In this document: one piece after another, positions 1 through 64,000 of the stretch
Layout: every line of letters starts with the position of its first letter
Numbering within the stretch: position 1 is the stretch's first letter
NCBI GenBank assembly: GCA_016861085.1
Contig: BOKR01000001.1
Coordinates: forward strand, 451,271 to 515,270
DNA from: Patescibacteria group bacterium
GTDB taxonomy: Bacteria; Patescibacteriota; Microgenomatia; UBA1400; PJMF01
DNA: 64,000 bases
Direction: 5' to 3'
Program-made: the position numbers and the translations under genes
Notes under the pieces: model-generated
Databases searched by the model: none
What the model saw: only the letters and a program-made list of their open reading frames with translations
What the model was told of the DNA's origin: nothing

Positions 1-563
1 AGTCAGCAAGTTGTTTAGTTGTGGCGATTGGTGTTTTAGAGGACTTAATTGCTTTTGCAATTCGTTTTGCTTCTTGTTCACCTCCCATAACCCTAAATAA
101 TTCAGTAAGTTGATTTTCTGGAATGACGGCTAATAAATCTTTTGCCATAACTCCGAGTCTTTGGTCCATTCTCATGTCCAGTGGTCCTTCACCTTCAAAA
201 CTAAATCCTCTTTCTTGAGAAGTTAGTTGCTGTGTGCTAGTACCAAAATCGAACAAAATACCATTGATTTGTCCTACTTGATTATTTTTTTGTAAGCTTA
301 CGATTGTATCTGCAAGATGAGCAAAATTTTCTCTAACAAGAATGAGGTCGCCGGCAATAATTTCAGACTTAAATGTCTGCTGACCGTATATGATTGCTTC
401 TTGATCGAAATCAAATGCAATCACTTTTCCACCTTGTTCTAAGATTTTTCTTGTGTGTCCACCTCTGCCAAAAGTGCCGTCAATATACCAAGCACCTTGC
501 TTAACTCCAAGAGCTTCGACAGCATCATTTAGCATGACGGTAATATGATTATTCATGATCCTC
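1..563 (-). CDS. rsmH: 16S rRNA (cytosine1402-N4)-methyltransferase RsmH, N-terminal part (gene runs off the left edge)
   Basis: The reverse-complement translation starts MNNHITVMLNDAVEAL...DGTFGRGGHTRKIL, the typical RsmH N-terminus and SAM-binding motif. It overlaps the mraZ stop by 15 nt, the canonical mraZ-rsmH order. Confidence 0.8.
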
Positions 564-974
564 CAACTGTTCAGCAATTTTTTCAGCGTTTGATTCTATT
601 GAATCGATATAGGCGTGATAGATGTCTCTGTCCCAAATTTCGATTTTTTCAAGACTTCCAACTAATACCACAGCTTTTTCTAATTTTGCGAAAGAAATCA
701 AGTACTCGGGCAGTTGTACTCGACCATTTTTGTCTGGAGTGACTACTTTAGCTTCATTTGTCATCAATCTTACAAAGTCACGATGTATTTTTTTTGTAAA
801 TGTGCGCGACATGAGATTCTGCAGTTGGGCTTGGAAGTCAGATTCTTTATAAAGAAACAATCCTCCGTCTAAACCTCTGGTAACAACCCATGAGTTGTTC
901 TCTTGTCTAAATTCTTTTGGTAAAGATATCCTGCCTTTTTCTTCTAAACTGTAGTAATATTTTCCAATAAACAT
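549..974 (-). CDS. mraZ: Transcriptional regulator MraZ
   Basis: 141 aa starting MFIGKYYYSLEEKGRISLPKEFR, matching the conserved MraZ N-terminus (MFxGxxxxxlDxKGRxxxP), and showing the duplicated MraZ fold pattern. It is followed by rsmH. Confidence 0.85.
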   Translation of the reverse strand: MFIGKYYYSLEEKGRISLPKEFRQENNSWVVTRGLDGGLFLYKESDFQAQLQNLMSRTFTKKIHRDFVRLMTNEAKVVTPDKNGRVQLPEYLISFAKLEKAVVLVGSLEKIEIWDRDIYHAYIDSIESNAEKIAEQLEDHE

Positions 975-1018
975 TTATTTTACAGGCTCTTTTACCATTT
1001 TTTACCACTATCAAGTGA

Positions 1019-1047
1019 AAGTATAATCTAAGTCTGGTTTAATGCAA
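1019..1047 (-). promoter_or_regulatory. Putative sigma70-type mraZ promoter, with GGGT direct repeats just upstream (possible MraZ boxes)
   Basis: Reading the minus strand: TTGCAT (plus 1042-1047), a 17-nt spacer, then TATACT (plus 1019-1024), about 45 nt upstream of the mraZ ATG. The minus strand at 1049-1066 reads CGGGTAATTTGGGTG, two GGGT repeats at about 10 bp spacing. Confidence 0.3.
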
Positions 1048-1102
1048 ACACCCAAATTACCCGAAAAGAGCTTAAAATTAGACCTATAAATAATTAGTTA
1101 AT

Positions 1103-1131
1103 TGACGTTCACAAAGATCTCCCTTAGTATC
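1103..1131 (+). promoter_or_regulatory. Putative sigma70 promoter for ilvE, possibly giving a leaderless mRNA
   Basis: TTGACG (1103-1108), a 17-nt spacer, then TAGTAT (1126-1131). The ilvE ATG at 1139 is only 7 nt after the -10 box and no Shine-Dalgarno fits. Confidence 0.35.
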
Positions 1132-1138
1132 AAGGTAT

Positions 1139-2242
1139 ATGGGTATAAGAATTAATAGCGTTGAGGATGAACGCGTTCACCTTCCTGACAATTTGAACGC
1201 TGTGAAATTTGGGTCTGTTTTTACTCGAAGAATGTATTTACAACAGTACATGGCTGAAAAGGGTTGGCACGCAGCAGTTATTGGTTTATGGGCCGATGTC
1301 TGGCCCCAGTTAGGACCAGAAGCTTCAGTGTTTCACTATGGGCAAGAGATTTTTGAGGGTTTAAAAGCATATCGTAGACCAGATGGAAATCTTAATCTTT
1401 TTCGACATTATGATAACGTGAGACGCTTTAATCGTTCTGCTGAGAGAATGGCTATGCAGGAAGTAAATGAACAGGACCATGCTGAAGCAATTGAGACACT
1501 TGTAAAGTTAGAACATGAATGGGTACCCAATCAGCCTGGTACGGCACTGTACATTAGGCCTACTCAAATTGCAACAGAAACTGCAATTGGGGTAGTTGAA
1601 AGTAGTTCCTATTTACACTATGTTATTTTATCTCCAGTTGGACCATACTTTCCAAGTGGTTTTAAGCCGATGGGAATTTTGGTGGAACCAAAATATCGAA
1701 GAGCTGTGGTAGGTGGAACTGGAGAAGCTAAAACTGGTGGAAACTACGCTGCAAGTATGATTGCTGGTAGAGAAGCAAAAAAAAAGGGGTTCTTTCAAGT
1801 ACTTTGGCTAGATGGCCAAGAAGGAAAATATGTTGAAGAGGCCGGTGCTATGAACGTTTGTTTTGTATATGGCAAAACAATTGTTACGCCTGCCCTTTCA
1901 GGAAGCATCTTGCATGGAATTACTAGAGACTCAATATTAAAACTAGCTCCGCAACTTGGTTACGAGGTTGAGGAAAGCAAAATTCCTCTAGAAAGAATGC
2001 TTGTAGATGTTGAGAATGGAACGATAGCAGAAAGTTTTGCTTGCGGTACCGCAGCCACAATTGCACCAATAGGAAAATTCGGCTATAAAGACAAAGAATA
2101 TGTCGTCAACAATGGTACTATTGGGCCTGTGACTCACAGGTTATATACTACTTTAACAAATATCCAGTATGGTCTTGAGCAACCACCTTTTCCTGACTGG
2201 ATAAAAGTGTTAGAAGTTGAAAAATCAAATAGAAAGAAGTAG
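1139..2242 (+). CDS. ilvE: Branched-chain amino acid aminotransferase (PLP fold type IV)
   Basis: 367 aa. It carries BCAT motifs: FEGLKAYR, YIRP, GGTGEAKTGGNYAAS, E.AGAMNVCFV, GSILHGITRD and FACGTAATIAPI. Confidence 0.85.
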   Translation: MGIRINSVEDERVHLPDNLNAVKFGSVFTRRMYLQQYMAEKGWHAAVIGLWADVWPQLGPEASVFHYGQEIFEGLKAYRRPDGNLNLFRHYDNVRRFNRSAERMAMQEVNEQDHAEAIETLVKLEHEWVPNQPGTALYIRPTQIATETAIGVVESSSYLHYVILSPVGPYFPSGFKPMGILVEPKYRRAVVGGTGEAKTGGNYAASMIAGREAKKKGFFQVLWLDGQEGKYVEEAGAMNVCFVYGKTIVTPALSGSILHGITRDSILKLAPQLGYEVEESKIPLERMLVDVENGTIAESFACGTAATIAPIGKFGYKDKEYVVNNGTIGPVTHRLYTTLTNIQYGLEQPPFPDWIKVLEVEKSNRKK

Positions 2243-2247
2243 TAATT

Positions 2248-3129
2248 ATGAAAATACGAAAAGCGCTGATTACTTGTGCAGGTTTTGGAACAAGATTTTT
2301 ACCTATCACAAAGACCATACAAAAAGAAATGTTACCGATCCTTACTAGACCAATGGTCGATTACGTGGTTACCGATTGTTTGGCAGCTGGAATTGATGAA
2401 ATTATCTTTGTTGTCAAAGAAAATGAAAACCGCTTGGTGGAACATTTTTATTCTGAATCAAGGTCTCTTAAACAACACATGGAGAAGCTTGGTAAAGCAG
2501 ATAGATATAGTAAGGCAGAAGTTAGGTTCCCTGAACATGTAAAGTTCAGGTTTGTAACTCAGACCATTGCTGATCGCTATGGCACAGCAATACCGGTGGA
2601 GCTTGCAAGAAAGTACTTGGAGGGTGAAGATGCATTTTTAGTGTTTATGGGTGATGACTTTATCTACAATCCGAATACGATTGAGGCTGCTGAAATGATT
2701 CGACTATTTGAGATGTCTGGCGCACAAGGGCTTGTGACTTGTATTACTAAACCAGAAGAGGAACTCTATCGTTATGGAGTTGCCCAAACAAGAAAAGATA
2801 ATGGCTTTACATTTTTGACGAATTTAGTAGAAAAACCTGTGACAGGTACGGCACCTTCTAACTTGATCAACATAAGTAAATACATTTTCACTCCAAAGAT
2901 TTTTGAGATACTTGAGAAACAAGGGCCAGATGCTCAAAGTGGGGAGTATTACGTCACAGATACCGCAACTGCATTAGCTCAGCAAAATCTAGTCGTAATC
3001 TATACCCCTGAAGGTAGATACCTTGATGGGGGGAACGTTTTGAATTGGCTCAAAGCTAATATTGTTATTGCCAAAGATGATCCAGAGCTAAACTCCGAAT
3101 TGCGAAAATTTATTAGTGAGGAATTTTAA
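2248..3129 (+). CDS. galU: UTP--glucose-1-phosphate uridylyltransferase
   Basis: 293 aa starting MKIRKALITCAGFGTRFLPITKTIQKEMLPI, the GalU nucleotidyltransferase signature (G-x-G-T-R-x-L-P), with a GalU-like length. Confidence 0.8.
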   Translation: MKIRKALITCAGFGTRFLPITKTIQKEMLPILTRPMVDYVVTDCLAAGIDEIIFVVKENENRLVEHFYSESRSLKQHMEKLGKADRYSKAEVRFPEHVKFRFVTQTIADRYGTAIPVELARKYLEGEDAFLVFMGDDFIYNPNTIEAAEMIRLFEMSGAQGLVTCITKPEEELYRYGVAQTRKDNGFTFLTNLVEKPVTGTAPSNLINISKYIFTPKIFEILEKQGPDAQSGEYYVTDTATALAQQNLVVIYTPEGRYLDGGNVLNWLKANIVIAKDDPELNSELRKFISEEF

Positions 3130-3339
3130 TTAGATTCCGCCAAAATAATAGAAACTCACGTACACGAATGTTGTAATTGAAGCAACAAGAATAATAATTT
3201 TTTTCGAAAAAAGATACAGACTTGGTCTAGATTTACCCTTTTTGGTAATTCCAAGAATTTGATTTATATCTTGGTTTGTGAATTGTGTTTCGTTTGAGTG
3301 TTCACTATCTGACGTAGCAGGCGAAGGATCCGGTTCCAT
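3130..3339 (-). CDS. Small hypothetical protein with a C-terminal hydrophobic (tail-anchor-like) segment; may be spurious
   Basis: 69-aa ORF lying 28 nt downstream of the preceding minus-strand gene. The C-terminus IIILVASITTFVYVSFYYF is TM-like. No homology is recognisable. Confidence 0.2.
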   Translation of the reverse strand: MEPDPSPATSDSEHSNETQFTNQDINQILGITKKGKSRPSLYLFSKKIIILVASITTFVYVSFYYFGGI

Positions 3340-3367
3340 AAGTTCAAGTATTATAGCAGAAGCACTT

Positions 3368-4162
3368 TTATTTCACAACTACGTACGCCTGCAACAGGTC
3401 AACTTTGGCGGTGATTGATTTTCCATCGACAGTACCTTTAAACTCTTTCCAAGCTTTTCCATCCCATCCCATGATTTTGAGATCACCTTCTTCATTTGCT
3501 CTCATGGTAAGCTCTGCTGTACCTGTGACTGCTGGTATTGTAGATAAAAAGTAAGGAGCTGAAACTACTGTTCCTTTTACATCATCAGGAAGACCTGAAG
3601 CGTCACCTATAATAGCAATACTTATTTTTGAAAGATCTGATCCGCTCATTTGAAACTTTGCGTCTGTGGAACCAAGCTGCGTAGCTTTCTCTTTGTTTTC
3701 AATGTACCTCCACTCTGCTTTGAGTGCATAATTTTCTTTACCAATAAATCTAGTAGTCAAGCTACCACCAGTTACATCCTCATGATATGAACATTTTCCA
3801 CCAGCACTACAGCTGCCCATGAGTTGTTTTGTAGATGCAGGTAAGGAAGCAAGTGAAAGTGAACCAAACACTCCCTGTTGTAATGAGCCTGATTTATATT
3901 CAAGCTCATATTCTGCCTCTGTTGCATCCTTTTTAAGGCTATCAACCTCGATAGTTAAATTACGACCGTCAGAATTTGGTTTTACAAGGATATATGGTCT
4001 CTCTGAGATATCTATAACATTAACAGGTTCAGAAATTTTTCGTTTTTTAAGTGTCTTTTCTTCTTGTGGTGCTTCAGTCTTATTTCCTTTGGTAAATAAG
4101 AATATGCCACCAACTATGACCAATAACACGACGCCAATTATAGGAAGTAATTTTTTATTCAT
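3368..4162 (-). CDS. Hypothetical membrane-anchored or secreted protein
   Basis: 264 aa. The N-terminus MNKKLLPIIGVVLLVIVGGIFLF is a TM or signal segment. The rest has no recognisable motifs. It sits 8 nt downstream of the glyQS stop and is probably co-transcribed. Confidence 0.5.
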   Translation of the reverse strand: MNKKLLPIIGVVLLVIVGGIFLFTKGNKTEAPQEEKTLKKRKISEPVNVIDISERPYILVKPNSDGRNLTIEVDSLKKDATEAEYELEYKSGSLQQGVFGSLSLASLPASTKQLMGSCSAGGKCSYHEDVTGGSLTTRFIGKENYALKAEWRYIENKEKATQLGSTDAKFQMSGSDLSKISIAIIGDASGLPDDVKGTVVSAPYFLSTIPAVTGTAELTMRANEEGDLKIMGWDGKAWKEFKGTVDGKSITAKVDLLQAYVVVK

Positions 4163-4169
4163 AATTTTT

Positions 4170-5588
4170 CTATACTAACATGGAAGTAATATGGCTTTCA
4201 AGTTCAGAGATTGGGATACGCACTTGTTCGGCAGTATCTCTACTCCTGAGTGTAACAGTATTATTTTCAAGACTTTCAAAGTCAACTGTAATACAGAATG
4301 GTGTTCCAATTTCGTCTTGATATAGATAGCGTTTTCCAATATTGCCTCTGTCATCCCAGAGGGTCTCAAACTTTTCTGATACTAAGCTAAAAACGCTCTG
4401 TGCTTTTTCAACTAATTCCGGCTTGTTTTTTAGCAGTGGGAATACAGCCACTTTATATGGTGCTAAACTTGGTTTTAGTTTTAGAACTACCCTATTTCTT
4501 TCTGTGTCATTCCAGTATGCGTCAGTGAGTACCATCAAAAATGCTCGGGCAATACCAAGTGCAGGCTCAATCACGTGAGGAACAAAAACTTCGTTTGTGT
4601 GGGGATCACGGTACTCAAGTTTTTCACCTGAATGCTTTATATGTTGTTTGAGATCGTAATCAGTTCTGTACGCTATGCCCCACAATTCTTTCCAGCCAAA
4701 AGAAAAGTTGTAGTCAAGATCATATGTATCTTTACTATAAAAACTTCGTTCACTATCTGAATGGCGGCGCCATTTAAGGTTTTTTTCTTGAATTCCTAAT
4801 GTTTGTGTAATAAATTGATGCATGGCTTGCTTCCAGGAATCCATGAGATCTTCCCATTTGGTTTGATTTGGATTAAAGAAATATTCAATTTCAGCTTGCT
4901 CAAATTCAAAAGTTCTAAAAACAAACTGGCCGGTAGTAATCTCATTTCTAAAGCTCTTACCCATTTGTCCGACACCGAATGGTAGCTGAACTCTGCTAGA
5001 ATCCAAGATTTGTTTGAAGTTAGAAAAAATTCCTTGGGCAGTTTCGCCTCTAAGATATACTTTTGCTTTGTCTCCGGCTACTGTTCCGATTGCAGTTTCA
5101 AAAAGGAGATTAAATGCTTTTGGTTCACTGATTGGATTGCCATCAGGACTCAAAATGTTGTGTTCTGTAATAAATTCAGCCATTTGTTCAATCGAAAGAT
5201 CCTCAACGACGAATGAATCAAATTGTGTATTTCCTTTTTCCTGTTGTTTTTTAATCCAAGTCTCAATCAAATGGTCAGCTCGGTATCTTTTTTTGCTCAC
5301 CAGATCATCAACTAATGGATCAGAGAAAGAACCGACGTGTCCAGATGCAACCCAAGTCTCTGGGTGTAACAGAATTTGGGAATCAAGACCAACCATGTCA
5401 GTTCTTCTATTAATAAAGGTTTTCCACCATGCATCTTTAATATTTTTGAGTAATTGACTGCCGAGTGGGCCATAGTCATATGAATTTGCAAGGCCACCAT
5501 AAATTGCAGATGTTGGATAGACAAATCCCCTTCTCTTACAGAGGCTTACAATTTCATCTAAAGTTGGTTGTTGCGTTTGCTGCGACAT
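4170..5588 (-). CDS. glyQS: Glycine--tRNA ligase (class II, alpha2 homodimeric type)
   Basis: 472 aa starting MSQQTQQPTLDEIVSLCKRRGFVYPTSAIYGGLANSYDYGPLGSQLLKNIKDAWW, the hallmark N-terminus of the dimeric GlyRS. The RBS AAAGGA lies 6 nt upstream. Confidence 0.9.
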   Translation of the reverse strand: MSQQTQQPTLDEIVSLCKRRGFVYPTSAIYGGLANSYDYGPLGSQLLKNIKDAWWKTFINRRTDMVGLDSQILLHPETWVASGHVGSFSDPLVDDLVSKKRYRADHLIETWIKKQQEKGNTQFDSFVVEDLSIEQMAEFITEHNILSPDGNPISEPKAFNLLFETAIGTVAGDKAKVYLRGETAQGIFSNFKQILDSSRVQLPFGVGQMGKSFRNEITTGQFVFRTFEFEQAEIEYFFNPNQTKWEDLMDSWKQAMHQFITQTLGIQEKNLKWRRHSDSERSFYSKDTYDLDYNFSFGWKELWGIAYRTDYDLKQHIKHSGEKLEYRDPHTNEVFVPHVIEPALGIARAFLMVLTDAYWNDTERNRVVLKLKPSLAPYKVAVFPLLKNKPELVEKAQSVFSLVSEKFETLWDDRGNIGKRYLYQDEIGTPFCITVDFESLENNTVTLRSRDTAEQVRIPISELESHITSMLV

Positions 5589-5653
5589 ATATTCCTTTTA
5601 TGTTCAGATACTATACTACCAGTATTTTGTGTTTTGGGGAATTTTTCTTGAAG

Positions 5654-5700
5654 ATAAAAATAAAAAAAGTCCCAAAACACTATTAGTTAGTGTTAGGGAC
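5654..5700 (-). terminator. Rho-independent terminator for the giant-protein/ABC operon
   Basis: On the minus strand the stem GTCCCTAACACT / AGTGTTTTGGGAC (about 11 bp with a small internal loop) and the loop AACTAAT are followed by TTTTTTTATTTTTAT. It lies about 175 nt past the permease stop. Confidence 0.6.
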
Positions 5701-5873
5701 CCTACCGGGCGGTTCCACCCTAGTTCACTCACAAATGCTATATTTTTGTCTGTATTTGTAAGTGCGCTTTATTATTTCGTTTTACTTGCTTGTAGAATGT
5801 ACAAGCAACCTTTTCCAAAGGGGGACGAAATGATCTTAACTTGTAAAAGAATTATAACACAGAATGCTCTTAC

Positions 5874-8402
5874 TTACTCATATCTGAGTGCATTAAGCGC
5901 AGATATCTTTGTAGCTCTGTATGAAGGATATAATCCTGTGGCAATGCCGATTATGAATGAAAGAGTGATGATGCTGATCGATAATATTAGTGGAATATCA
6001 ACAAAGTTAATGAGACCAAGTCCTTTGGTCACAGAGATTATTGAAAATAATAAGCTGAGTACTTGGCCGGTAACATACCCTAGTATTAGTCCAAAGAATC
6101 CACCTGTCAGACCCATAATTATTGACTCAGCTAAAAAGAGTCTTTGAATTTCGTTAGATTTCATACCAATTGCTTTCATTAAACCAACCTCTCTAGTTTT
6201 TTCGAGTAATGAAACAGTAAGTGTATTGAACATACCAAGGGCAGCTACCCCAAGAGCAACAAAACCGAGTAACGATAAGACAAACCTAACTGTACTAAAA
6301 AGTGAATTTATTTTCCCTACAGTGTCAACAACAGATGTTGTTTTGTATCCAAGTGATTCTATTGTTTGTCTTACTACCTTCAAATCATTTTGATTGAAGA
6401 CAACAACTTTAACTTGTGAATAATTTTTGATACCAAGTGCTTTAATATCGTTAAATGGGACATAATAAGCTGGAGTTTTATTATCAGGTATTATTCCAAT
6501 TATTTTGTATTCGACTGGTTCTGATTCAGCCTGGTATCCAGGTTCGTCAAAAAATTCTTCGTCTAATGTGAAGGTAGTTGTAAATTTTTGTCCAAGAGCA
6601 TCAGCTTCGTTAATAGTAAAGACGCTCAGAAGTGCACTGTTCACAATTGCTACTCTTTGTGCACCTGAAGAAAATGGAATAATATCTCTCTTTTGAGTTG
6701 TCAGCCCAGCTGATCCTGAGGAAATCGATACCCAGTCTATTGTTCCATCTGCTAACAGCGTAGACTGCAAAACACTGCCATCTGCTGTTATTATAGGCTC
6801 TGGTTCAGTTTCTTCCTCAGCAATGAGAGCACTCCCAGAGGCTATCTGAGCACTATCCGATGCGATACCCAAAACAGAGCCCGTCTGTTTTTGATGCAGT
6901 GGCGGTAGTGGGAGGTTTTCAATACGAGCTTTACTTGCTTTAATGTATGAGATTGCCTCAACTTGTTTTTCATTTTGGTCAACTTCTTTTAGATATAAAT
7001 TTACACAATCTTGGCAATCAAGTTTCCTCCAGAGGGGTAGTTTCGCTCGTATCCAGTATCCCAATTCCTTGCCATTTGGGTTTTTTCCAGCGTTACCCCA
7101 ACCACTTGGGTCATAGTATGATTCACCAAATATGAGTTCACCAGTAAAAATGGTAGTTTCTTTTTCTTGATTAGTGAATATGGTTGTTAGTTCGGCATTT
7201 TTAAATGAATCAGAATAAATTTGTTCATAAACATTTTTTGGGAGTGTAAATTCTACACTAGCAACTGCAGCACCCTCTTCAATTTTTTGTGGCTCATCAG
7301 AGAGAATTCTATATCTTGAGAGTGAAAGATCGGTTTGTTTAATATAGCCAGTCTCAATTGATTGGTTGTTTGATGTTCGCATTACAACATAGGTATCATC
7401 AACACAATCATAGTTTTGTTGTGTGCAAGTTTCTCTTCTCCAGAGAGGGAATGTATCTTTTATCCAAGGTGAATAAGAGTTATTAAAAACGTCATACCCC
7501 TCAGGAATGTCTGGAGCGTCATACTCTTGTCCCCACACTTCTACGGCGTCCTGTTCGCCAACAACTCTGGTTGTATACCCAATGATTTCTGAATCTGAGC
7601 TTGGTTCAGAGTAAACAGGTTTCCATGTTTGAGGATACAAAGAATATTTTATTTGAGAAATTTGTTTATTCATTTTTGCGCCATCATAGCGTTCAGTTTG
7701 CACACCTGCAACTGTTCCTGGTACTTTTTGATTTATACTAGATGTTGTGATGTCTTTATCATCAAATAGTTCGCCTTTTGTTGGCTGAATTGCGGATTCC
7801 TCCAAAAACTTTTTGGTTACAGCATATGCAATTGCATCAGAGATAGAATTATTGTAGTTAATTTTTGAAACAACTGATGCAACAGGAAGAACTGATTCCA
7901 CATTTTCTATTTTTGCAAATTCTTCAATGGTTTGATCATTCATTCTTAATGACGAAGCTTGACCAACAGTAACAATTATTTGTTTCATCTCACCTAGTCT
8001 TGCGACTCTAGAAATTACTAATTTTTGTGTTCCGTATCCGAGTGAAAGTAAAAATATAACTGAGCCAAATCCAACAGACATTCCACCTATGGTTATCATG
8101 GTCCTAGTTTTTTTTGCTGATAAGTGTCGAGTTGCCAAAGTAATTAAATCTAGAGATGAGATTTCACCCTCAACTTTTGTATTAAAAAAATATAGGGTTT
8201 TAGTTCTTACCTTTGAGACAAATTTTCGAAGAGGTTGTGCCCAAAAGAAAAGAAGTTTCTTATTCCCTAAAAACTTGAGTACCTGGAAGATTAAAAATAC
8301 AACAACTAGGAGAAAAAATTTAGAGAAAAAAAGTATTTCTTTACCAATCTTTATGTAGTTTACGGACCGAATGAATGAGAGTACTGATGCTATCTTTTTC
8401 AT
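5874..8402 (-). CDS. ABC transporter permease, FtsX/MacB family, with a roughly 600-aa extracytoplasmic insertion
   Basis: 842 aa. The canonical FtsX TM1 (MITIGGMSVGFGSVIFLLSLGYG) is present. The C-terminus REVGLMKAIGMKSNEIQRLFLAESIIMGLTGGFFGLILGY plus three further TMs is the FtsX signature. Between them is a large Cys-pair-containing domain (ETCTQQNYDC, LDCQDC). The start overlaps the ATPase stop by 4 nt. Confidence 0.8.
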   Translation of the reverse strand: MKKIASVLSFIRSVNYIKIGKEILFFSKFFLLVVVFLIFQVLKFLGNKKLLFFWAQPLRKFVSKVRTKTLYFFNTKVEGEISSLDLITLATRHLSAKKTRTMITIGGMSVGFGSVIFLLSLGYGTQKLVISRVARLGEMKQIIVTVGQASSLRMNDQTIEEFAKIENVESVLPVASVVSKINYNNSISDAIAYAVTKKFLEESAIQPTKGELFDDKDITTSSINQKVPGTVAGVQTERYDGAKMNKQISQIKYSLYPQTWKPVYSEPSSDSEIIGYTTRVVGEQDAVEVWGQEYDAPDIPEGYDVFNNSYSPWIKDTFPLWRRETCTQQNYDCVDDTYVVMRTSNNQSIETGYIKQTDLSLSRYRILSDEPQKIEEGAAVASVEFTLPKNVYEQIYSDSFKNAELTTIFTNQEKETTIFTGELIFGESYYDPSGWGNAGKNPNGKELGYWIRAKLPLWRKLDCQDCVNLYLKEVDQNEKQVEAISYIKASKARIENLPLPPLHQKQTGSVLGIASDSAQIASGSALIAEEETEPEPIITADGSVLQSTLLADGTIDWVSISSGSAGLTTQKRDIIPFSSGAQRVAIVNSALLSVFTINEADALGQKFTTTFTLDEEFFDEPGYQAESEPVEYKIIGIIPDNKTPAYYVPFNDIKALGIKNYSQVKVVVFNQNDLKVVRQTIESLGYKTTSVVDTVGKINSLFSTVRFVLSLLGFVALGVAALGMFNTLTVSLLEKTREVGLMKAIGMKSNEIQRLFLAESIIMGLTGGFFGLILGYVTGQVLSLLFSIISVTKGLGLINFVDIPLILSISIITLSFIIGIATGLYPSYRATKISALNALRYE

Positions 8403-9151
8403 AGTTTTTGGTTGACTGATAGTTTTCCACGTTTAGAAACGATCAAGGGTTTTAGACGAGCATCATTAGCTTTATATTCTCCAATAACGACACCATCAGC
8501 CATATTTATTGATTTGGTTGCTGCAGACAAATACTCAAGGTCATGTGTGACCATTATGACAGTTTTACCTTTTTTATTGAACTCTTTGAATAGATTCATG
8601 ATTTCAACACTAGCTTTTGAATCCAAGTTACCGGTTGGCTCGTCTGCAACAATGAGTGCAGGATCAGAGATTAGCGCGCGTGCAAGTGAAATTCTTTGCT
8701 GTTGTCCAGAAGAAAGTTCTGTTGGGGTCTGGTATGCTCCTTGTTTCATATCTACCATTTCAAGCATTTCCCAAGCCATCTTTTCTCTCAGTTCAAGTGG
8801 CATTCCTCTGAGTGTGAGTGGAAAGTATACATTTTCTATTACATTTAAAGATTTAACCCAATTAGATTGTTGGTATACCATACCAACTTGTTGTTTTCTC
8901 ATTTGTGCTCTGCCATCTTCATCATGTTCATATATTGATTTGCCTAAGAACCTAACTTCTCCTTTAGTTGGCTCTTCAAGACCGAGTAGTATATTTAAAA
9001 CAGTGCTCTTACCACAGCCTGATGGCCCAAACAGAATGACAAAATCACCTTCGTTGACGCTAAAGCTGACACCTTTTATAATTTCAACTTGTTGCGTGCC
9101 CAAAGTAAACGATTTAAAAATATTTGATAGCTCTAGGATTGTGTTAGGCAT
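8399..9151 (-). CDS. ABC transporter ATP-binding protein (MacB/LolD/FtsE-like)
   Basis: 250 aa with Walker A GPSGCGKST, the signature LSGGQQQRISLARAL, Walker B IVADEPTGNLD and an H-loop VTHD. Confidence 0.9.
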   Translation of the reverse strand: MPNTILELSNIFKSFTLGTQQVEIIKGVSFSVNEGDFVILFGPSGCGKSTVLNILLGLEEPTKGEVRFLGKSIYEHDEDGRAQMRKQQVGMVYQQSNWVKSLNVIENVYFPLTLRGMPLELREKMAWEMLEMVDMKQGAYQTPTELSSGQQQRISLARALISDPALIVADEPTGNLDSKASVEIMNLFKEFNKKGKTVIMVTHDLEYLSAATKSINMADGVVIGEYKANDARLKPLIVSKRGKLSVNQKL

Positions 9152-9153
9152 AA

Positions 9154-9543
9154 TTACTCTATTGTGCTCGGATCAAATGTTATAAAAAGTGGTTTTTTCC
9201 ATAAAAATCGACTATCTGATTCATTATGAAGTGTTATGTAAATGCCTTCAAGTGGAACACCGTCAACAACTACGGTGTGAATTTCACCAGGAGTACTACT
9301 TGTCTGTTCAATTCTATTTGTAACATTACTTTTTTTTGTGCCAGTTTTAATATACCCGATTGTATCGTGGTCAGTTTTCCAAAAAATTAATGCTTGATGT
9401 GGCTGAATAAAGGTAATTTCTAGAAAGTTATTTTTTTTATTTTCTGTGTAGTTAAAAATAAGAATTGAGAGCAACAATCCAATTAGTAATGAAATAATAA
9501 TAATGATTCGAAGTTGTCTTGGTTTCAGTTGGTGTTGTTTCAT
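9154..9543 (-). CDS. Membrane-anchored single FN3-like domain protein (resembles the purple-acid-phosphatase N-terminal FN3)
   Basis: 129 aa. The N-terminal TM is RIIIIISLLIGLLLSILIF. The segment ITFIQPHQALIFWKTDHDTIGYIKTGT...GEIHTVVVDGVPLEGIYIT resembles the FN3 units at the C-terminus of the neighbouring giant protein. It overlaps both neighbours by 4 nt (ATGA). Confidence 0.55.
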   Translation of the reverse strand: MKQHQLKPRQLRIIIIISLLIGLLLSILIFNYTENKKNNFLEITFIQPHQALIFWKTDHDTIGYIKTGTKKSNVTNRIEQTSSTPGEIHTVVVDGVPLEGIYITLHNESDSRFLWKKPLFITFDPSTIE

Positions 9544-12500
9544 TTTGCTAAAAATCCAAATATTGCAGACATGTTTGTCATTACGAGGTCGAGTGCATTT
9601 TCTGTTGCTTTTGGAGTGATCACAACCTTATCAATTGATTCAGCTTTATTATTAAACTCATCTTTTGAAATTGCTCTTAAATGATAGACCTTGCCAGGTG
9701 TTAATCCTGAAATTACGACTAAATGGTGGTTGGTGAGTGTTCCATCCTCTTGAGTTTTTTGAGAATATGTTGAACCACTTCCTTCACCAAACTCAATCTG
9801 AGCTGTAGCAGCTTCATCGGTGTTAAATGAAACTAATAGTTGAGCGCTAGCTACCTCATCTGTGCCTACTATTTCTCCTTCAACTTTTAGATCTGTGATT
9901 TGAGGAGGTCTTGTATCTGCTGAAGTGGTAACCTGTTGAATTTCTCCTGCTGCTTCGTTACCTGCGATATCCTTACCTTTTAGAATAACAGCATAAGTAG
10001 TTTGAGGTTCGAGGTTTGATAGGATCATTTGATGTTTTCCCTTTTTAAGTGCAATATTCACTTCATCTCTTGCTGAGGCTGGAGAAGATATTGGGTAGTA
10101 GGTTACAATTGAAGATACAGAAGTGTTTGATTCCCAGCTAACCAATAAAGTTGACTGGGCGGTTCCTTTTACCTGATTGATTTTTATATTTGATATCTTG
10201 GGTCTTGGTAAGGTTTCAAATGAATGAATTTCACCTTCATATTCTTCTCCTTCACTATCAAATGAGTTGATTTTGTAGTAATATTTGATGCCATCTGTGA
10301 GGTTGGTTAACTGTACGGTATGTGTTCCCTTACCTGTTCCTGTAACAATGTCAGTAATACCACCAAATGCCGAGGACTCACCGTAGTACACACGAATTCT
10401 TGCAGCATTTTGTGAGGTAAATTCCAGCAGCGCAAAATCAAGTCCAACACTTTTTACAGTCGCTTCTTCGGTTGTTGGTGGTGGTTCCGTGGAAAAGCTT
10501 AACTCACTAGACGATCCTGTGTTTCCGTCTTCGTCTGTCCACTTAGCTATGTAGTAGTATGTTGTTCCAGGAGCTAAATTAGAGAGAGTGAGTGAGTGAC
10601 TGGTAACTTGTTCAGAATTGGCAACTTCTTCATCAAAATACTCCCCTGAGCTTGTTCCGAATGCAATTTTTGAGTCAGCTGTTCTAGCAGTTGTCCAACT
10701 AACAACTGCTTTCTTTGTGGTAATACTACTAACTACAGGATCAGAGACAAGATCTGCTGGCACAATAAATTTACCATCAGGGTAAAGTGACACAATTTCT
10801 GAAAATGCTCCACAGTTATTTGTACTGTCACAGGCTTTTACTTTGTAGTAGTAGGTTTGTTGGGTTAAACCAGTATCAACGAATGAAATTCCACCACTTG
10901 TGGCTCTGTTGGTAAAGTTTACCCCATCCGTTGACCTATAGATTGAGTATGTACTTACTCCACTTCCAGTGTCAGATGGTGCTTCCCATGAAAGTGCTAT
11001 TTTCCAAGAGCTGGTGCTTTTAACCGAAACGTCAGCAATATCTATGTTTAAAGGAATTCCGGGAGCACTCGTGTTTGCGGTAAATGTTGTTTGTGCATAG
11101 TTAGAATAGTTAATATTCCCTGCTTCATCTTTTGATACTATGTAAAAAACATTTTCACCCGGAACAGTTGCGTATGCTCCAGCAATTAAATTTCTAACGC
11201 TGGTTGCAGTTGTAGTTGAAGCCGAAGGAAGTGCATTGATACTGTAGTAATACGATAAGTTTGCGGCAGAGCCAAAATATGTTCCAGTTGCAGGTGGATC
11301 CCATGAGAATGCAAATGAGTTGGCAGTATTGCTTGAGGGGGTAACAGTGAGGTTTACTGGCGGAGCTGGTGCATTGTCACTATTTACATAAAAATATGTA
11401 ACAGTGCTATAACTGCTGTAATTACCTGCAGCATCTTTAGTTCGAACAGAAAAGGTATTAACCCCAACTCTGTGTGATGGAATGTTATTTATTTCTGTTT
11501 CGCTAATACACTGGTCAGTTGCATACTCACCAGATTGAGCTCCTGTTTTATAACAGTAACTAGAGACAGGTGCGCCACTAGTAGTTGCCGTGTCCCAGGA
11601 AAAGTCAAAACTATCTATTGCACTATATCCTGATGGATCAGAAACCAAATTTGCTGGAGCTGATGGTGCTTCTCCATCATATTTGTAAATGAATGGATTC
11701 CAACTTTCGGCAGCAATATTCCCAGCATCATCAGTTGTTTTAATCAGTAAGTAATAATTTGACCCGCTGACCAAACCACTTGCTGTGTAGTCTGATTCAG
11801 TTTGAAGCTCTCCATCTTCAAATGGGTCAGCAGCTGCATTTGTTCCGAAATAGACATAGTAACCACTCACTCCCGAACCTGAACTCGTGTCTGAAGCACC
11901 ATTAGTTATTTCTGCATCAGGCCAATCAAAGTAAGGAGCTGTGTGGCTATACCAAGTATTGGTAACAATGGTTGATCCTGGTTCGTTGTTACTGTAGGCA
12001 CTAAATCCTGGAGTAAGTGGATTACTTGGAGCAGTAGTGTCACTAAAATAATTAATAGCATAACTATCTATAACTCCAGAATAGATGCCATCAGATGAGG
12101 TCAAAGTAAATTTAACTTCAATGTATCGAGCTGAAGGTGATTTAATTTGGTAAGTATAGGTTGTACCAAGTTGCTTTGTTGCTGCAACTGCAGTCCAGGA
12201 TGACCAATTAGTTGCATCTGAAGAGCTTCTTGTCTGAATTGAGAGGTTAGTGTTACTTGCCGATTCATATTCTACAACTAGGTTGGCCCATTTATATACG
12301 CTTGATAAATCATGTGTTTGAGAGGTGTACGTTCCTTCCTCTTCAAATGCACTAGTTGGTGTACTTTGAATGTAAGTATAAATACTATCTTGGAAACTAT
12401 TTGTTCCACCTCCAGTCAGCATAAAAATTTTATTGGTTCCATTACTTTCTGCAGAACCACCAGCAGAAATTCGTGCAGGTGAGTTGGGAAGTGTAGTCCA

Positions 12501-15500
12501 AGTATTTTCTATGATTGAATATTTAAAGAAATCAAAGAAATTTCCTCCTCTAGCAGCATACAGATAGCCATCACCACCATTGGTTAAAAATCCGTCGTTG
12601 TATACTGTAGTAGTCAGATCTGCAACAGCAGGATCACTCCAAGCATTTGCAGTAATATCATATCTATAAAATGGATTGTTAGCTACATTTTGACCTCGCA
12701 GCGTATAGAGGTAATTACCGTCTCGTGCTAATTCAGCACCATATCCCAATCCAGCTGGACTTGCCGTGAGAGCACTCCATTTCGTGCCACTACTACCTTG
12801 TGTGTCAAAGCGATAAAACTGTGTGCCTGTACCACCTCTATTCATATAAATATATCGTGAGCCATCATATACCATTGAAGTACCATAGTCTGTGTTTATG
12901 GGTGGTGGATCGCTAGTTTCCTCACTCCAAACGTTTGTTGCAATGTCATATACATAAAATTTCTGTACGTAAATTCCTCCTGTTAGGTAAATTTTGTTGG
13001 CAGTGCTGTCATATACGAGTGATGAACCTGTGTAAGTGCCAACAGGAGCAGTTGCTAATGGTGTGCTTGTTCCAGTAGCAGAGTTCCATTTGATAAATTC
13101 ATCGGAGAAATTTCCCCGTAAAATATAAAAATTGTCTTCATCACCTTTGAGAATATCTGCACCATAGTTTGCGTTTAGGTAACTGGTGCCTAAATATTCT
13201 CTGCTAAATAGCCCTCGATTTGGAATCATCCAGCTATCTTTATTAAGATTATATTTATAAACACTTGTTGAGTTGTTTCCGATAAATCCAAACAAATATT
13301 CACCAACAAGCTTTAATGAACCCCCATAGTAAAATCCATAAGGAGAGGAAGCAACCTGTGTCCATGCTTGTGCACCTACGTCATATTTGAACATTTTGTC
13401 GATTGAATAACCAGGCATATAGTACACAGTGTTTGTTTCAGGAACGTACTCAATAGATGAGCCTAAATATGGGAGTGAAGGCAAGTCTGGTAAAACTGTC
13501 CATGCGTTAGTGTTCATATTATAGACTGAGAAACCATCAAGAAGATTGCCCTGCGTTGCATAAATTAACTCGTTGGTTGTGTCTATTGTCAGATCTGCAC
13601 TAATATACGAAAGGTTTGAAATTGCTTCGTTTGTAGCACCAAAATCAGTATTGGACAAATTTTCCCATGTGTCATCAGCCGTGTTATAGCGCCAAAATGC
13701 ATCATCATTGTTTCCTCTCATCACATAAATGAATTGTTGCCCATCATATACCATAGCAGTGCCATAATAAGCTGTTAGCGGAGCGTCTGCTGCAGATTCG
13801 TCACTCCAGGTATTATCTTCAATGCTATATCTCCAGAATGAAGTTGTGTTATTTCCTCTCATGGCATACAAGTAGCCCTCTGGTCCTTCAACAACTCCTC
13901 CACCAATGTGAACAGTTGCTGGGGCGCTGGTGAGTGTTGTCCATGTATCTGTAGCTATGTCATAACTGTAAAAAGTAGTGTTGTTTGCACCTTGGAACAA
14001 GTAAAGTTTTCCTGATGATTCAACGTAGGCTACGTTTTTTGCACCATACTGTAATCCTGCAGGAGCATTTGTGAGTGTTTCTTCAACCCAAAAACCAGAA
14101 CTCCTACTCGCTAATTTAATTTGGTCATTTGCAACAGAAGTATTTGTCGTTGAACCGGTAAATTCAGCAGTAGTCCCAACCAGTAAACTTTGTGCAGGGG
14201 AAATTCCTGTGTAATTGTAAATGAATGTAGTTGTGGCATCACTGATATTTCCTGCACTATCTTTTGTTTTAATCCTTAAATAGTATGTTCCTGTGGAAAA
14301 TGGTTTGGTTACCAAGTATGTGGAAGCTGTTTGGTACTCTCCGACAATTTCGGGATCAGCAAGATTATTTGTGCCAAAGTAAACATAATAGCCGGCAACA
14401 CTTGTCTGTTCGTCTGCAGCTCCACTCCAACTAAAATATGGATTGACGTGTGTATAACTTTCGCCTGAAGTAAGCGCTGTTCCTCCGACCTCCTGAGAGC
14501 TACCAACTGTGGTATTAGGATTTGATGGGTCTATCGTATCGCCTACATATGAAATTGAAATGGAACTTAAAACAGGAGTGTTATTTGATCCTGAAGCAGC
14601 TAAGAGTATGGCTTTTACTTGAATGTATGTTTGTGCTGGCGAAATGATAGTCCCACCAGTAACTGTTTCCCAATCACTCCAGTTTGAACCATCAGTGCTT
14701 GTCCTAGTTTGAAAAGAAATGCTACTATCTGATGGTGTAGTCTGTTCACTAGAAAGTGACGTCCAGCTAGCGACAAACCCTAAATTTCGTGGTTCAGATA
14801 TCCAGGTACCAGAGCTAACAAAATTTTCAGCAGAAGGTGTGTAATTAAGGATACTTGTAAGTGAGTTTCCACGAAAAATATAAAATGATCCATTATCATC
14901 ATATTCTATTGAAGCACCTGCCCATGGACCAACATTTTGTGCTAAATAACCCGGGAGTGGCTCGAGTTTTCTCCAGGAGTCTGAAGCAATTGTGTATTCC
15001 CAGACATCAGTTTTATACCACCCAGCAAGTGCGATAACTTTCCCATTATGAAAAGCGATGTCAGTGCCATAGTATGGAGCAAATGGTGAACGGGCAAGTT
15101 CACTCCAAGTATTATCAGCAACAGAATATTTGAACCAGCGACTAATTCCAGTGCCAGCTAAGTAATAAACATCTGTTCCGTCGCTGACCATACGTGAGCC
15201 ATATGATGCTTCTGCATCAGTTGGCATATCAGTAACAGCAACATCATCCCAGCTATTACTTGAAATACTATAACGCCAGAATGAGAGGGTAGTAGCTCCT
15301 CTAGTGCCGTATATGTAATCACCACTTCCCGGATAGGCTAAAGAGGCACCAAACCTCACTGCAGCAGGGGTAGTAGCCATTGTTGTCCAGCTATTTTCTG
15401 CAGGGTCATACCTATAAAAATTTGAAGTATTACTTCCTTGAAAAAAATAAATATATGATCCGGCAACAATACCTTTAGTATCATCGTTAAAATTCGCAGG

Positions 15501-16664
15501 TGCGGTAGAAAGGGTTGACCAGGTGTTACTTGCAGTAGTGTATTTATAAAAAGTTGTAGTGTTTGCTCCTCTGGTGACATATAAATCACCATTGTAATAG
15601 ATACTATCACTACCAGTACTTAGGGTTGCCGGAGCATCTTGAGTCCCCAAGTATGTATCGTTGGTTGTATTGTATTTCCAAAAGTTATATGTTCCATTTC
15701 CTTGAAATATATACACATATGCATCACCACTATGATAGATTGCTCCGCCATATCTTGATAATCCAGGAAGTGCGGTTTTTGTTGACCAAGTACCAGTTGC
15801 AATAGTATAAGTATAGAAAGTATTGGTGTTGCCTTGTCTTGTTACAAAAAGGTCTGTGCCATCTGTGGTTATGTCGACCATTTCTGTCATAGTTGCAGGT
15901 ACATTAGTCAGTGCTGACCATGAATTAGCACTAATACTATACCTATAAAATGTCGCTGTGCTAATACCTCTTGGGGTGTAAATATAATCACCAACACGAA
16001 CTAAGTCAGCTCCAGCGCCAATTGTTGCTGGAGGAGCAGCAAGTGATGCCCATGAGTTTGATGAAGCTGTATATTTGTAGAAGTCTTGAGTATTGTTGCC
16101 TCTAACTGCATATAGATCTGTACCGTCAGTTGTTAGACTACCACCAGAATATACAAGATCAGGAATGTTGGCTAGGGTTTCCCAGGTATTTGCACTTATT
16201 GAGTATCGAGCAAATGTTTTTTGATAGCCACCAGCTAGTAGATAGACATATTCTCCTACTATTTCTAAGTCACCACCGGCATAAACACCTCTTGGGGTGC
16301 TTGCTAATTCATGCCATGTATCTGTAGCGGGAGTGTATTTCCAAAACGTTGTATCACCAACGCCTCGAGCAACGTAAATATTCGTACCATCTGATACAAA
16401 GGTGCTTCCAACATTAATTGCTAGATCTGGTGTTCTCCAATTACGAGCTCCCCACGAACCAGAGGCTTGTAATTGCATATCACCTTCTGAAATAGCTGTA
16501 GTTGTATTCGTTTTCGTACCTGCATTCCAATCAGCTCCTGAAGTAAAAGATGTTTCAGCTGCAAAAGAAACAGGCAACTTAAAAAATAATGCCAATAAAA
16601 AAAATAATAAAAATAAACAAACAACCCTCTTAAAAAAGTTGGTTTGTTTTACTGCGTAATTCAT
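9540..16664 (-). CDS. Giant (2374 aa) secreted surface protein built from Kelch-like β-propeller repeats and FN3 domains
   Basis: It has a Sec signal peptide (MNYAVKQTNFFKRVVCLFLLFFLLALFFKLPVSFA/AE). More than 30 repeats of about 47 aa fit the consensus G.DLY..RG..T..FY.Y....N.W..L...PA....G. Multiple FN3-like modules of about 95 aa follow, for example SKIAFGTSSGEYF...LAPGTTYYYIAKWTDEDGN. The protein is very rich in Ser, Thr and Asn. A good RBS (GAGGA) lies 9 nt upstream. Confidence 0.85.
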   Translation of the reverse strand: MNYAVKQTNFFKRVVCLFLLFFLLALFFKLPVSFAAETSFTSGADWNAGTKTNTTTAISEGDMQLQASGSWGARNWRTPDLAINVGSTFVSDGTNIYVARGVGDTTFWKYTPATDTWHELASTPRGVYAGGDLEIVGEYVYLLAGGYQKTFARYSISANTWETLANIPDLVYSGGSLTTDGTDLYAVRGNNTQDFYKYTASSNSWASLAAPPATIGAGADLVRVGDYIYTPRGISTATFYRYSISANSWSALTNVPATMTEMVDITTDGTDLFVTRQGNTNTFYTYTIATGTWSTKTALPGLSRYGGAIYHSGDAYVYIFQGNGTYNFWKYNTTNDTYLGTQDAPATLSTGSDSIYYNGDLYVTRGANTTTFYKYTTASNTWSTLSTAPANFNDDTKGIVAGSYIYFFQGSNTSNFYRYDPAENSWTTMATTPAAVRFGASLAYPGSGDYIYGTRGATTLSFWRYSISSNSWDDVAVTDMPTDAEASYGSRMVSDGTDVYYLAGTGISRWFKYSVADNTWSELARSPFAPYYGTDIAFHNGKVIALAGWYKTDVWEYTIASDSWRKLEPLPGYLAQNVGPWAGASIEYDDNGSFYIFRGNSLTSILNYTPSAENFVSSGTWISEPRNLGFVASWTSLSSEQTTPSDSSISFQTRTSTDGSNWSDWETVTGGTIISPAQTYIQVKAILLAASGSNNTPVLSSISISYVGDTIDPSNPNTTVGSSQEVGGTALTSGESYTHVNPYFSWSGAADEQTSVAGYYVYFGTNNLADPEIVGEYQTASTYLVTKPFSTGTYYLRIKTKDSAGNISDATTTFIYNYTGISPAQSLLVGTTAEFTGSTTNTSVANDQIKLASRSSGFWVEETLTNAPAGLQYGAKNVAYVESSGKLYLFQGANNTTFYSYDIATDTWTTLTSAPATVHIGGGVVEGPEGYLYAMRGNNTTSFWRYSIEDNTWSDESAADAPLTAYYGTAMVYDGQQFIYVMRGNNDDAFWRYNTADDTWENLSNTDFGATNEAISNLSYISADLTIDTTNELIYATQGNLLDGFSVYNMNTNAWTVLPDLPSLPYLGSSIEYVPETNTVYYMPGYSIDKMFKYDVGAQAWTQVASSPYGFYYGGSLKLVGEYLFGFIGNNSTSVYKYNLNKDSWMIPNRGLFSREYLGTSYLNANYGADILKGDEDNFYILRGNFSDEFIKWNSATGTSTPLATAPVGTYTGSSLVYDSTANKIYLTGGIYVQKFYVYDIATNVWSEETSDPPPINTDYGTSMVYDGSRYIYMNRGGTGTQFYRFDTQGSSGTKWSALTASPAGLGYGAELARDGNYLYTLRGQNVANNPFYRYDITANAWSDPAVADLTTTVYNDGFLTNGGDGYLYAARGGNFFDFFKYSIIENTWTTLPNSPARISAGGSAESNGTNKIFMLTGGGTNSFQDSIYTYIQSTPTSAFEEEGTYTSQTHDLSSVYKWANLVVEYESASNTNLSIQTRSSSDATNWSSWTAVAATKQLGTTYTYQIKSPSARYIEVKFTLTSSDGIYSGVIDSYAINYFSDTTAPSNPLTPGFSAYSNNEPGSTIVTNTWYSHTAPYFDWPDAEITNGASDTSSGSGVSGYYVYFGTNAAADPFEDGELQTESDYTASGLVSGSNYYLLIKTTDDAGNIAAESWNPFIYKYDGEAPSAPANLVSDPSGYSAIDSFDFSWDTATTSGAPVSSYCYKTGAQSGEYATDQCISETEINNIPSHRVGVNTFSVRTKDAAGNYSSYSTVTYFYVNSDNAPAPPVNLTVTPSSNTANSFAFSWDPPATGTYFGSAANLSYYYSINALPSASTTTATSVRNLIAGAYATVPGENVFYIVSKDEAGNINYSNYAQTTFTANTSAPGIPLNIDIADVSVKSTSSWKIALSWEAPSDTGSGVSTYSIYRSTDGVNFTNRATSGGISFVDTGLTQQTYYYKVKACDSTNNCGAFSEIVSLYPDGKFIVPADLVSDPVVSSITTKKAVVSWTTARTADSKIAFGTSSGEYFDEEVANSEQVTSHSLTLSNLAPGTTYYYIAKWTDEDGNTGSSSELSFSTEPPPTTEEATVKSVGLDFALLEFTSQNAARIRVYYGESSAFGGITDIVTGTGKGTHTVQLTNLTDGIKYYYKINSFDSEGEEYEGEIHSFETLPRPKISNIKINQVKGTAQSTLLVSWESNTSVSSIVTYYPISSPASARDEVNIALKKGKHQMILSNLEPQTTYAVILKGKDIAGNEAAGEIQQVTTSADTRPPQITDLKVEGEIVGTDEVASAQLLVSFNTDEAATAQIEFGEGSGSTYSQKTQEDGTLTNHHLVVISGLTPGKVYHLRAISKDEFNNKAESIDKVVITPKATENALDLVMTNMSAIFGFLAK

Positions 16665-16704
16665 GTGTAGTAATCCTCATCAATCATAGAGGTTTTTTGA
16701 GGGA

Positions 16705-16739
16705 AAAGCCATAATATCTTTTTAGTACATTATGGCTTT
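16705..16739. repeat. Perfect 11-bp inverted repeat (hairpin) overlapping the recO stop codon
   Basis: AAAGCCATAAT, a 13-nt loop, then ATTATGGCTTT. It lies between recO and the start of the giant gene. No U-tract follows on the minus strand, so it is not a classic terminator. Confidence 0.5.
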
Positions 16740-17275
16740 ATTTGTAAATATTCAAAGCTTTTCATCTTGCTGTCAGATAATGCTGAGATGTAATCAGAAA
16801 TGGTATTATATTTTGATTCATCAGGATGTTGAAATCCTAACTGAACGATGATTTTTCCAAGAATCTCACGGACAAATGAAGCAGGAGCCTTGCCGGCTAC
16901 CACTTGTCTTCGCAATAGGATTGCATAATGAAAAATTACTGGTTCAAGCTCAACTTCAACAAATAGTTTTTCAAAAATCTCTAGTAGTTGGGTAAGGGAG
17001 CGATAAGCACTTAAATTTTGTTGTAGCACTGAGCAATCTTCAATTAACGTTGCTTGGGTTAGTAAAGGCAGTGATTTTGTTTCCACACAAAACGCCTTAA
17101 CAATGTTTCCTGGCTCTAGATACGCTCGTTTAGTAGAGGACATTTTTCGAACACCTTTGGCCACAACAGCAATTTTTCCAAATTCCTGAGTAAGTAAGTT
17201 GACGATTCTGTCGGTCTCACCAACATTAACTCGTTTTAAAACAATACCGGTAACCGAAAAAGTTTTGTGCCTCAC
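16730..17275 (-). CDS. recO: DNA repair protein RecO (short form)
   Basis: 181 aa. The N-terminus TGIVLKRVNVGETDRIVNLLTQEFGKIAVVAKGVRKMSS matches the RecO OB-fold consensus (G.vL....ygE.d.i...lT...G.......GarK..s). It is short for RecO, so confidence is moderate. Confidence 0.55.
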   Translation of the reverse strand: MRHKTFSVTGIVLKRVNVGETDRIVNLLTQEFGKIAVVAKGVRKMSSTKRAYLEPGNIVKAFCVETKSLPLLTQATLIEDCSVLQQNLSAYRSLTQLLEIFEKLFVEVELEPVIFHYAILLRRQVVAGKAPASFVREILGKIIVQLGFQHPDESKYNTISDYISALSDSKMKSFEYLQIKP

Positions 17276-17379
17276 ATTGTAACTATAATTGTTTTTACCT
17301 GTTTCGTATAGACGAATTGATATGTTTGTATTATTATGCTACATAAATGTATATATAGTTATAGAAAAGGACTAGATAT

Positions 17380-17862
17380 ATGAAAAAAATTATTGAAAGT
17401 GGAGCAAAAGAAGCAAGACAAGTGCCTCCAGAACAGACAAGAGTGATTCTCGATCGTACTACAAGAAAAGACCGAAGATCTGGGGAAGAGTATCAAAAAC
17501 AGATAGCAACTGATAAAGGACTACAACAGCTCTTGAGACAAAATAGACAGCCATTAGTTTTGTTTTACCCAGACGATGCTGTTGGAACTGCTCATATTGT
17601 CTTTCCACCTTCCTCGTATGTTTCTAGAAGAAATTATCAACAAAGAATTACAGACATAAGTTATGCTTGGGAGACTGATAAAAAGTATATATTTCATAGT
17701 AATCAACTCAGAGGGCCAAAAACAGAGTGTAGTTTTGCTAGAACCACGATAAGAGAAGGTATTGCTTTAGTTAAGAGAATGATTGAACTATATAGGAAAT
17801 CAGGAAAGCAGGCTGAAGCTGCTGATCTTCAATCGTATATTGACTCGTTATCAGTGCTTTAG
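17380..17862 (+). CDS. Hypothetical protein (orphan plus-strand gene)
   Basis: 160 aa with no recognisable motif. The RBS AAAGGA lies 9 nt upstream. It diverges from recO and sits between minus-strand operons. Confidence 0.4.
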   Translation: MKKIIESGAKEARQVPPEQTRVILDRTTRKDRRSGEEYQKQIATDKGLQQLLRQNRQPLVLFYPDDAVGTAHIVFPPSSYVSRRNYQQRITDISYAWETDKKYIFHSNQLRGPKTECSFARTTIREGIALVKRMIELYRKSGKQAEAADLQSYIDSLSVL

Positions 17863-17870
17863 CTGATCCT

Positions 17871-19871
17871 TTAAAAGAATGTCTCGTAGGTTGTGTCTTT
17901 TTTAACCTCGATGATTTCTTGACCACCAGTGATATCCATCAGGTTTTGGACAGATTCAATACCACCTTGTTTCCAAATGTTCACCTTGTAGTCAGTCTGG
18001 TTTTCGTAAGGCACTGTATAGGTGAATGAGAGTTTGGCAGACCCAAGTGGTTCAAGTGTAAAAAAGCCATCAATTACAGTGAAGCCATTCTCATCATACG
18101 TTTTTGCTTCTTCCAAGAATCCTTGTGCTTCGACAAGTTGCGAACCCTGAGGCACATATAATCTGGTCCAATCTTTTAAGGTAGAATTTAAGCACAATAA
18201 ACCTGCCTCAAGGTTACAGTTATCAGCTTTGTGATTATTTTTGTAGGTAATTTCGACAGTTTTAGTAATCATTCCATCAACTGGAACTTCAGTTACTGTT
18301 TGTTTGACTTCATAGGTAATAAAAAGATTTGATTTTGCACCAGCTAGGTTTGCATTCACAATCCCAAGAAAATCTTCACCATTTTTTGGTGGAGTCATTC
18401 TGCCGGCAACATTGGCAAGTTCAGCTGCATTTTGTGCATCTTGATCAATAAAGTAGAACTGTGCATGTCTATTTTGAATGCTCTCAAATCCAGTCTTAAA
18501 CAATTCTGGCCAGGTTTGCTTTGGTGCAGTATAAGCCTTGGTTAACAATGAGCGCATTAGAGGCCCTAAAATACCTTTTCTATCTTCTCTCAAGTATGGT
18601 GTTGGTCTAGTAATGATTTCAGATAAGATATAGATAATCTGTGGGCAGTCACAACGAGTATCGTTTTCCGCAGTAAATGTACCGTACCCGGGAACCTCGA
18701 CTGGACCTAACACTTTCATTAGATTGGTCAAAAAATGGGTATCAACAGAAATGATCCCGTCAATATCCTGTGGTTCACCTTTCACAGTTTTGTAGTTCTC
18801 AAAAAAGAGATCCATTGCTATCTTAAAGTCTGGAGAGATGTTCATATCTCTAAGATTAAAATATCTTTCGGTTGTTAAATAACGGCCGAGCTCTTCGGGG
18901 ATAGCAATATTTTTGGTGAACTTTTGATCTAACTCATAAATATCGTCAGATTTTTCTGCTTCTACTTTACCGTCAGTGACGTTAATGATTGCATAAGCAG
19001 TTAAAAAGCCTCCTGTTGGGCGCAATTCATTATCATTTTGGAAAAGAATAAGATACTTCTTTTTTTGCCCACCAGAGCCAGCTACTTTTGGTAGTTGTTC
19101 AATCACTGGACGATACTCAACTAATCCATCGGCAGCTCCTGCACTCATCTCTTGGGCCATAAGGATGTACTCTCTCACTGGAATTCCTTTGAGTGTCTCT
19201 GGGTATCTTTTAGCATTGATGCTACCAAGTTCTGATTTAACTGTATTTAAATCAGTGCCAATGTCATCAAGGATGGGTGATACTTTTTCAAGTGTACCGA
19301 GAATGACCTTTAGGCGGTCTTCAGTTGTACCACCGGTGAATTCTGCACCAGCAAAACCTAAAACATCTGCATACGGGGTCACAGCGGTAACAGATTTTTT
19401 AGCAGCACTCAGTCCCGCCTCAGCAGCATTAAGACCATGTAATCCATCTTTATAATAGCCACTGGCAATAGGAACTATAGAATAAAAACCTAGCTTTTGA
19501 TATGTATTTTTGACAGTCTGAAACTCTGTCTCAAGTTCATTGAGCGTTTTTTCAGCTTCCGGCAAATTTTGGGCTTTAAATAGATCATAGGTAGTTTGGG
19601 CTTTAGCTTTGAGTGGTATAACCTGAGCTTGGAGTTCTCGAGCTACTGCGTAAGTATACACACCCATGATAGTGAGTACGAATGTGAGTACGAGCACTAC
19701 AACGATTCCACCCATGAGAACAGGTTTTTGTTTCAATTTCTGAACTAGCGTTCCACGACGAGATCTACTCTCACTTGTAACTGAGTTTTCGTTTATTTGG
19801 TACTCAAACGAATCTACAGAGGTAGTAACAGAAGTATCTTTAAGTTCGGTTTCTTTTTCTAGCATACTCAA
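17871..19871 (-). CDS. Membrane-anchored extracytoplasmic protein, DUF4012-like
   Basis: 666 aa. An N-terminal cytoplasmic segment of about 55 aa is followed by one TM (VLMGGIVVVLVLTFVLTIMGVY). It contains LILFQNDNELRPTGGFLTAYAIINV, which I recall as the DUF4012 hallmark (RPTGGF). It heads the glycosylation locus next to the initiating transferase. Confidence 0.45.
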   Translation of the reverse strand: MSMLEKETELKDTSVTTSVDSFEYQINENSVTSESRSRRGTLVQKLKQKPVLMGGIVVVLVLTFVLTIMGVYTYAVARELQAQVIPLKAKAQTTYDLFKAQNLPEAEKTLNELETEFQTVKNTYQKLGFYSIVPIASGYYKDGLHGLNAAEAGLSAAKKSVTAVTPYADVLGFAGAEFTGGTTEDRLKVILGTLEKVSPILDDIGTDLNTVKSELGSINAKRYPETLKGIPVREYILMAQEMSAGAADGLVEYRPVIEQLPKVAGSGGQKKKYLILFQNDNELRPTGGFLTAYAIINVTDGKVEAEKSDDIYELDQKFTKNIAIPEELGRYLTTERYFNLRDMNISPDFKIAMDLFFENYKTVKGEPQDIDGIISVDTHFLTNLMKVLGPVEVPGYGTFTAENDTRCDCPQIIYILSEIITRPTPYLREDRKGILGPLMRSLLTKAYTAPKQTWPELFKTGFESIQNRHAQFYFIDQDAQNAAELANVAGRMTPPKNGEDFLGIVNANLAGAKSNLFITYEVKQTVTEVPVDGMITKTVEITYKNNHKADNCNLEAGLLCLNSTLKDWTRLYVPQGSQLVEAQGFLEEAKTYDENGFTVIDGFFTLEPLGSAKLSFTYTVPYENQTDYKVNIWKQGGIESVQNLMDITGGQEIIEVKKDTTYETFF

Positions 19872-19896
19872 CAGTATATCAAAAATATGGTAGTAA

Positions 19897-20517
19897 TTAC
19901 CACTTGGAAATCATTGCTTGCGGTGTTTTGAATAAAATTGTGATGTCCGTAACTATTGATCTTTTTTTAGCGTAATCAGCATCCATTTTTGCTCTGACAT
20001 TAAACGGCACTTCATTTCTACCAGAAGTTTGCCAAGGTCCAGTGATTCCTGGTTTGACAGACAAAATTAAGTCTTTGTACTTTTTAGTTTCTGGATATTT
20101 TTGTGTTTGTTCATCAAGCTCTTTTTTTACATATGCTCGTGGGCCAACCATGCTCATTTCACCACGAATAACATTATATAACTGTGGAAATTCATCAATT
20201 GTGAGAGATCGTAGTGCTTTTCCTAGCTTGGTAATTCTTGGGTCATTCTCAATTTTCCAATCACCTTGTTTAAATTTTTTAAGTAAAGACTTATTGTGTT
20301 TATGCAAAATTTCATCAGCATTTGGAATCATTGAACGAAACTTAAAGAGCTCAAACTCTTTGCCATTTAAGCCAACTCGTTTATGTTTGAATAAAATAGG
20401 TGAACCGGAATCAAGATAGATCATGAGTGGAACTATTATCCACACGGGAAGAAATATGATCATCAATATGAGGGCAACAGTAATATCAAGAATTCGTTTT
20501 TGTTGTGTGTAATTCAT
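19897..20517 (-). CDS. Monotopic polyprenyl-phosphate sugar-1-phosphate transferase (PglC/WbaP C-terminal-domain type, 'bacterial sugar transferase' family)
   Basis: 206 aa. ILDITVALILMIIFLPVWIIVPLMIYLDSGSPILFKHKRVGLNGKEFELFKFRSM and PGITGPWQ are signature motifs of the PglC/WcaJ family. Confidence 0.85.
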   Translation of the reverse strand: MNYTQQKRILDITVALILMIIFLPVWIIVPLMIYLDSGSPILFKHKRVGLNGKEFELFKFRSMIPNADEILHKHNKSLLKKFKQGDWKIENDPRITKLGKALRSLTIDEFPQLYNVIRGEMSMVGPRAYVKKELDEQTQKYPETKKYKDLILSVKPGITGPWQTSGRNEVPFNVRAKMDADYAKKRSIVTDITILFKTPQAMISKW

Positions 20518-20519
20518 AT

Positions 20520-21623
20520 CTACAAATATTCTTTCTTATCTTCTTCTTTGAGTCGCTCAACAAATTTTTTGACGTCTTGACTCTGAGATTTTGGTATTAT
20601 CATCAAAATCTCACCTGTGTCAATAACAATCATGTCATTAACCCCAAGTATGGCCACTAATTTTCCATCGGCATGAATAAGATTGTTCTGCGAACCGATA
20701 GCAAGCACTTTTCTTGTGGCGTCATCACCAATGACTACGTTTCCGGCAAGATCTTTCTTTTCAAGATCATATACAACTTTCCAATCTCCAACGTCATCCC
20801 AGCCGAAATCACCAGGGATTAAAACTAGGTTGGTTGCTTTTTCTGAAATTGCATAGTCAACAGAGATTGATTCAGCTTTATCATAAATTGCAGGTAGTGC
20901 TTCATGGAACTTCTGTCCTTTGAGGTCTTCTAGTCCTGCTGTAAGCTCATACATAGTATGCATATGCGTTTGAAAAGCTCTTTGTAGCACGCCACTTGAC
21001 CAGACATACATATTTGCATTCCAAAAGTATTTTCCAGTAGAGATAAATGCTTTTGCAGTTGCTTCGTTAGGCTTTTCAGTGAAACTTGCTACCTTGAATA
21101 AAGAGAGACCTTGTCCTAGCTTCATTAAATCATCACCAATCTTAATATAACCAAACCCTGTTGCAGGTCTATTTGGTGCAATACCGACTGTAACTAAAAA
21201 ATCATTTTCTGCAGCAGTTTGTGCTGCATGTTTCATAACTCTGATAAATTCTTGTTGATCAGTTACAATATGATCAGAAGCAAGATTGATACAGACAGCT
21301 TCTGGATCAATTGATTTAGCATAGAGTGCACCAGTAAGCATTGCTAAGGCAGTATCTCTTTTTAGTGGTTCGGCAATAATGTTAAGTAGTGGAACCTCTG
21401 GGAGCTGTTTGTGAACTTCATCCTTGTATAGATTGTTGGTAACAACAATAATTCTTTCCCAAGGAATAATTTTTGTAATCCTTGAAACTGCGATTTGCAT
21501 CATGGTTTCATTACCAATCAGCTTTAGAAACTGTTTTGGTGTTTTATTTCTAGATTTTGGCCAAAGCCTGGTTCCACCACCTCCAGCCAAAATAACTGCA
21601 AATGTGTGATCAAGATACGACAT
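20520..21623 (-). CDS. manC: Mannose-1-phosphate guanylyltransferase (nucleotidyltransferase domain only)
   Basis: 367 aa starting AVILAGGGGTRLWPKSRNKTPKQFLKL, the typical GDP-mannose pyrophosphorylase N-terminus. Confidence 0.75.
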   Translation of the reverse strand: MSYLDHTFAVILAGGGGTRLWPKSRNKTPKQFLKLIGNETMMQIAVSRITKIIPWERIIVVTNNLYKDEVHKQLPEVPLLNIIAEPLKRDTALAMLTGALYAKSIDPEAVCINLASDHIVTDQQEFIRVMKHAAQTAAENDFLVTVGIAPNRPATGFGYIKIGDDLMKLGQGLSLFKVASFTEKPNEATAKAFISTGKYFWNANMYVWSSGVLQRAFQTHMHTMYELTAGLEDLKGQKFHEALPAIYDKAESISVDYAISEKATNLVLIPGDFGWDDVGDWKVVYDLEKKDLAGNVVIGDDATRKVLAIGSQNNLIHADGKLVAILGVNDMIVIDTGEILMIIPKSQSQDVKKFVERLKEEDKKEYL

Positions 21624-21624
21624 A

Positions 21625-22836
21625 CTATCCTTTCAGTTCTTTCTCTACTCTCGCTTTAAACTCTCGTTTGAATTTTTCTACTGAGTATTGCATAGCATGA
21701 GCGCGCAGCTGCTGTGCATCAAAACTCAATGAATCTAGCTTTCCAAGAGCATATATCATTTCAGATACTGTTTCTTTTTTTATATGTATAGCGTGTACAC
21801 TGTCTTGCAATAATTCAGCAACACCGCTTGTATAAAATAGTATCACAGGTTTGCCAAAAATTCCTGCTTCAAGTCCGGTGATACCAAAATCTTCTTGTCC
21901 TGGCATTAATACAGCCTCGCAGTTTTTGAAGAGTGTATACGTTTCTTTTTGTGATAATTTCCCGGTAAATAGGATTGTTTTGTTTTCTTTTGTAGCTCTT
22001 TGCATAAATTGTTCAATTGATTCGGAATCCTCTTTAATACATTTTTCGCCTCCGGCAAGACTGTGTAGTTTTTGTTTGGATTCACCTTCTCCTACAATGA
22101 CAAGGGGCTTTTTAAGTTTTAGGCAGGCACTGATACTCAAATCAATTCGTTTGTATTCTACAAGTCTGGAAATGCTTAAGTAAAATTTTTTGACTCCGTG
22201 TAATACTGGAAGATCATTTATTTCTTTTTCAGACAAGAGAACTGAAACTGGCGGATAGATGACTGGTGCAGTTTTTCTGTTATAAAAGGTTTTTACCCGT
22301 TGTGCAACAAGTTTTGAAATAGGAACAATAACATCAGGTCTAGTGCTAGCAGACAAATCCCATTTTTTAATATGGTTTAGAATTTTTTCTACTAATTGCT
22401 TCATAATTGGTAGTTGCAAATACCATTTACTGCTCAAATAGGTTTCATGGTGTGAGTATAAGTAGCGGGTCGGAGTAAGCATATAGCAGATATGTTTCTG
22501 ATTTGGTTTGGTTAATACTCCTTTTGCTTCAGCACTGGTAACTGAAATCACAATGTCATATGCGGATAAGTCAAAAGATTCAAATGCAAGCGGCATCAGT
22601 GGCAGCAATACTTGATGTTTATCGTTGAAGAATGGGATTTTTTGTAGGAATGATGGAATTATTGTAATATTTTTTGCCCATTGAGCCTTTTGAGAATGAT
22701 AGACTGAGGTAAAAATCGGAGCTTGTGGAAAAAGCTCATGAATAGCAGTTAATACTACTTCTGCACCCCCATATGACGTGTTTACTCGATCATACACAAG
22801 AGCTACAGAAGGTGTGTGTTTTTGTTCTTGGTTCAT
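21625..22836 (-). CDS. Glycosyltransferase, GT4 family (GT-B fold)
   Basis: 403 aa. The C-terminus has the GT4 E-x7-E-like region FGITGLEAGIFGKPVILF. Confidence 0.7.
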   Translation of the reverse strand: MNQEQKHTPSVALVYDRVNTSYGGAEVVLTAIHELFPQAPIFTSVYHSQKAQWAKNITIIPSFLQKIPFFNDKHQVLLPLMPLAFESFDLSAYDIVISVTSAEAKGVLTKPNQKHICYMLTPTRYLYSHHETYLSSKWYLQLPIMKQLVEKILNHIKKWDLSASTRPDVIVPISKLVAQRVKTFYNRKTAPVIYPPVSVLLSEKEINDLPVLHGVKKFYLSISRLVEYKRIDLSISACLKLKKPLVIVGEGESKQKLHSLAGGEKCIKEDSESIEQFMQRATKENKTILFTGKLSQKETYTLFKNCEAVLMPGQEDFGITGLEAGIFGKPVILFYTSGVAELLQDSVHAIHIKKETVSEMIYALGKLDSLSFDAQQLRAHAMQYSVEKFKREFKARVEKELKG

Positions 22837-22840
22837 GAAA

Positions 22841-23944
22841 CTATTTTTTTTTCACGATATCTTGATACACTTCTAGGGTTTGTGCAGCCATTTTTTCCCA
22901 GGAGTAGTTTTTCACGAGTGCTTTTCCTTCAAAGTTTGTTTTGTCGGAACTTTGTTCTAATGCATGAACTGCTTGGATAAATGAAGCGGATGAGTGAGGA
23001 CTAAAGTAGAAGGCAGCATTTTGATAAATTTCCTTGAAAATAGGAATATCTGAAGCCAATACTGAAGTTCCAAATGACATGGCTTCGATTCCCGTTAGGC
23101 CAAACCCTTCAGAGAAGGATGGTTGTACTAACGCAGTAACTTGCTGATAGAGCTGTGCTAATTTTTCATCAGGAACATATCCTAAAAATTCTACTTGTTC
23201 CTCAACACCTTTTTGTTTCACATATGCTTTAACTCTATCCTGGAAGACACTTCTGGCGCCTGCAATTAGTAATCTATATTTTGGTAAGGATCCAAGAGAT
23301 TGTAAAATGAGATTTAAATTTTTGTGTGGATACAATGATCCAACATACAACAAAGTATTTTTTAGTTTTGGTTGGTGTGTTATTTTTTTGGGATCAGCAA
23401 TTTCTGCTCCTTCTTTTGTAACTACAATTTTTAATTTCGTCTTTGGATAAAATTTAATGACTGTATTTTTAATCGTTTCAGCTGGCACAAGTATTTTTTC
23501 AGCTTTATGAACAGCAATTCTAGTGACAAGTCTATAAAAAAGATATTTCATTACATATTTGATTGGACTGAGTGTCGTAACAGAACTACCTTTATATTCA
23601 TGCCACAACAGATCATGAATAGTGATAATCAGCTTACCTTTGTAAAAAATTGGAATATTAAAGTGAGGAACGTGTAGTAAATCCAGATTTTCTGCTGCAA
23701 ATTGTTTTGGAAGCTCAATTTGTTCTGCTAGGGTGTAATGTCTAATTGGGGTGTAAACAACTAAAAGATTTTTATTATTTCTATAGGGACCTAGAACAGC
23801 TGTTGCTTGCTCTTCATTATAGAAAAAGCATACAAAGATATCTCTTTTATTTTGTTTAAGCGCTTCTCTAAGAAGATTTTGTGTGTATCTACCGATACCT
23901 GCGTGTTGAGCGCCAGATAGTCGAGCATCGATTCCAATTCTCAT
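22841..23944 (-). CDS. Glycosyltransferase, GT4 family
   Basis: 367 aa with the C-terminal motif EGFGLTGIEAMSFGTSVLASD. Confidence 0.75.
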   Translation of the reverse strand: MRIGIDARLSGAQHAGIGRYTQNLLREALKQNKRDIFVCFFYNEEQATAVLGPYRNNKNLLVVYTPIRHYTLAEQIELPKQFAAENLDLLHVPHFNIPIFYKGKLIITIHDLLWHEYKGSSVTTLSPIKYVMKYLFYRLVTRIAVHKAEKILVPAETIKNTVIKFYPKTKLKIVVTKEGAEIADPKKITHQPKLKNTLLYVGSLYPHKNLNLILQSLGSLPKYRLLIAGARSVFQDRVKAYVKQKGVEEQVEFLGYVPDEKLAQLYQQVTALVQPSFSEGFGLTGIEAMSFGTSVLASDIPIFKEIYQNAAFYFSPHSSASFIQAVHALEQSSDKTNFEGKALVKNYSWEKMAAQTLEVYQDIVKKK

Positions 23945-23970
23945 ATCATTTATTATACTCTATATACGAA

Positions 23971-23995
23971 ATCGCAGGGAGTTATTCCCTGCGAT
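23971..23995. terminator. Strong 10-bp GC-rich hairpin between the Cys-rich protein gene and the downstream GT4 gene (possible intra-operon terminator or attenuator, or an RNA-stability element)
   Basis: ATCGCAGGGA, loop gttat, then TCCCTGCGAT. On the minus strand only a weak U/A-rich tract follows; on the plus strand it is followed by ATTCTATTTTTAATTT. Confidence 0.35.
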
Positions 23996-24023
23996 ATTCT
24001 ATTTTTAATTTAAGCTGCAATTT

Positions 24024-24509
24024 TTATTTTTTAGCTGTTTTTTTCTTTGCTGGTGCTTTTTTAGAAGCAGCTTTTTCAGCCTTTTTTGGTTTTAATGCTT
24101 CGTCAACGATTTTTTCTAGTTCTTTTAGTTCTGCTTCGCTGATTTCTTCATCATCACCGTGTGTGTGATCGCCATCTGAGCAACAGCCATCACCACAATC
24201 TCCACAACAGCCACCGGTTAAAACAAATTCTTTTTCAAGGTTATCTGCTTTTCTGCATCTTACAAAGTTAGAAACCATTGCATATAAGAAATATGCTAAT
24301 GCGAGTGAATAGGTTACTAATGGGAAGTAGGTGAAAATTGCTGGTGCTTCTAGTAATGCAGAAGTATCAGTGTATACATACTTCAACAGCAGTTGTGGGA
24401 CCAACATGTTGGCAACGACAGCTCCAATTACTACTGCAATTGACTCAACTGCTGCAGTCATATTTTTTGTACGAAGTTGCTGAATTTTGAATTCAGTAAG
24501 GTAGTTCAT
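24024..24509 (-). CDS. Small membrane protein with a cytoplasmic Cys cluster and a polylysine tail
   Basis: 161 aa with two predicted TM helices, then GGCCGDCGDGCCSDGDHTHGDDEE, then KPKKAEKAASKKAPAKKKTAKK. The start overlaps the upstream GT2 stop by 4 nt. I recognise no family. Confidence 0.5.
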   Translation of the reverse strand: MNYLTEFKIQQLRTKNMTAAVESIAVVIGAVVANMLVPQLLLKYVYTDTSALLEAPAIFTYFPLVTYSLALAYFLYAMVSNFVRCRKADNLEKEFVLTGGCCGDCGDGCCSDGDHTHGDDEEISEAELKELEKIVDEALKPKKAEKAASKKAPAKKKTAKK

Positions 24510-25387
24510 AGTGCTCCTTTTTTTACTACTAAAATGTACTTAATAATGCTTCTAACAAACCTTGGGTAATTCTCCAAGTAGTGTTTGTCATAGTATTGTA
24601 ACATGGTGTCATAAAAATGCTTGCGTGTTTTTCTGGCTATACTTTGCGATGTGTTTTTAATTCCTGATTTATATTTATGGTGAATAACTGTTACTTCGGG
24701 GTTATATACTACCATATAGCCCGCCTCTCGAAATCGTCTACACCAGTCAAGGTCTTCTGCATACATAAAAAAACGTTCATCTAACAAACCAACTTTTTCT
24801 AAGAGTTCACCTCTTACTACCATAGCTGCTCCTGAGCAGGCATCTATTGTGTGAATGTTACGCAAATTTTTATATGTCTGATGATATTCAGAAAAAAGTT
24901 TGCTAGTTGGAAAAAGATTTTCTAGGCCACTCATATAGGTAAATGAGGCCCAAATTGTTGGTTCACCTCTGTGACAAGCTGGGTCTACCTCACCATCAGT
25001 GAATTCGATTCGAGGGGTAATAATACCGACTTTTGGTTTGTCATCCATAAACTTAAGTAAGACATCTAGGTTTGACTTTTCAGTAAATTCAACATCAGAA
25101 TTAAGTAACATCACATACCTTGCTTTTGTTTCACGAAGTGCTGCATTATTGGCAACGGCAAATCCAAAATTTTCTTTGAGCTTAATAGTGTTTACCCAGC
25201 GAAACTCACGACTCACCATTTTCATTGAGTCATCTGTTGAAGCATTATCAACCACGGTTACTATTACAGTCCTCTTTGTTTTATCAAGATAATACTCTTT
25301 GAGTGTAGACAATGTTTTTTTAAGCCAAAACTGACTATTATAGTTGACAATAATAATTTCTAAATCAATTTTTGCAGTCTTTGTCAT
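24506..25387 (-). CDS. Glycosyltransferase, GT2 family (GT-A fold)
   Basis: 293 aa. IIIVNYNSQFWLKKTLSTL...VVDNASTDDS is the GT2 signature, with a DxD-like motif YAEDLDW. Confidence 0.8.
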   Translation of the reverse strand: MTKTAKIDLEIIIVNYNSQFWLKKTLSTLKEYYLDKTKRTVIVTVVDNASTDDSMKMVSREFRWVNTIKLKENFGFAVANNAALRETKARYVMLLNSDVEFTEKSNLDVLLKFMDDKPKVGIITPRIEFTDGEVDPACHRGEPTIWASFTYMSGLENLFPTSKLFSEYHQTYKNLRNIHTIDACSGAAMVVRGELLEKVGLLDERFFMYAEDLDWCRRFREAGYMVVYNPEVTVIHHKYKSGIKNTSQSIARKTRKHFYDTMLQYYDKHYLENYPRFVRSIIKYILVVKKGAL

Positions 25388-26580
25388 TATTTGCTCCCAA
25401 TTCTTTGGTAAATCATATCAAGCTTATGAGAAATAAGCGACCAGTCATAGTTCTCTTTAACAAATTTCTTTCCATTCTTAGCCATATTTTTTCGTTCTTC
25501 TTGGTTGTTGAGTAATTCTACAGCTAGTTGCGCCATTCCCTCAGGGGTATCACTTGTCATTACGTGTTCACCATTTACTACAGCTAAACCTTCTACAGCA
25601 GTTGTTGTAGCTACAATAGGTGTTCCTGATGCCATGGCTTCAAGAACCTTATATCGTGTTCCTTTTCCGCTAAAAACCGGGGCCATCAAAATATCTGAAG
25701 TTGCAAAAGCATCTCTAATGTCAGGAATTCTGCCGATTACTTTTATTGATGAGTCTGCTTTTTCATATGCATAAACATCTTCAGTTGGTGCATTGCCAAC
25801 AATTTTTAACTGAGCAGTTGGCAATTGTTTTTTAATTAATGGCCACACCCTTGTAACTAAATATTTTACAGCTTCTACATTTGGAAGCCATTTGAACGTA
25901 CCAACCGATAAAACTGTAGGCACGGGTGTAACCTTTTTCTTAACTTCATCAAACCACTGAGTGTCAACTCCATTGGCAACGACTTCAATTTTTTTTGATT
26001 CACCAATTTCGTTCACGATATATTTTTTGTCTTCTTCGCTCATGACGATCAAGGTATCACATGCTTTCCAATAAAATTGCTCCCAACGTCTAATTTTATC
26101 TATATCAATATTTAATATTGGTCGCAAAAAAAATGGAGTTTTTTTTGCATAACTTTCGTACCCGAGATACTCAATTGTTTGTTCAACAAGAATTGTTGGG
26201 ATATTTATTTCTGGAATATGGGGCATCATATAGAATGTTTCTGCATGAATCAAATCGTATTGGTTAGATTGTAGCTCTTCTTCAACCGCCTTAATGATTT
26301 GAGGCGCATGGTTTCGAATCACTAAGAAAGGATATGAGGAAAAAGCGGTTTTTAAGATATTTTTAAAAGTAAATGGTTTTTCTGAACGTTTAAAAACTGC
26401 TACCTTAGAACAGTATTTTTTTAATTCGGGAATGTATTTTTTTTCATCTTCACTTTTGATGAGAGAAAATAAAGTTACTTCATGTTTGTTTGCTAGTTTT
26501 TTAAGCAAATTATATGTTCTGATTTGTCCTCCAGAGAGTAATGGATACGGAAGGTATGGAGTAAGCATTAAAATTTTCAT
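25387..26580 (-). CDS. Glycosyltransferase, GT4 family
   Basis: 397 aa with the C-terminal motif KGTRYKVLEAMASGTPIVAT. Confidence 0.75.
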   Translation of the reverse strand: MKILMLTPYLPYPLLSGGQIRTYNLLKKLANKHEVTLFSLIKSEDEKKYIPELKKYCSKVAVFKRSEKPFTFKNILKTAFSSYPFLVIRNHAPQIIKAVEEELQSNQYDLIHAETFYMMPHIPEINIPTILVEQTIEYLGYESYAKKTPFFLRPILNIDIDKIRRWEQFYWKACDTLIVMSEEDKKYIVNEIGESKKIEVVANGVDTQWFDEVKKKVTPVPTVLSVGTFKWLPNVEAVKYLVTRVWPLIKKQLPTAQLKIVGNAPTEDVYAYEKADSSIKVIGRIPDIRDAFATSDILMAPVFSGKGTRYKVLEAMASGTPIVATTTAVEGLAVVNGEHVMTSDTPEGMAQLAVELLNNQEERKNMAKNGKKFVKENYDWSLISHKLDMIYQRIGSK

Positions 26581-26589
26581 AGATAGAAG

Positions 26590-28029
26590 TTACTCTCTGG
26601 GACGAGTCAAATCAATAATACTATAATCGCTCGTTTTTTCTATAATTGTGTATTTTTTTTCAAGTTCTTTTGCTTCCTCATCAAAGGAGGTTGTTACATA
26701 ATGAGTAGCACCCATTTTGATTTTTTCATCTATATAGTGGCCAATTGGCCAGCCAGTACGGTTTATTTGGAATAGATAAGCTGTGTCTCCTCCATATTGT
26801 GGTGCTATCACTTTTGCATCTTTTGGCAATACTTCATCAGCAGCTTTGCCCGCTTTGGAATATTCCGGGTGGTTAACATTGTAGTAGCCTTTAACCTGAT
26901 TATATGAAAATAGTAACATGGCAACTACTAAGAAAGCCGAGATACCCATAGAGACAAGTGCATTAAATTTTTTGTTAAGAAATGTATCTAGAACTAAAAT
27001 TGCGTGAGCCAGTGTCAATGAAATAACAGGAGTGGTTATAGCTTGATAGTAGTCATGTTGGACATTCCCGGTTGCTACCACTACAAAATAAAGCCCTATT
27101 CCAAACCACCATGCTGGAAGAAAAAACTTTTTGTTTTTTAGCTGTTGAAATAAGCTGATTGGAAGAAAAATAACACCTACATATCCAAGAATTAGTTTAG
27201 TGATTCTTTCATAGCCCAACCACCTAAACCAAGCTGGTCGCAAACGGATGCCGTTGCCATTAAAGAGCCAATCTGAAGCAGGAATTCCCTCTGGAAAATT
27301 CGTAATCCAATTTCTCCATAATAAAAAGGGAATGATGGCCAAGATTGCATATGCATACAATCTGAAATCAGTGATTATTTTTTTTAGTGTTCTCTCTTCA
27401 AAAAGCATGACAGCATATACAGGAAGCAGAAAAGCCACGAATGGTTTTAGAAGTAAAGCAGCAGCCAACGAAATGAGAGAAACCCAATACAAATATGGTT
27501 TTGGTTTTTTTACATAAAATCGAAACATTGTAATTGAAAGAGTTGAGAAGAACACCATAATTGGTTCTGGTAGGATTACTCGGGAGTAGAAAACTGAATA
27601 TGGTAGTACTGCAAAAAAGAATGCTGCAAAATAACCAGCCTTTTTCCCAAAGTAGCTTCGCGCCAAAAAAAACAAACAAAAGAGAGTTCCAATCGAGAAT
27701 AGTGAAGATACTACACGACTGGTAGGAACCAGAGGAAGTGAGGGAGCAGCTTTAAGTAAGGCAGCAGTTATGACATTGTAAAGTGGAAATTCAACCATTC
27801 TATATCCATTAGGGTTATCAAGTCCTGAAGGGATATTTGAAAGATCATGATATGTTGGGTACAAAGGATTCAGTGTTTTCTTAGTAAACTCTCTGGTTAC
27901 CGATGCTGTATCTGCTTGTCGCCAGCTGTGCCAATCTAGTAAATCTGTATTAACCTTATAGAGTCTCAAAATCAGTGCAATGGCTGCAATAATAAACAAT
28001 AACGGATATTTTTTGAGGATGCTTTTCAT
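26590..28029 (-). CDS. Polytopic membrane glycosyltransferase, GT-C fold (PMT_2/ArnT-like, GT39/83-type)
   Basis: 479 aa with at least 10 predicted TM helices. The first-loop motif LLDWHSWRQADTASVTREF is GT-C-like. Confidence 0.55.
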   Translation of the reverse strand: MKSILKKYPLLFIIAAIALILRLYKVNTDLLDWHSWRQADTASVTREFTKKTLNPLYPTYHDLSNIPSGLDNPNGYRMVEFPLYNVITAALLKAAPSLPLVPTSRVVSSLFSIGTLFCLFFLARSYFGKKAGYFAAFFFAVLPYSVFYSRVILPEPIMVFFSTLSITMFRFYVKKPKPYLYWVSLISLAAALLLKPFVAFLLPVYAVMLFEERTLKKIITDFRLYAYAILAIIPFLLWRNWITNFPEGIPASDWLFNGNGIRLRPAWFRWLGYERITKLILGYVGVIFLPISLFQQLKNKKFFLPAWWFGIGLYFVVVATGNVQHDYYQAITTPVISLTLAHAILVLDTFLNKKFNALVSMGISAFLVVAMLLFSYNQVKGYYNVNHPEYSKAGKAADEVLPKDAKVIAPQYGGDTAYLFQINRTGWPIGHYIDEKIKMGATHYVTTSFDEEAKELEKKYTIIEKTSDYSIIDLTRPRE

Positions 28030-29765
28030 GTGTTGCTGAATTTATTTTTATTTGTACGAATTCTTTTTTTTGGTTTAACTTTAATAGTTTTTTCAATTGG
28101 TTTTAATTTGGCATATGCTAGCAAAACACCGGTCATTGCCCAGTAAGTGTATGCAACTTTTGAGGCCGCAAAGACATCAATGAAAGCTGCGTTAATGAGC
28201 AACCCAATTGTTGCACCGATAAATCCAACCGCAAACAGTTTTTTAAACGAGTCAGTTTCAAGTCTATTCTTTATAATGTTTTTGCACGTTGCTAATGCTA
28301 TGAATACACAGCCATAAAACGAGAGAAAGCCCAGTAAACCAGTTTCTCCTAGAGTTCTTAAGAAATTATTATCAGTTGAGTCAGCTTCTGTAAATTCTTC
28401 CACAACTGATTTGGTAAGTGTCGCGTAGCCGGTGCCAAGAGCTGGATTTTTGTAAAAACCGTTTAAGGCTTGTGGCCATAAAGTATCTAATCGAATTGCC
28501 ATAGATAAGCCGTGTTTTAAAGCATTTTCTGAGTAGGTTCGTGGCACTTCTAATGTCACGAATGTTTTTTGGCCTGTTGCAGAAACAGTAGCAACTTGAA
28601 TTTTATCTGGGACATCAACATATACATCACTTGGTTTTATTGGTGATGGTCGGGTGTCTGACGCAACTAATACTTCGGCTTGTTCTGTAGACAATCCATT
28701 TTCTGGTTTCTTAACAGTTTCAGCAATGTATTCCTGGACTTTAAATTGACTCAAAATCATGTTTGAGGTGTTTTTAATTCCGGTCAACACAGTTGTGATC
28801 TCAGGGCGATTTTCAATAACTTGATATAAACGGTCAGCCATATTGCTGCCAAAAAACACGAATAGAATCACAAAAATCAATCCGCTCACAAAAGATTGTT
28901 GAAAAAAGAATTGAACTTTAGAAATAAGTCTCTCTTTGAGGAGACTTGCAATTAAAATAGTTAAAAATAATCCAAGTACTAACCCAGCTAATGAAGTGCG
29001 TGAAGCACTCAACATCATCATCAGAAGTCCTAAAATATAAGTTGTCCACAGAACCATTCTTGGAAACAAGTTAATTTTTTTCTGAAACAGCATTACTAAA
29101 ATAATTGGTAGAACAATAACTAAATATGCTGCCATGTCATAGTGGCCAGCAAAGGTTGATTGTACCCGAGCATGTTCGGTTAGGTATAGGACTATTCCTT
29201 TGCTAAACTCTCTGTTCATGGTTGAGTATACCGGCCAATAAAAGTATTTTTGTCCTAAACCGTATATCCCTACTGCTAGAAGCGTAAACACCACAGAGAC
29301 GAGAATGATTTGTACGTCTCTTTTTGATTTGATTGAAGCATATAGCAAAAAGAAGAGTGAAAAGTATTCAATATATCTGCCAAAGTGCAAGAAGCTTTTA
29401 AGCAAATGAACTTGTGTGGTTGGAATTGTCTGAGTAATAAATATTCCCGAAATGGTTGATAAAAAGCCAACAACTATATAGGCAAATATGATTTTAGTGA
29501 GTGGTGTATCAAGTGATATTTTTTTACGAAGTAACTGTACTCCATAAATTAAAATACAAAATGCAATTAAAAAATCCTCTAGGCGGACACGAACAATATA
29601 CCCTTCTATCAAATCAAAGAGAGGTAACTTTGGGTACAAAGGAATAAATATCAGTAGAAATGTGCTCAAAATAAGCAAGATATTATCATCAAAAAATTTC
29701 AGCCAGTTATGTGGTTTTGCCTTTTTTTCCATTTGAAACTGTATACAAGTATACCCTATTTCCAT
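28026..29765 (-). CDS. O-antigen ligase/polymerase-like membrane protein (Wzy_C family)
   Basis: 579 aa and polytopic. It contains IPLYPKLPLFDLIEGYIVRVRLEDFL and the loop ARVQSTFAGHYDMAAYLVIVLPI. It is a clear paralog of the N-terminal half of the ORF at 39870-43235. Confidence 0.6.
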   Translation of the reverse strand: MEIGYTCIQFQMEKKAKPHNWLKFFDDNILLILSTFLLIFIPLYPKLPLFDLIEGYIVRVRLEDFLIAFCILIYGVQLLRKKISLDTPLTKIIFAYIVVGFLSTISGIFITQTIPTTQVHLLKSFLHFGRYIEYFSLFFLLYASIKSKRDVQIILVSVVFTLLAVGIYGLGQKYFYWPVYSTMNREFSKGIVLYLTEHARVQSTFAGHYDMAAYLVIVLPIILVMLFQKKINLFPRMVLWTTYILGLLMMMLSASRTSLAGLVLGLFLTILIASLLKERLISKVQFFFQQSFVSGLIFVILFVFFGSNMADRLYQVIENRPEITTVLTGIKNTSNMILSQFKVQEYIAETVKKPENGLSTEQAEVLVASDTRPSPIKPSDVYVDVPDKIQVATVSATGQKTFVTLEVPRTYSENALKHGLSMAIRLDTLWPQALNGFYKNPALGTGYATLTKSVVEEFTEADSTDNNFLRTLGETGLLGFLSFYGCVFIALATCKNIIKNRLETDSFKKLFAVGFIGATIGLLINAAFIDVFAASKVAYTYWAMTGVLLAYAKLKPIEKTIKVKPKKRIRTNKNKFSNT

Positions 29766-29774
29766 TAATAATGC

Positions 29775-30728
29775 TTATGAAAGGTCAGTGAGTATCTTTC
29801 TATAAATGAGGGCTTTATTTTTGTTAGGTGCTATGACGCTAAAGACGAAAATTCTGATTAATGCTCCATATTGTAAAAGAATTTTTGCAAGAACTGCTTG
29901 CATAGATGATTTGTGTTTTGAAAAAATATATTGGAGTCCTCTGAATTCTCCCCTTAGTGCGTTTTCCTGGTTTGAACTGGCATTTTGCAAGTGAATTATG
30001 GAAGCGGTTGGATCAAGAGCAACTACAAAGTTATGATTTTTTGCCCTCATACAAATTTCGGTATCTTCGCCATACATAAAAATATTTTGGTCAAAAGGGC
30101 CAAAAGTATCTATAGCTTGTTTGGAAATCATCATAGCTGTCCCGCCAATCCAGTCAACAGGAATAAGATCTGTATAGTGTTCTAATTGTGACAGAGTAAG
30201 TCTGTTTGCTTTTCCTGTATGTTGTGTTGACGGCAGCAGTTTCCCTATCACAGGCAAATCATCAAGCATGCTCATATGAAAAAAGAGTGAAGTCAGAGTG
30301 GGAAATGAACCACCTTGAGGTTGGTATGTGAGGTCAATATTTAGTAAAACTGGAGTGAGAATACCAAGGTTCAGTTTTTCATCTGAAAGAAACCGCTGTA
30401 CCATACGTTCTAATGCATTTTCCTGAACAATTGTGTCTGAGTTTAAAAATAAATAGTATTTTCCACTTGCCTTTTTTATTCCAAGATTATTTGCATTACC
30501 AAAGCCAACGTTCTTTGTACTCTCAATAATAATAATTGGTACATCTGTCTCTTTTTTAAATTGTTTGAGGGCTTTGACCGAATCATCTTGAGAATCATTA
30601 TCGACAACAATAATTTCTAAATTATTTTTTAATAGTTGAGACGATTTTGTTGAGTTGACAACAGAGCGCACTGTTTCTAGTGTTAGATTCCTAGTGTTGT
30701 ACGAAACGATAATGACAGAAAGTAACAT
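29775..30728 (-). CDS. Glycosyltransferase, GT2 family
   Basis: 317 aa with LSVIIVSYNTRNLTLETVRSV...VVDNDSQDDS and YGEDTE. Confidence 0.8.
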   Translation of the reverse strand: MLLSVIIVSYNTRNLTLETVRSVVNSTKSSQLLKNNLEIIVVDNDSQDDSVKALKQFKKETDVPIIIIESTKNVGFGNANNLGIKKASGKYYLFLNSDTIVQENALERMVQRFLSDEKLNLGILTPVLLNIDLTYQPQGGSFPTLTSLFFHMSMLDDLPVIGKLLPSTQHTGKANRLTLSQLEHYTDLIPVDWIGGTAMMISKQAIDTFGPFDQNIFMYGEDTEICMRAKNHNFVVALDPTASIIHLQNASSNQENALRGEFRGLQYIFSKHKSSMQAVLAKILLQYGALIRIFVFSVIAPNKNKALIYRKILTDLS

Positions 30729-30734
30729 GATAGT

Positions 30735-31373
30735 TTACTGGAATAGGCGCGCGCGGCCTAATTTATACTGTGGGTTTTTATTTTTTCTCTCCCCGATTGG
30801 TTTAGCTGGAATACCAGCAACGATAGAAAATGGTTCAACGTTTTTGGTCACTACTGCTCCAGCTCCAACAATTGCTCCATCTCCGATTGTAACTCCTGGC
30901 AAAAGTATCGCTCGTGGGCCAATAAACACGTAATCGCCAATGGTTACTTTTTCTTCTATCGCTTTAAAATGGGGATCATGCACATCATGTTGACTGGTCC
31001 AAATCATAACTTCACTAGCTATATCTGTATGGTTGCCAATTTCAAGACCACCACTTGAGTTTGGTAATTGTTTACGGCCATCTAAGGTAGCTCTTTCACC
31101 CACGAGAGTATCTTCACCAATACTGATGTATCTGGGGTCATATATTCTAGCCATCATGTGAATGGTAGAACCAGTACCAATACGCATGCCAAATGCTCTG
31201 TAAAAAAATCTCCTTATGTGATGAGAGGGTACAATACCAATTCCCCACCAGAGAAAACCAGTAACTGCTTCTAAGTACCAAGCTGTTAAGCGACCAGCAA
31301 CTTTTTGCGAAAAGGTTCTGCCTTGAATTGGTTGCGCTTCATGTGAATTTTCTTGCATGAGCTTAGTATACAA
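30735..31373 (-). CDS. Hexapeptide-repeat (LbH) acetyltransferase, WcaF/NodL-like sugar O-acetyltransferase
   Basis: 212 aa. The C-terminus has the left-handed β-helix repeats IGDYVFIGPRAILLPGVTIGDGAIVGAGAVVTKNV. Confidence 0.75.
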   Translation of the reverse strand: MYTKLMQENSHEAQPIQGRTFSQKVAGRLTAWYLEAVTGFLWWGIGIVPSHHIRRFFYRAFGMRIGTGSTIHMMARIYDPRYISIGEDTLVGERATLDGRKQLPNSSGGLEIGNHTDIASEVMIWTSQHDVHDPHFKAIEEKVTIGDYVFIGPRAILLPGVTIGDGAIVGAGAVVTKNVEPFSIVAGIPAKPIGERKNKNPQYKLGRARLFQ

Positions 31374-31862
31374 CTAAAAGCTCAAGAGATCGAGAAGTCT
31401 TCCAAGTACCGTTTTATTTTCTTCGTTAGTTTCGATTTCAACGGGGATTACTAGGAGAAGACGCTCAATTTTAGTTGATTTTTTTGACGCAGCAGTTGTA
31501 GGAGTAACCTGCTGCATTTTTTCTGTGGCAGTTTTGGCGTCATCTACAGTCACTTTTTGTTCGACTTCTAATGTTTCGATTTCATTATCAATTTCAAACT
31601 CCATAGATTTGTCAAGTTCGGCAAAACTGGCATCAAGTTCTGCTTCTAAATCATCGAGTGAATCTTCCATTGTATCGTTTTTACCTAAGATACCTCCAGT
31701 TTTTGTAATTGCGTTTCCAAAGGCAAATCTATATGAAAACGTTATTGCAACAAGCACTGCAGCTACCAAGAAAAGTTTGTTTGATTGTTTCATAAAACTA
31801 TTTTGACACAGATTTTGTAGGCTGTACAAGCGGAACTGGGTTTTATTCAGTACATTTTTCAC
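31374..31862 (-). CDS. Hypothetical acidic membrane-anchored protein (the true start may be the internal Met)
   Basis: 162 aa with a TM at LFLVAAVLVAITF, then a D/E-rich and probably coiled segment. The annotated start overlaps the ruvB stop by 20 nt, so the internal MKQSN start is more likely. Confidence 0.4.
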   Translation of the reverse strand: MKNVLNKTQFRLYSLQNLCQNSFMKQSNKLFLVAAVLVAITFSYRFAFGNAITKTGGILGKNDTMEDSLDDLEAELDASFAELDKSMEFEIDNEIETLEVEQKVTVDDAKTATEKMQQVTPTTAASKKSTKIERLLLVIPVEIETNEENKTVLGRLLDLLSF

Positions 31863-32889
31863 CTAGATGCTCATAGGCGATTTTACTAACTACTCTACCT
31901 TTAGGAGTGCGTTGAATCATACCTACCTGGATTAAATATGGTTCGAGGACTTCTTCTATAGTAAGTTGATCTTCATTGAGGGTAGCAGCAATTGTTGATA
32001 ATCCAACTGGACCACCTTTATGTTTTTGGATGATCTGGCGCAAGAAACGGCGATCAGAATCATCTAGACCCAATGTGTCTATTGCAAACATGTCAAGGGC
32101 TTCGTGAACTGCTTTATTGGTGATCGTTTTGAGTTTATGAACTTGCACATAGTCACGAACGCGCTTAAGGAGTTTGAGGGCTATTCTGGGAGTACCTCGA
32201 GCACGTCTACCTATCTCAAGCGCAGACGATTCATCTATGGTTACACCGAGCTTTTCTGCCGCTGCACTAATAATAGTGGAGAGAGCTTGCGGAGTATAAA
32301 ATTGTAAGCGTTGAATGATGCCAAATCTATCACGAAATGGACCAGCTAGCAGGCCGAACCGAGTGGTGGCACCAACCAAAGTAAATTTTGGTAAATCGAG
32401 TCGAATGGTGCGTGCAGAGGGACCTTTGCCAATAACAATATCCAGGGCATAATCTTCCATAGCTGGGTACAATGTTTCTTCGATAACTTTTGGGAGTCGG
32501 TGAATTTCGTCAACAAATAAAATATCACTGGGCTCAAGATTTGTTAAGATGGCGGCAAGGTCGCCTGTTTTACTTAGTGCTGTGCCTGAGGTAATCTTGA
32601 TGTTTACCCCCAGCTCTTTAGCTATTAAATGTGACAATGTGGTTTTTCCTAAGCCTGGAGGACCATAGAGGAGCGTGTGGTCAAGGGCCTCACTTCTACC
32701 TTTAGCTGCAGTGATAGCAATTTGTAAGGATTTTTTTGTATCATCTTGACCAAAAAAAGCATCCCAGCTGTTGGCACGCAGTGAAGTAAGTAATTCTTCT
32801 TCTCCCGGGGTTGTGTCTAGTGGGTCAGTAGGACTGTTTATAGGAGGAGTCTTTTTTCGTGGTTGTACTAAGTTATCTTCAAAGTTCAT
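31843..32889 (-). CDS. ruvB: Holliday junction branch migration ATPase RuvB
   Basis: 348 aa with Walker A LYGPPGLGKTTL, Walker B ILFVDEIHRL and the sensor/arginine finger region TTRFGLLAGPFRDRFG. Confidence 0.95.
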   Translation of the reverse strand: MNFEDNLVQPRKKTPPINSPTDPLDTTPGEEELLTSLRANSWDAFFGQDDTKKSLQIAITAAKGRSEALDHTLLYGPPGLGKTTLSHLIAKELGVNIKITSGTALSKTGDLAAILTNLEPSDILFVDEIHRLPKVIEETLYPAMEDYALDIVIGKGPSARTIRLDLPKFTLVGATTRFGLLAGPFRDRFGIIQRLQFYTPQALSTIISAAAEKLGVTIDESSALEIGRRARGTPRIALKLLKRVRDYVQVHKLKTITNKAVHEALDMFAIDTLGLDDSDRRFLRQIIQKHKGGPVGLSTIAATLNEDQLTIEEVLEPYLIQVGMIQRTPKGRVVSKIAYEHLGEKCTE

Positions 32890-32898
32890 AGTTGTAGT

Positions 32899-33471
32899 CT
32901 ATTTGTGTTTACCTAGTTCTTTTATTGTCATCTGAATTGCTTTCTCTAGTGGTAGGTCAGTAATATCAATAGTTTTAAGTGCTTGTGAAATATGTGTTTC
33001 ATCAAAGCCCATGCTTAACAATGCTTCCAGGATATCGGATTGTAGCTGGCTAAGAGGGGTGAGATCAACATCTTTAATGCCGCCAAGTTTAGATTTGAGA
33101 TCAATAATAATTTTTTGACCAGCTTTCTTACCAACTCGTTTGACACTCGTAAAAAATGCAACATCAGCATTTTGAATGGCAGTAACAATTTGCCCAGAGC
33201 CTTTGTTAAGTATTGCAAGTGCCGTAGTTGGCCCTACCCCAGAAACGCTGATGAGGAGTTTAAACAGTTCTTTATCATTGAGGGTGCTAAAACCATACAG
33301 TTCAAGGGCATCTTCTTTCACATGGGTATATATATGAAGTGAAATTTCTTTTGTATTTGCAGCTTGCGAAAGAACTTGATTGGTGGCTTTAACTCCATAG
33401 CCGACGCCACCAGTCATGATGATGAGTTCATTTAATATAAGAAGTGGTGTTCCAGTTAGATATGCGATCAT
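32899..33471 (-). CDS. ruvA: Holliday junction DNA helicase RuvA
   Basis: 190 aa starting MIAYLTGTPL, the RuvA N-terminus, with the helix-hairpin-helix region LISVSGVGPTTALAIL. The ruvC-ruvA-ruvB order is canonical. Confidence 0.85.
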   Translation of the reverse strand: MIAYLTGTPLLILNELIIMTGGVGYGVKATNQVLSQAANTKEISLHIYTHVKEDALELYGFSTLNDKELFKLLISVSGVGPTTALAILNKGSGQIVTAIQNADVAFFTSVKRVGKKAGQKIIIDLKSKLGGIKDVDLTPLSQLQSDILEALLSMGFDETHISQALKTIDITDLPLEKAIQMTIKELGKHK

Positions 33472-33515
33472 GAATCTCAGTATAACATTTGGGTAAGTTT
33501 TGGGAAGAGAGATTC

Positions 33516-34046
33516 TTACACTAAGCTTACTGCACAGGTCATCGCAATCGCTACCGCGTCAAGTGCATCATCAATAAATGTGTTTACTGATCCATTTACT
33601 TGTAGTCTCACCATTTTTTCCACGGCTTCCTTATCTGCTCTTCCATTCCCAGTTACTGCTAATTTTATTTCAACAGGATCGTATTCTAGAACTTCTAATC
33701 CTGCATCTAAACAGGTTCCAATAATCACTCCACGCGCTTCACTGACTCGCATTGCAGTTTTCTTATTTTTAGCAAAATAAACTGTTTCAATCGCTAGTTG
33801 AGTTGGTTCAAAATGCGCAATAATTTCTTTTAAATCACTCTGAATTTTTTTAAATCTTACAAAAATAGTTTCGTTTTTGTCTGTCTGAATGCAGCCAAGA
33901 GCAACACACTCGAATTTGCCTGATGCAGTTTTTGTGCCACGCTTTCCAATTGCCCACCCCACCCTGTCATATCCAGGATCAATTCCTAAAATCACATTCG
34001 AGTTTGACCTGAGTATTTGGTTTCTATTCTTTTCCTGCATCTGCAC
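33516..34046 (-). CDS. ruvC: Crossover junction endodeoxyribonuclease RuvC
   Basis: 176 aa starting ILGIDPGYDRVGWAI, the RuvC catalytic N-terminus, and it is RNase-H-fold sized. Confidence 0.85.
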   Translation of the reverse strand: MQMQEKNRNQILRSNSNVILGIDPGYDRVGWAIGKRGTKTASGKFECVALGCIQTDKNETIFVRFKKIQSDLKEIIAHFEPTQLAIETVYFAKNKKTAMRVSEARGVIIGTCLDAGLEVLEYDPVEIKLAVTGNGRADKEAVEKMVRLQVNGSVNTFIDDALDAVAIAMTCAVSLV

Positions 34047-35238
34047 CTTTTTTATTTTGAAGTTCCTGGGCAGTGGTGATCAAAGTTGTTAAAATTGTTT
34101 CGGCAGACAGCTTCCAACTGAATTTTTTAATTTGTTCACGGGCTAATCGTCTAAAACTACGGCGTTCAACAGTACTCAGGTTTTGTGCCTTCCACATTTG
34201 ATCGGCAATTTCTTGTGGATTAGTAGGGTTTGCATATAACCCAGCTTCACCAACTACTTCTGGTAAACTGGTAGTATTAGAGACAATCGGCACAGTATTA
34301 AAATACAATGATTCTAGTGGTGGAATGCCAAAGCCCTCATATAAACCCACCAAACAGCTTGCAGTCGCGTGTTGGTACAGGATTTGTTTTTCAATATCAC
34401 TGATAAATCCTGTGGTAATGATTCTATTCTTTATGTTTGAATCAGCAATCCGCTTTACAATGGGTTCAGCAAGCCAACCAACTTTGCCAGCAATGACTAA
34501 CTTAGGTTTTTGATTAGTCCTGTTTGATTTGGCATTCTTTTTTTGCAGAGATCTGCCCGCATCCATTCTGTAATAAATTTCGAAAGCCTCAATTAGTCGT
34601 TCAAGATTTTTTCTAGGTTGCATGGTACCTACAAACAAAAAGTAGGGTTCAGTAATAGTATGCTTCCTAAAAAAAGTATTCACTTGACTTGGCTCATAGT
34701 GCAATTTTTGTATAGCGGCAGAAGGGTATGCTACTACTATGTCATCAGGATTTTTGCCATAGTGTGTAACTATTTCATCTTTGGTAAATTTACTAATGGC
34801 AATAACTTTTTTGGCATGTTTGACGCTGTACTGTGTCCATTTTGTTAACTTGATAGTGTCTGATTTTTTAAATTGTTCTGGATATGCCAGATATGCAGTA
34901 TCCATGACTGAGCTTATATACGGAATTGGGCAAAGTCTTGGTGCATAATGTCCTGGTGTATAAAACACATCATATTTTTTTTGATTTTTGTATAAGTGAA
35001 TTGGTAAAGCCCACTGTGTCCAGAATTTTTCTGGCTTTATGACCTTATAGTCCCAGCCTTTTCTTTCATCAGGCAGATCAGTAATTTTGGGAGAAGCGAG
35101 CAATACAGTCACAGTAATGTCTTCATTTCTTCTTACTAGCTGTTCAAGTTGCACTAAAATTTCAAATGCATAGACATTACTGCCAACTCTGTTGAGAACA
35201 TTTGCTTCGTTGCCGTCAATTGCTATGTGTAGTTTCAT
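34024..35238 (-). CDS. Glycosyltransferase, GT4 family
   Basis: 404 aa with the C-terminal motif YEGFGIPPLESLYFNTVPIV. The stop overlaps the ruvC start by 23 nt. Confidence 0.75.
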   Translation of the reverse strand: MKLHIAIDGNEANVLNRVGSNVYAFEILVQLEQLVRRNEDITVTVLLASPKITDLPDERKGWDYKVIKPEKFWTQWALPIHLYKNQKKYDVFYTPGHYAPRLCPIPYISSVMDTAYLAYPEQFKKSDTIKLTKWTQYSVKHAKKVIAISKFTKDEIVTHYGKNPDDIVVAYPSAAIQKLHYEPSQVNTFFRKHTITEPYFLFVGTMQPRKNLERLIEAFEIYYRMDAGRSLQKKNAKSNRTNQKPKLVIAGKVGWLAEPIVKRIADSNIKNRIITTGFISDIEKQILYQHATASCLVGLYEGFGIPPLESLYFNTVPIVSNTTSLPEVVGEAGLYANPTNPQEIADQMWKAQNLSTVERRSFRRLAREQIKKFSWKLSAETILTTLITTAQELQNKKGADAGKE

Positions 35239-36359
35239 TTAAAATCCTGAATTGCTTGTTTGTATACTGCTACAGTCTCACGCGCAGTTGTTTCCCAGTT
35301 AAACATTTGTTGTCGAATAATCATACGTTGCAAACGTTTTTTTTGTTCCTCAGTCGTTTCATTCAGAATTTTTTGTAAGCCAAGCGTGATGCTTTCTACA
35401 GATTCTGGATTCACAAACTCAGCAGCATTGCCAGCTACTTCAATCATGCCAGAATTATTTGAAGTTACAACCGGAGTGCCATGATGAAAACTTTCTAAAA
35501 TTGGTAGTCCAAAGCCTTCATATAATGAGGGAAAGGCAAACACCTCGGCATTGGCATATAAAACAGAAAGAGCTTTATCGGTAATTCTACCCAAAAATCT
35601 AGGTTGGTATTTATATTGTTTTGCAGCTAAATCTGATTCATCCCAGCCGCTCTCACCAGCTATCAGTAAATCATATTCGCTGGCAAGTGGTTGCCAAGCT
35701 TGAATGAGTCGAGTTAAATTTTTGCGGGGTTCACGAGTACCAACAAAGAAAATATATGGTCTATTTAAAACCAACTTTTCCTTAATCAACAACTCCTGCT
35801 CTTCTGTGACACTATCTGCAGCTTTCAGGAATTCTTCTGGAACTGCTTCATGAACAACATGAACCATATACGCTGGATATCCAAGTAACTTCACAATGTC
35901 AGTTTTTGTTGTTTGGCTGACAGCTATAATGTGGGATCTATGTTCTTTGAGCATCTTCCATGATCTCTCGTGAGCTTTTAGAATTGCTGGATGAGCAGTT
36001 TTTGGAAATTTAAGAATTGCTAGATCATGGATAGTAGATACAATTGGAATATTTTTGTCCGGGGGCTGCACCCAGTCCCAGCTATGAAACACATCTAAGT
36101 TGGGGATATAGCCTGAAACAGGCTTGAGTCCAAATTGCCATAATTTCTCAATTGCAGAAGTCGGCAGTCGTAAAAACTGGGTAGCAACTCCAGGAATTTT
36201 TTCAGCTTGTGTTTCTAAGACATCTTTTTGTCGAAGTGAATAGCCAAATAATGTTAATTGTATTTCCGGGAGTTGCGCTAAACTACGTGATAAATTTTGA
36301 GTATAGCGTGAGACCCCTCGACCATAAATAACTGATGTAAAGTCAATTCCAACATGCAT
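35235..36359 (-). CDS. Glycosyltransferase, GT4 family
   Basis: 374 aa with the C-terminal motif YEGFGLPILESFHHGTPVVTS. Confidence 0.75.
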   Translation of the reverse strand: MHVGIDFTSVIYGRGVSRYTQNLSRSLAQLPEIQLTLFGYSLRQKDVLETQAEKIPGVATQFLRLPTSAIEKLWQFGLKPVSGYIPNLDVFHSWDWVQPPDKNIPIVSTIHDLAILKFPKTAHPAILKAHERSWKMLKEHRSHIIAVSQTTKTDIVKLLGYPAYMVHVVHEAVPEEFLKAADSVTEEQELLIKEKLVLNRPYIFFVGTREPRKNLTRLIQAWQPLASEYDLLIAGESGWDESDLAAKQYKYQPRFLGRITDKALSVLYANAEVFAFPSLYEGFGLPILESFHHGTPVVTSNNSGMIEVAGNAAEFVNPESVESITLGLQKILNETTEEQKKRLQRMIIRQQMFNWETTARETVAVYKQAIQDFK

Positions 36360-36360
36360 A

Positions 36361-37860
36361 TTATTTCATTCCAATCACGTTTAGTGGTTGCATAAACACT
36401 CTAACAAAACCGATATTCGGATAGTCTAGCACACCTACTTGTCTAAATCCTAGCTCAAGAAGCACTGATTCAATTTTGTTATTTGGATCAGTAAGATCGC
36501 GCAAATAGTCAAAAACCAAAATAGTTTTATAGCTAGCTGCAACTTTAAGATCATTTGTAAGATTTGGAACGTTTTCAATGTACAACGTTTTTGTTGAGAA
36601 AGTTGGGAAAGTGTTGAGATTTTTTTTGGCCTGTTGCATCTCATACCACCGCATTGGTGCAAATTCTTCTGGGAACGAATAGACCAGCAATGTCTCACTT
36701 GGAACAAATTCACGGTGCATTTGAGTTACTAATTCTCGCCAATTTTCACGCTGTAAATTTGGAGTTGCGTAATATGCAGTTGTTCCCAGCAGATTAATAG
36801 TAAGAAAAGTGCTCACAAAGAATATTGCGACTTTTCTTGATTTAGAGTTCATAAGTATGTCAGCAATATGGGCAATTAGAATATAGATTCCCGGTAGTAA
36901 AAAGAGCAGTCGTTTTGGTTGAATTACAGGGACTACAAATGAGATTAACCACGCTGTAATAAGAGGAACGATAATCCAAAAAAATAGTAATTTGAAGTTA
37001 TATTTTTTGAGGTTTTTTAAAATATGTGGAACTATCAGCAGTAAGGCAGCTGTGAGAGCAACTGCTAAAACAATAACAAGAACAGATGCATCAAGTGGCA
37101 GAACTCCGAATAATAATTTTCCAAACACTAGCGGAATAGCTTTGAGTTGTATTACGCTGACTACTTGTTCCCATCCTGGTAGTTGTTTTCTTACTACTCC
37201 ACCCTCTGCAAGTTGTTGTAAGAAAATTGGTAGGAATGGAAAAAATGTAGCAATAGTTACACCAAAAGAAATAAAAAGTTTTTTAGTTTTTTTGATTTTT
37301 AGAGCTAAAAATGTATACGCAATTTGGGCAAGCAGAAAAAAAGGATACAAGTATGAGGCATACAAACCCAATGTATTAAAAATTGTCAAAAAGACAATGC
37401 TATCTTTCGAATTTTTTTGTTCTAAGGATTTAATAAAATAGTACATGCTCAATACTGCTAAAGCAGTTGGCAATGAATATGGTCGCAGTTCTTGTGAATA
37501 GAAAATATGAAACGAAGATGTTGCCAATAATAAGGTACTCAAAAAGGCAACTTGCTTAGAAAATAACGTAACAGCAATTTTATAGGTAAAAATAATGGTG
37601 ATAATTCCAGGGATAACAGCCCCAATAGTTCTTAAAAACCACTCGCTTCGTGAGAAATATTGGGCAAAGTGCAAAATAAAATGTAGCAATGGTGGTTGAA
37701 AATCAGAGATGATATCAAGTTGTTGGTTGAATGGTCGAATAATTTCGAGCGCTTGTGCAGCTTCATCTAGCCAAAATGATCCATTCAATAATGGTAGACG
37801 TAGTATGATTGTCAAGACGAGTATGCAGGCGAGTGGGTATTTCAATATCAGTTTTTTCAT
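36361..37860 (-). CDS. Polytopic membrane glycosyltransferase, GT-C fold (ArnT/PMT_2-like)
   Basis: 499 aa with at least 11 TM helices. The first-loop motif NGSFWLDEAAQALEI has the DE..A/Y catalytic pattern of GT39/GT83. Confidence 0.6.
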   Translation of the reverse strand: MKKLILKYPLACILVLTIILRLPLLNGSFWLDEAAQALEIIRPFNQQLDIISDFQPPLLHFILHFAQYFSRSEWFLRTIGAVIPGIITIIFTYKIAVTLFSKQVAFLSTLLLATSSFHIFYSQELRPYSLPTALAVLSMYYFIKSLEQKNSKDSIVFLTIFNTLGLYASYLYPFFLLAQIAYTFLALKIKKTKKLFISFGVTIATFFPFLPIFLQQLAEGGVVRKQLPGWEQVVSVIQLKAIPLVFGKLLFGVLPLDASVLVIVLAVALTAALLLIVPHILKNLKKYNFKLLFFWIIVPLITAWLISFVVPVIQPKRLLFLLPGIYILIAHIADILMNSKSRKVAIFFVSTFLTINLLGTTAYYATPNLQRENWRELVTQMHREFVPSETLLVYSFPEEFAPMRWYEMQQAKKNLNTFPTFSTKTLYIENVPNLTNDLKVAASYKTILVFDYLRDLTDPNNKIESVLLELGFRQVGVLDYPNIGFVRVFMQPLNVIGMK

Positions 37861-37891
37861 GCAATAATCCTAACTACATTGTACTCATAAA

Positions 37892-38920
37892 GTGAGGATT
37901 CTGAAAGCTATGTTTGAATTTTTACAGGGAAAAACAGTATTGGTAACGGGTGCAGCTGGATTTATTGGCTCAAACTTGGTTGCAAAATTAATTCCCTTAG
38001 GTGCCCACATAATCGGCGTTGATAACTTATTAACTGGAAGAATTGAAAATCTTGCAGGTTTTTTGGATGACGCCAGAATTTCTAGAGTTTCTAACTTTGA
38101 ATTTATTACTGCAGATGTTACTCAACCTGTTGCGTCGTACCTACCTGAAGGCAAAAAAATTGATGTTGTCTTGCATTTTGCTTCACCTGCTTCTCCACCC
38201 AGATATCAAAAATACCCAGTTGAAACCTATTTAGTTAATTCTCTTGCCACACATTATTTAGCAGAGTATTTACACAAAACTAACCCTGAGGGAAGGTTTG
38301 TGTTTGCGGGAACTTCAGAGGCATATGGTGATCCTCAGGTGCATCCACAGCCAGAAACGTATTGGGGTAATGTCAACCCAAATGGCAAGCGATCTTGCTA
38401 TGACGAATCAAAACGGTTAGGTGAAACTATTTGTGGAGTGTTCTATCGTGATTTTGGTTTAGATACTAGAATAGTGAGGATTTTTAATACCTATGGACCA
38501 AACATGGATCCAACTGATGGTAGAGTAATTCCAAATTTTGTGATGCAAGCACTCAAGGGAGGACCGCTTACAGTGTATGGTGATGGCAGTTACACCCGTT
38601 CGTATTGTTATATAGACGACTTAGTTGAGTACATTTTGCGAATGACCTGTAAAGAGGGGCTTGCTGGTGAGACTGTAAATATAGGTAATCCCCAAGAATT
38701 CACTATATTACAAACTGCTCAGCTGATACATGAAGCAATCAATCCTGGAGCTGAGTTCAAAGCAGACTTTAAACCACTGCCCTCTGATGACCCGACTAAA
38801 CGCAAACCAGACATTACCAAGGCCAAACAATTGTTGGGATTTGAACCACAAGTTCAATTTGCAGAAGGTTTACAAAAAACGATTGAGTATTTTAGGCCCA
38901 TTTATGCGGCGGTTTCTTAA
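37892..38920 (+). CDS. UDP-glucuronate decarboxylase / UDP-xylose synthase (SDR family)
   Basis: 342 aa with the Rossmann motif VLVTGAAGFIGSNL. The stretch SEAYGDPQVHPQPETYWGNVNPNGKRSCYDESKRLGE closely matches the conserved UXS block, and the YxxxK motif is present. Confidence 0.85.
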   Translation: MRILKAMFEFLQGKTVLVTGAAGFIGSNLVAKLIPLGAHIIGVDNLLTGRIENLAGFLDDARISRVSNFEFITADVTQPVASYLPEGKKIDVVLHFASPASPPRYQKYPVETYLVNSLATHYLAEYLHKTNPEGRFVFAGTSEAYGDPQVHPQPETYWGNVNPNGKRSCYDESKRLGETICGVFYRDFGLDTRIVRIFNTYGPNMDPTDGRVIPNFVMQALKGGPLTVYGDGSYTRSYCYIDDLVEYILRMTCKEGLAGETVNIGNPQEFTILQTAQLIHEAINPGAEFKADFKPLPSDDPTKRKPDITKAKQLLGFEPQVQFAEGLQKTIEYFRPIYAAVS

Positions 38921-39758
38921 CTTTTGATGGTCTTCGTAAATATTCTTCTATTGTTCTGACTAGGTCTGCTCTCATTTGAGCAGTAAATCCGGGGGTCGTT
39001 TTAAGGCGGCTGATTCTTGTTTTAATTTCTTCAACCGATCTTTTATCGTCTAAATCATCAAGTCTGTAAGAAATAGAAAACATAAGTGAATTTTCCCAGG
39101 TACGCTTTGCTTCTTGTTCAAAAATAATGGTGAAGAGTTCGATTAAGTCACTATCAGTTAACTGTGTTAGTTTAAACTCGTCAAAATGCCTCAGTCTATA
39201 GGCATAGTAGTTTCCAAGGATTGTTTCAATAGCATCTTTAGCTCTTTTTTGTTGATCAGGGGTAAATGTTTTTATTTGTTTGGCAATGAGGGTGATTTGT
39301 GCCTCACTATGTACAGAGAGTGCTCTTACTAGCTGGTCAGTTGTTTCTTTTCCTCGTTTTTCCCTTTCATTTCCCTCAGCATCATAGGCTTTTTCATTCC
39401 TAGCTCGCTCTAGAGCAACTATCTTTTGGCACAATGTTTCGTTATCAAAACCAATAAGTCCAAATGTTAGTAACTCTCTTTTTTTGTAGGCTTCATATTT
39501 TCTCTCCTCTGCTATTTTAGTTTTTTCTTCTTGCCTTTTTTTTCTTAAAAACTCTTGGCGATATTTACTCCATGCGTGGCGTTCATTTGCAGTTAATCTC
39601 TTTACTCCTAGAAGCCTAGCTATCTCAACAGGAGTCATGGAGTGGTAACTATCATCTTTGGCAACCTTTGCTATTTCGTAAAGCAATCGTTGGATAGTGG
39701 GCTGTGGTGTAGTTTTGTTTTCTTGTTCATGATTATTGGCTATAATTTTTTTTAGCAT
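38892..39758 (-). CDS. Hypothetical K/E/R-rich protein with a possible N-terminal HTH
   Basis: 288 aa. MTPVEIARLLGVKRLTANERHAW is helix-turn-helix-like, followed by charged, probably coiled-coil segments. Its 3' end overlaps the convergent UXS gene by 29 nt. Confidence 0.4.
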   Translation of the reverse strand: MLKKIIANNHEQENKTTPQPTIQRLLYEIAKVAKDDSYHSMTPVEIARLLGVKRLTANERHAWSKYRQEFLRKKRQEEKTKIAEERKYEAYKKRELLTFGLIGFDNETLCQKIVALERARNEKAYDAEGNEREKRGKETTDQLVRALSVHSEAQITLIAKQIKTFTPDQQKRAKDAIETILGNYYAYRLRHFDEFKLTQLTDSDLIELFTIIFEQEAKRTWENSLMFSISYRLDDLDDKRSVEEIKTRISRLKTTPGFTAQMRADLVRTIEEYLRRPSKVKKPPHKWA

Positions 39759-39810
39759 TCACCACTTTCTGTTTATTAATAAATTGAATTACTATAACAG
39801 TATCCAATTA

Positions 39811-39831
39811 GTTAAAAAAACCTTGTGGTTT
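39811..39831 (-). terminator. Weak candidate intrinsic terminator after the 1121-aa gene
   Basis: On the minus strand AAACC, loop acaa, GGTTT, then TTTTTT. The stem is short with only 2 GC pairs. Confidence 0.2.
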
Positions 39832-39869
39832 ATCACAAATTTCTTTATAATGATTTTTTTCAAACAAAA

Positions 39870-42800
39870 TTAGAAATTTTCTCCTTTAACGCGATACATG
39901 ACGTCAACAGAATTGTCAGTGTTGACTGTAAATTCAAAAAACGAATCATTTTTCCAGTCACGTACGAATGATGAGAGATAGTGCATATTTGTATCAGGAT
40001 CAGTTATATGCTTTGTTGAAAGCTCACCTTGTAGTTTTTCTGCGTCATTTGAATCAGAATGGTGACTGGTAATAATATATTTTTGCAGATTTGGATACTG
40101 TGAGAGTTTTCTTTCTAGTTCAAAAATAAAATTATTTGGTTGAGTGCGATCTTCCCAATTTAGATTATGAGAAATAATAAACAGGTTTTTAATTGTAGGT
40201 AGCTTTTCAATTTGGAGTAATGCGTTATACAAAAAAAGCTGTTGGGCTTGGGAAATTTGTGAGTCTTCATTTACATTAAGCAACACAAAAAATTCTGATT
40301 CTGTATAGAAATAGCTATCTTTGGCTTGATGAAATTTAGAATCATTCAGATCAATGTTGCCAATTGTGTATAAAATAGGTATTTTATTAAAAACTGTGTT
40401 GAAGATAGTATCTGATTTCAGGCTATTGTCATGATAAATATCACCAGTTATGACAGCAAAACTATTGCTAGCAGAAAGAGATGCTTTTAATACAGAAGCA
40501 AATTGCGCAGTAGAATATTCTTGCAGCAAGCCAGTATCAATTTGAGTTTTTGGTTCATATCTATTTGAGATTACTGCAAAAGAATATGATTGATCTAAGT
40601 TTTTCAGTGAGATTTTTTGTTTATTAACAATGGGTACTTCTGGAGATGATTTCTGCGCAATCGGAGAAACTTTGAACAAACTACAACTGTCATTGCAACC
40701 GATAGCTACATACATCAGATCAAAGTTGTTTTTAAGGTTTTGAAAGGCGGAGCTTAAGGTTTCGTTGGATTGTGTTTGAAAATCAGTTGCGTATAAGTTG
40801 GTGTCTATCACGAGTGAATTGTATTGGTCAATAAGGGGTCTTTCAGAGCTTATAACACCATAAACAGATATTGCTGTATCGAAATATGGTTGAGATTCTG
40901 ATAAAGGTAACGGGTTATAGTTGCCATTAGAAAAGAGATCTACATAATACGGGTTCATAGAAGTAATAACAAAATAGTCTTTTTCTCGATTAAGAAAAGA
41001 ATGAGTATCGATATGAACATTTGCTAGATTTAAAGCAGTGCGTTTGTCGGAAAGTACATCATTTCTAAATTGGTTAGTAAATGTAGTTTTAAAGTCTTGG
41101 TTTGCTAAAAATAACGTAACAATCAGTACTGCACAAATTTGAGTAAAATACGCTAGTTGATACCGAATGGTATGAATCAGAACCGTAAAAATGATGATGA
41201 GGATAGGAAGTAGGATAAAAAACAATACCATGTCTTGGGAAGAAAGAGGTTTATTACTGAATTCCAGTGCGGTTGCGATAAGTGTATATAAAAGCAATGA
41301 GCCGAAAATCAGTATTTGTTTTGCTGATGAAGTGTCAAATTTTTTGAGTAACATCTCAGTAGCTTTGTATATTCCAAATAAAATGATAATCCCTATCGCC
41401 ATGTTAAGAAAATAAAACATGGTAGGGGTATTATTGATCATGAGGAATGGCACTAACAGTATTGAGTATACGTCTACATTTTTTCTTAAAATCATACCGT
41501 TATTGCTACAAACGGTAAAAGAGCCAGTTTCTAGGAAACATTTTGCTGAGGTTAGGGATTCAATTTGCGGATCAGAAATAGATAGATCTCTGATAAGTGC
41601 ATACTCATGGAGTGGATTTTTATGTAAAAGGAAAAGTGCTAAGAAAATAGTGAAATACAACGGCCAGTGCTTGAGGAAATTCTTAACTACAAACTGAATT
41701 GAATGTAAAGTATTTGGTTTTACGGCCGCAATTGTAATACCAGCAAACGCCCAAAAAGTGTAGGCAACTTTTGAAGCAGCAAAGACATCTATATATGTCG
41801 CATTGATGAGTATCCCTAGAATTGAGCCAAGAAATCCAATTCTGAGAGCTTGAATGATTGGTGCAGTTTCTGTTTTTTGTTTGAAGATTTCTAAAGCAAT
41901 AATACAGATGAAACCGTAAAAAGTTAAAAATCCCAAAATCCCTGTCTCCCCTATTGTTCTCAAGAAGTTATTGTCAGTTGATTCAGCAGTGCTATATTCT
42001 CCTGGATTACTAATGCTCACAAGAGTGGCATAGCCATTTCCAAAGAGTGGATTGTTGATAAATCCCTTCAGCGCATTTGGCCAGAGTGTGTCAAGACGAA
42101 TTCCCATAGAGAGACCATATTTCAGCGCGTTTTGTGACCAAGTGCTTTTTTCTTCAATCCATTCCTTTCTTTCTGTTCCATCGTCATTTTGAATAGTTAT
42201 TTGTTTAAAGACTACTCCGTCTCCTACTAAGTCATCAGGGGTAGCATCAGGATTGGCCGGAATGTCAGAACCATTGAATGCTGTTTTGATTAGTGAAATA
42301 AATTTGTCACGAGTCGTTAGAGCAAAGAAATTGAGAAAAATGGTAAGAGCGATTGTAACCAAAACTACTGCTATACTTCCCCATTTGAGCTGTTGTTTAA
42401 TATTTCCTAATTTTTGTAAATGAAGCAACAACACAACGAATATTCCTACCACATACGCCAAAAGAGCCGTTTTTGAGCCACTTGTGACGAGCATCCAGGC
42501 ACCAAGAATATGTACTATATGTAGAAATATGCTCGTGTAGGTAGATTTTTGTTTTATAGTTTTTTGTAACCGTTTTAGATCAATCTGCAACGTGTTTAAT
42601 GCCAATGAAAAAATAATTGGTAGGACGATAACTAAGTATGCTGCTAGATCGTAGTGACCAGCAAAAGTGGATTGCGGTCTGGCTCCCTCTTGTAAATACA
42701 GTGTTGTTCCCTTTGAGTACTCACGATTCATGGTTGAGTATAATGGAAAATGCAAATATTCTTGACCAAAACCATACAAGACTACTCCAAGAATCGTAAA

Positions 42801-43235
42801 TGCTAATAATACCAAAACTATTTTGAGCTGTTTTTGAGTTTTAATACTTGAGTAAGTAAAAAAGAATAATGCGAAGTATTCTAGATAGCGAAAGAGATGA
42901 AGGCTACTTTTTCCAATGTGTAAGAGTTGTGCTGGAATGCTTTTAATTAGGAGTGTACCCAACAAAATTGAAATAAGCCCAGAAATTGTGTATAAAACAA
43001 CCATCCAGAAATAGGTTGACTTAACTTTAAATCGTTTTTTGTAGGCATCTTTAAGCCAAATTAGAGCGGTAATAAAAATGAGGATATCTTCAGGTCTGGC
43101 CCTAACGATATATCCAGGAAGCACATCAAAGATTGGGATTTTGGGAAACAATGGTATAAATACTATAAGAAAAGCACTGAATACGAAAAGTCCATGAATA
43201 TCTAACCAGGCTAAGATGTGTTTAAGTTTGTTCAT
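39870..43235 (-). CDS. Fusion protein: N-terminal O-antigen-ligase/Wzy-like polytopic domain plus a roughly 600-aa C-terminal extracytoplasmic domain of unknown function
   Basis: 1121 aa. The N-terminal half is paralogous to the ORF at 28026-29765, sharing MNREYSKGTTLYLQEGARPQSTFAGHYDLAAYLVIVLPI and STDNNFLRTIGETGILGFLTFYG. It has further TMs in the middle and a large soluble C-terminal region without recognisable motifs. Confidence 0.6.
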   Translation of the reverse strand: MNKLKHILAWLDIHGLFVFSAFLIVFIPLFPKIPIFDVLPGYIVRARPEDILIFITALIWLKDAYKKRFKVKSTYFWMVVLYTISGLISILLGTLLIKSIPAQLLHIGKSSLHLFRYLEYFALFFFTYSSIKTQKQLKIVLVLLAFTILGVVLYGFGQEYLHFPLYSTMNREYSKGTTLYLQEGARPQSTFAGHYDLAAYLVIVLPIIFSLALNTLQIDLKRLQKTIKQKSTYTSIFLHIVHILGAWMLVTSGSKTALLAYVVGIFVVLLLHLQKLGNIKQQLKWGSIAVVLVTIALTIFLNFFALTTRDKFISLIKTAFNGSDIPANPDATPDDLVGDGVVFKQITIQNDDGTERKEWIEEKSTWSQNALKYGLSMGIRLDTLWPNALKGFINNPLFGNGYATLVSISNPGEYSTAESTDNNFLRTIGETGILGFLTFYGFICIIALEIFKQKTETAPIIQALRIGFLGSILGILINATYIDVFAASKVAYTFWAFAGITIAAVKPNTLHSIQFVVKNFLKHWPLYFTIFLALFLLHKNPLHEYALIRDLSISDPQIESLTSAKCFLETGSFTVCSNNGMILRKNVDVYSILLVPFLMINNTPTMFYFLNMAIGIIILFGIYKATEMLLKKFDTSSAKQILIFGSLLLYTLIATALEFSNKPLSSQDMVLFFILLPILIIIFTVLIHTIRYQLAYFTQICAVLIVTLFLANQDFKTTFTNQFRNDVLSDKRTALNLANVHIDTHSFLNREKDYFVITSMNPYYVDLFSNGNYNPLPLSESQPYFDTAISVYGVISSERPLIDQYNSLVIDTNLYATDFQTQSNETLSSAFQNLKNNFDLMYVAIGCNDSCSLFKVSPIAQKSSPEVPIVNKQKISLKNLDQSYSFAVISNRYEPKTQIDTGLLQEYSTAQFASVLKASLSASNSFAVITGDIYHDNSLKSDTIFNTVFNKIPILYTIGNIDLNDSKFHQAKDSYFYTESEFFVLLNVNEDSQISQAQQLFLYNALLQIEKLPTIKNLFIISHNLNWEDRTQPNNFIFELERKLSQYPNLQKYIITSHHSDSNDAEKLQGELSTKHITDPDTNMHYLSSFVRDWKNDSFFEFTVNTDNSVDVMYRVKGENF

Positions 43236-43244
43236 GTAAATCTT

Positions 43245-44972
43245 ATTTTACACGAGAATTGGGGTCTTGGGATTGTGGACTCTTTATTTTCTCAAACCCA
43301 ACAGGGAATTCATAATCCTGCGCTGCAGGAGTGTTAGCAACTATTCCGACTGGAATACAGTAATCTCGTGGCACAAGCTTCATCACTCTGCTACGGTAAT
43401 CAACATCGGTTGTTTGGTAAAAGTCATTTAGTGTCGCATATATTTTTCCCCAATCCCTAACTTTGACAGGGTTAATACAGATTACTTCTATCTTTGATTC
43501 AAAGAATTTCTTTTCTTGAGTTATATTCTCAATCTGAGCGATTCTCCAGCGGCCATGTTCATGTTCCCATAGTATTTTTTTCTGATTATTTTTTCGCCAA
43601 ATGGGCTTTTCAAGGTTAAAATAATTATTTGTTCTGTAGTTTTAAGGGTTTGGGTTTCAGATTCAATAATTGTCTCTATAGAGCTGGGGTGTAGATCTTC
43701 ATATTCTAATATACTTTTTGCGGTGAACTCCTCTCTAGAAATCTCACTTTTAAAATGTTGAGAGAAGTAATTATAAAGTTCTTCATATGCTCCTGAGTTG
43801 ACAAAAGCCAAGTAGTCAGTCGGAGGCATGTATGATTGAAGAACTAATTTAGAGGTAGTAATAAGTGGAAATACAAGCAAAAGTAGTAGCACTCTTTTTT
43901 CTTTTATCGTATTGAGCACAAACAACCAAAAAAATGGTATAAAAAATATCAAATATCTTGGCCAAAATGGGATTTTAAGTAATAGTAAAAAAATAAGGGA
44001 GAGAGAAACAAGGATAGCTCCTAACTCAGAATTTTTTGGTGCTTTTGATTTAAACCAATCTTTTATTGTAATTAGTAATGCAATGATTCCAAGTCCCCAT
44101 TCACCATTCCAAGTAAAAATAGTCTGCCAGTTTGTGTCAACCCAGCCCCGATTAAGACCAGTAAATGAGGTTATGATCAACATGCCGATAGGGGCTATGA
44201 CATCAGAGCTGAGGTAAAAGTTTAGTGTCCATTTTTGAGCTTGAAGGAAGGAAATAAGCCCATCTGATACTAAAACTGGTAGGTAAGGTAATAAGTATCC
44301 GGTTATACTAGAAATCAGCAGTAATGGAGTTAGTTTGAGTTGTTTGTTTTTAAAAAGGTACCAAACATCGGCCAAAATAATAAATGGAGTATACAATCCA
44401 AATTTTGTAGCGGTCATAAAGCCAAGAAACATTCCTGCAATAGCTAGGTTCTTGAACGTATTTTTGTTATTCCGAGCGCTTTTGAACAGAAAAACTAGAT
44501 GCCAAGCAAATAAGGCTACCTGAGGCAAATCTAGTAATGTTAGTTTTACTTGTTCCTGTATTTCTGCGGAGCAAAAAATAAATAATGCGAGAAAAATTCT
44601 TTTTGTTGTATCAAACTTAAAGTAGCTTTTGGCTAAATTATCCATTGCTAATAGCAGCAACAACAAAAATAGTGGTGAAGCTAAATGTTGATTTCCAAAT
44701 AAAAATGCGGAATATCCAAAAAAGAGTTTTGCAAATACTGGTGTTTCGGGGTTTACAGAAAATGGTTTGAACTCTTGAGTAAGACTGTATCCCGAATATG
44801 TAAAGAGATCTGCATCCCCCATGATTCTTGAACTGAGAGGAACTGCCCATTGAGACATTGAATAGTGGTCATGTGCATACTTGGGATCAAAAGTATCAAA
44901 GAAAATATGGCGTTGAAACCACGTTACTACTATTAAAAGCAGCACTGCAATCAACCTAGCTATCTTATTCAT
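43245..44972 (-). pseudogene. Polytopic membrane (GT-C-like) glycosyltransferase gene disrupted by a -1 frameshift in a T7/A7 homopolymer; either a sequencing error or a phase-variable gene
   Basis: The annotated 483-aa ORF (43521-44972) ends in out-of-frame residues (..NMNMAAGESLRLRI*). The adjacent frame is open from about 43640 to the TAA at 43245-43247 and encodes a conserved-looking tail (..LWEHEHGRWRIAQIENITQEKKFFESKIEVICINPVKVRDWGKIYATLNDFYQTTDVDYRSRVMKLVPRDYCIPVGIVANTPAAQDYEFPVGF..). Adding one T to the T7 run at 43575-43581 fuses the two frames. Confidence 0.6.
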
Positions 44973-45600
44973 AGTTCATTGGTATCTCTGACTCATAAGT
45001 TGTGTTTTGCTCCTGTGTAGGAAGTACTGTTGGTTCTGGCTCTACTGGAATTTCCTCTACTGTTTCAGGAAGTAATTCCATATTTGTAGCTTCACTAATA
45101 AACAAAGTATTCGTTTCTTGATTATATTCACCTGTTGCAAATATTCTTCTACCTATCAATTTTTCCAAATCTACGTTTTCCAAAACAGTAATATTAATGG
45201 CTTCAGCTGAGCTTGTGAGTAAATAGAATTTTGCTGTTTTTTTTGAAAATTGAAGTGTGCCAGTAAAAGCTGTTTCTCTTAAAGGGCTAATAGATGGCAA
45301 AGGAGTTTGTTTTACTGTAGGTTGATAGTGAATAAACGGCTTTTGTTTCGAAATAGTAAATTGTCCTACTCCAAAACCCAGCGTTGCAACAACTGCAGTG
45401 ATTGCAATTGCAGTGAGTGGATGAATTTTAAAGTGAAAATCGACCCCTTCTTTACTCATAACCTTTTTCCACCAGTTTTTGAGATAAGTAATAGGGTTCG
45501 CTATCTGTAGGTTAATAAAAGGTGGTTCTTTTTTTCTGAAGTCGGGTTTGACTTCACTCACTTCAACAAACGAATTTTTCTCTTTATTCATATTGCTCAT
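44965..45600 (-). CDS. Hypothetical single-pass membrane protein
   Basis: 211 aa with one TM (LTAIAITAVVATLGFGVGQF). It overlaps both neighbours by 8 and 4 nt, so it is translationally coupled. Confidence 0.45.
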   Translation of the reverse strand: MSNMNKEKNSFVEVSEVKPDFRKKEPPFINLQIANPITYLKNWWKKVMSKEGVDFHFKIHPLTAIAITAVVATLGFGVGQFTISKQKPFIHYQPTVKQTPLPSISPLRETAFTGTLQFSKKTAKFYLLTSSAEAINITVLENVDLEKLIGRRIFATGEYNQETNTLFISEATNMELLPETVEEIPVEPEPTVLPTQEQNTTYESEIPMNYE

Positions 45601-47306
45601 TTAACCATAACCACCAGATATTCGCTACTATCTAATAGTATCTTATAAGCACCAGTTGTAAATAGTTTAGTGACTCGGTTGATTGAATCTTCAAGCATCA
45701 TAGTTTTGTTGAATTTAATGTAGGTAATGTTTTTATTTTTTATCATATTCTCGATAGTTTTTGTGTCCGAGTTTTCAACTGAAATTCGAAAGAAATGGAC
45801 AAAATCATCAATATGTTTTGGTTGAAAGCCACTGTAGCCATTTACCAACTGACAATCATAATGCATTAAGTTCAATATCATTTTTACCCAATAATTTAAG
45901 GTAATCAAAACATGAGTGTTTGGTTGCTCTGGTGCAAATGGGTACTCTAGAACCACTTGATCTTTTTGACAGTTAGCGATGATTTGGTCGTAGCTTGAGC
46001 TTCTATAGGTATCTACTGTTGTTCTTTGTTTGATAGGGATAATTTCGATGACATAAAGTGTAAGTACAAAAAAAATAAGTATCCATGCTTTTTTTATTGA
46101 GTATTTATTGAAAACATATTGCAGTGCGAAGCCGACAAAATAGAGTAGTCCTATCTCGACAACAAAAAACCATCTTGAAATTACGCGCAAGGCATCGAAA
46201 AATGGAGTTAATTTAAGCGGGAATATATATGGTAATGGGATCGCTAAATACTTACCGTTAATACTCAGTCGTGGTCCCAAAATAGCAATCATTCCCCAAA
46301 TGAACATCAGCCACATAAAGCCATTAATAAATTTATCACGCTGTGTAAGCTTAGTCTTGTTAAGTGCAAATACACCAAAAAAAATTAGAGCCATAAATAC
46401 AAAACCTGTTCCGAAAGTTTCTCCACCCAACCTATGGTTATTCACGTTAACGTACTTATATATTGTTTCAGTCCACAAGCTTGGAAGGGGGTTAAAGAGA
46501 AAGTCAGTGATTTGCATTGAGTGGTTTACGTACTCTTCTGCGGATCTCTTTATGTTATATGCTTTTTGTACTAAAGAAAACTTTAGTGCAAAATATCCAG
46601 CTACTACTACAAAACCCAGTAAAAAACATATACTAAATTGTAATGTTTTAGTTAATTTCTTTTTAGAGTACATTTGCCAAATAAAAAATATTCCAGAAAT
46701 CGTGATCGAGTATATTCCGATATACACTGCAGCAAGAAACTGTAACCCACTTAAGATACCAGAAATAAAATAGTCTGATGCTTTTTTCGCTTCAAGTAAT
46801 TTTCCTAAGGAAAAAAAGAAAAACCAGTAAGAAATCATCTGATAATGCGAGTACATACTTAAGGTATAGGGGGAAAAAGTGAATAACAATGTAAGCAGAA
46901 AGATTATTTTTTTGTCTGAAAATACTTTAGTCCAGAAATATTGCAATGAAATTATATTCACAAGACCCACTATAAAAAAAACAATGTTATGTGTAGTTAT
47001 ATAGTTTTGTGTAAGGGGAAAAATAAACAATCCAAGAATACTTTGCGGTAATAATAGGTCTGTAAAATACATACCTCCAGGGGAGTTATAGTACATAGAT
47101 ATGTTATCGTGGTTTACAAAATCTAGCGCAGAAATATGCGATATGTTCTGTTGCATGATATAGACCATTAGCGGATAGTCATACCAATCACTTAGTGCAG
47201 TAGAAATATTTAGTAAAAGTTTCTGGTTGTATAAGAGGAACAACAGAAAGGTGATAAAAACCGAAATGAAATGAGTTCTGTTGATCTTAAAAAAGTTATT
47301 TATCAT
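45597..47306 (-). CDS. Polytopic membrane protein, putative GT-C-fold glycosyltransferase (YfhO/ArnT-like)
   Basis: 569 aa with at least 12 predicted TM helices. The family assignment is tentative. The surrounding DNA is very low-GC. Confidence 0.4.
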   Translation of the reverse strand: MINNFFKINRTHFISVFITFLLFLLYNQKLLLNISTALSDWYDYPLMVYIMQQNISHISALDFVNHDNISMYYNSPGGMYFTDLLLPQSILGLFIFPLTQNYITTHNIVFFIVGLVNIISLQYFWTKVFSDKKIIFLLTLLFTFSPYTLSMYSHYQMISYWFFFFSLGKLLEAKKASDYFISGILSGLQFLAAVYIGIYSITISGIFFIWQMYSKKKLTKTLQFSICFLLGFVVVAGYFALKFSLVQKAYNIKRSAEEYVNHSMQITDFLFNPLPSLWTETIYKYVNVNNHRLGGETFGTGFVFMALIFFGVFALNKTKLTQRDKFINGFMWLMFIWGMIAILGPRLSINGKYLAIPLPYIFPLKLTPFFDALRVISRWFFVVEIGLLYFVGFALQYVFNKYSIKKAWILIFFVLTLYVIEIIPIKQRTTVDTYRSSSYDQIIANCQKDQVVLEYPFAPEQPNTHVLITLNYWVKMILNLMHYDCQLVNGYSGFQPKHIDDFVHFFRISVENSDTKTIENMIKNKNITYIKFNKTMMLEDSINRVTKLFTTGAYKILLDSSEYLVVMVK

Positions 47307-48924
47307 GCAGTTCTAATTTGTAAATATTACAAAGGTTATAACAACCAGAATGGACTTGCTTTAACTGAAACTTTTCAGAAATTGTTTTATAAGATTTCTG
47401 AAAAGAGTCAGAAGCATTTATTCTATAGTTTGTGACATATAAGTTATCACCATTAGTAATTTTTGTTTTGTAGAGTTCCAATAAATTTATGTAGTTGTTA
47501 CTCCCCCAGACTTCTTTCATATTCCCGTTAAAGTCTTGTTTCTCATTTAATGGCAATGTTGTATACGTATTATTTGAATAATTGTCCGTAAAAAATGGTG
47601 CATCTAGTGTGACTAGTATAGGTTTGGTGTCTGTTTCTTTTAAATTGTCAAAATAACTATTAAGTTCATTTTGGGCAAGGTAGTTCCATGGAGTTTCATT
47701 ATATTTCAGGTTTACCATGATTACTGATTTCAATCTAGTAAAATTTGTTACTGCGTATATTAAAAGTAAAGTAGATAGGAATGAGAAAAATAGTATTTTA
47801 TCTTTAAATAAGGTAGCATAGAGGTGTTGTAGAAAAAAACCAAAGCCGAGTAACAAAATTGGCAAAAGGTGGTACAAATAGCGAATATCAACTACGTAGA
47901 AGGTGGACATAAAGAGCAGTTGAACTATCACTGCTATAATAAGCCATACTTTTGCATAGATAAATTGCTTTTTTCTTAAATTAATAAGTAGTCCAAAGAT
48001 TCCTGGAAGAGCTATCCACCTTTCAGTAAGGGGTGTATTGTCCCATAAAAATCTTTGAGATTTTCCAACAAGCGCATGTGAGTATTCTCCAATATTTTTG
48101 GTAAAATAATTGATTGAAAAGTAACTATTTCCAGAAGTAACAGTGGTAGAGCTGTTTTTATCTAACGATCCATTTGAAACCTCATTTAGTACACCTATGA
48201 GCTCCACAACACCAACTAGTTTACCAAGTATAAGTGCTCCGGGTATAGCTGCAGAAAGTATCAGGCGAGATCTTTCTTTTAAAGATTTGTTTTCATTCCA
48301 GACCTTGAGTATATAGAGTATTGGGAAAGTCACCGTGAGTGGTGCGTAGGCATATTTTGTCGCGTAGAAACCTGCCGCTAAAACACCTGCAAACACACTT
48401 GTTGTTATGGAGAGTTTTTTTTGTTGTAAGATCAGGATACTCAACAAAAATAATGGAACAAGTAGATTCTCTGCCATTGCGAGGGTTGGGTACCAGTAAG
48501 AGAAGTAGTTTGTTACGTATAAGAAAAGAATAAATGTAGTAATATACTTATTTTTGAAAAAATTTTGACTAATTTTATACAAAAGTAAGAGTGAAAATAG
48601 TGCTAACAGTATGTTTATAAAATAAAACGTTCTAACGTCATTATTAATGAGGTAACCTATTGCTAATGTGAAAGGATATGCTGGTGGGACTTCAGCTTTT
48701 ATTCCTTCAATACTTTGATCGCTTAATCTACACATTCTCCATTCACCATTTTTTAGAAAGCACCTTGGTATGGTTGTGTAATAAAGAGCGTCTGGAAATG
48801 GCTCTAAATTCGGGATTAATGTGCGAGTTGAGTACGGGTTTCTGAAAAGTAAAACACAAAAGATACAAAACACTGTAGCAATTAAAAAGTGAGATTTTAA
48901 AAGTTGTAAAATTTTTTTCTTCAT
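47296..48924 (-). CDS. Polytopic membrane protein, putative GT-C-fold glycosyltransferase
   Basis: 542 aa with at least 10 TM helices plus a C-terminal soluble domain. It overlaps the previous gene by 11 nt. Confidence 0.4.
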   Translation of the reverse strand: MKKKILQLLKSHFLIATVFCIFCVLLFRNPYSTRTLIPNLEPFPDALYYTTIPRCFLKNGEWRMCRLSDQSIEGIKAEVPPAYPFTLAIGYLINNDVRTFYFINILLALFSLLLLYKISQNFFKNKYITTFILFLYVTNYFSYWYPTLAMAENLLVPLFLLSILILQQKKLSITTSVFAGVLAAGFYATKYAYAPLTVTFPILYILKVWNENKSLKERSRLILSAAIPGALILGKLVGVVELIGVLNEVSNGSLDKNSSTTVTSGNSYFSINYFTKNIGEYSHALVGKSQRFLWDNTPLTERWIALPGIFGLLINLRKKQFIYAKVWLIIAVIVQLLFMSTFYVVDIRYLYHLLPILLLGFGFFLQHLYATLFKDKILFFSFLSTLLLIYAVTNFTRLKSVIMVNLKYNETPWNYLAQNELNSYFDNLKETDTKPILVTLDAPFFTDNYSNNTYTTLPLNEKQDFNGNMKEVWGSNNYINLLELYKTKITNGDNLYVTNYRINASDSFQKSYKTISEKFQLKQVHSGCYNLCNIYKLELHDK

Positions 48925-50462
48925 TAGTTTTTAATTATTTGTATGAATTTTTCCTTAAAGTTTTCCTTGCTAAAAAATCTGCTTCTGTTGATGGCTGCAA
49001 GCTTCATTTTTACCATTGTGTCATCATTTTGAATAAGTTTTATCGTATACTCAATGAGCTCATTTCTGGTATTCCATCTAAAGCCAGATTCATTAGTTAC
49101 TATCTCTTTTTGTCCACCCATGTTTATTACGACTGGCACACATCCTGAAGCCATGGCTTCAACAGTGGTAATTCCAAAGTGTTCTAGTGCAACTGGATTT
49201 TTATCCTCGTTTTCATCTAGACCTGTGGCATGCCAATATATTTTACTTTCTGCAAACAGCTCTTTAAGTTCATTAAATGAAATGTCTTGATGAAAGAATA
49301 CAGGAAAATCTTTAGCTTCATTTTTAACTTTATTAAAATACTTTTCATGAGTTTCACCATTTTCAACGCTGCCAACAAAATGTAACTCCCACCCATTAAT
49401 TCCGTGTTTACTGACTATTTGTTTAAATATCTTAACTAGTTCCAATTGTTTTTTTGAGTGACCTGTAATGAAAAATCTTCCCACATGGAGAATAATATTC
49501 CTTTTTGTCTTTGCAGAATGAAAATTCTTAACATTAACTGGAGGGTACAGAACTTCACTTTTTATTCCCCAGTATCTATAAATCCATTTTTGACAAAACT
49601 TTGAGATGGTAATAATTTTGTTGTAGGATGAGAGGTCAGATCGTTTCGTGACACCTGGCCCTCCATGTAATCTCATTTCCCAAACTGGGAATAGTGATTT
49701 AAAAATATTGTAAAGCATGTAGCGAATATTAGGGATAGTTAGACTAACTAATGCAACTTCATCAGAATACTCATTTTCAGGCAACACTATTGTAAACTTT
49801 TTGTTTTTTGTATCTAATCCTTTAAAGTTAAAAATAACAGTATTTTTCTTTTCGTAAAAAACTTTATTTGAAGGTCTAATCTCTTTGTTATCGAGAAAGA
49901 ATTTGATTTGGTCTATTACAGAGAAAGTAAAATATTTAAAGAACAAGGCAATTTTAAAATCAAAAATTGAGTCTTTAAACACGATGCTAGACTTATGAGA
50001 AAGCCACTTATAAATCTTTCTCCCTATATGCTGATCAAATTTGAAGTTCTCGTATCTAGAAGGGTAAATAAACAACTTCCTAAATGAAGGAATAAAAAGT
50101 GCTCTTTTAAGGTATTCAAAAACTGATAAATGCAGCATTGCTGGGAAAAAGACAGAAAGATACCCCTGTTTACTCCTGTTTGGAAAGTATTCTAGGTGAG
50201 ATGTGTTAATAAAAATATCATACTCTTCAGAAACAGCCGAAAGGTTATCAGTCATTGATTCGTGTAGATATCTGATATTTATATTTTTTAAGGAAAGACC
50301 CATTTTTTTCTCTGCTTGTTGTACATCAACTTTTTTAAATGTAACTAAATCAACACTATAGCCTACTTCGAAAAGTGCCTGAGCATAAGCAAATGCGACC
50401 TGTTCTCCACCCCCCAATGTAGAAAGCCACCTGTCATATACGGCTGCTTTTTTTTGTTTCAT
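48924..50462 (-). CDS. Glycosyltransferase, GT4 family with an extended N-terminal domain
   Basis: 512 aa with the C-terminal motif LEHFGITTVEAMASGCVPVVIN. Confidence 0.7.
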   Translation of the reverse strand: MKQKKAAVYDRWLSTLGGGEQVAFAYAQALFEVGYSVDLVTFKKVDVQQAEKKMGLSLKNINIRYLHESMTDNLSAVSEEYDIFINTSHLEYFPNRSKQGYLSVFFPAMLHLSVFEYLKRALFIPSFRKLFIYPSRYENFKFDQHIGRKIYKWLSHKSSIVFKDSIFDFKIALFFKYFTFSVIDQIKFFLDNKEIRPSNKVFYEKKNTVIFNFKGLDTKNKKFTIVLPENEYSDEVALVSLTIPNIRYMLYNIFKSLFPVWEMRLHGGPGVTKRSDLSSYNKIITISKFCQKWIYRYWGIKSEVLYPPVNVKNFHSAKTKRNIILHVGRFFITGHSKKQLELVKIFKQIVSKHGINGWELHFVGSVENGETHEKYFNKVKNEAKDFPVFFHQDISFNELKELFAESKIYWHATGLDENEDKNPVALEHFGITTVEAMASGCVPVVINMGGQKEIVTNESGFRWNTRNELIEYTIKLIQNDDTMVKMKLAAINRSRFFSKENFKEKFIQIIKN

Positions 50463-50471
50463 ATAGATTCT

Positions 50472-51899
50472 TTAGTATAATTTTCCATAAATTTGACCCA
50501 TATCTTTTTTTTGATTTTTTTGAAGATTTTTTCTAACCTGATACATTCTCCATAAATTTGTCCTGATTTTAGATAGTGCTGAACTATAAGCCTCAGCTTT
50601 AATTAGAGATACTCTGTATATTTGACCATAGTAGTTAGTTTTTTTAAAGACCAGAACCATGCATTTTGTATAAAGATACTTTAAACAAAAAAGAGCAAAT
50701 TTTATTAAAAAACTGTGTAGAGGAAAATGGCTCAACAATAAAAACAAATGATTTTTTTCTATGTTAGCTAAGAAAAATGAAGTAGGCTGCTGGTCTGTTG
50801 TAGCACGATGCTTATGATATACAACTGACTTTGGTTGGTATAGTATGGTGTATCCTTTTCTCCATACTTTCAACGACAAGTCTACATCTTCATAATACAT
50901 AAAGTATGCGGGGTCAAAAATTTGTTCGCCAATTACTTCTCTTTTGATAAGACAACTTGCCCCACAAGCTGCTAATACTTCTTCTTCATGGTTGTAGTAC
51001 GATGAGTCAAAGTCATAAAATTCTTTGACACCATTTTTTGCTCTTAAGATTACACTACCTCTGTCTCTTCCTAATCCTTTCTTAAAAACTACACTACCGG
51101 CATTTTGTACAAGATATATTAGGTCATCCTTAATATCTTCTCTCTTTACTGTGATATTTAATTGCTTAACTTCTCTAGAAGGAAGAAAGTCAGAGACTAT
51201 TATTTTTCCAAATGTACTGATTTGAAATTTAGTCTTAATATTCGAGACATGAGGGTAGCCATGTAAAGAAATGTTGTATGTTTCGCTCTCTTTTCCTTTG
51301 AAAGGTAACAGCACTACTCCATGGCCGTCAGTCCATCTGCTTGAATAGTTTCCCTTTGTTTTTTTATAAAATCCTTTTTTGTACCATATCTGTTGACTTT
51401 TTTCTTTTGTGGAGCAACTAATGTTATCAACAATTAGCCCTAGTGGTTTGTAGCTATTACTGTTGGGATAAATGTTTACTTTTATTTCTGTGTCAGAAAT
51501 TATATCTAGTTCTATAAAGGGAGTACTAAAAAGTAATTTGGAGGTTACAATTCCAACGTTTTTATTTTTTTTGGCTGTTGAGACTAAGGATCTTAACCAG
51601 TTCCTATCAACTACAGTATCATTGTTGAGAAGTACGATGTATTCTCCGACAGCCTTACTATAGGCGAGATTGTTACCTTCAGCAAAACCAAGATTTGCTT
51701 TGCTTTCAACTAGCTTCACCCACGGAAAATCTTTTTTTACACAACTTACTGAATCGTCTTGTGAGTCATTATCTACCAATATAACTTCATACTCATTTCT
51801 CGGGAAATTAACATTATCAATAGAAGTAAGACAATCTTTTAAGAATTTTTTGCCATTATAGTTAATAATGAGAATTGAAACTAATGGTTTTTTTTTCAT
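50472..51899 (-). CDS. Glycosyltransferase, GT2 family with a C-terminal extension
   Basis: 475 aa with ILIINYNGKKFLKDCLTSI...VILVDNDSQDDS and YEDVDLS (a DxD motif). The extra C-terminal region of about 150 aa includes a TM-like segment. Confidence 0.75.
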   Translation of the reverse strand: MKKKPLVSILIINYNGKKFLKDCLTSIDNVNFPRNEYEVILVDNDSQDDSVSCVKKDFPWVKLVESKANLGFAEGNNLAYSKAVGEYIVLLNNDTVVDRNWLRSLVSTAKKNKNVGIVTSKLLFSTPFIELDIISDTEIKVNIYPNSNSYKPLGLIVDNISCSTKEKSQQIWYKKGFYKKTKGNYSSRWTDGHGVVLLPFKGKESETYNISLHGYPHVSNIKTKFQISTFGKIIVSDFLPSREVKQLNITVKREDIKDDLIYLVQNAGSVVFKKGLGRDRGSVILRAKNGVKEFYDFDSSYYNHEEEVLAACGASCLIKREVIGEQIFDPAYFMYYEDVDLSLKVWRKGYTILYQPKSVVYHKHRATTDQQPTSFFLANIEKNHLFLLLSHFPLHSFLIKFALFCLKYLYTKCMVLVFKKTNYYGQIYRVSLIKAEAYSSALSKIRTNLWRMYQVRKNLQKNQKKDMGQIYGKLY

Positions 51900-52020
51900 T
51901 GTTTATTTATTTGTATCACAATATGTGTATTCTGTATCTTATAAAACGGTGCTTTGTGAAGTAGTGATGAGTCCCAAATGCTAAAAAAAGCAAGCTAGTC
52001 AATCTGAATTTCTAATTTAC

Positions 52021-54123
52021 ATGAGTAATAATCTAGTATACAACATACAACAAGTGATGAAAAAATTTCTTTTTAGCTATTTTTGTTTTTGTTTTTGTTT
52101 TTTTACTTTTTTTGCTTCGGGATTTGTAGATTCTCAAGATGGGTTCCTATATTTAACTATCGCAAGAAGGATGTATTATGACAAAACGTTTGAAATGCCA
52201 GTTGAATCTTTCCCAGAAGAAAATATCCACATGAGTACGATGAAGGCAAAAGATGGAAAAATATATAGTCCAACAGGACTAGGCTATTCTCTCTCACTTT
52301 TACCAGCAGTTTTATTGGAAGATGTATTTTTACGTTTAAGTGATACAGAACCTATTTCAGCATTTCCACTAAGAAATGACTGGCCAGTATTATTATTTGC
52401 TAGCATGACCAATTCTTTTTGGGCTGCTCTTTTAGTGGTTACTTTTTATCTTTTTCTTAGAGAACTTTCGGTAGAACATAAGCCTGCAATTTTTCTTAGT
52501 TTTATTTTGACTGTAGCAACTAATTTATTTGTATACGCAAAACATTCTTTTGCTCACATGATGTTTACAAGTGTGTTATTTTTAACTTTTTTATGTATCA
52601 AAAAATCTAGTAAGTCAAAGCACGTATATTTTATGTTGCTTGCGGGATTTGCATATAGTATTGTAGTAATTTCTTATAATCCAACATACCTTTTTCCAAT
52701 CCCAGCAATTGGAATTTACTATCTTTTTACTCATAAAATTAACTTTTCTCTTTTTAAAGTAAAGGAGTTATTGAATAATTTATTCTTTGCTCTTGTTGGG
52801 GCTCTACCAATTATAACTTTATATGCATGGTTCAATAGTATTAGATTTGGTGATGCCATAAGTACTGGTTACGGGACAAGCGGTATAGAAATTCCACAGT
52901 TTCCCCCAATATACGTTATTATTGAAGGTTTTTGGGGACTACTTGTAAGTCCAGGAAAAAGTATATTTTTATTTTCACCAATCCTATTAATTATAATTTT
53001 ATTTTGGTTTCACTTGAAGAAAAAGATTTATCCTGAATTACTGGCTGGGTTAGCACTTTTTTTTGTATACCTTTGGTATATAGGGACTCTACTTGGTGGA
53101 GTCGATTTTTTGCTTTGGCATGGTGACTCTAGCTGGGGTCCAAGGTATATGTTACCAACCTTACCATTACTACTTCTACTTGTTGGATATATTTTTACGA
53201 AACTAACTAAAAGACAAAAAATCTTAGTTTTTTTTCCGCTGCTACTGTTTGGATTATATGTTAACCTCTTGGGTATTTTATTACCATATCAGATTAGATT
53301 TGCTGGTTTACAAACCAATGTTCATCTTAATGGTAGAGAATTTAATATGCATGAATATGGAAACGAAATTCCTAGATATTCCCCAATATTCAAGCAATCA
53401 AAAACGCTATTCCAGAGATTAGGAAAGTTAGACCAGTTGTTTGATCACGGGACATATAATTTACGACTTGTTGACGGTTTTGATTATCCGTTTGATATCG
53501 GATGGTCAGTTTGGAGAGGAATGCAGCCGTCTTCAGTTTTTTTATTCAACTCAAAAAAGGATCAAGGACCAAGGAAGCTTAGCTTAAAGCTAAAAAATCA
53601 CCAAATTGATCCTGTAAGTACCAAGTCAGCAACACTAAAATTTATCATAAATGGTCAAGAGGTCAAGAACGGTCAAAATTTTCTTATACCTACTGAACAA
53701 GAAAAAGAGTTTAATTTTGATCTTTCAGAGTATAAGTTGCTGGAAAAAAATAATGAGATGCTGATCCATTTGAGTTTTGAAAGTACGGCAGCAGCCTACT
53801 TAAAAGGAAAACAAGTACTATTTTTACAGTCACTCAGTTTCGATGATATTCACCAAAATATTCGAACAATTGATTATCCATATGTATCTGAAGTCTCGAA
53901 AAATCTTTTTGATGCTGAATATACTTTTTGGGGGAAGATACAAACTAACCCTTGGGAAATTTGGCACATGCACTCAGGGGTTTATGAACAGACGTTTGAT
54001 TTGTGGTGGTTGCGACCATTCCACTACTGGGATTACCCTAAAAACTTTTTCATTAGCTTATTTATTCTAGACTTTTCTGCTATCATATATTTTGGGTATC
54101 GAACGCTATGTTACAAACATTAA
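52021..54123 (+). CDS. Polytopic membrane protein, putative GT-C-fold glycosyltransferase with a large extracytoplasmic C-terminal domain
   Basis: 700 aa. The N-terminal loop FVDSQDGFLYLTIARRMY is GT-C-like with an acidic motif. It has at least 11 TM helices and a soluble C-terminal domain of about 250 aa. A (TTTTTG)n repeat plus T7 tracts lie at codons 22-30. Confidence 0.4.
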   Translation: MSNNLVYNIQQVMKKFLFSYFCFCFCFFTFFASGFVDSQDGFLYLTIARRMYYDKTFEMPVESFPEENIHMSTMKAKDGKIYSPTGLGYSLSLLPAVLLEDVFLRLSDTEPISAFPLRNDWPVLLFASMTNSFWAALLVVTFYLFLRELSVEHKPAIFLSFILTVATNLFVYAKHSFAHMMFTSVLFLTFLCIKKSSKSKHVYFMLLAGFAYSIVVISYNPTYLFPIPAIGIYYLFTHKINFSLFKVKELLNNLFFALVGALPIITLYAWFNSIRFGDAISTGYGTSGIEIPQFPPIYVIIEGFWGLLVSPGKSIFLFSPILLIIILFWFHLKKKIYPELLAGLALFFVYLWYIGTLLGGVDFLLWHGDSSWGPRYMLPTLPLLLLLVGYIFTKLTKRQKILVFFPLLLFGLYVNLLGILLPYQIRFAGLQTNVHLNGREFNMHEYGNEIPRYSPIFKQSKTLFQRLGKLDQLFDHGTYNLRLVDGFDYPFDIGWSVWRGMQPSSVFLFNSKKDQGPRKLSLKLKNHQIDPVSTKSATLKFIINGQEVKNGQNFLIPTEQEKEFNFDLSEYKLLEKNNEMLIHLSFESTAAAYLKGKQVLFLQSLSFDDIHQNIRTIDYPYVSEVSKNLFDAEYTFWGKIQTNPWEIWHMHSGVYEQTFDLWWLRPFHYWDYPKNFFISLFILDFSAIIYFGYRTLCYKH

Positions 54124-54887
54124 TGCTACCACTGGTTTCACACAAGTACCTTTTGTTACAGCTCATACAAAGGGAGATTAAGGCAAGGTACAAACAATCA
54201 ATCATTGGTTATTTTTGGGTTATTTTGAATCCTTTGTCTCAAATGTTAGTGTATACATTTGTTTTTAGTATTGTTTTTAAGTTTCCAACAAGTGTTCCAT
54301 ACCCGTTATTCTTGTTTGCAGCCTTGCTTCCTTGGACGCTATTGCAAGGAACTATAACAACAGCTACAAATAGTCTGGTCTATAATGATATTTTGCTTAA
54401 AAAGGTAGCTTTCCCAAGAGAAATTATTCCATACTCTGTGATAGCTGCAAAAACGATTGATTTTGTTTTCTCGTCACTCATTTTTGTTTTTTTGATGTTT
54501 TTATATAAAGTTCCTTTTTTACCTACAACACTTCTATTTTTCCCATTGTTTTTTGTACAAATAATTTTGATTGCGGGTATTTCATTATGTTTATCCGCAT
54601 TTAACTTATTTTATAGAGACATTCAGTATCTTACGAACTTAGTGTTGATGATTTGGATGTATATAACACCAGTAGTATATCCTCTGGCATTAGTTCCGAA
54701 AGAATTTTTACAGTTATATAAATTGAATCCAATGGTTGGAATCATTGAAGGGTATCGAGCGGTTTTGTTCGGTGAGAGGTTTGACCTTGACTCATTTCTT
54801 TGGTCTGCTATTGTCTCAGTTATACTCTTTGTTGTTGGTTTTTTGATTTTTAAAAGATTAGAAAAAACTTTTGCAGATATTGTATAA
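54108..54887 (+). CDS. wzm: ABC-2 type polysaccharide/teichoic-acid exporter permease
   Basis: 259 aa with six TM helices. It has the ABC-2 family layout with YRDIQYL in the loop before TM5, and is followed by the cognate ATPase. Confidence 0.8.
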   Translation: MLQTLMLPLVSHKYLLLQLIQREIKARYKQSIIGYFWVILNPLSQMLVYTFVFSIVFKFPTSVPYPLFLFAALLPWTLLQGTITTATNSLVYNDILLKKVAFPREIIPYSVIAAKTIDFVFSSLIFVFLMFLYKVPFLPTTLLFFPLFFVQIILIAGISLCLSAFNLFYRDIQYLTNLVLMIWMYITPVVYPLALVPKEFLQLYKLNPMVGIIEGYRAVLFGERFDLDSFLWSAIVSVILFVVGFLIFKRLEKTFADIV

Positions 54888-54895
54888 AAAAAGCT

Positions 54896-55627
54896 ATGAG
54901 CAACCTACCACACATTTTACTATCAAATGTAACTAAGAAGTTTATGTTACAAGGTGACAGAACTTTTAAAGAACTTCTTCCTAGTTTGATTAAAGGAAAC
55001 TCTTGGGCTCAAGAACTGCAAGCGCTTAAGAAAGTTAATTTAGAAATTCAGTCTGGTGAGACTGTCGGAATTGTTGGGCATAATGGAGCTGGTAAGTCAA
55101 CCCTTATGAAACTAATTGCAGGAGTTACATACCCAACAACTGGTGAAATTTCAGTTCAGGGAAGAGTTGCCCCGTTGATTGAGCTTGGAGCAGGGTTTCA
55201 TTATGAGTTGAATGGGTACGAAAATATTTATTTAAATGGTGCAATACTAGGCATGCACAAAGAGAAGATTGAGTCAGAAAAAGAAAACATAATAAAGTTT
55301 AGTGGTATTAAAAAATTCTTACATGAGCCTTTGAAGCGTTTTTCTACTGGTATGGTTATGCGTTTAGCTTTCTCCATAGCAGTACATGCCCATGCGCAGA
55401 TTTACCTTATTGATGAGGTTCTGGCTGTGGGAGACTCTGAGTTTCAGCAGCAATGTTTAGAGAAGTTAAATGAGATAAAAAGAGAAAAAGATAAAATTGT
55501 TGTTTTTATTAGTCATGATGAACAAGCAGTTCAGCATTTTTGTGAAAGAGTTGTTGTTTTAGATACTGGCAAAGTGATATACGATGGAGGTGTCAAAAAC
55601 GCTTTCGATGTATACCATCGAAAATAA
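54896..55627 (+). CDS. wzt: ABC exporter ATP-binding protein (Wzt/TagH/KpsT-like, without a C-terminal glycan-binding domain)
   Basis: 243 aa with Walker A GHNGAGKSTLMK, the signature FSTGMVMRLAF, and Walker B IYLIDEVLAVGD. Confidence 0.85.
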   Translation: MSNLPHILLSNVTKKFMLQGDRTFKELLPSLIKGNSWAQELQALKKVNLEIQSGETVGIVGHNGAGKSTLMKLIAGVTYPTTGEISVQGRVAPLIELGAGFHYELNGYENIYLNGAILGMHKEKIESEKENIIKFSGIKKFLHEPLKRFSTGMVMRLAFSIAVHAHAQIYLIDEVLAVGDSEFQQQCLEKLNEIKREKDKIVVFISHDEQAVQHFCERVVVLDTGKVIYDGGVKNAFDVYHRK

Positions 55628-55632
55628 TTTTT

Positions 55633-56766
55633 TTACTTTTCGTCCCAAATGTTATCTTTTTCCCATTCACGTTTGGAATTCAGTCTCCAGACTCTTGGGT
55701 CACGAAAACTGTTAGCTACTTGCCAAAATTCTTTTTCTTTCATACCAACGTAGTCTAGCCAATACTTCAGGTCACTTGGGACTACGTGGTCGTATTTTTT
55801 GACCATTTCGATCCCCTTTTCTCTAGTCATTAATCCACTGCGGATATCTTTTGAAGCATGATCAGAACCCCTTCCGTAACCGAATTTTATATATTTGAGG
55901 TAATCATGTAATCCGTTTTCATATCTATCATCTAAGTTGGACATTTTACGATAGGTTCTTTCGAATGGTTGAACAGCTTCTTTCCAACCGTATTTCTTTT
56001 GGACAAGTTTTGTATGTTTATATGGTTCCCATTTGAAAAAGTTTCCGATGTACAATCCTCTTACCCCAACTTTCAGAATTTCTTCGTCGGTAGGATATTT
56101 TGTCCATAGAAGGTCTTTTTCTGTTAAAGGTTCTTTTTCATCATTAATCAAGTTGTACCATTCATAACCCCTCAAGCCATGTTCATGACGTACACGAGCA
56201 CTGAATTCAACATAGTCTTCTGGCTCAAACATTCCTGATATGTCCCATACTATTTCACCCCATATAATAAGGGGAATATTAAATTTAACTGCAATTTGAA
56301 CCGGATAAGTAAAAATTCCGCAGTGACCATGCCAGTTCATATCGCCCATTTTTCTGAAACAGAGCCTATTGAGTTTTTTAAGCACCTCAACACTTGGTCC
56401 AAATACAATATGATCTGCGTCAAAATTATGTCTCATTCTGTCTCGATTGTAATCGCCTTCTGGTAGGTAATTGTTTCCATGATAGGTAACTAGGAGAGGT
56501 TTGAGACCATACTCTTTTGCCATGATATGAGCTTGATAGTAGCTGTCCTTTCCACCACTAACAGGTATGATACAGTCATAGTTTGAAGTGTTGTTTCTTA
56601 ATGTTTCTTCAATAATTCTTTCAAATCTCTTTTTTCTTTTATCCCAGAATTCCGGAGTAAGTTTATCCATTTTTTCTGCAACTCTACAACTAGAACATAT
56701 GCCGTCTTTATCAATTCCAAGATTAACTGCAACTTCTGGATATACACAACGTTTACAATATTTCAT
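55633..56766 (-). CDS. N-acetyl sugar amidotransferase (WbuX/WbpG/PseA-like PP-loop ATPase)
   Basis: 377 aa. It has the N-terminal Cys motif CKRC...CSSC and a PP-loop PVSGGKDS, and is co-located with HisH/HisF paralogs. Confidence 0.75.
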   Translation of the reverse strand: MKYCKRCVYPEVAVNLGIDKDGICSSCRVAEKMDKLTPEFWDKRKKRFERIIEETLRNNTSNYDCIIPVSGGKDSYYQAHIMAKEYGLKPLLVTYHGNNYLPEGDYNRDRMRHNFDADHIVFGPSVEVLKKLNRLCFRKMGDMNWHGHCGIFTYPVQIAVKFNIPLIIWGEIVWDISGMFEPEDYVEFSARVRHEHGLRGYEWYNLINDEKEPLTEKDLLWTKYPTDEEILKVGVRGLYIGNFFKWEPYKHTKLVQKKYGWKEAVQPFERTYRKMSNLDDRYENGLHDYLKYIKFGYGRGSDHASKDIRSGLMTREKGIEMVKKYDHVVPSDLKYWLDYVGMKEKEFWQVANSFRDPRVWRLNSKREWEKDNIWDEK

Positions 56767-57581
56767 AATGTTTCATCAATTCCTAACAAATTTGGTGGAC
56801 GAACCTTATAATTATTATCATATAAATACTTTTTTGCAAGATAAACACTTTGGTCAATATGATGGAAGACATTGGCAGCTGCAACAGCATCTACTGCACT
56901 TTCATCAAATGCTTCAGCAAAGTCAAACCATTCTCCAGCTCCACCACAAGCAATTACAGGTATTTTTACTGCCTGAGAAACTTCCTGTAATAATGGTATC
57001 TCATATCCATTTTTCTTACCATCTCTATCAACTGAGTTCAAGAGTATTTCTCCTGCCCCACATTCTTCGGCAATCTTTGCCCACTCTTTTGCTCCATATT
57101 TTGTAATTTCACTGCCTGAATTTTTCATTACGATGTATGAATCATCGATTTTTTTAACATCAATGGAAACAACTACGCATTGTGAACCAAACTGTTTAGC
57201 TGCTTGTGTAATGAACTTTTTATCTTCAAGTGGTTTAGTATTAATAGAAATTTTGTCAGCACCTCTTGAGAGTCGATCTTCTATATCTTTCAAAGTTCTA
57301 ATTTTTCCTCCAATTGTAATAGGCATAAATGTTCTTTTTGACACATCATCAAGAATCTCAAAAATCGTATGACGGTTTGGATTATGTAAGTCTTCTCTTC
57401 TCATGTCATAGTTTTCATCTGTAGATATATCCAAGTAAATCAACTCATCAGATGCCCATTGACTCAATCTCTTTACGGCAGTGATTGGGTTTCCAAGGTT
57501 TTGGTACTCTGAAAATCCTTTGCTTTGCACGAGCCAGCCATTTCTCAGTAGAAGTACGGGGATGAGACGTTTCTTTTTCAT
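56763..57581 (-). CDS. Imidazole glycerol phosphate synthase cyclase-subunit paralog (HisF-like, WbuZ-type) dedicated to sugar amidination
   Basis: 272 aa with LIPVLLLRNGWLVQSKGF...LDIS and GADKISINT, the HisF (βα)8 barrel signatures. It overlaps its neighbours by 4 nt. Confidence 0.75.
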   Translation of the reverse strand: MKKKRLIPVLLLRNGWLVQSKGFSEYQNLGNPITAVKRLSQWASDELIYLDISTDENYDMRREDLHNPNRHTIFEILDDVSKRTFMPITIGGKIRTLKDIEDRLSRGADKISINTKPLEDKKFITQAAKQFGSQCVVVSIDVKKIDDSYIVMKNSGSEITKYGAKEWAKIAEECGAGEILLNSVDRDGKKNGYEIPLLQEVSQAVKIPVIACGGAGEWFDFAEAFDESAVDAVAAANVFHHIDQSVYLAKKYLYDNNYKVRPPNLLGIDETL

Positions 57582-58189
57582 ATCCTCAAAAAGTTTTCAA
57601 GTAATATTTTTCCTGTTTGTTGGCTTTTCTCTGGGTGGAATTGCACACCATAAATATTATCTTTTTGGAGTATTGAGCAAAAATCAGTTCCATAGTTTGT
57701 ATGTGCAACTACTACCTCCTCATTTTTTGGTTCAAAACAAAAGCTGTGGACAAAATAAAAGTCGGAATTTTGAGGTAAATGCTTTGTTAATACTGATTCT
57801 TTTACAACTTCAATATTATTCCATCCAACATGTGGGAGGGGTAGTGAATCAACTGAAAGAACTTTGACTACTCCTGGTATCCATCCCAAACCTTTGTGTA
57901 TACCGAATTCATGTCCTGTATCTGCTAAAACTTGCATGCCAACGCAAATACCAAGAAATGGTTTTTTTTGATTAAAGACTGCTGTCTTTAAAAGTTCTAG
58001 AGGAATATTTTTTTGTATTTTTTTCATTGAAGAACCAAATGCCCCAACCCCTGGAAGTATGAGGTGCGTTGCGTCGATAATATCTTTTGGTTCGTTGGAT
58101 ATCACAACTTGTTTTTCAATGAGGGAGACAATATTGAAAACAGATCTTACATTACCTGATCCATAATCTAGTATGCAGATTTTTTTCAT
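57578..58189 (-). CDS. Glutamine amidotransferase, HisH paralog (WbuY-type)
   Basis: 203 aa with a class I GATase triad context (GICVGMQ and FHPEKS). Confidence 0.8.
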   Translation of the reverse strand: MKKICILDYGSGNVRSVFNIVSLIEKQVVISNEPKDIIDATHLILPGVGAFGSSMKKIQKNIPLELLKTAVFNQKKPFLGICVGMQVLADTGHEFGIHKGLGWIPGVVKVLSVDSLPLPHVGWNNIEVVKESVLTKHLPQNSDFYFVHSFCFEPKNEEVVVAHTNYGTDFCSILQKDNIYGVQFHPEKSQQTGKILLENFLRI

Positions 58190-59670
58190 ATTTCTTTGAT
58201 TATAGCATTGGCCATAGTATCAATTAATAGATTTCTTGGTTGGGGTGATAATGCTGCTAACTCTGGTGATGTAGCTGTGTTGATAAATTTTTTCTTATAG
58301 TACAAAAGGTATCTTAAGACTTCTTCAAGCACTGTTGTTTTTTTTATATTGCTTATCATTTTTAAAGCTTCTTTACATTCATTTTGAGAGGTCACAATGT
58401 AACAGGCATTACAAGGACTATACCAAGCTGAAGCACTAAAGGTAAGCACTGGTTTACCCATAATAAGCGACTCCCAGCCACTACTACCAGTTAATGTAAC
58501 AGTACACTGAGAATGTTTGATGAGATCCTGAGAGCTAGTATCTAGTGAAACTAATCTAATATTTTTATATTGATTGATTTTTTCGTAAAATTCTTTAGTT
58601 CTAAAGTTCATCTTTCTAGTATCAGTCCTTGAGAACTGGTTTGGATGTTCTTTCACATACAACAACCAACCAGTGGGAAGAGATTTTGAAAGTATATCTA
58701 TTGCTAATAGCTGATTCTCAAAAATGTCACCTTCTGGCATGCTAGTTCTTTCTGGCTGAAAGTGTAGTGCAAAGTAGACAAATTTTTTGTTAACTTGCAC
58801 TTGCTTTGCTGTTTTATTATAAAAATTAAATAATGCTTTGTTTTTGAAATAGTATTGGAATATCATTAAATAGTATCCAAACCAGTTTGTTGGTTTTTCC
58901 ATGTATGTAGGACTAAAATAAACTCTTTCGAATGGATTATGAATGAGAGAAAACAGTGCTTTGATGGTTGGAATATCGATAATTGCTTTAAAAAAACTGG
59001 AATTATTTTGTTTTGTAGCTGTCTTATTATCTTGAATGTTAATTTTCATTAAGATGCTTTGCTGAAAGATCTGCGAAAACTGTCTTTCTCCAAGCTTCAT
59101 TTTTAATTCTTTAAAGTTGTTGTCAGAGAGGTATGTTGAAGGAATTTTTTTAAAGTTATTGTAATCATTAGTGATAAGGGCTGTATCATCAAGCAAAGTT
59201 TCTCTCACGATAATACATTTAATATTGAGCTGTTTTGCTAAAGCAAGCACAATATTTCCGTATCCAAGGTGTGGAACTCTTGGAAAAATAATCCTTTTTA
59301 TTTTCTCTTTTTCTAGAAAGTGCTTCCAAAATAAGAGGAGTTCATAGTATTGCTGTTTTCTGAATTGAACTGTTTTTGGATAAAAACAAGTTCTATCTGT
59401 AATGCTTAAGTATAAGCTTTCGAGCTCAAAGTTCTGGTAAATGGTCTTTTTTGATAAGCTTTTTGGGTTATTCTTATTGATTCCATTTATTTTATCTGCA
59501 AAGTGAAATTGTTTTTCATCTATGATTTTTATGTTTGAAAATTCTTTTTTATTTCTATAAAGATCAGGAAAAGTTGTAACAATGTGGGTGATTGGGCAGT
59601 CTTTTTTTACAAGCGCTTCTACCACATCCCTGTAATAGTTATCGTTAAATTCAAGGAGCAATATGCTCAT
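58186..59670 (-). CDS. Capsule-polysaccharide biosynthesis family protein (Capsule_synth, KpsC/KpsS/LpsZ-like ulosonic-acid transferase)
   Basis: 494 aa. LLYVKEHPNQ...(about 40 aa)...VTLTGSSGWESLIMGKPVLTFSASAWY resembles the HP motif and C-terminal block of KpsC/KpsS. It is assigned from memory of the motif only. Confidence 0.35.
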   Translation of the reverse strand: MSILLLEFNDNYYRDVVEALVKKDCPITHIVTTFPDLYRNKKEFSNIKIIDEKQFHFADKINGINKNNPKSLSKKTIYQNFELESLYLSITDRTCFYPKTVQFRKQQYYELLLFWKHFLEKEKIKRIIFPRVPHLGYGNIVLALAKQLNIKCIIVRETLLDDTALITNDYNNFKKIPSTYLSDNNFKELKMKLGERQFSQIFQQSILMKINIQDNKTATKQNNSSFFKAIIDIPTIKALFSLIHNPFERVYFSPTYMEKPTNWFGYYLMIFQYYFKNKALFNFYNKTAKQVQVNKKFVYFALHFQPERTSMPEGDIFENQLLAIDILSKSLPTGWLLYVKEHPNQFSRTDTRKMNFRTKEFYEKINQYKNIRLVSLDTSSQDLIKHSQCTVTLTGSSGWESLIMGKPVLTFSASAWYSPCNACYIVTSQNECKEALKMISNIKKTTVLEEVLRYLLYYKKKFINTATSPELAALSPQPRNLLIDTMANAIIKEI

Positions 59671-59713
59671 AGTAGCTTTCTAAAAAATTTGGTAGGTGGA
59701 TACTGTGAGCTCA

Positions 59714-61123
59714 CTATTTGTTTACACAATTATAGTAAGATTCGTTTTCTAACTCTCCAAAATCACCATTTTTAATTGCTATATTTATTTCTGAGATTGC
59801 GTCAGATATTGTATGCTTTGCAGTAAACCCTAATTCTTTCTCAATTTTATCAAAAGATACTTGGTATGTTCGTTTATCAGTCACAGAGCTATTCTCTGCT
59901 TTGTGCAATTCTACTTTGGTGTTTGGTAGTACCTTTTTTACAACATCACCTATTTGTTTAATAGTAAAGTTTTGTTGGTTTGTTCCAACATTAAAAATAG
60001 TATTATCTATATTTTCAAATGACTTTTCTAAAACAGAAACATATGCTTGTGCTGCGTCAGCAACATGTAATAGTGGTCTCCATTGATCTCCACCAAAAAT
60101 ACTTATTTGTTTTTTTGTGGTTGCCATTTTGGCAAAAATATTAACAACTAAATCAAATCTCATTCTAGGAGAGTAACCATATAAAGTGCTCATTCTCATA
60201 ATGATTGGTTTAAAGTTTTCATCAGCAAGACTGAGAATAGCCTTTTCTGACTCAATTTTTGTTCGAGCATATAGAGAAACTGGGTTGAGATCAGAGCTTT
60301 CATCGAGTCTCTTTGAACCAACTCCGTATACGCTACAAGTTGAAGCAAAAATAAATTTATTGATTTGATAGTATTTACATGCTAACGCCAAAGTCATAGT
60401 TGCTAAGTAGTTAGTTGCAATAGTTTCTTGTGGGTATTTTGTACTGGCTGGATCTCCAACTATTGCAGCCAAATGAATAACAGAATCAACATTTTCAAGT
60501 GATTCATGCATTGTTTGTATATTACGGACGTCGCCTTTGATAAGCTCAAAATTAGGATCATTATATAAGTCAGAAATACTTGTGTCACCAAACTTAAGAA
60601 CATCTAGAACTCGCACAATGTAGCCTTTTTTTAAAAGTAGCCTAGATATTATTGAGCCTAAGTAACCTGCACCTCCAATGATCAAGACACGTCTAATTCC
60701 GGAATCTACGTTTGGAGTTTCTGGCTGAAAATTTAAAGAAATGTTATTTTTTGTCTGTGAATAACTCAAGATGTCGACAATTTGTTTTTTTTCGTTAATT
60801 ACTGGGATTTGTAGATAAAGAATTTGTTCGCTGATTTTTTCTTCATGTTCTTCAATATATTTAAGAACATTCTGGGTGATCTTTATTTTGCTCTGACCTT
60901 TTTTTACAGTAAGAGGACTCTTATTCATGATCTCAGCAACAGGAGCATTAATGTCAAATCCATTATTTAGAGCTCTTCTAATATCCCCTGGAGTAACAAC
61001 ACCTTTAAGAACATTGTTGTTATCTACTACAAAGACAATTCCCCAACCATTCGTATCAATTTTTTTCATGATACTTTTAGCAGCAGCATTTTTTCGGATA
61101 AAGAGTTGTTCTATGTTTTTCAT
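59714..61123 (-). CDS. CBS-pair domain fused to an NAD-dependent sugar epimerase/dehydratase (SDR)
   Basis: 469 aa. The N-terminal 130 aa form two CBS motifs. Then come the Rossmann motif RVLIIGGAGYLGSIISRLL and the catalytic YARTK. Confidence 0.75.
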   Translation of the reverse strand: MKNIEQLFIRKNAAAKSIMKKIDTNGWGIVFVVDNNNVLKGVVTPGDIRRALNNGFDINAPVAEIMNKSPLTVKKGQSKIKITQNVLKYIEEHEEKISEQILYLQIPVINEKKQIVDILSYSQTKNNISLNFQPETPNVDSGIRRVLIIGGAGYLGSIISRLLLKKGYIVRVLDVLKFGDTSISDLYNDPNFELIKGDVRNIQTMHESLENVDSVIHLAAIVGDPASTKYPQETIATNYLATMTLALACKYYQINKFIFASTCSVYGVGSKRLDESSDLNPVSLYARTKIESEKAILSLADENFKPIIMRMSTLYGYSPRMRFDLVVNIFAKMATTKKQISIFGGDQWRPLLHVADAAQAYVSVLEKSFENIDNTIFNVGTNQQNFTIKQIGDVVKKVLPNTKVELHKAENSSVTDKRTYQVSFDKIEKELGFTAKHTISDAISEINIAIKNGDFGELENESYYNCVNK

Positions 61124-61225
61124 AATGTAGCCTTGATACTACATCAGACTATATAAATTTTGCAATACATATTTCAAGTATAGCTTGTTGTAGGTGACTG
61201 TTAATCAAGTTAGCTGAGTGGTAGA

Positions 61226-62779
61226 ATGGTGAAACGAATGAATAAACTTCTTAAAAACAGTATTTACCTTTCACTATTCACTGTTATTTCTCTACCTGCT
61301 TCTTATGTAATTAGACTTATTTTATCTCAGCATCTTTCACTATCTGATTTTGGACTATTATATGCACTTATTGGTTTTTTTAGTATGGTTCAATCTTTTA
61401 ATGACCTAGGATTTTCCGAAACTCAAGCATACTTTATCCCAAAATATATTGAGCAAAAGAGAGAGGACAAGATAAAAGCTGTAGTTAAGACTCAATTATT
61501 TAATCAGTTATTCACAACATTCCTGATTGGTTTAGTTTTGGCTATATTTGCGGAATGGTTTGTTACGACAATTTTTCACTCTCCAAACGCAACTAACCTT
61601 TTTAGATTATTTATCTTAGCTTTTATTGGAAAAGATTTTTTACAAAATACAAAGATGCTTTTCTTCGCCTATCAGGAAGGAAAATTTCATGGCTCTCAAG
61701 AACCACTTCGAATCTTTTTAACACTTTTTTTACTCATCATTGGGGTAGCACTTTTTAAGGTAGATATTTTATTTGTTGTTTGGACATGGGTAATTGTGTA
61801 TGGAGTTTTAGCACTTCTTTATTTTATTTTGTTTGTGATTCGCTATAAAAAGATTTTACAAGCAAAGCATTATCCTATGAAAGAAATATATAAGGAATTT
61901 TTTCCTTTTTTGGTACCAACTTTATTAGCAAATAATGCTGGAGTCATGTTTTCTGCAGGAACAGAAATCTTCTTAGCTTATTTTAAAGGAACTGCAGATG
62001 TTGGACTATATAATATTGCTAAGCCAATTTCTAATCTAGCTTTGGCAATAACTACTCCGATAGCAAATTTGCTTAAACCACACGTTTCTCAGATAGATGA
62101 ACAAAAAAATTACGAATCAGTGGAAAAACTTATTAGTATTACAATAAATGCTGGAGTATTTTTATTACTACCATTTTCTATAACTTTAGCGTTTTACGCT
62201 AAAGAAAGTATTGTTTTTCTATTCGGAAGTAAATATGTTGCTGCTACTCAAGCACTTCAATTTATCTCTTTTGAGATCGTTCTAAATATATTAAGTCTTT
62301 TTATATTTGGCATTATTTTTGGTTTGGGTTTACAAAAAAGTAGAGCAAAAATAATCTACCTTTCTTCTGCTATAAGCTTGGTTTTTTCTCTTATTTTAAT
62401 TCCCAGATTTGCATCTGTTGGTGTAGCATTAGCAAACCTTGGATATGCGTTAACAGCAGTTATTGGTGGACTATATATCATTAGGCAGAAAATTCCTTTT
62501 TCTTTTCCTCTCTCAAACTATCTTAAGATGCTAATTCTTTCTATGATTCTTATCTTTAGTCAGGTCTTGCTTAAATTTATTTCACCTTTGGAACTTTCAC
62601 AACAGTTGTTGCTTTTTATACTTAAGGCAGCAGTTGGTCTTTCACTTTATTATGGAATCGGTATTTTTATATTTAAAATTGTTGATATTCGTTTTGTAAC
62701 TAAATTGATTTTTCCTTCGATCCCTGCTAGAGTACAAATATTAATTGCAGCCCTGAAAGGCAAACAACAGGTGTTTTGA
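61226..62779 (+). CDS. wzx: Polysaccharide biosynthesis protein / oligosaccharide flippase (MOP superfamily, Wzx-like)
   Basis: 517 aa with 12-14 predicted TM helices and Wzx-like topology. It lies between the sugar-modification genes and neuA. Confidence 0.65.
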   Translation: MVKRMNKLLKNSIYLSLFTVISLPASYVIRLILSQHLSLSDFGLLYALIGFFSMVQSFNDLGFSETQAYFIPKYIEQKREDKIKAVVKTQLFNQLFTTFLIGLVLAIFAEWFVTTIFHSPNATNLFRLFILAFIGKDFLQNTKMLFFAYQEGKFHGSQEPLRIFLTLFLLIIGVALFKVDILFVVWTWVIVYGVLALLYFILFVIRYKKILQAKHYPMKEIYKEFFPFLVPTLLANNAGVMFSAGTEIFLAYFKGTADVGLYNIAKPISNLALAITTPIANLLKPHVSQIDEQKNYESVEKLISITINAGVFLLLPFSITLAFYAKESIVFLFGSKYVAATQALQFISFEIVLNILSLFIFGIIFGLGLQKSRAKIIYLSSAISLVFSLILIPRFASVGVALANLGYALTAVIGGLYIIRQKIPFSFPLSNYLKMLILSMILIFSQVLLKFISPLELSQQLLLFILKAAVGLSLYYGIGIFIFKIVDIRFVTKLIFPSIPARVQILIAALKGKQQVF

Positions 62780-63462
62780 TGTCAAAAACAATAGCACTGA
62801 TTCCTGCTAGAGGTGGTTCACAGTCTATTCCGCGAAAAAACATTAAGTTATTGGGTAATAAACCTCTTGTTGCTTGGCCAATCGAGCTTGCTTTAAGTAT
62901 CCCTCAAATTGATAGAGTTATAGTTAGTAGTGATGATGATGAAATCATGACAATTGCTCAGAAGTATGGTGCTGAAGTTTTATTTAAACGACCTCAAGAT
63001 TTATCAGGCAGTGATGTTCCAACTTTACCGGTTTTACAACATGCGGTGAACTATTTACGTAAATCGGAGGGTTATTTTGCAGAGAACGTATTATTGCTCT
63101 ATCCTACAACACCTTTTTTGAAAAAAGAAAGAATTTTAGAAGGTATTGATTTGTTGAATGATGGAGCTGATAGTGTTATAGGAGTTAGAAAGATACGAGG
63201 CTATATATGGAAGAAAACTAAAAATAATGAAAACAAACTCATACCTTTTTATCCTCCAAAAAGAGTGAATAGACAAAAATTTGAGCACCTGTTAGAAGAA
63301 GTTGGTAATATTTACTTCATGAAAAGCTCAGTTTTAATAGAGCAAAATAGAATTGTTTCAGAGGAAAACTGCCAATTTATATTCGTAGGGCAAGATGAGA
63401 TACTTGACATAGATGAGCCGAGTGATTTTTTAGAAGCAGAAGAAAGATTAAGAAAGAATTAA
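62776..63462 (+). CDS. CMP-nonulosonic acid (N-acylneuraminate/pseudaminate) cytidylyltransferase family
   Basis: 228 aa starting IALIPARGGSQSIPRKNIKLLGNKPLVAWPIELA, the CTP_transf_3 (NeuA/PseF/KdsB-like) N-terminal signature. Confidence 0.8.
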   Translation: MMSKTIALIPARGGSQSIPRKNIKLLGNKPLVAWPIELALSIPQIDRVIVSSDDDEIMTIAQKYGAEVLFKRPQDLSGSDVPTLPVLQHAVNYLRKSEGYFAENVLLLYPTTPFLKKERILEGIDLLNDGADSVIGVRKIRGYIWKKTKNNENKLIPFYPPKRVNRQKFEHLLEEVGNIYFMKSSVLIEQNRIVSEENCQFIFVGQDEILDIDEPSDFLEAEERLRKN

Positions 63463-63463
63463 A

Positions 63464-64000
63464 ATGCAAAAGCAACAATTCATCCCTTTTTGTAGAGTTG
63501 AGTTAACCCAAGCAGAAATAACTGCTGTGACTGAGTGTTTAAGGTCTGGTTGGTTAACTATGGGAAATCAGGTTCAAAAATTTGAGCAACAGTTTGCTGA
63601 GTATGTTGGAGTCAAGTATGCCATCAGTGTTAATTCTTGTACAGCAGCTCTAGATCTTGCTTTATTAGCTCACAATATTGGTAAGGGTGATGAGGTTTTA
63701 GTTCCTTCTTTCACGTTTGTTGCTACTGCAAACGTGGTGATTCATGCAGGAGCAAAACCAGTTTTTGTTGACATTGACAAAAACACGTTAAATATCGATC
63801 TTGAAGATATAGTCAAAAAAATAACAAAAAAAACAAAGGCAATCATTGTAGTTCACTATGCCGGATTACCGGTTGAGCTCACAAAAATTAAAAAGATTGC
63901 TAAAGAACATAATTTAATTATTATTGAAGACGCTGCTCATGCTGTTGGAAGTAAATATAAAGGCAAATACGTTGGTGCACACGGAAATACAACATGTTTT
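63464..64000 (+). CDS. DegT/DnrJ/EryC1/StrS family PLP-dependent sugar aminotransferase (N-terminal part, runs off the window)
   Basis: Starts at the ATG at 63464. SGWLTMGNQVQKFEQQFAEYVGVKYAISVNSCTAALDLALLA is a DegT signature (PseC/ArnB-like). Confidence 0.85.
   Translation, partial: MQKQQFIPFCRVELTQAEITAVTECLRSGWLTMGNQVQKFEQQFAEYVGVKYAISVNSCTAALDLALLAHNIGKGDEVLVPSFTFVATANVVIHAGAKPVFVDIDKNTLNIDLEDIVKKITKKTKAIIVVHYAGLPVELTKIKKIAKEHNLIIIEDAAHAVGSKYKGKYVGAHGNTTCF

Follow-up and report, generated by a model that had tools for sequence, protein, structure and literature searches.

Genes resembling hisH and hisF lie next to a gene for a PP-loop protein in a 64-kb stretch of DNA (64,000 nucleotides, hereafter the window) from a Microgenomates-like Patescibacteria MAG with a tiny genome, which raises the question of what the three proteins do together and on which sugar they act. 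An earlier sequence-only reading had assigned this triad to the conversion of an N-acetyl into an acetamidino group on a sialic-acid-like, Kdo-like or hexuronic sugar. Overall, the observed family memberships, motifs, gene coupling and synteny are best explained by operons for the synthesis, activation, amidation and attachment of a 5,7-diamino nonulosonic acid of pseudaminic/legionaminic type, a reading that we consider likely.

The module consists of two divergent operons, and its eight genes are open reading frames placed and oriented exactly as previously proposed. Together with a neighboring exporter, the layout is as follows:

54108-55627, plus strand: Wzm/Wzt-like ABC exporter pair, 259 + 243 aa (ABC2_membrane, ABC_tran)
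55633-56766, minus strand: WbuX/PseA-type N-acetyl sugar amidotransferase (NASAT), 377 aa (TIGR03573)
56763-57581, minus strand: HisF paralog (WbuZ/AglZ/HisF2-like), 272 aa (His_biosynth, 175 bits)
57578-58189, minus strand: HisH-type class I glutaminase subunit, 203 aa (TIGR01855)
58186-59670, minus strand: KpsC/KpsS/KpsS1-superfamily GT-B protein, 494 aa (Pfam PF05159, Capsule_synth)
59714-61123, minus strand: fusion of a CBS pair and an extended SDR (CBS-SDR), 469 aa (Pfam Epimerase 163 bits, CBS 30.8 bits)
61124-61225, no strand: divergent intergenic spacer of 102 nt between the CBS-SDR and wzx operons
61226-62779, plus strand: Wzx/MOP-family flippase-like membrane protein, 517 aa (Polysacc_synt 60.9 bits, Polysacc_synt_3 57.5 bits)
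62779-63462, plus strand: CMP-nonulosonate synthetase (PseF/NeuA-like), 227 aa from ATG (CTP_transf_3, 78.9 bits)
63464-64000, plus strand: DegT-family sugar-nucleotide C4 aminotransferase, first 179 of 382 aa (DegT_DnrJ_EryC1, 247 bits)

The minus-strand genes are transcribed in the order CBS-SDR, 494-aa protein, HisH, HisF paralog and WbuX, with 4-nt overlaps between successive genes among the last four; WbuX is translationally coupled to HisH and the HisF paralog. The spacer is presumably a shared promoter region; two promoter-like matches lie on its minus strand (61204-61177 and 61177-61148), the number of such matches in the region not being above chance. The ABC exporter pair is convergent with WbuX and scores 77.6 and 196 bits on NCBIfam galactan/teichoic-acid export models, below their cutoffs; its adjacency suggests a tie to the module. 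Searches with TIGR03573, Capsule_synth, CTP_transf_3 and DegT_DnrJ_EryC1, which the sequence-only reading had suggested as checks, matched all four families. Chance resemblance is excluded because E-values range from 1e-20 to 1e-102 and synteny is kept in 76-78 of 80 other genomes.

By its sequence, the PP-loop protein is clearly a WbuX/PseA-type N-acetyl sugar amidotransferase. Its TIGR03573 score is 342.8 bits (cutoff 203.2), and it combines a PP-loop ATP pyrophosphatase (SGGKDS at residues 70-75) with an N-terminal Cys4 zinc site, whose residues C4, C7, C24 and C27 are kept in 78-80 homologues. The score above the curated cutoff and these two motifs bear out the function originally proposed and speak against an unrelated ATP-pyrophosphatase such as one for tRNA thiolation. 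The sole PDB relative is the L. pneumophila NASAT 8WEX (E 1.3e-38). The name PseA is already public for this protein, deposited as 'flagellin modification protein, PseA' (GIK83858.1).

HisH retains an intact Cys82/His185/Glu187 triad, invariant in 76 relatives, matches Pfam GATase (77.5 bits) and would be the ammonia source of the triad. It also exceeds the TIGR01855 cutoff (223.7 versus 105.4 bits), the HisF paralog reaches 229.6 bits on the HisF model, and the public record labels the pair HisF and HisH 1, all of which would fit an ordinary imidazole glycerol phosphate synthase of histidine/purine metabolism that merely adjoins the amidotransferase. We regard this as extremely improbable. 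The HisF paralog remains below the HisF cutoff of 294.55 and scores higher on the WbuZ model (250.6 bits; AglZ/HisF2, 209.2 bits), with all three scores below the respective cutoffs. When aligned to HisF, it carries Leu in place of Asp11, the general acid of the cyclase (residue roles from PMC11350729), as do 77 of 78 relatives, the remaining one having Met. In the paralog and in all 78 relatives alike, R5, E46, K99 (here K110), D130 (here D141) and E167 (here E178), which include the ammonia-gate residues, are kept. Canonical his genes beside the pair were the finding that the sequence-only reading had named as contrary to its view, and none (hisA/B/C/D/G/I) was found in the 64-kb window. In addition, the HisF paralog gene overlaps both neighbors, WbuX among them, by 4 nt, and the trio is kept together in more than 10 phyla, with the order HisH-HisF-WbuX conserved across phyla. 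The sequence evidence supports the view that the paralog is not an imidazole glycerol phosphate cyclase; it would instead be a (beta/alpha)8 barrel that channels ammonia from HisH to WbuX, in agreement with the earlier proposal that the pair serves the amidotransferase and not histidine synthesis.

Evidence on the identity of the sugar comes from the plus-strand genes and their continuation. The CMP-synthetase, whose start at the ATG at 62779 is also called on public contigs, scores best on the NCBIfam PseF model (149.7 bits, cutoff 205.7) versus at most 51 bits on KdsB models, and NeuA enzymes are its best PDB matches. The DegT gene is cut by the window end; at full length, on the identical contig L005, its product scores 408.5 bits for PseC (cutoff 423.5) and 382 for ArnB, with ArnB as the best PDB match. 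Directly past the window end, the identical public contig encodes DegT, NeuB, GT2-like, GNAT, DUF4910 and methyltransferase proteins, and thereby supplies the NeuB/PseI-like gene that had been expected there. This NeuB/SpsE-like synthase is closest to SpsE (1VLI, 370 bits, versus 172 for PseI and 138 for NeuB), and SpsE of B. subtilis is a legionaminic acid synthase (PMC7439481). Because the synthase, the full DegT and the GNAT continue the pathway past the window, the amidated sugar is best read as a nonulosonic acid. All Pse and Leg equivalog models fall below their curated cutoffs for the cluster proteins. The biosynthetic route is incomplete as read, since the window and the 20 kb beyond it yielded no canonical 4,6-dehydratase (PseB/PglF/LegB) and no NDP-sugar hydrolase (PseG, NeuC/LegG).

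WbpG and WbuX (PMC10607449) and also MMP1081 (PMC2952790) work on hexuronic or 6-deoxy-hexosamine sugars, with ManNAc3NAmA occurring in P. aeruginosa O5 and Methanococcus and FucNAm in E. coli O145. Some 8-10 kb beyond the window lie a non-hydrolyzing WecB (369 bits, cutoff 210) and a gene resembling UDP-ManNAc dehydrogenase, and a hexuronate is therefore also made nearby. The triad might thus amidate a sugar of the ManNAc3NAmA or FucNAm kind, NeuB adjacency then reflecting a mixed glycan locus, which we consider quite improbable in view of the neighborhoods of close relatives. Among 80 genomes encoding a WbuX 60-78% identical to the window protein, HisF lies nearby in 78, HisH in 76 and DegT in 49; NeuB is found within 10 kb in 62, and PseB-like and PseG/H-like genes accompany 45 and 35, respectively. 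Moreover, the triad lies inside nonulosonate operons at loci L094 and L089 and in the window shows translational coupling to a ulosonate transferase of KpsS type, whereas a WbpB/WbpE/WbpD-type 3-amination set was not found in the regions searched. The acetamidino and nonulosonic parts of the original proposal hold, but its Kdo-like and hexuronic parts are not favored: the amidated sugar is not Kdo and is unlikely to be a hexuronate.

The CBS-SDR had been read as a CBS-epimerase. Both domains are present, yet a C4-oxidizing first enzyme is likelier than an epimerase, as the C4-dehydrogenase Cj1427 lies closest among solved structures (6VO6; end-to-end alignment, 159 bits; PMC10680097). The motif STCSVYG and residues Y285/K289 are kept throughout this widespread family, natural fusions with DegT, GNAT and CTP_transf_3 exist, and at locus L088 the protein is encoded within a synthase operon. 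The CBS-SDR would oxidize C4 of a sugar nucleotide, so feeding the aminotransferase. The triad itself is a well-known system in its sugar-synthesis setting, a real and largely ordinary finding; the one unusual aspect of the cluster is that neither a PseB/LegB dehydratase nor a PseG/NeuC hydrolase of canonical type was found, the pathway apparently being started by the CBS-SDR.

The 494-aa protein is a member of the KpsC/KpsS/KpsS1 superfamily of ulosonate transferases (PF05159, 29.9 bits versus a gathering score of 20), with the PF05159/KpsC similarity confined to the C-terminal ca. 90 residues and no match from sequence searches with the N-terminal half. It is a candidate CMP-nonulosonate transferase. 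Its small family (43 hits, chiefly Patescibacteria) has members beside modules for nonulosonate synthesis in Gottesmanbacteria, in Croceibacter and in a Pse+Leg double cluster, and PF05159 proteins in such positions are retaining nonulosonate transferases (PMC4487303, PMC12887879). The AlphaFold model (pLDDT 91.8) has a GT-B fold, for which Foldseek places UDP-GlcNAc 2-epimerases including NeuC (E 6e-8 to 2e-6) slightly above KpsC/WbbB. Along with a faint PseG match (15.7 bits) and a pathway devoid of a recognizable hydrolase, this ranking is what one might expect if the protein supplied the missing hydrolysis of the NDP-sugar, as an analogue of PseG or LegG/NeuC with water as acceptor. The true nonulosonate transferase would then be a 417-aa protein beyond the window that reaches 133 bits with the BFO_1060 model (cutoff 200); BFO_1060 is an orthologue of the nonulosonate transferases that knock-outs established in T. 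forsythia (PMC5420450). We judge this assignment unlikely: the only PDB entries recovered by the family profile are KpsC (E 1.2e-9) and WbbB (E 9e-4), both CMP-Kdo transferases, to the exclusion of PseG, NeuC and WecB, and the protein retains the HP motif characteristic of CMP-sugar transferases (VKEHP, aligned to VKVHP of KpsC). Furthermore, locus L089 encodes a homologue of the 494-aa protein alongside a NeuC-like gene and a fusion of PseG with PseH, and the Gottesmanbacteria locus contains a homologue of the 494-aa protein with none of the 417-aa protein seen in the 21.5 kb read. The PDB profile matches and module neighbors favor the KpsC/S-like transferase put forward initially.

In the pathway that we propose, the CBS-SDR would oxidize C4 of an NDP-HexNAc and might also remove its C6 hydroxyl, the DegT enzyme would aminate this position, and the GNAT encoded just past the window would acetylate the new amine. 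A further enzyme would free the sugar from the nucleotide, after which the NeuB/SpsE-like synthase would condense it with phosphoenolpyruvate and the PseF-like enzyme would form the CMP-sugar. Within the triad, HisH would hydrolyze glutamine and ammonia would pass through the HisF-like barrel, its cyclase chemistry lost, while WbuX would use ATP to activate the N-acetyl carbonyl (PP-loop chemistry, releasing AMP and PPi). Displacement of the carbonyl oxygen by ammonia would yield the positively charged acetamidino group, in keeping with the loss of this group upon deletion of the WbuX homologue MMP1081 (PMC2952790). The 494-aa KpsS1-like GT-B enzyme may then use the CMP-sugar as donor for an acceptor bound to lipid or glycan, and the product may be moved outward by Wzx or by the ABC exporter next to the module. 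We infer the substrate and the order of steps, as well as the amidated N-acetyl group (N5 or N7), the stage of amidation and contact among the three triad proteins.

The closest known systems are WbuX/WbuY/WbuZ of E. coli O145, WbpG with HisH2/HisF2 of P. aeruginosa O5 and PseA of the C. jejuni flagellin glycosylation locus, which share the same set of a PP-loop/Cys4 amidotransferase, a HisH glutaminase and a HisF paralog for forming sugar acetamidino groups (PMC10607449; NCBIfam TIGR03573/TIGR03572). Unlike these, the window triad resides in a Patescibacteria MAG, shows translational coupling to a CBS-SDR and a transferase of KpsS type, includes a HisF paralog that reaches neither equivalog cutoff (WbuZ, AglZ/HisF2), and would act on a target sugar deduced from context. 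In P. aeruginosa O5 and C. jejuni, hisH and hisF adjoin wbpG and pseA, respectively. M. maripaludis AglX/AglY/AglZ likewise employs a WbuX homologue (MMP1081) for a glycan-sugar acetamidino group (PMC2952790), and the AglZ/HisF2 model gives 209 bits with the window paralog; the archaeal target is, however, a mannuronic acid derivative of an N-glycan, in contrast to the nonulosonate context here. With L. pneumophila NASAT (8WEX), the window WbuX shares the PP-loop, Zn-Cys4 and Rossmann-like core (PMC10607449), but the 468-aa LpNASAT is distant (136 bits), whereas the window protein falls into a 377-aa clade 60-78% identical across phyla. A. baumannii KpsS1/Gtr59 (GT118) and the KpsC/KpsS/WbbB beta-Kdo transferases (GT107/GT99) have PF05159, the GT-B fold and the HP motif in common with the 494-aa protein, and its gene, like that of KpsS1/Gtr59, stands beside a nonulosonate module (PMC4487303, PMC12887879); it differs in that its sequence matches PF05159/KpsC in the C-terminal ca. 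90 residues only and in its small, chiefly patescibacterial family. The B. subtilis Sps system (SpsM/C/D/G/E/F) also uses DegT, GNAT and CTP_transf_3 enzymes and provides the closest synthase, SpsE, but it lacks an amidation triad, while SpsM- and SpsG-like genes were not found nearby here; by analogy with spsM in B. subtilis (PMC7439481), the dehydratase gene may lie elsewhere in the genome. Finally, the CBS-SDR has a catalytic domain that can be aligned from end to end with C. jejuni GDP-heptose C4-dehydrogenase Cj1427 and has T-x-S...Y-x3-K without the Asp/Glu of 4,6-dehydratases (PMC10680097), yet differs from it by an N-terminal CBS pair, a Cys instead of Asn following the catalytic Thr, and its pairing with an aminotransferase in a nonulosonate context.

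The minus-strand row of five genes near the end of the window, and the wzx, CMP-sugar synthetase and DegT genes on the plus strand next to it, were proposed in a sequence-only reading, and our open reading frame (ORF) list agrees with this layout, as do the Pfam and NCBIfam assignments:

Genes of the predicted nonulosonate module (window positions)
55633-56766, minus strand: WbuX, N-acetyl sugar amidotransferase, 377 aa (TIGR03573, 342.8 bits against a cutoff of 203.2)
56763-57581, minus strand: HisF-fold protein, 272 aa (best model WbuZ, 250.6 bits)
57578-58189, minus strand: HisH, 203 aa (TIGR01855, 223.7 bits against 105.4)
58186-59670, minus strand: 494-aa Capsule_synth protein (PF05159, 29.9 bits against a threshold of 20; weak, above threshold)
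59714-61123, minus strand: CBS-SDR, a 469-aa fusion of a CBS pair and an extended SDR (Pfam Epimerase 163 bits, CBS 30.8 bits)
61226-62779, plus strand: Wzx-like protein (Pfam/NCBIfam)
62776/62779-63462, plus strand: PseF-like cytidylyltransferase (PseF model, 149.7 bits)
63464 to window end, plus strand: DegT aminotransferase (Pfam/NCBIfam)

By their coordinates, the genes for the 494-aa protein, HisH, the HisF paralog and WbuX each overlap the next by 4 nt, the HisF paralog with both of its neighbors, and the order of the last three is the same in other genomes. A 102-nt spacer separates the divergent CBS-SDR and wzx genes. For the CMP-synthetase, a look-up in public proteins returned an exact match with the ATG start and none with the TTG start. 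A promoter scan found promoter-like matches at the shuffled expectation (23 against 23.6), and Rfam and tRNA scans of the whole window were empty. Two plus-strand antisense ORFs, 56588-57106 (172 aa) and 57481-57867 (128 aa), overlap the HisF and HisH genes; no gene is called there on the public contigs, and we treat them as chance ORFs.

Exact-protein look-ups followed by sequence comparison led to two public contigs, L005 and L006, which share 11,222 bases with the window at 100% identity. In the deposited record, a Patescibacteria group bacterium MAG with a longest contig of 1.17 Mb, the proteins carry the accessions GIK83858-GIK83862 (locus tags BroJett025_048xx), with the amidotransferase named "flagellin modification protein, PseA" and its partners HisF and "HisH 1". 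For the less conserved genes, the nearest relatives are Microgenomates, e.g., Gottesmanbacteria. Directly past the window end lies the remainder of the DegT gene (382 aa; PseC model, 408.5 bits against 423.5), followed by genes for a NeuB-family synthase (380 aa), a GT2-like protein (225 aa), a GNAT protein with weak PseH similarity, a DUF4910/M28-like protein and a methyltransferase. The sequence-only prediction of NeuB/PseI-like genes beyond the window was thus correct. The opposite strand encodes a 417-aa BFO_1060-like GT-B protein, two methyltransferases, an (alpha/alpha)6 protein, a UDP-ManNAc dehydrogenase-like protein and a non-hydrolysing WecB. On L005, the GT2-like and the 435-aa DUF4910/DUF2172/M28-like proteins (12986-15415) are translationally coupled to NeuB and GNAT, and both are also conserved in the Gottesmanbacteria locus L088. 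The 366-aa "terpene cyclase / pectate lyase-like" (alpha/alpha)6 protein (L005 19263-20363, minus strand) adjoins the WecB and UDP-ManNAc dehydrogenase genes and is common among Microgenomates (440 matches at E<1e-10).

Assignment of WbuX to the N-acetyl sugar amidotransferase (NASAT) family rests on several features. Residues 1-351 cover positions 1-343 of the 344 in TIGR03573, with a score above the curated cutoff. Both family hallmarks defined in the paper on the Legionella pneumophila NASAT 8WEX, a PP-loop SGGxDS and a tetracysteine zinc motif (PMC10607449), are present. The PP-loop (SGGKDS, residues 70-75) is kept in 79-80 of 80 homologues, and the motif CxxC...[GN]xCxxC (C4, C7, G22, C24 and C27) has its cysteines in every one of the 78 homologues whose alignment covers this part. 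The score and these two motifs speak against an unrelated ATP-pyrophosphatase, which the sequence-only reading had raised as a possible misassignment. According to our PDB comparison, 8WEX is the only solved structure of the family. Genetic support for the WbuX family comes from Methanococcus maripaludis, in which deletion of MMP1081 led to loss of the acetamidino group (PMC2952790). The glutaminase triad of HisH (Cys82/His185/Glu187) is intact and the protein passes the cutoff of TIGR01855, a model that cannot tell histidine-pathway HisH from glycan-amidation HisH. Combining the PP-loop proposal of PMC10607449 with our own reading of the HisH and HisF residues, we envisage that HisH would release ammonia from glutamine, the HisF-like barrel would serve as its conduit, and WbuX would use ATP to activate the acetamido carbonyl, whose oxygen ammonia would then displace.

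Discrimination from histidine biosynthesis comes from the HisF paralog. Its top model is WbuZ (TIGR03572, 250.6 against 299.7) despite a score below cutoff; AglZ/HisF2 (NF038364, 209.2 against 310) is likewise below cutoff, and the HisF equivalog TIGR00735 gives 229.6 against 294.55, also lower than the WbuZ score. The N-terminus aligns gap-free to HisF. Retained are R5, E46, K99 (K110) and E167 (E178), which we take to be the ammonia gate of HisF, together with D130 (D141). Position 11 is leucine, not the catalytic aspartate; in HisF, Asp11 acts as general acid of the cyclase and Asp130 as general base (PMC11350729). Across 78 HisF paralogs located beside close WbuX relatives, position 11 is Leu in 77, Met in one and Asp in none, and the other five positions are invariant. 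The window ORFs include no further his gene, so that the histidine-gene neighborhood named by the sequence-only reading as counter-evidence did not materialize.

To place the triad in its genomic context, we used 80 loci with a WbuX 60-78% identical to ours, from a scan of one genome per species that spans Patescibacteria, Pseudomonadota, Bacteroidota, Planctomycetota, Omnitrophota, Nitrospirota, Cyanobacteria and others. Within 10 kb of WbuX lie a HisF paralog (78 loci), HisH (76), a NeuB homologue (62), a DegT homologue (49) and a CMP-synthetase homologue (24), counts that are lower bounds because many loci are short contigs. PseB-like genes occur at 45 of the 80 loci, PseG/H-like genes at 35 and NeuC-like genes at none. 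Together, the neighbor counts link this WbuX clade to nonulosonates, usually with pseudaminic acid (Pse)-type clusters. WbuX identity within the clade is 60-78% over more than 10 phyla and that of the HisH partner just 41-66%, which suggests strong constraint and frequent horizontal transfer of the trio. The comparison locus L089 (a Logan SRR29307520 contig) carries two separate WbuX/HisH/HisF triads (3824-6369 and 13934-16669), one within a Pse-type and the other within a legionaminic acid (Leg)-type cluster, with WbuX proteins 32-35% identical to ours.

The nature of the sugar can be narrowed further. A Kdo-like sugar, which the sequence-only reading had allowed, is rejected: KdsB models score at most 51 bits with the PseF/NeuA-like cytidylyltransferase, against 149.7 for PseF, and a NeuB-family synthase is present. 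The triad might instead modify a hexuronate, since UDP-ManNAcA genes are located 8-10 kb away; we retain this as a minor alternative because of that proximity, but the 3-amination enzymes required for ManNAc3NAmA are absent. For the favored nonulosonic acid, Pse and Leg are both candidates. The canonical Pse set falls short (PseC 408.5 against 423.5, PseI 245.6 against 340.25, PseF 149.7 against 205.7, PseH 28 against 93.1), as does the canonical Leg set (LegB 102 against 475, LegC 272.6 against 420, NeuB_NnaB 280.3 against 399.65). In about 85 kb, comprising the window and 20 kb beyond, we found no PseB or PseG homologue, no PglF- or LegB-type dehydratase and no NeuC/LegG hydrolase; the sole Epimerase_2 gene is the non-hydrolysing WecB, and no PglD-like gene lies near the module. 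PseB, PseG/H, NeuC and PglD queries from L089 retrieved from the window and its extensions only weak SDR and WecB matches and a weak PglD-like match, a WcaF-like hexapeptide acetyltransferase at 30735-31373. We weighed a 342-aa SDR (37892-38920, plus strand) as a candidate for the missing dehydratase but ruled it out on its GTSEAYG...YDESK signature, which we take to be that of a UDP-glucuronate decarboxylase (UDP-xylose synthase)-like enzyme. The synthase is closest to Bacillus subtilis SpsE (1VLI, 370 bits, versus 172 for Campylobacter jejuni PseI and 138 for NeuB). SpsE belongs to a legionaminic acid pathway of Pse-like enzyme families, with the dehydratase gene at another locus (PMC7439481).

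The start of the pathway may involve CBS-SDR, which the sequence-only reading had labeled a CBS-epimerase. The nearest characterised relative is Cj1427, a C4-dehydrogenase that yields a 4-keto sugar nucleotide without dehydration (PMC10680097); the catalytic domain of CBS-SDR aligns with it from end to end (159 bits). The protein carries an STCSVYG motif, conserved across the family with a near-invariant Cys, and Y285-x3-K289. In 4,6-dehydratases, an acidic residue follows the catalytic Thr; CBS-SDR lacks it. This is a large family, with more than 7,800 matches at E<1e-20 among 8,000 candidates scored, and it is frequent in Patescibacteria, DPANN archaea and Omnitrophota. Some homologues are naturally fused to DegT (P0273), GNAT (P0234, P0250, P0271 and P0272) or CTP_transf_3 (P0181, P0183 and P0185). 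In the Gottesmanbacteria locus, CBS-SDR lies within an operon of CMP-synthetase, DegT and NeuB, and at the comparison loci L092 and L093, an RmlC/FdtA-like cupin and DegT come after it. A further locus, L094 (6564-14421), encodes a CBS-SDR-DegT fusion (774 aa), then HisF, HisH, a WbuX-like protein and a CMP-synthetase, and next a 736-aa NeuB-Epimerase_2 fusion along with a formyltransferase; this arrangement is a condensed version of the pathway. A paper on legionaminic acid in Halorubrum contains nothing on CBS fusions. From the Cj1427 alignment, motifs, fusions and operon context, we conclude that CBS-SDR probably supplies the 4-keto substrate for the aminotransferase and is not a free-standing epimerase. 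With no deoxygenation at C6, the nonulosonic acid formed would still bear a hydroxyl at C9. The GT2-like or DUF4910/DUF2172/M28-like protein may stand in for PseG/LegG. We consider it unlikely that all of these elements hold together, i.e., that CBS-SDR constitutes a PseB/LegB-independent nonulosonate entry, widespread in Patescibacteria and DPANN, in which C4 is oxidized and the C6 hydroxyl kept, one of these two proteins replaces PseG/LegG, and the product is an acetamidino 5,7-diamino nonulosonic acid with a C9 hydroxyl. To our knowledge, no 5,7-diamino nonulosonic acid with this hydroxyl has been reported. With its thousands of homologues and natural fusions to downstream enzymes, the family could reveal an uncharacterised first step of nonulosonate synthesis.

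Two proteins are candidates for transfer of the sugar. For the 494-aa protein, 43 homologues were found, mostly without a name, with distant ones annotated as LipB/KpsS family. Against all PDB sequences, the family profile matched only KpsC (E 1.2e-9) and WbbB (E 9e-4), and its VKEHP aligned to VKVHP of KpsC. The PF05159 match covers residues 332-418 only; the N-terminal domain gave no sequence alignment to KpsC or WbbB. Conserved positions of the protein include R93, P133-H134 and Q305-P306-E307. The confident AlphaFold model (pLDDT 91.8) has a GT-B fold, and Foldseek ranked UDP-GlcNAc 2-epimerases and KpsC/WbbB alike at low TM-scores, which leaves the two indistinguishable by fold. That the protein is instead the missing NDP-sugar hydrolase, a role compatible with the epimerase matches, appears improbable to us; Pfam threshold, GT-B fold and C-terminal HP motif are those of the Capsule_synth superfamily and point to a putative ulosonate transferase. 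Homologues have a nonulosonate module as neighbor in Gottesmanbacteria, with the same gene set, at a locus with Pse-type and Leg-type clusters, and in Croceibacter, there between the synthase and wzy. KpsS1, KpsS2 and Gtr59, PF05159 proteins beside such modules, were predicted to be retaining nonulosonate transferases, as later demonstrated for KpsS1 (GT118; PMC4487303, PMC12887879). The second candidate, the 417-aa protein beyond the window, scores 133 bits with the BFO_1060 family, below the cutoff of 200. In Tannerella forsythia, the family members Tanf_01245 and TFUB4_00887 are required for linking Pse5Am7Gra or a Leg derivative to ManNAcA (PMC5420450), an acceptor of note because UDP-ManNAcA genes adjoin the 417-aa gene. 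BLASTP between the 494-aa and 417-aa proteins detected no similarity, so they are not paralogs at the sequence level.

Elsewhere in the window, RuvB, RuvA and RuvC (31843-34046, minus strand) lie in the middle of a stretch of over 45 kb that encodes glycosyltransferases and glycan export, and the glycan region is therefore not a single uninterrupted island. The stretch 39870-48924 (minus strand) encodes a 1,121-aa Wzy_C/O-antigen-ligase-like protein with a long C-terminal extension. Three large proteins that appear to be membrane-bound come after it, as does one of 211 aa; those following the Wzy_C protein have no Pfam matches at E<=1e-4, with one assigned to DUF6311 in precomputed matches. 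A giant protein of 2,374 aa (9540-16664, minus strand), presumably a surface protein, combines numerous Kelch repeats with fibronectin type III domains.

Taken together, the module is real and its sequence-only interpretation essentially right. The predicted outcome is a Patescibacteria cell that displays a nonulosonic acid whose acetamidino group puts a positive charge beside the carboxylate, a feature that would bear on the surface these episymbionts present to hosts and phages. A literature search for nonulosonic acids in Patescibacteria returned nothing, and among the papers listed by one for the candidate phyla radiation, none names that group. Three aspects rise above routine annotation. 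Leucine at HisF position 11 combined with retention of the ammonia-gate residues offers a clean and simple sequence rule to separate glycan-amidation HisF from true HisF. The public HisF/HisH names are misleading, as these genes of a reduced genome are not evidence for histidine biosynthesis. Finally, the pathway apparently starts in a non-canonical manner via the uncharacterised CBS-SDR family. The system as such is known and routinely annotated: a Sphingomonas polysaccharide cluster, for instance, has these three families annotated as well (PMC11340318), and the amidotransferase is already called PseA in the public record. What is unusual is the host.
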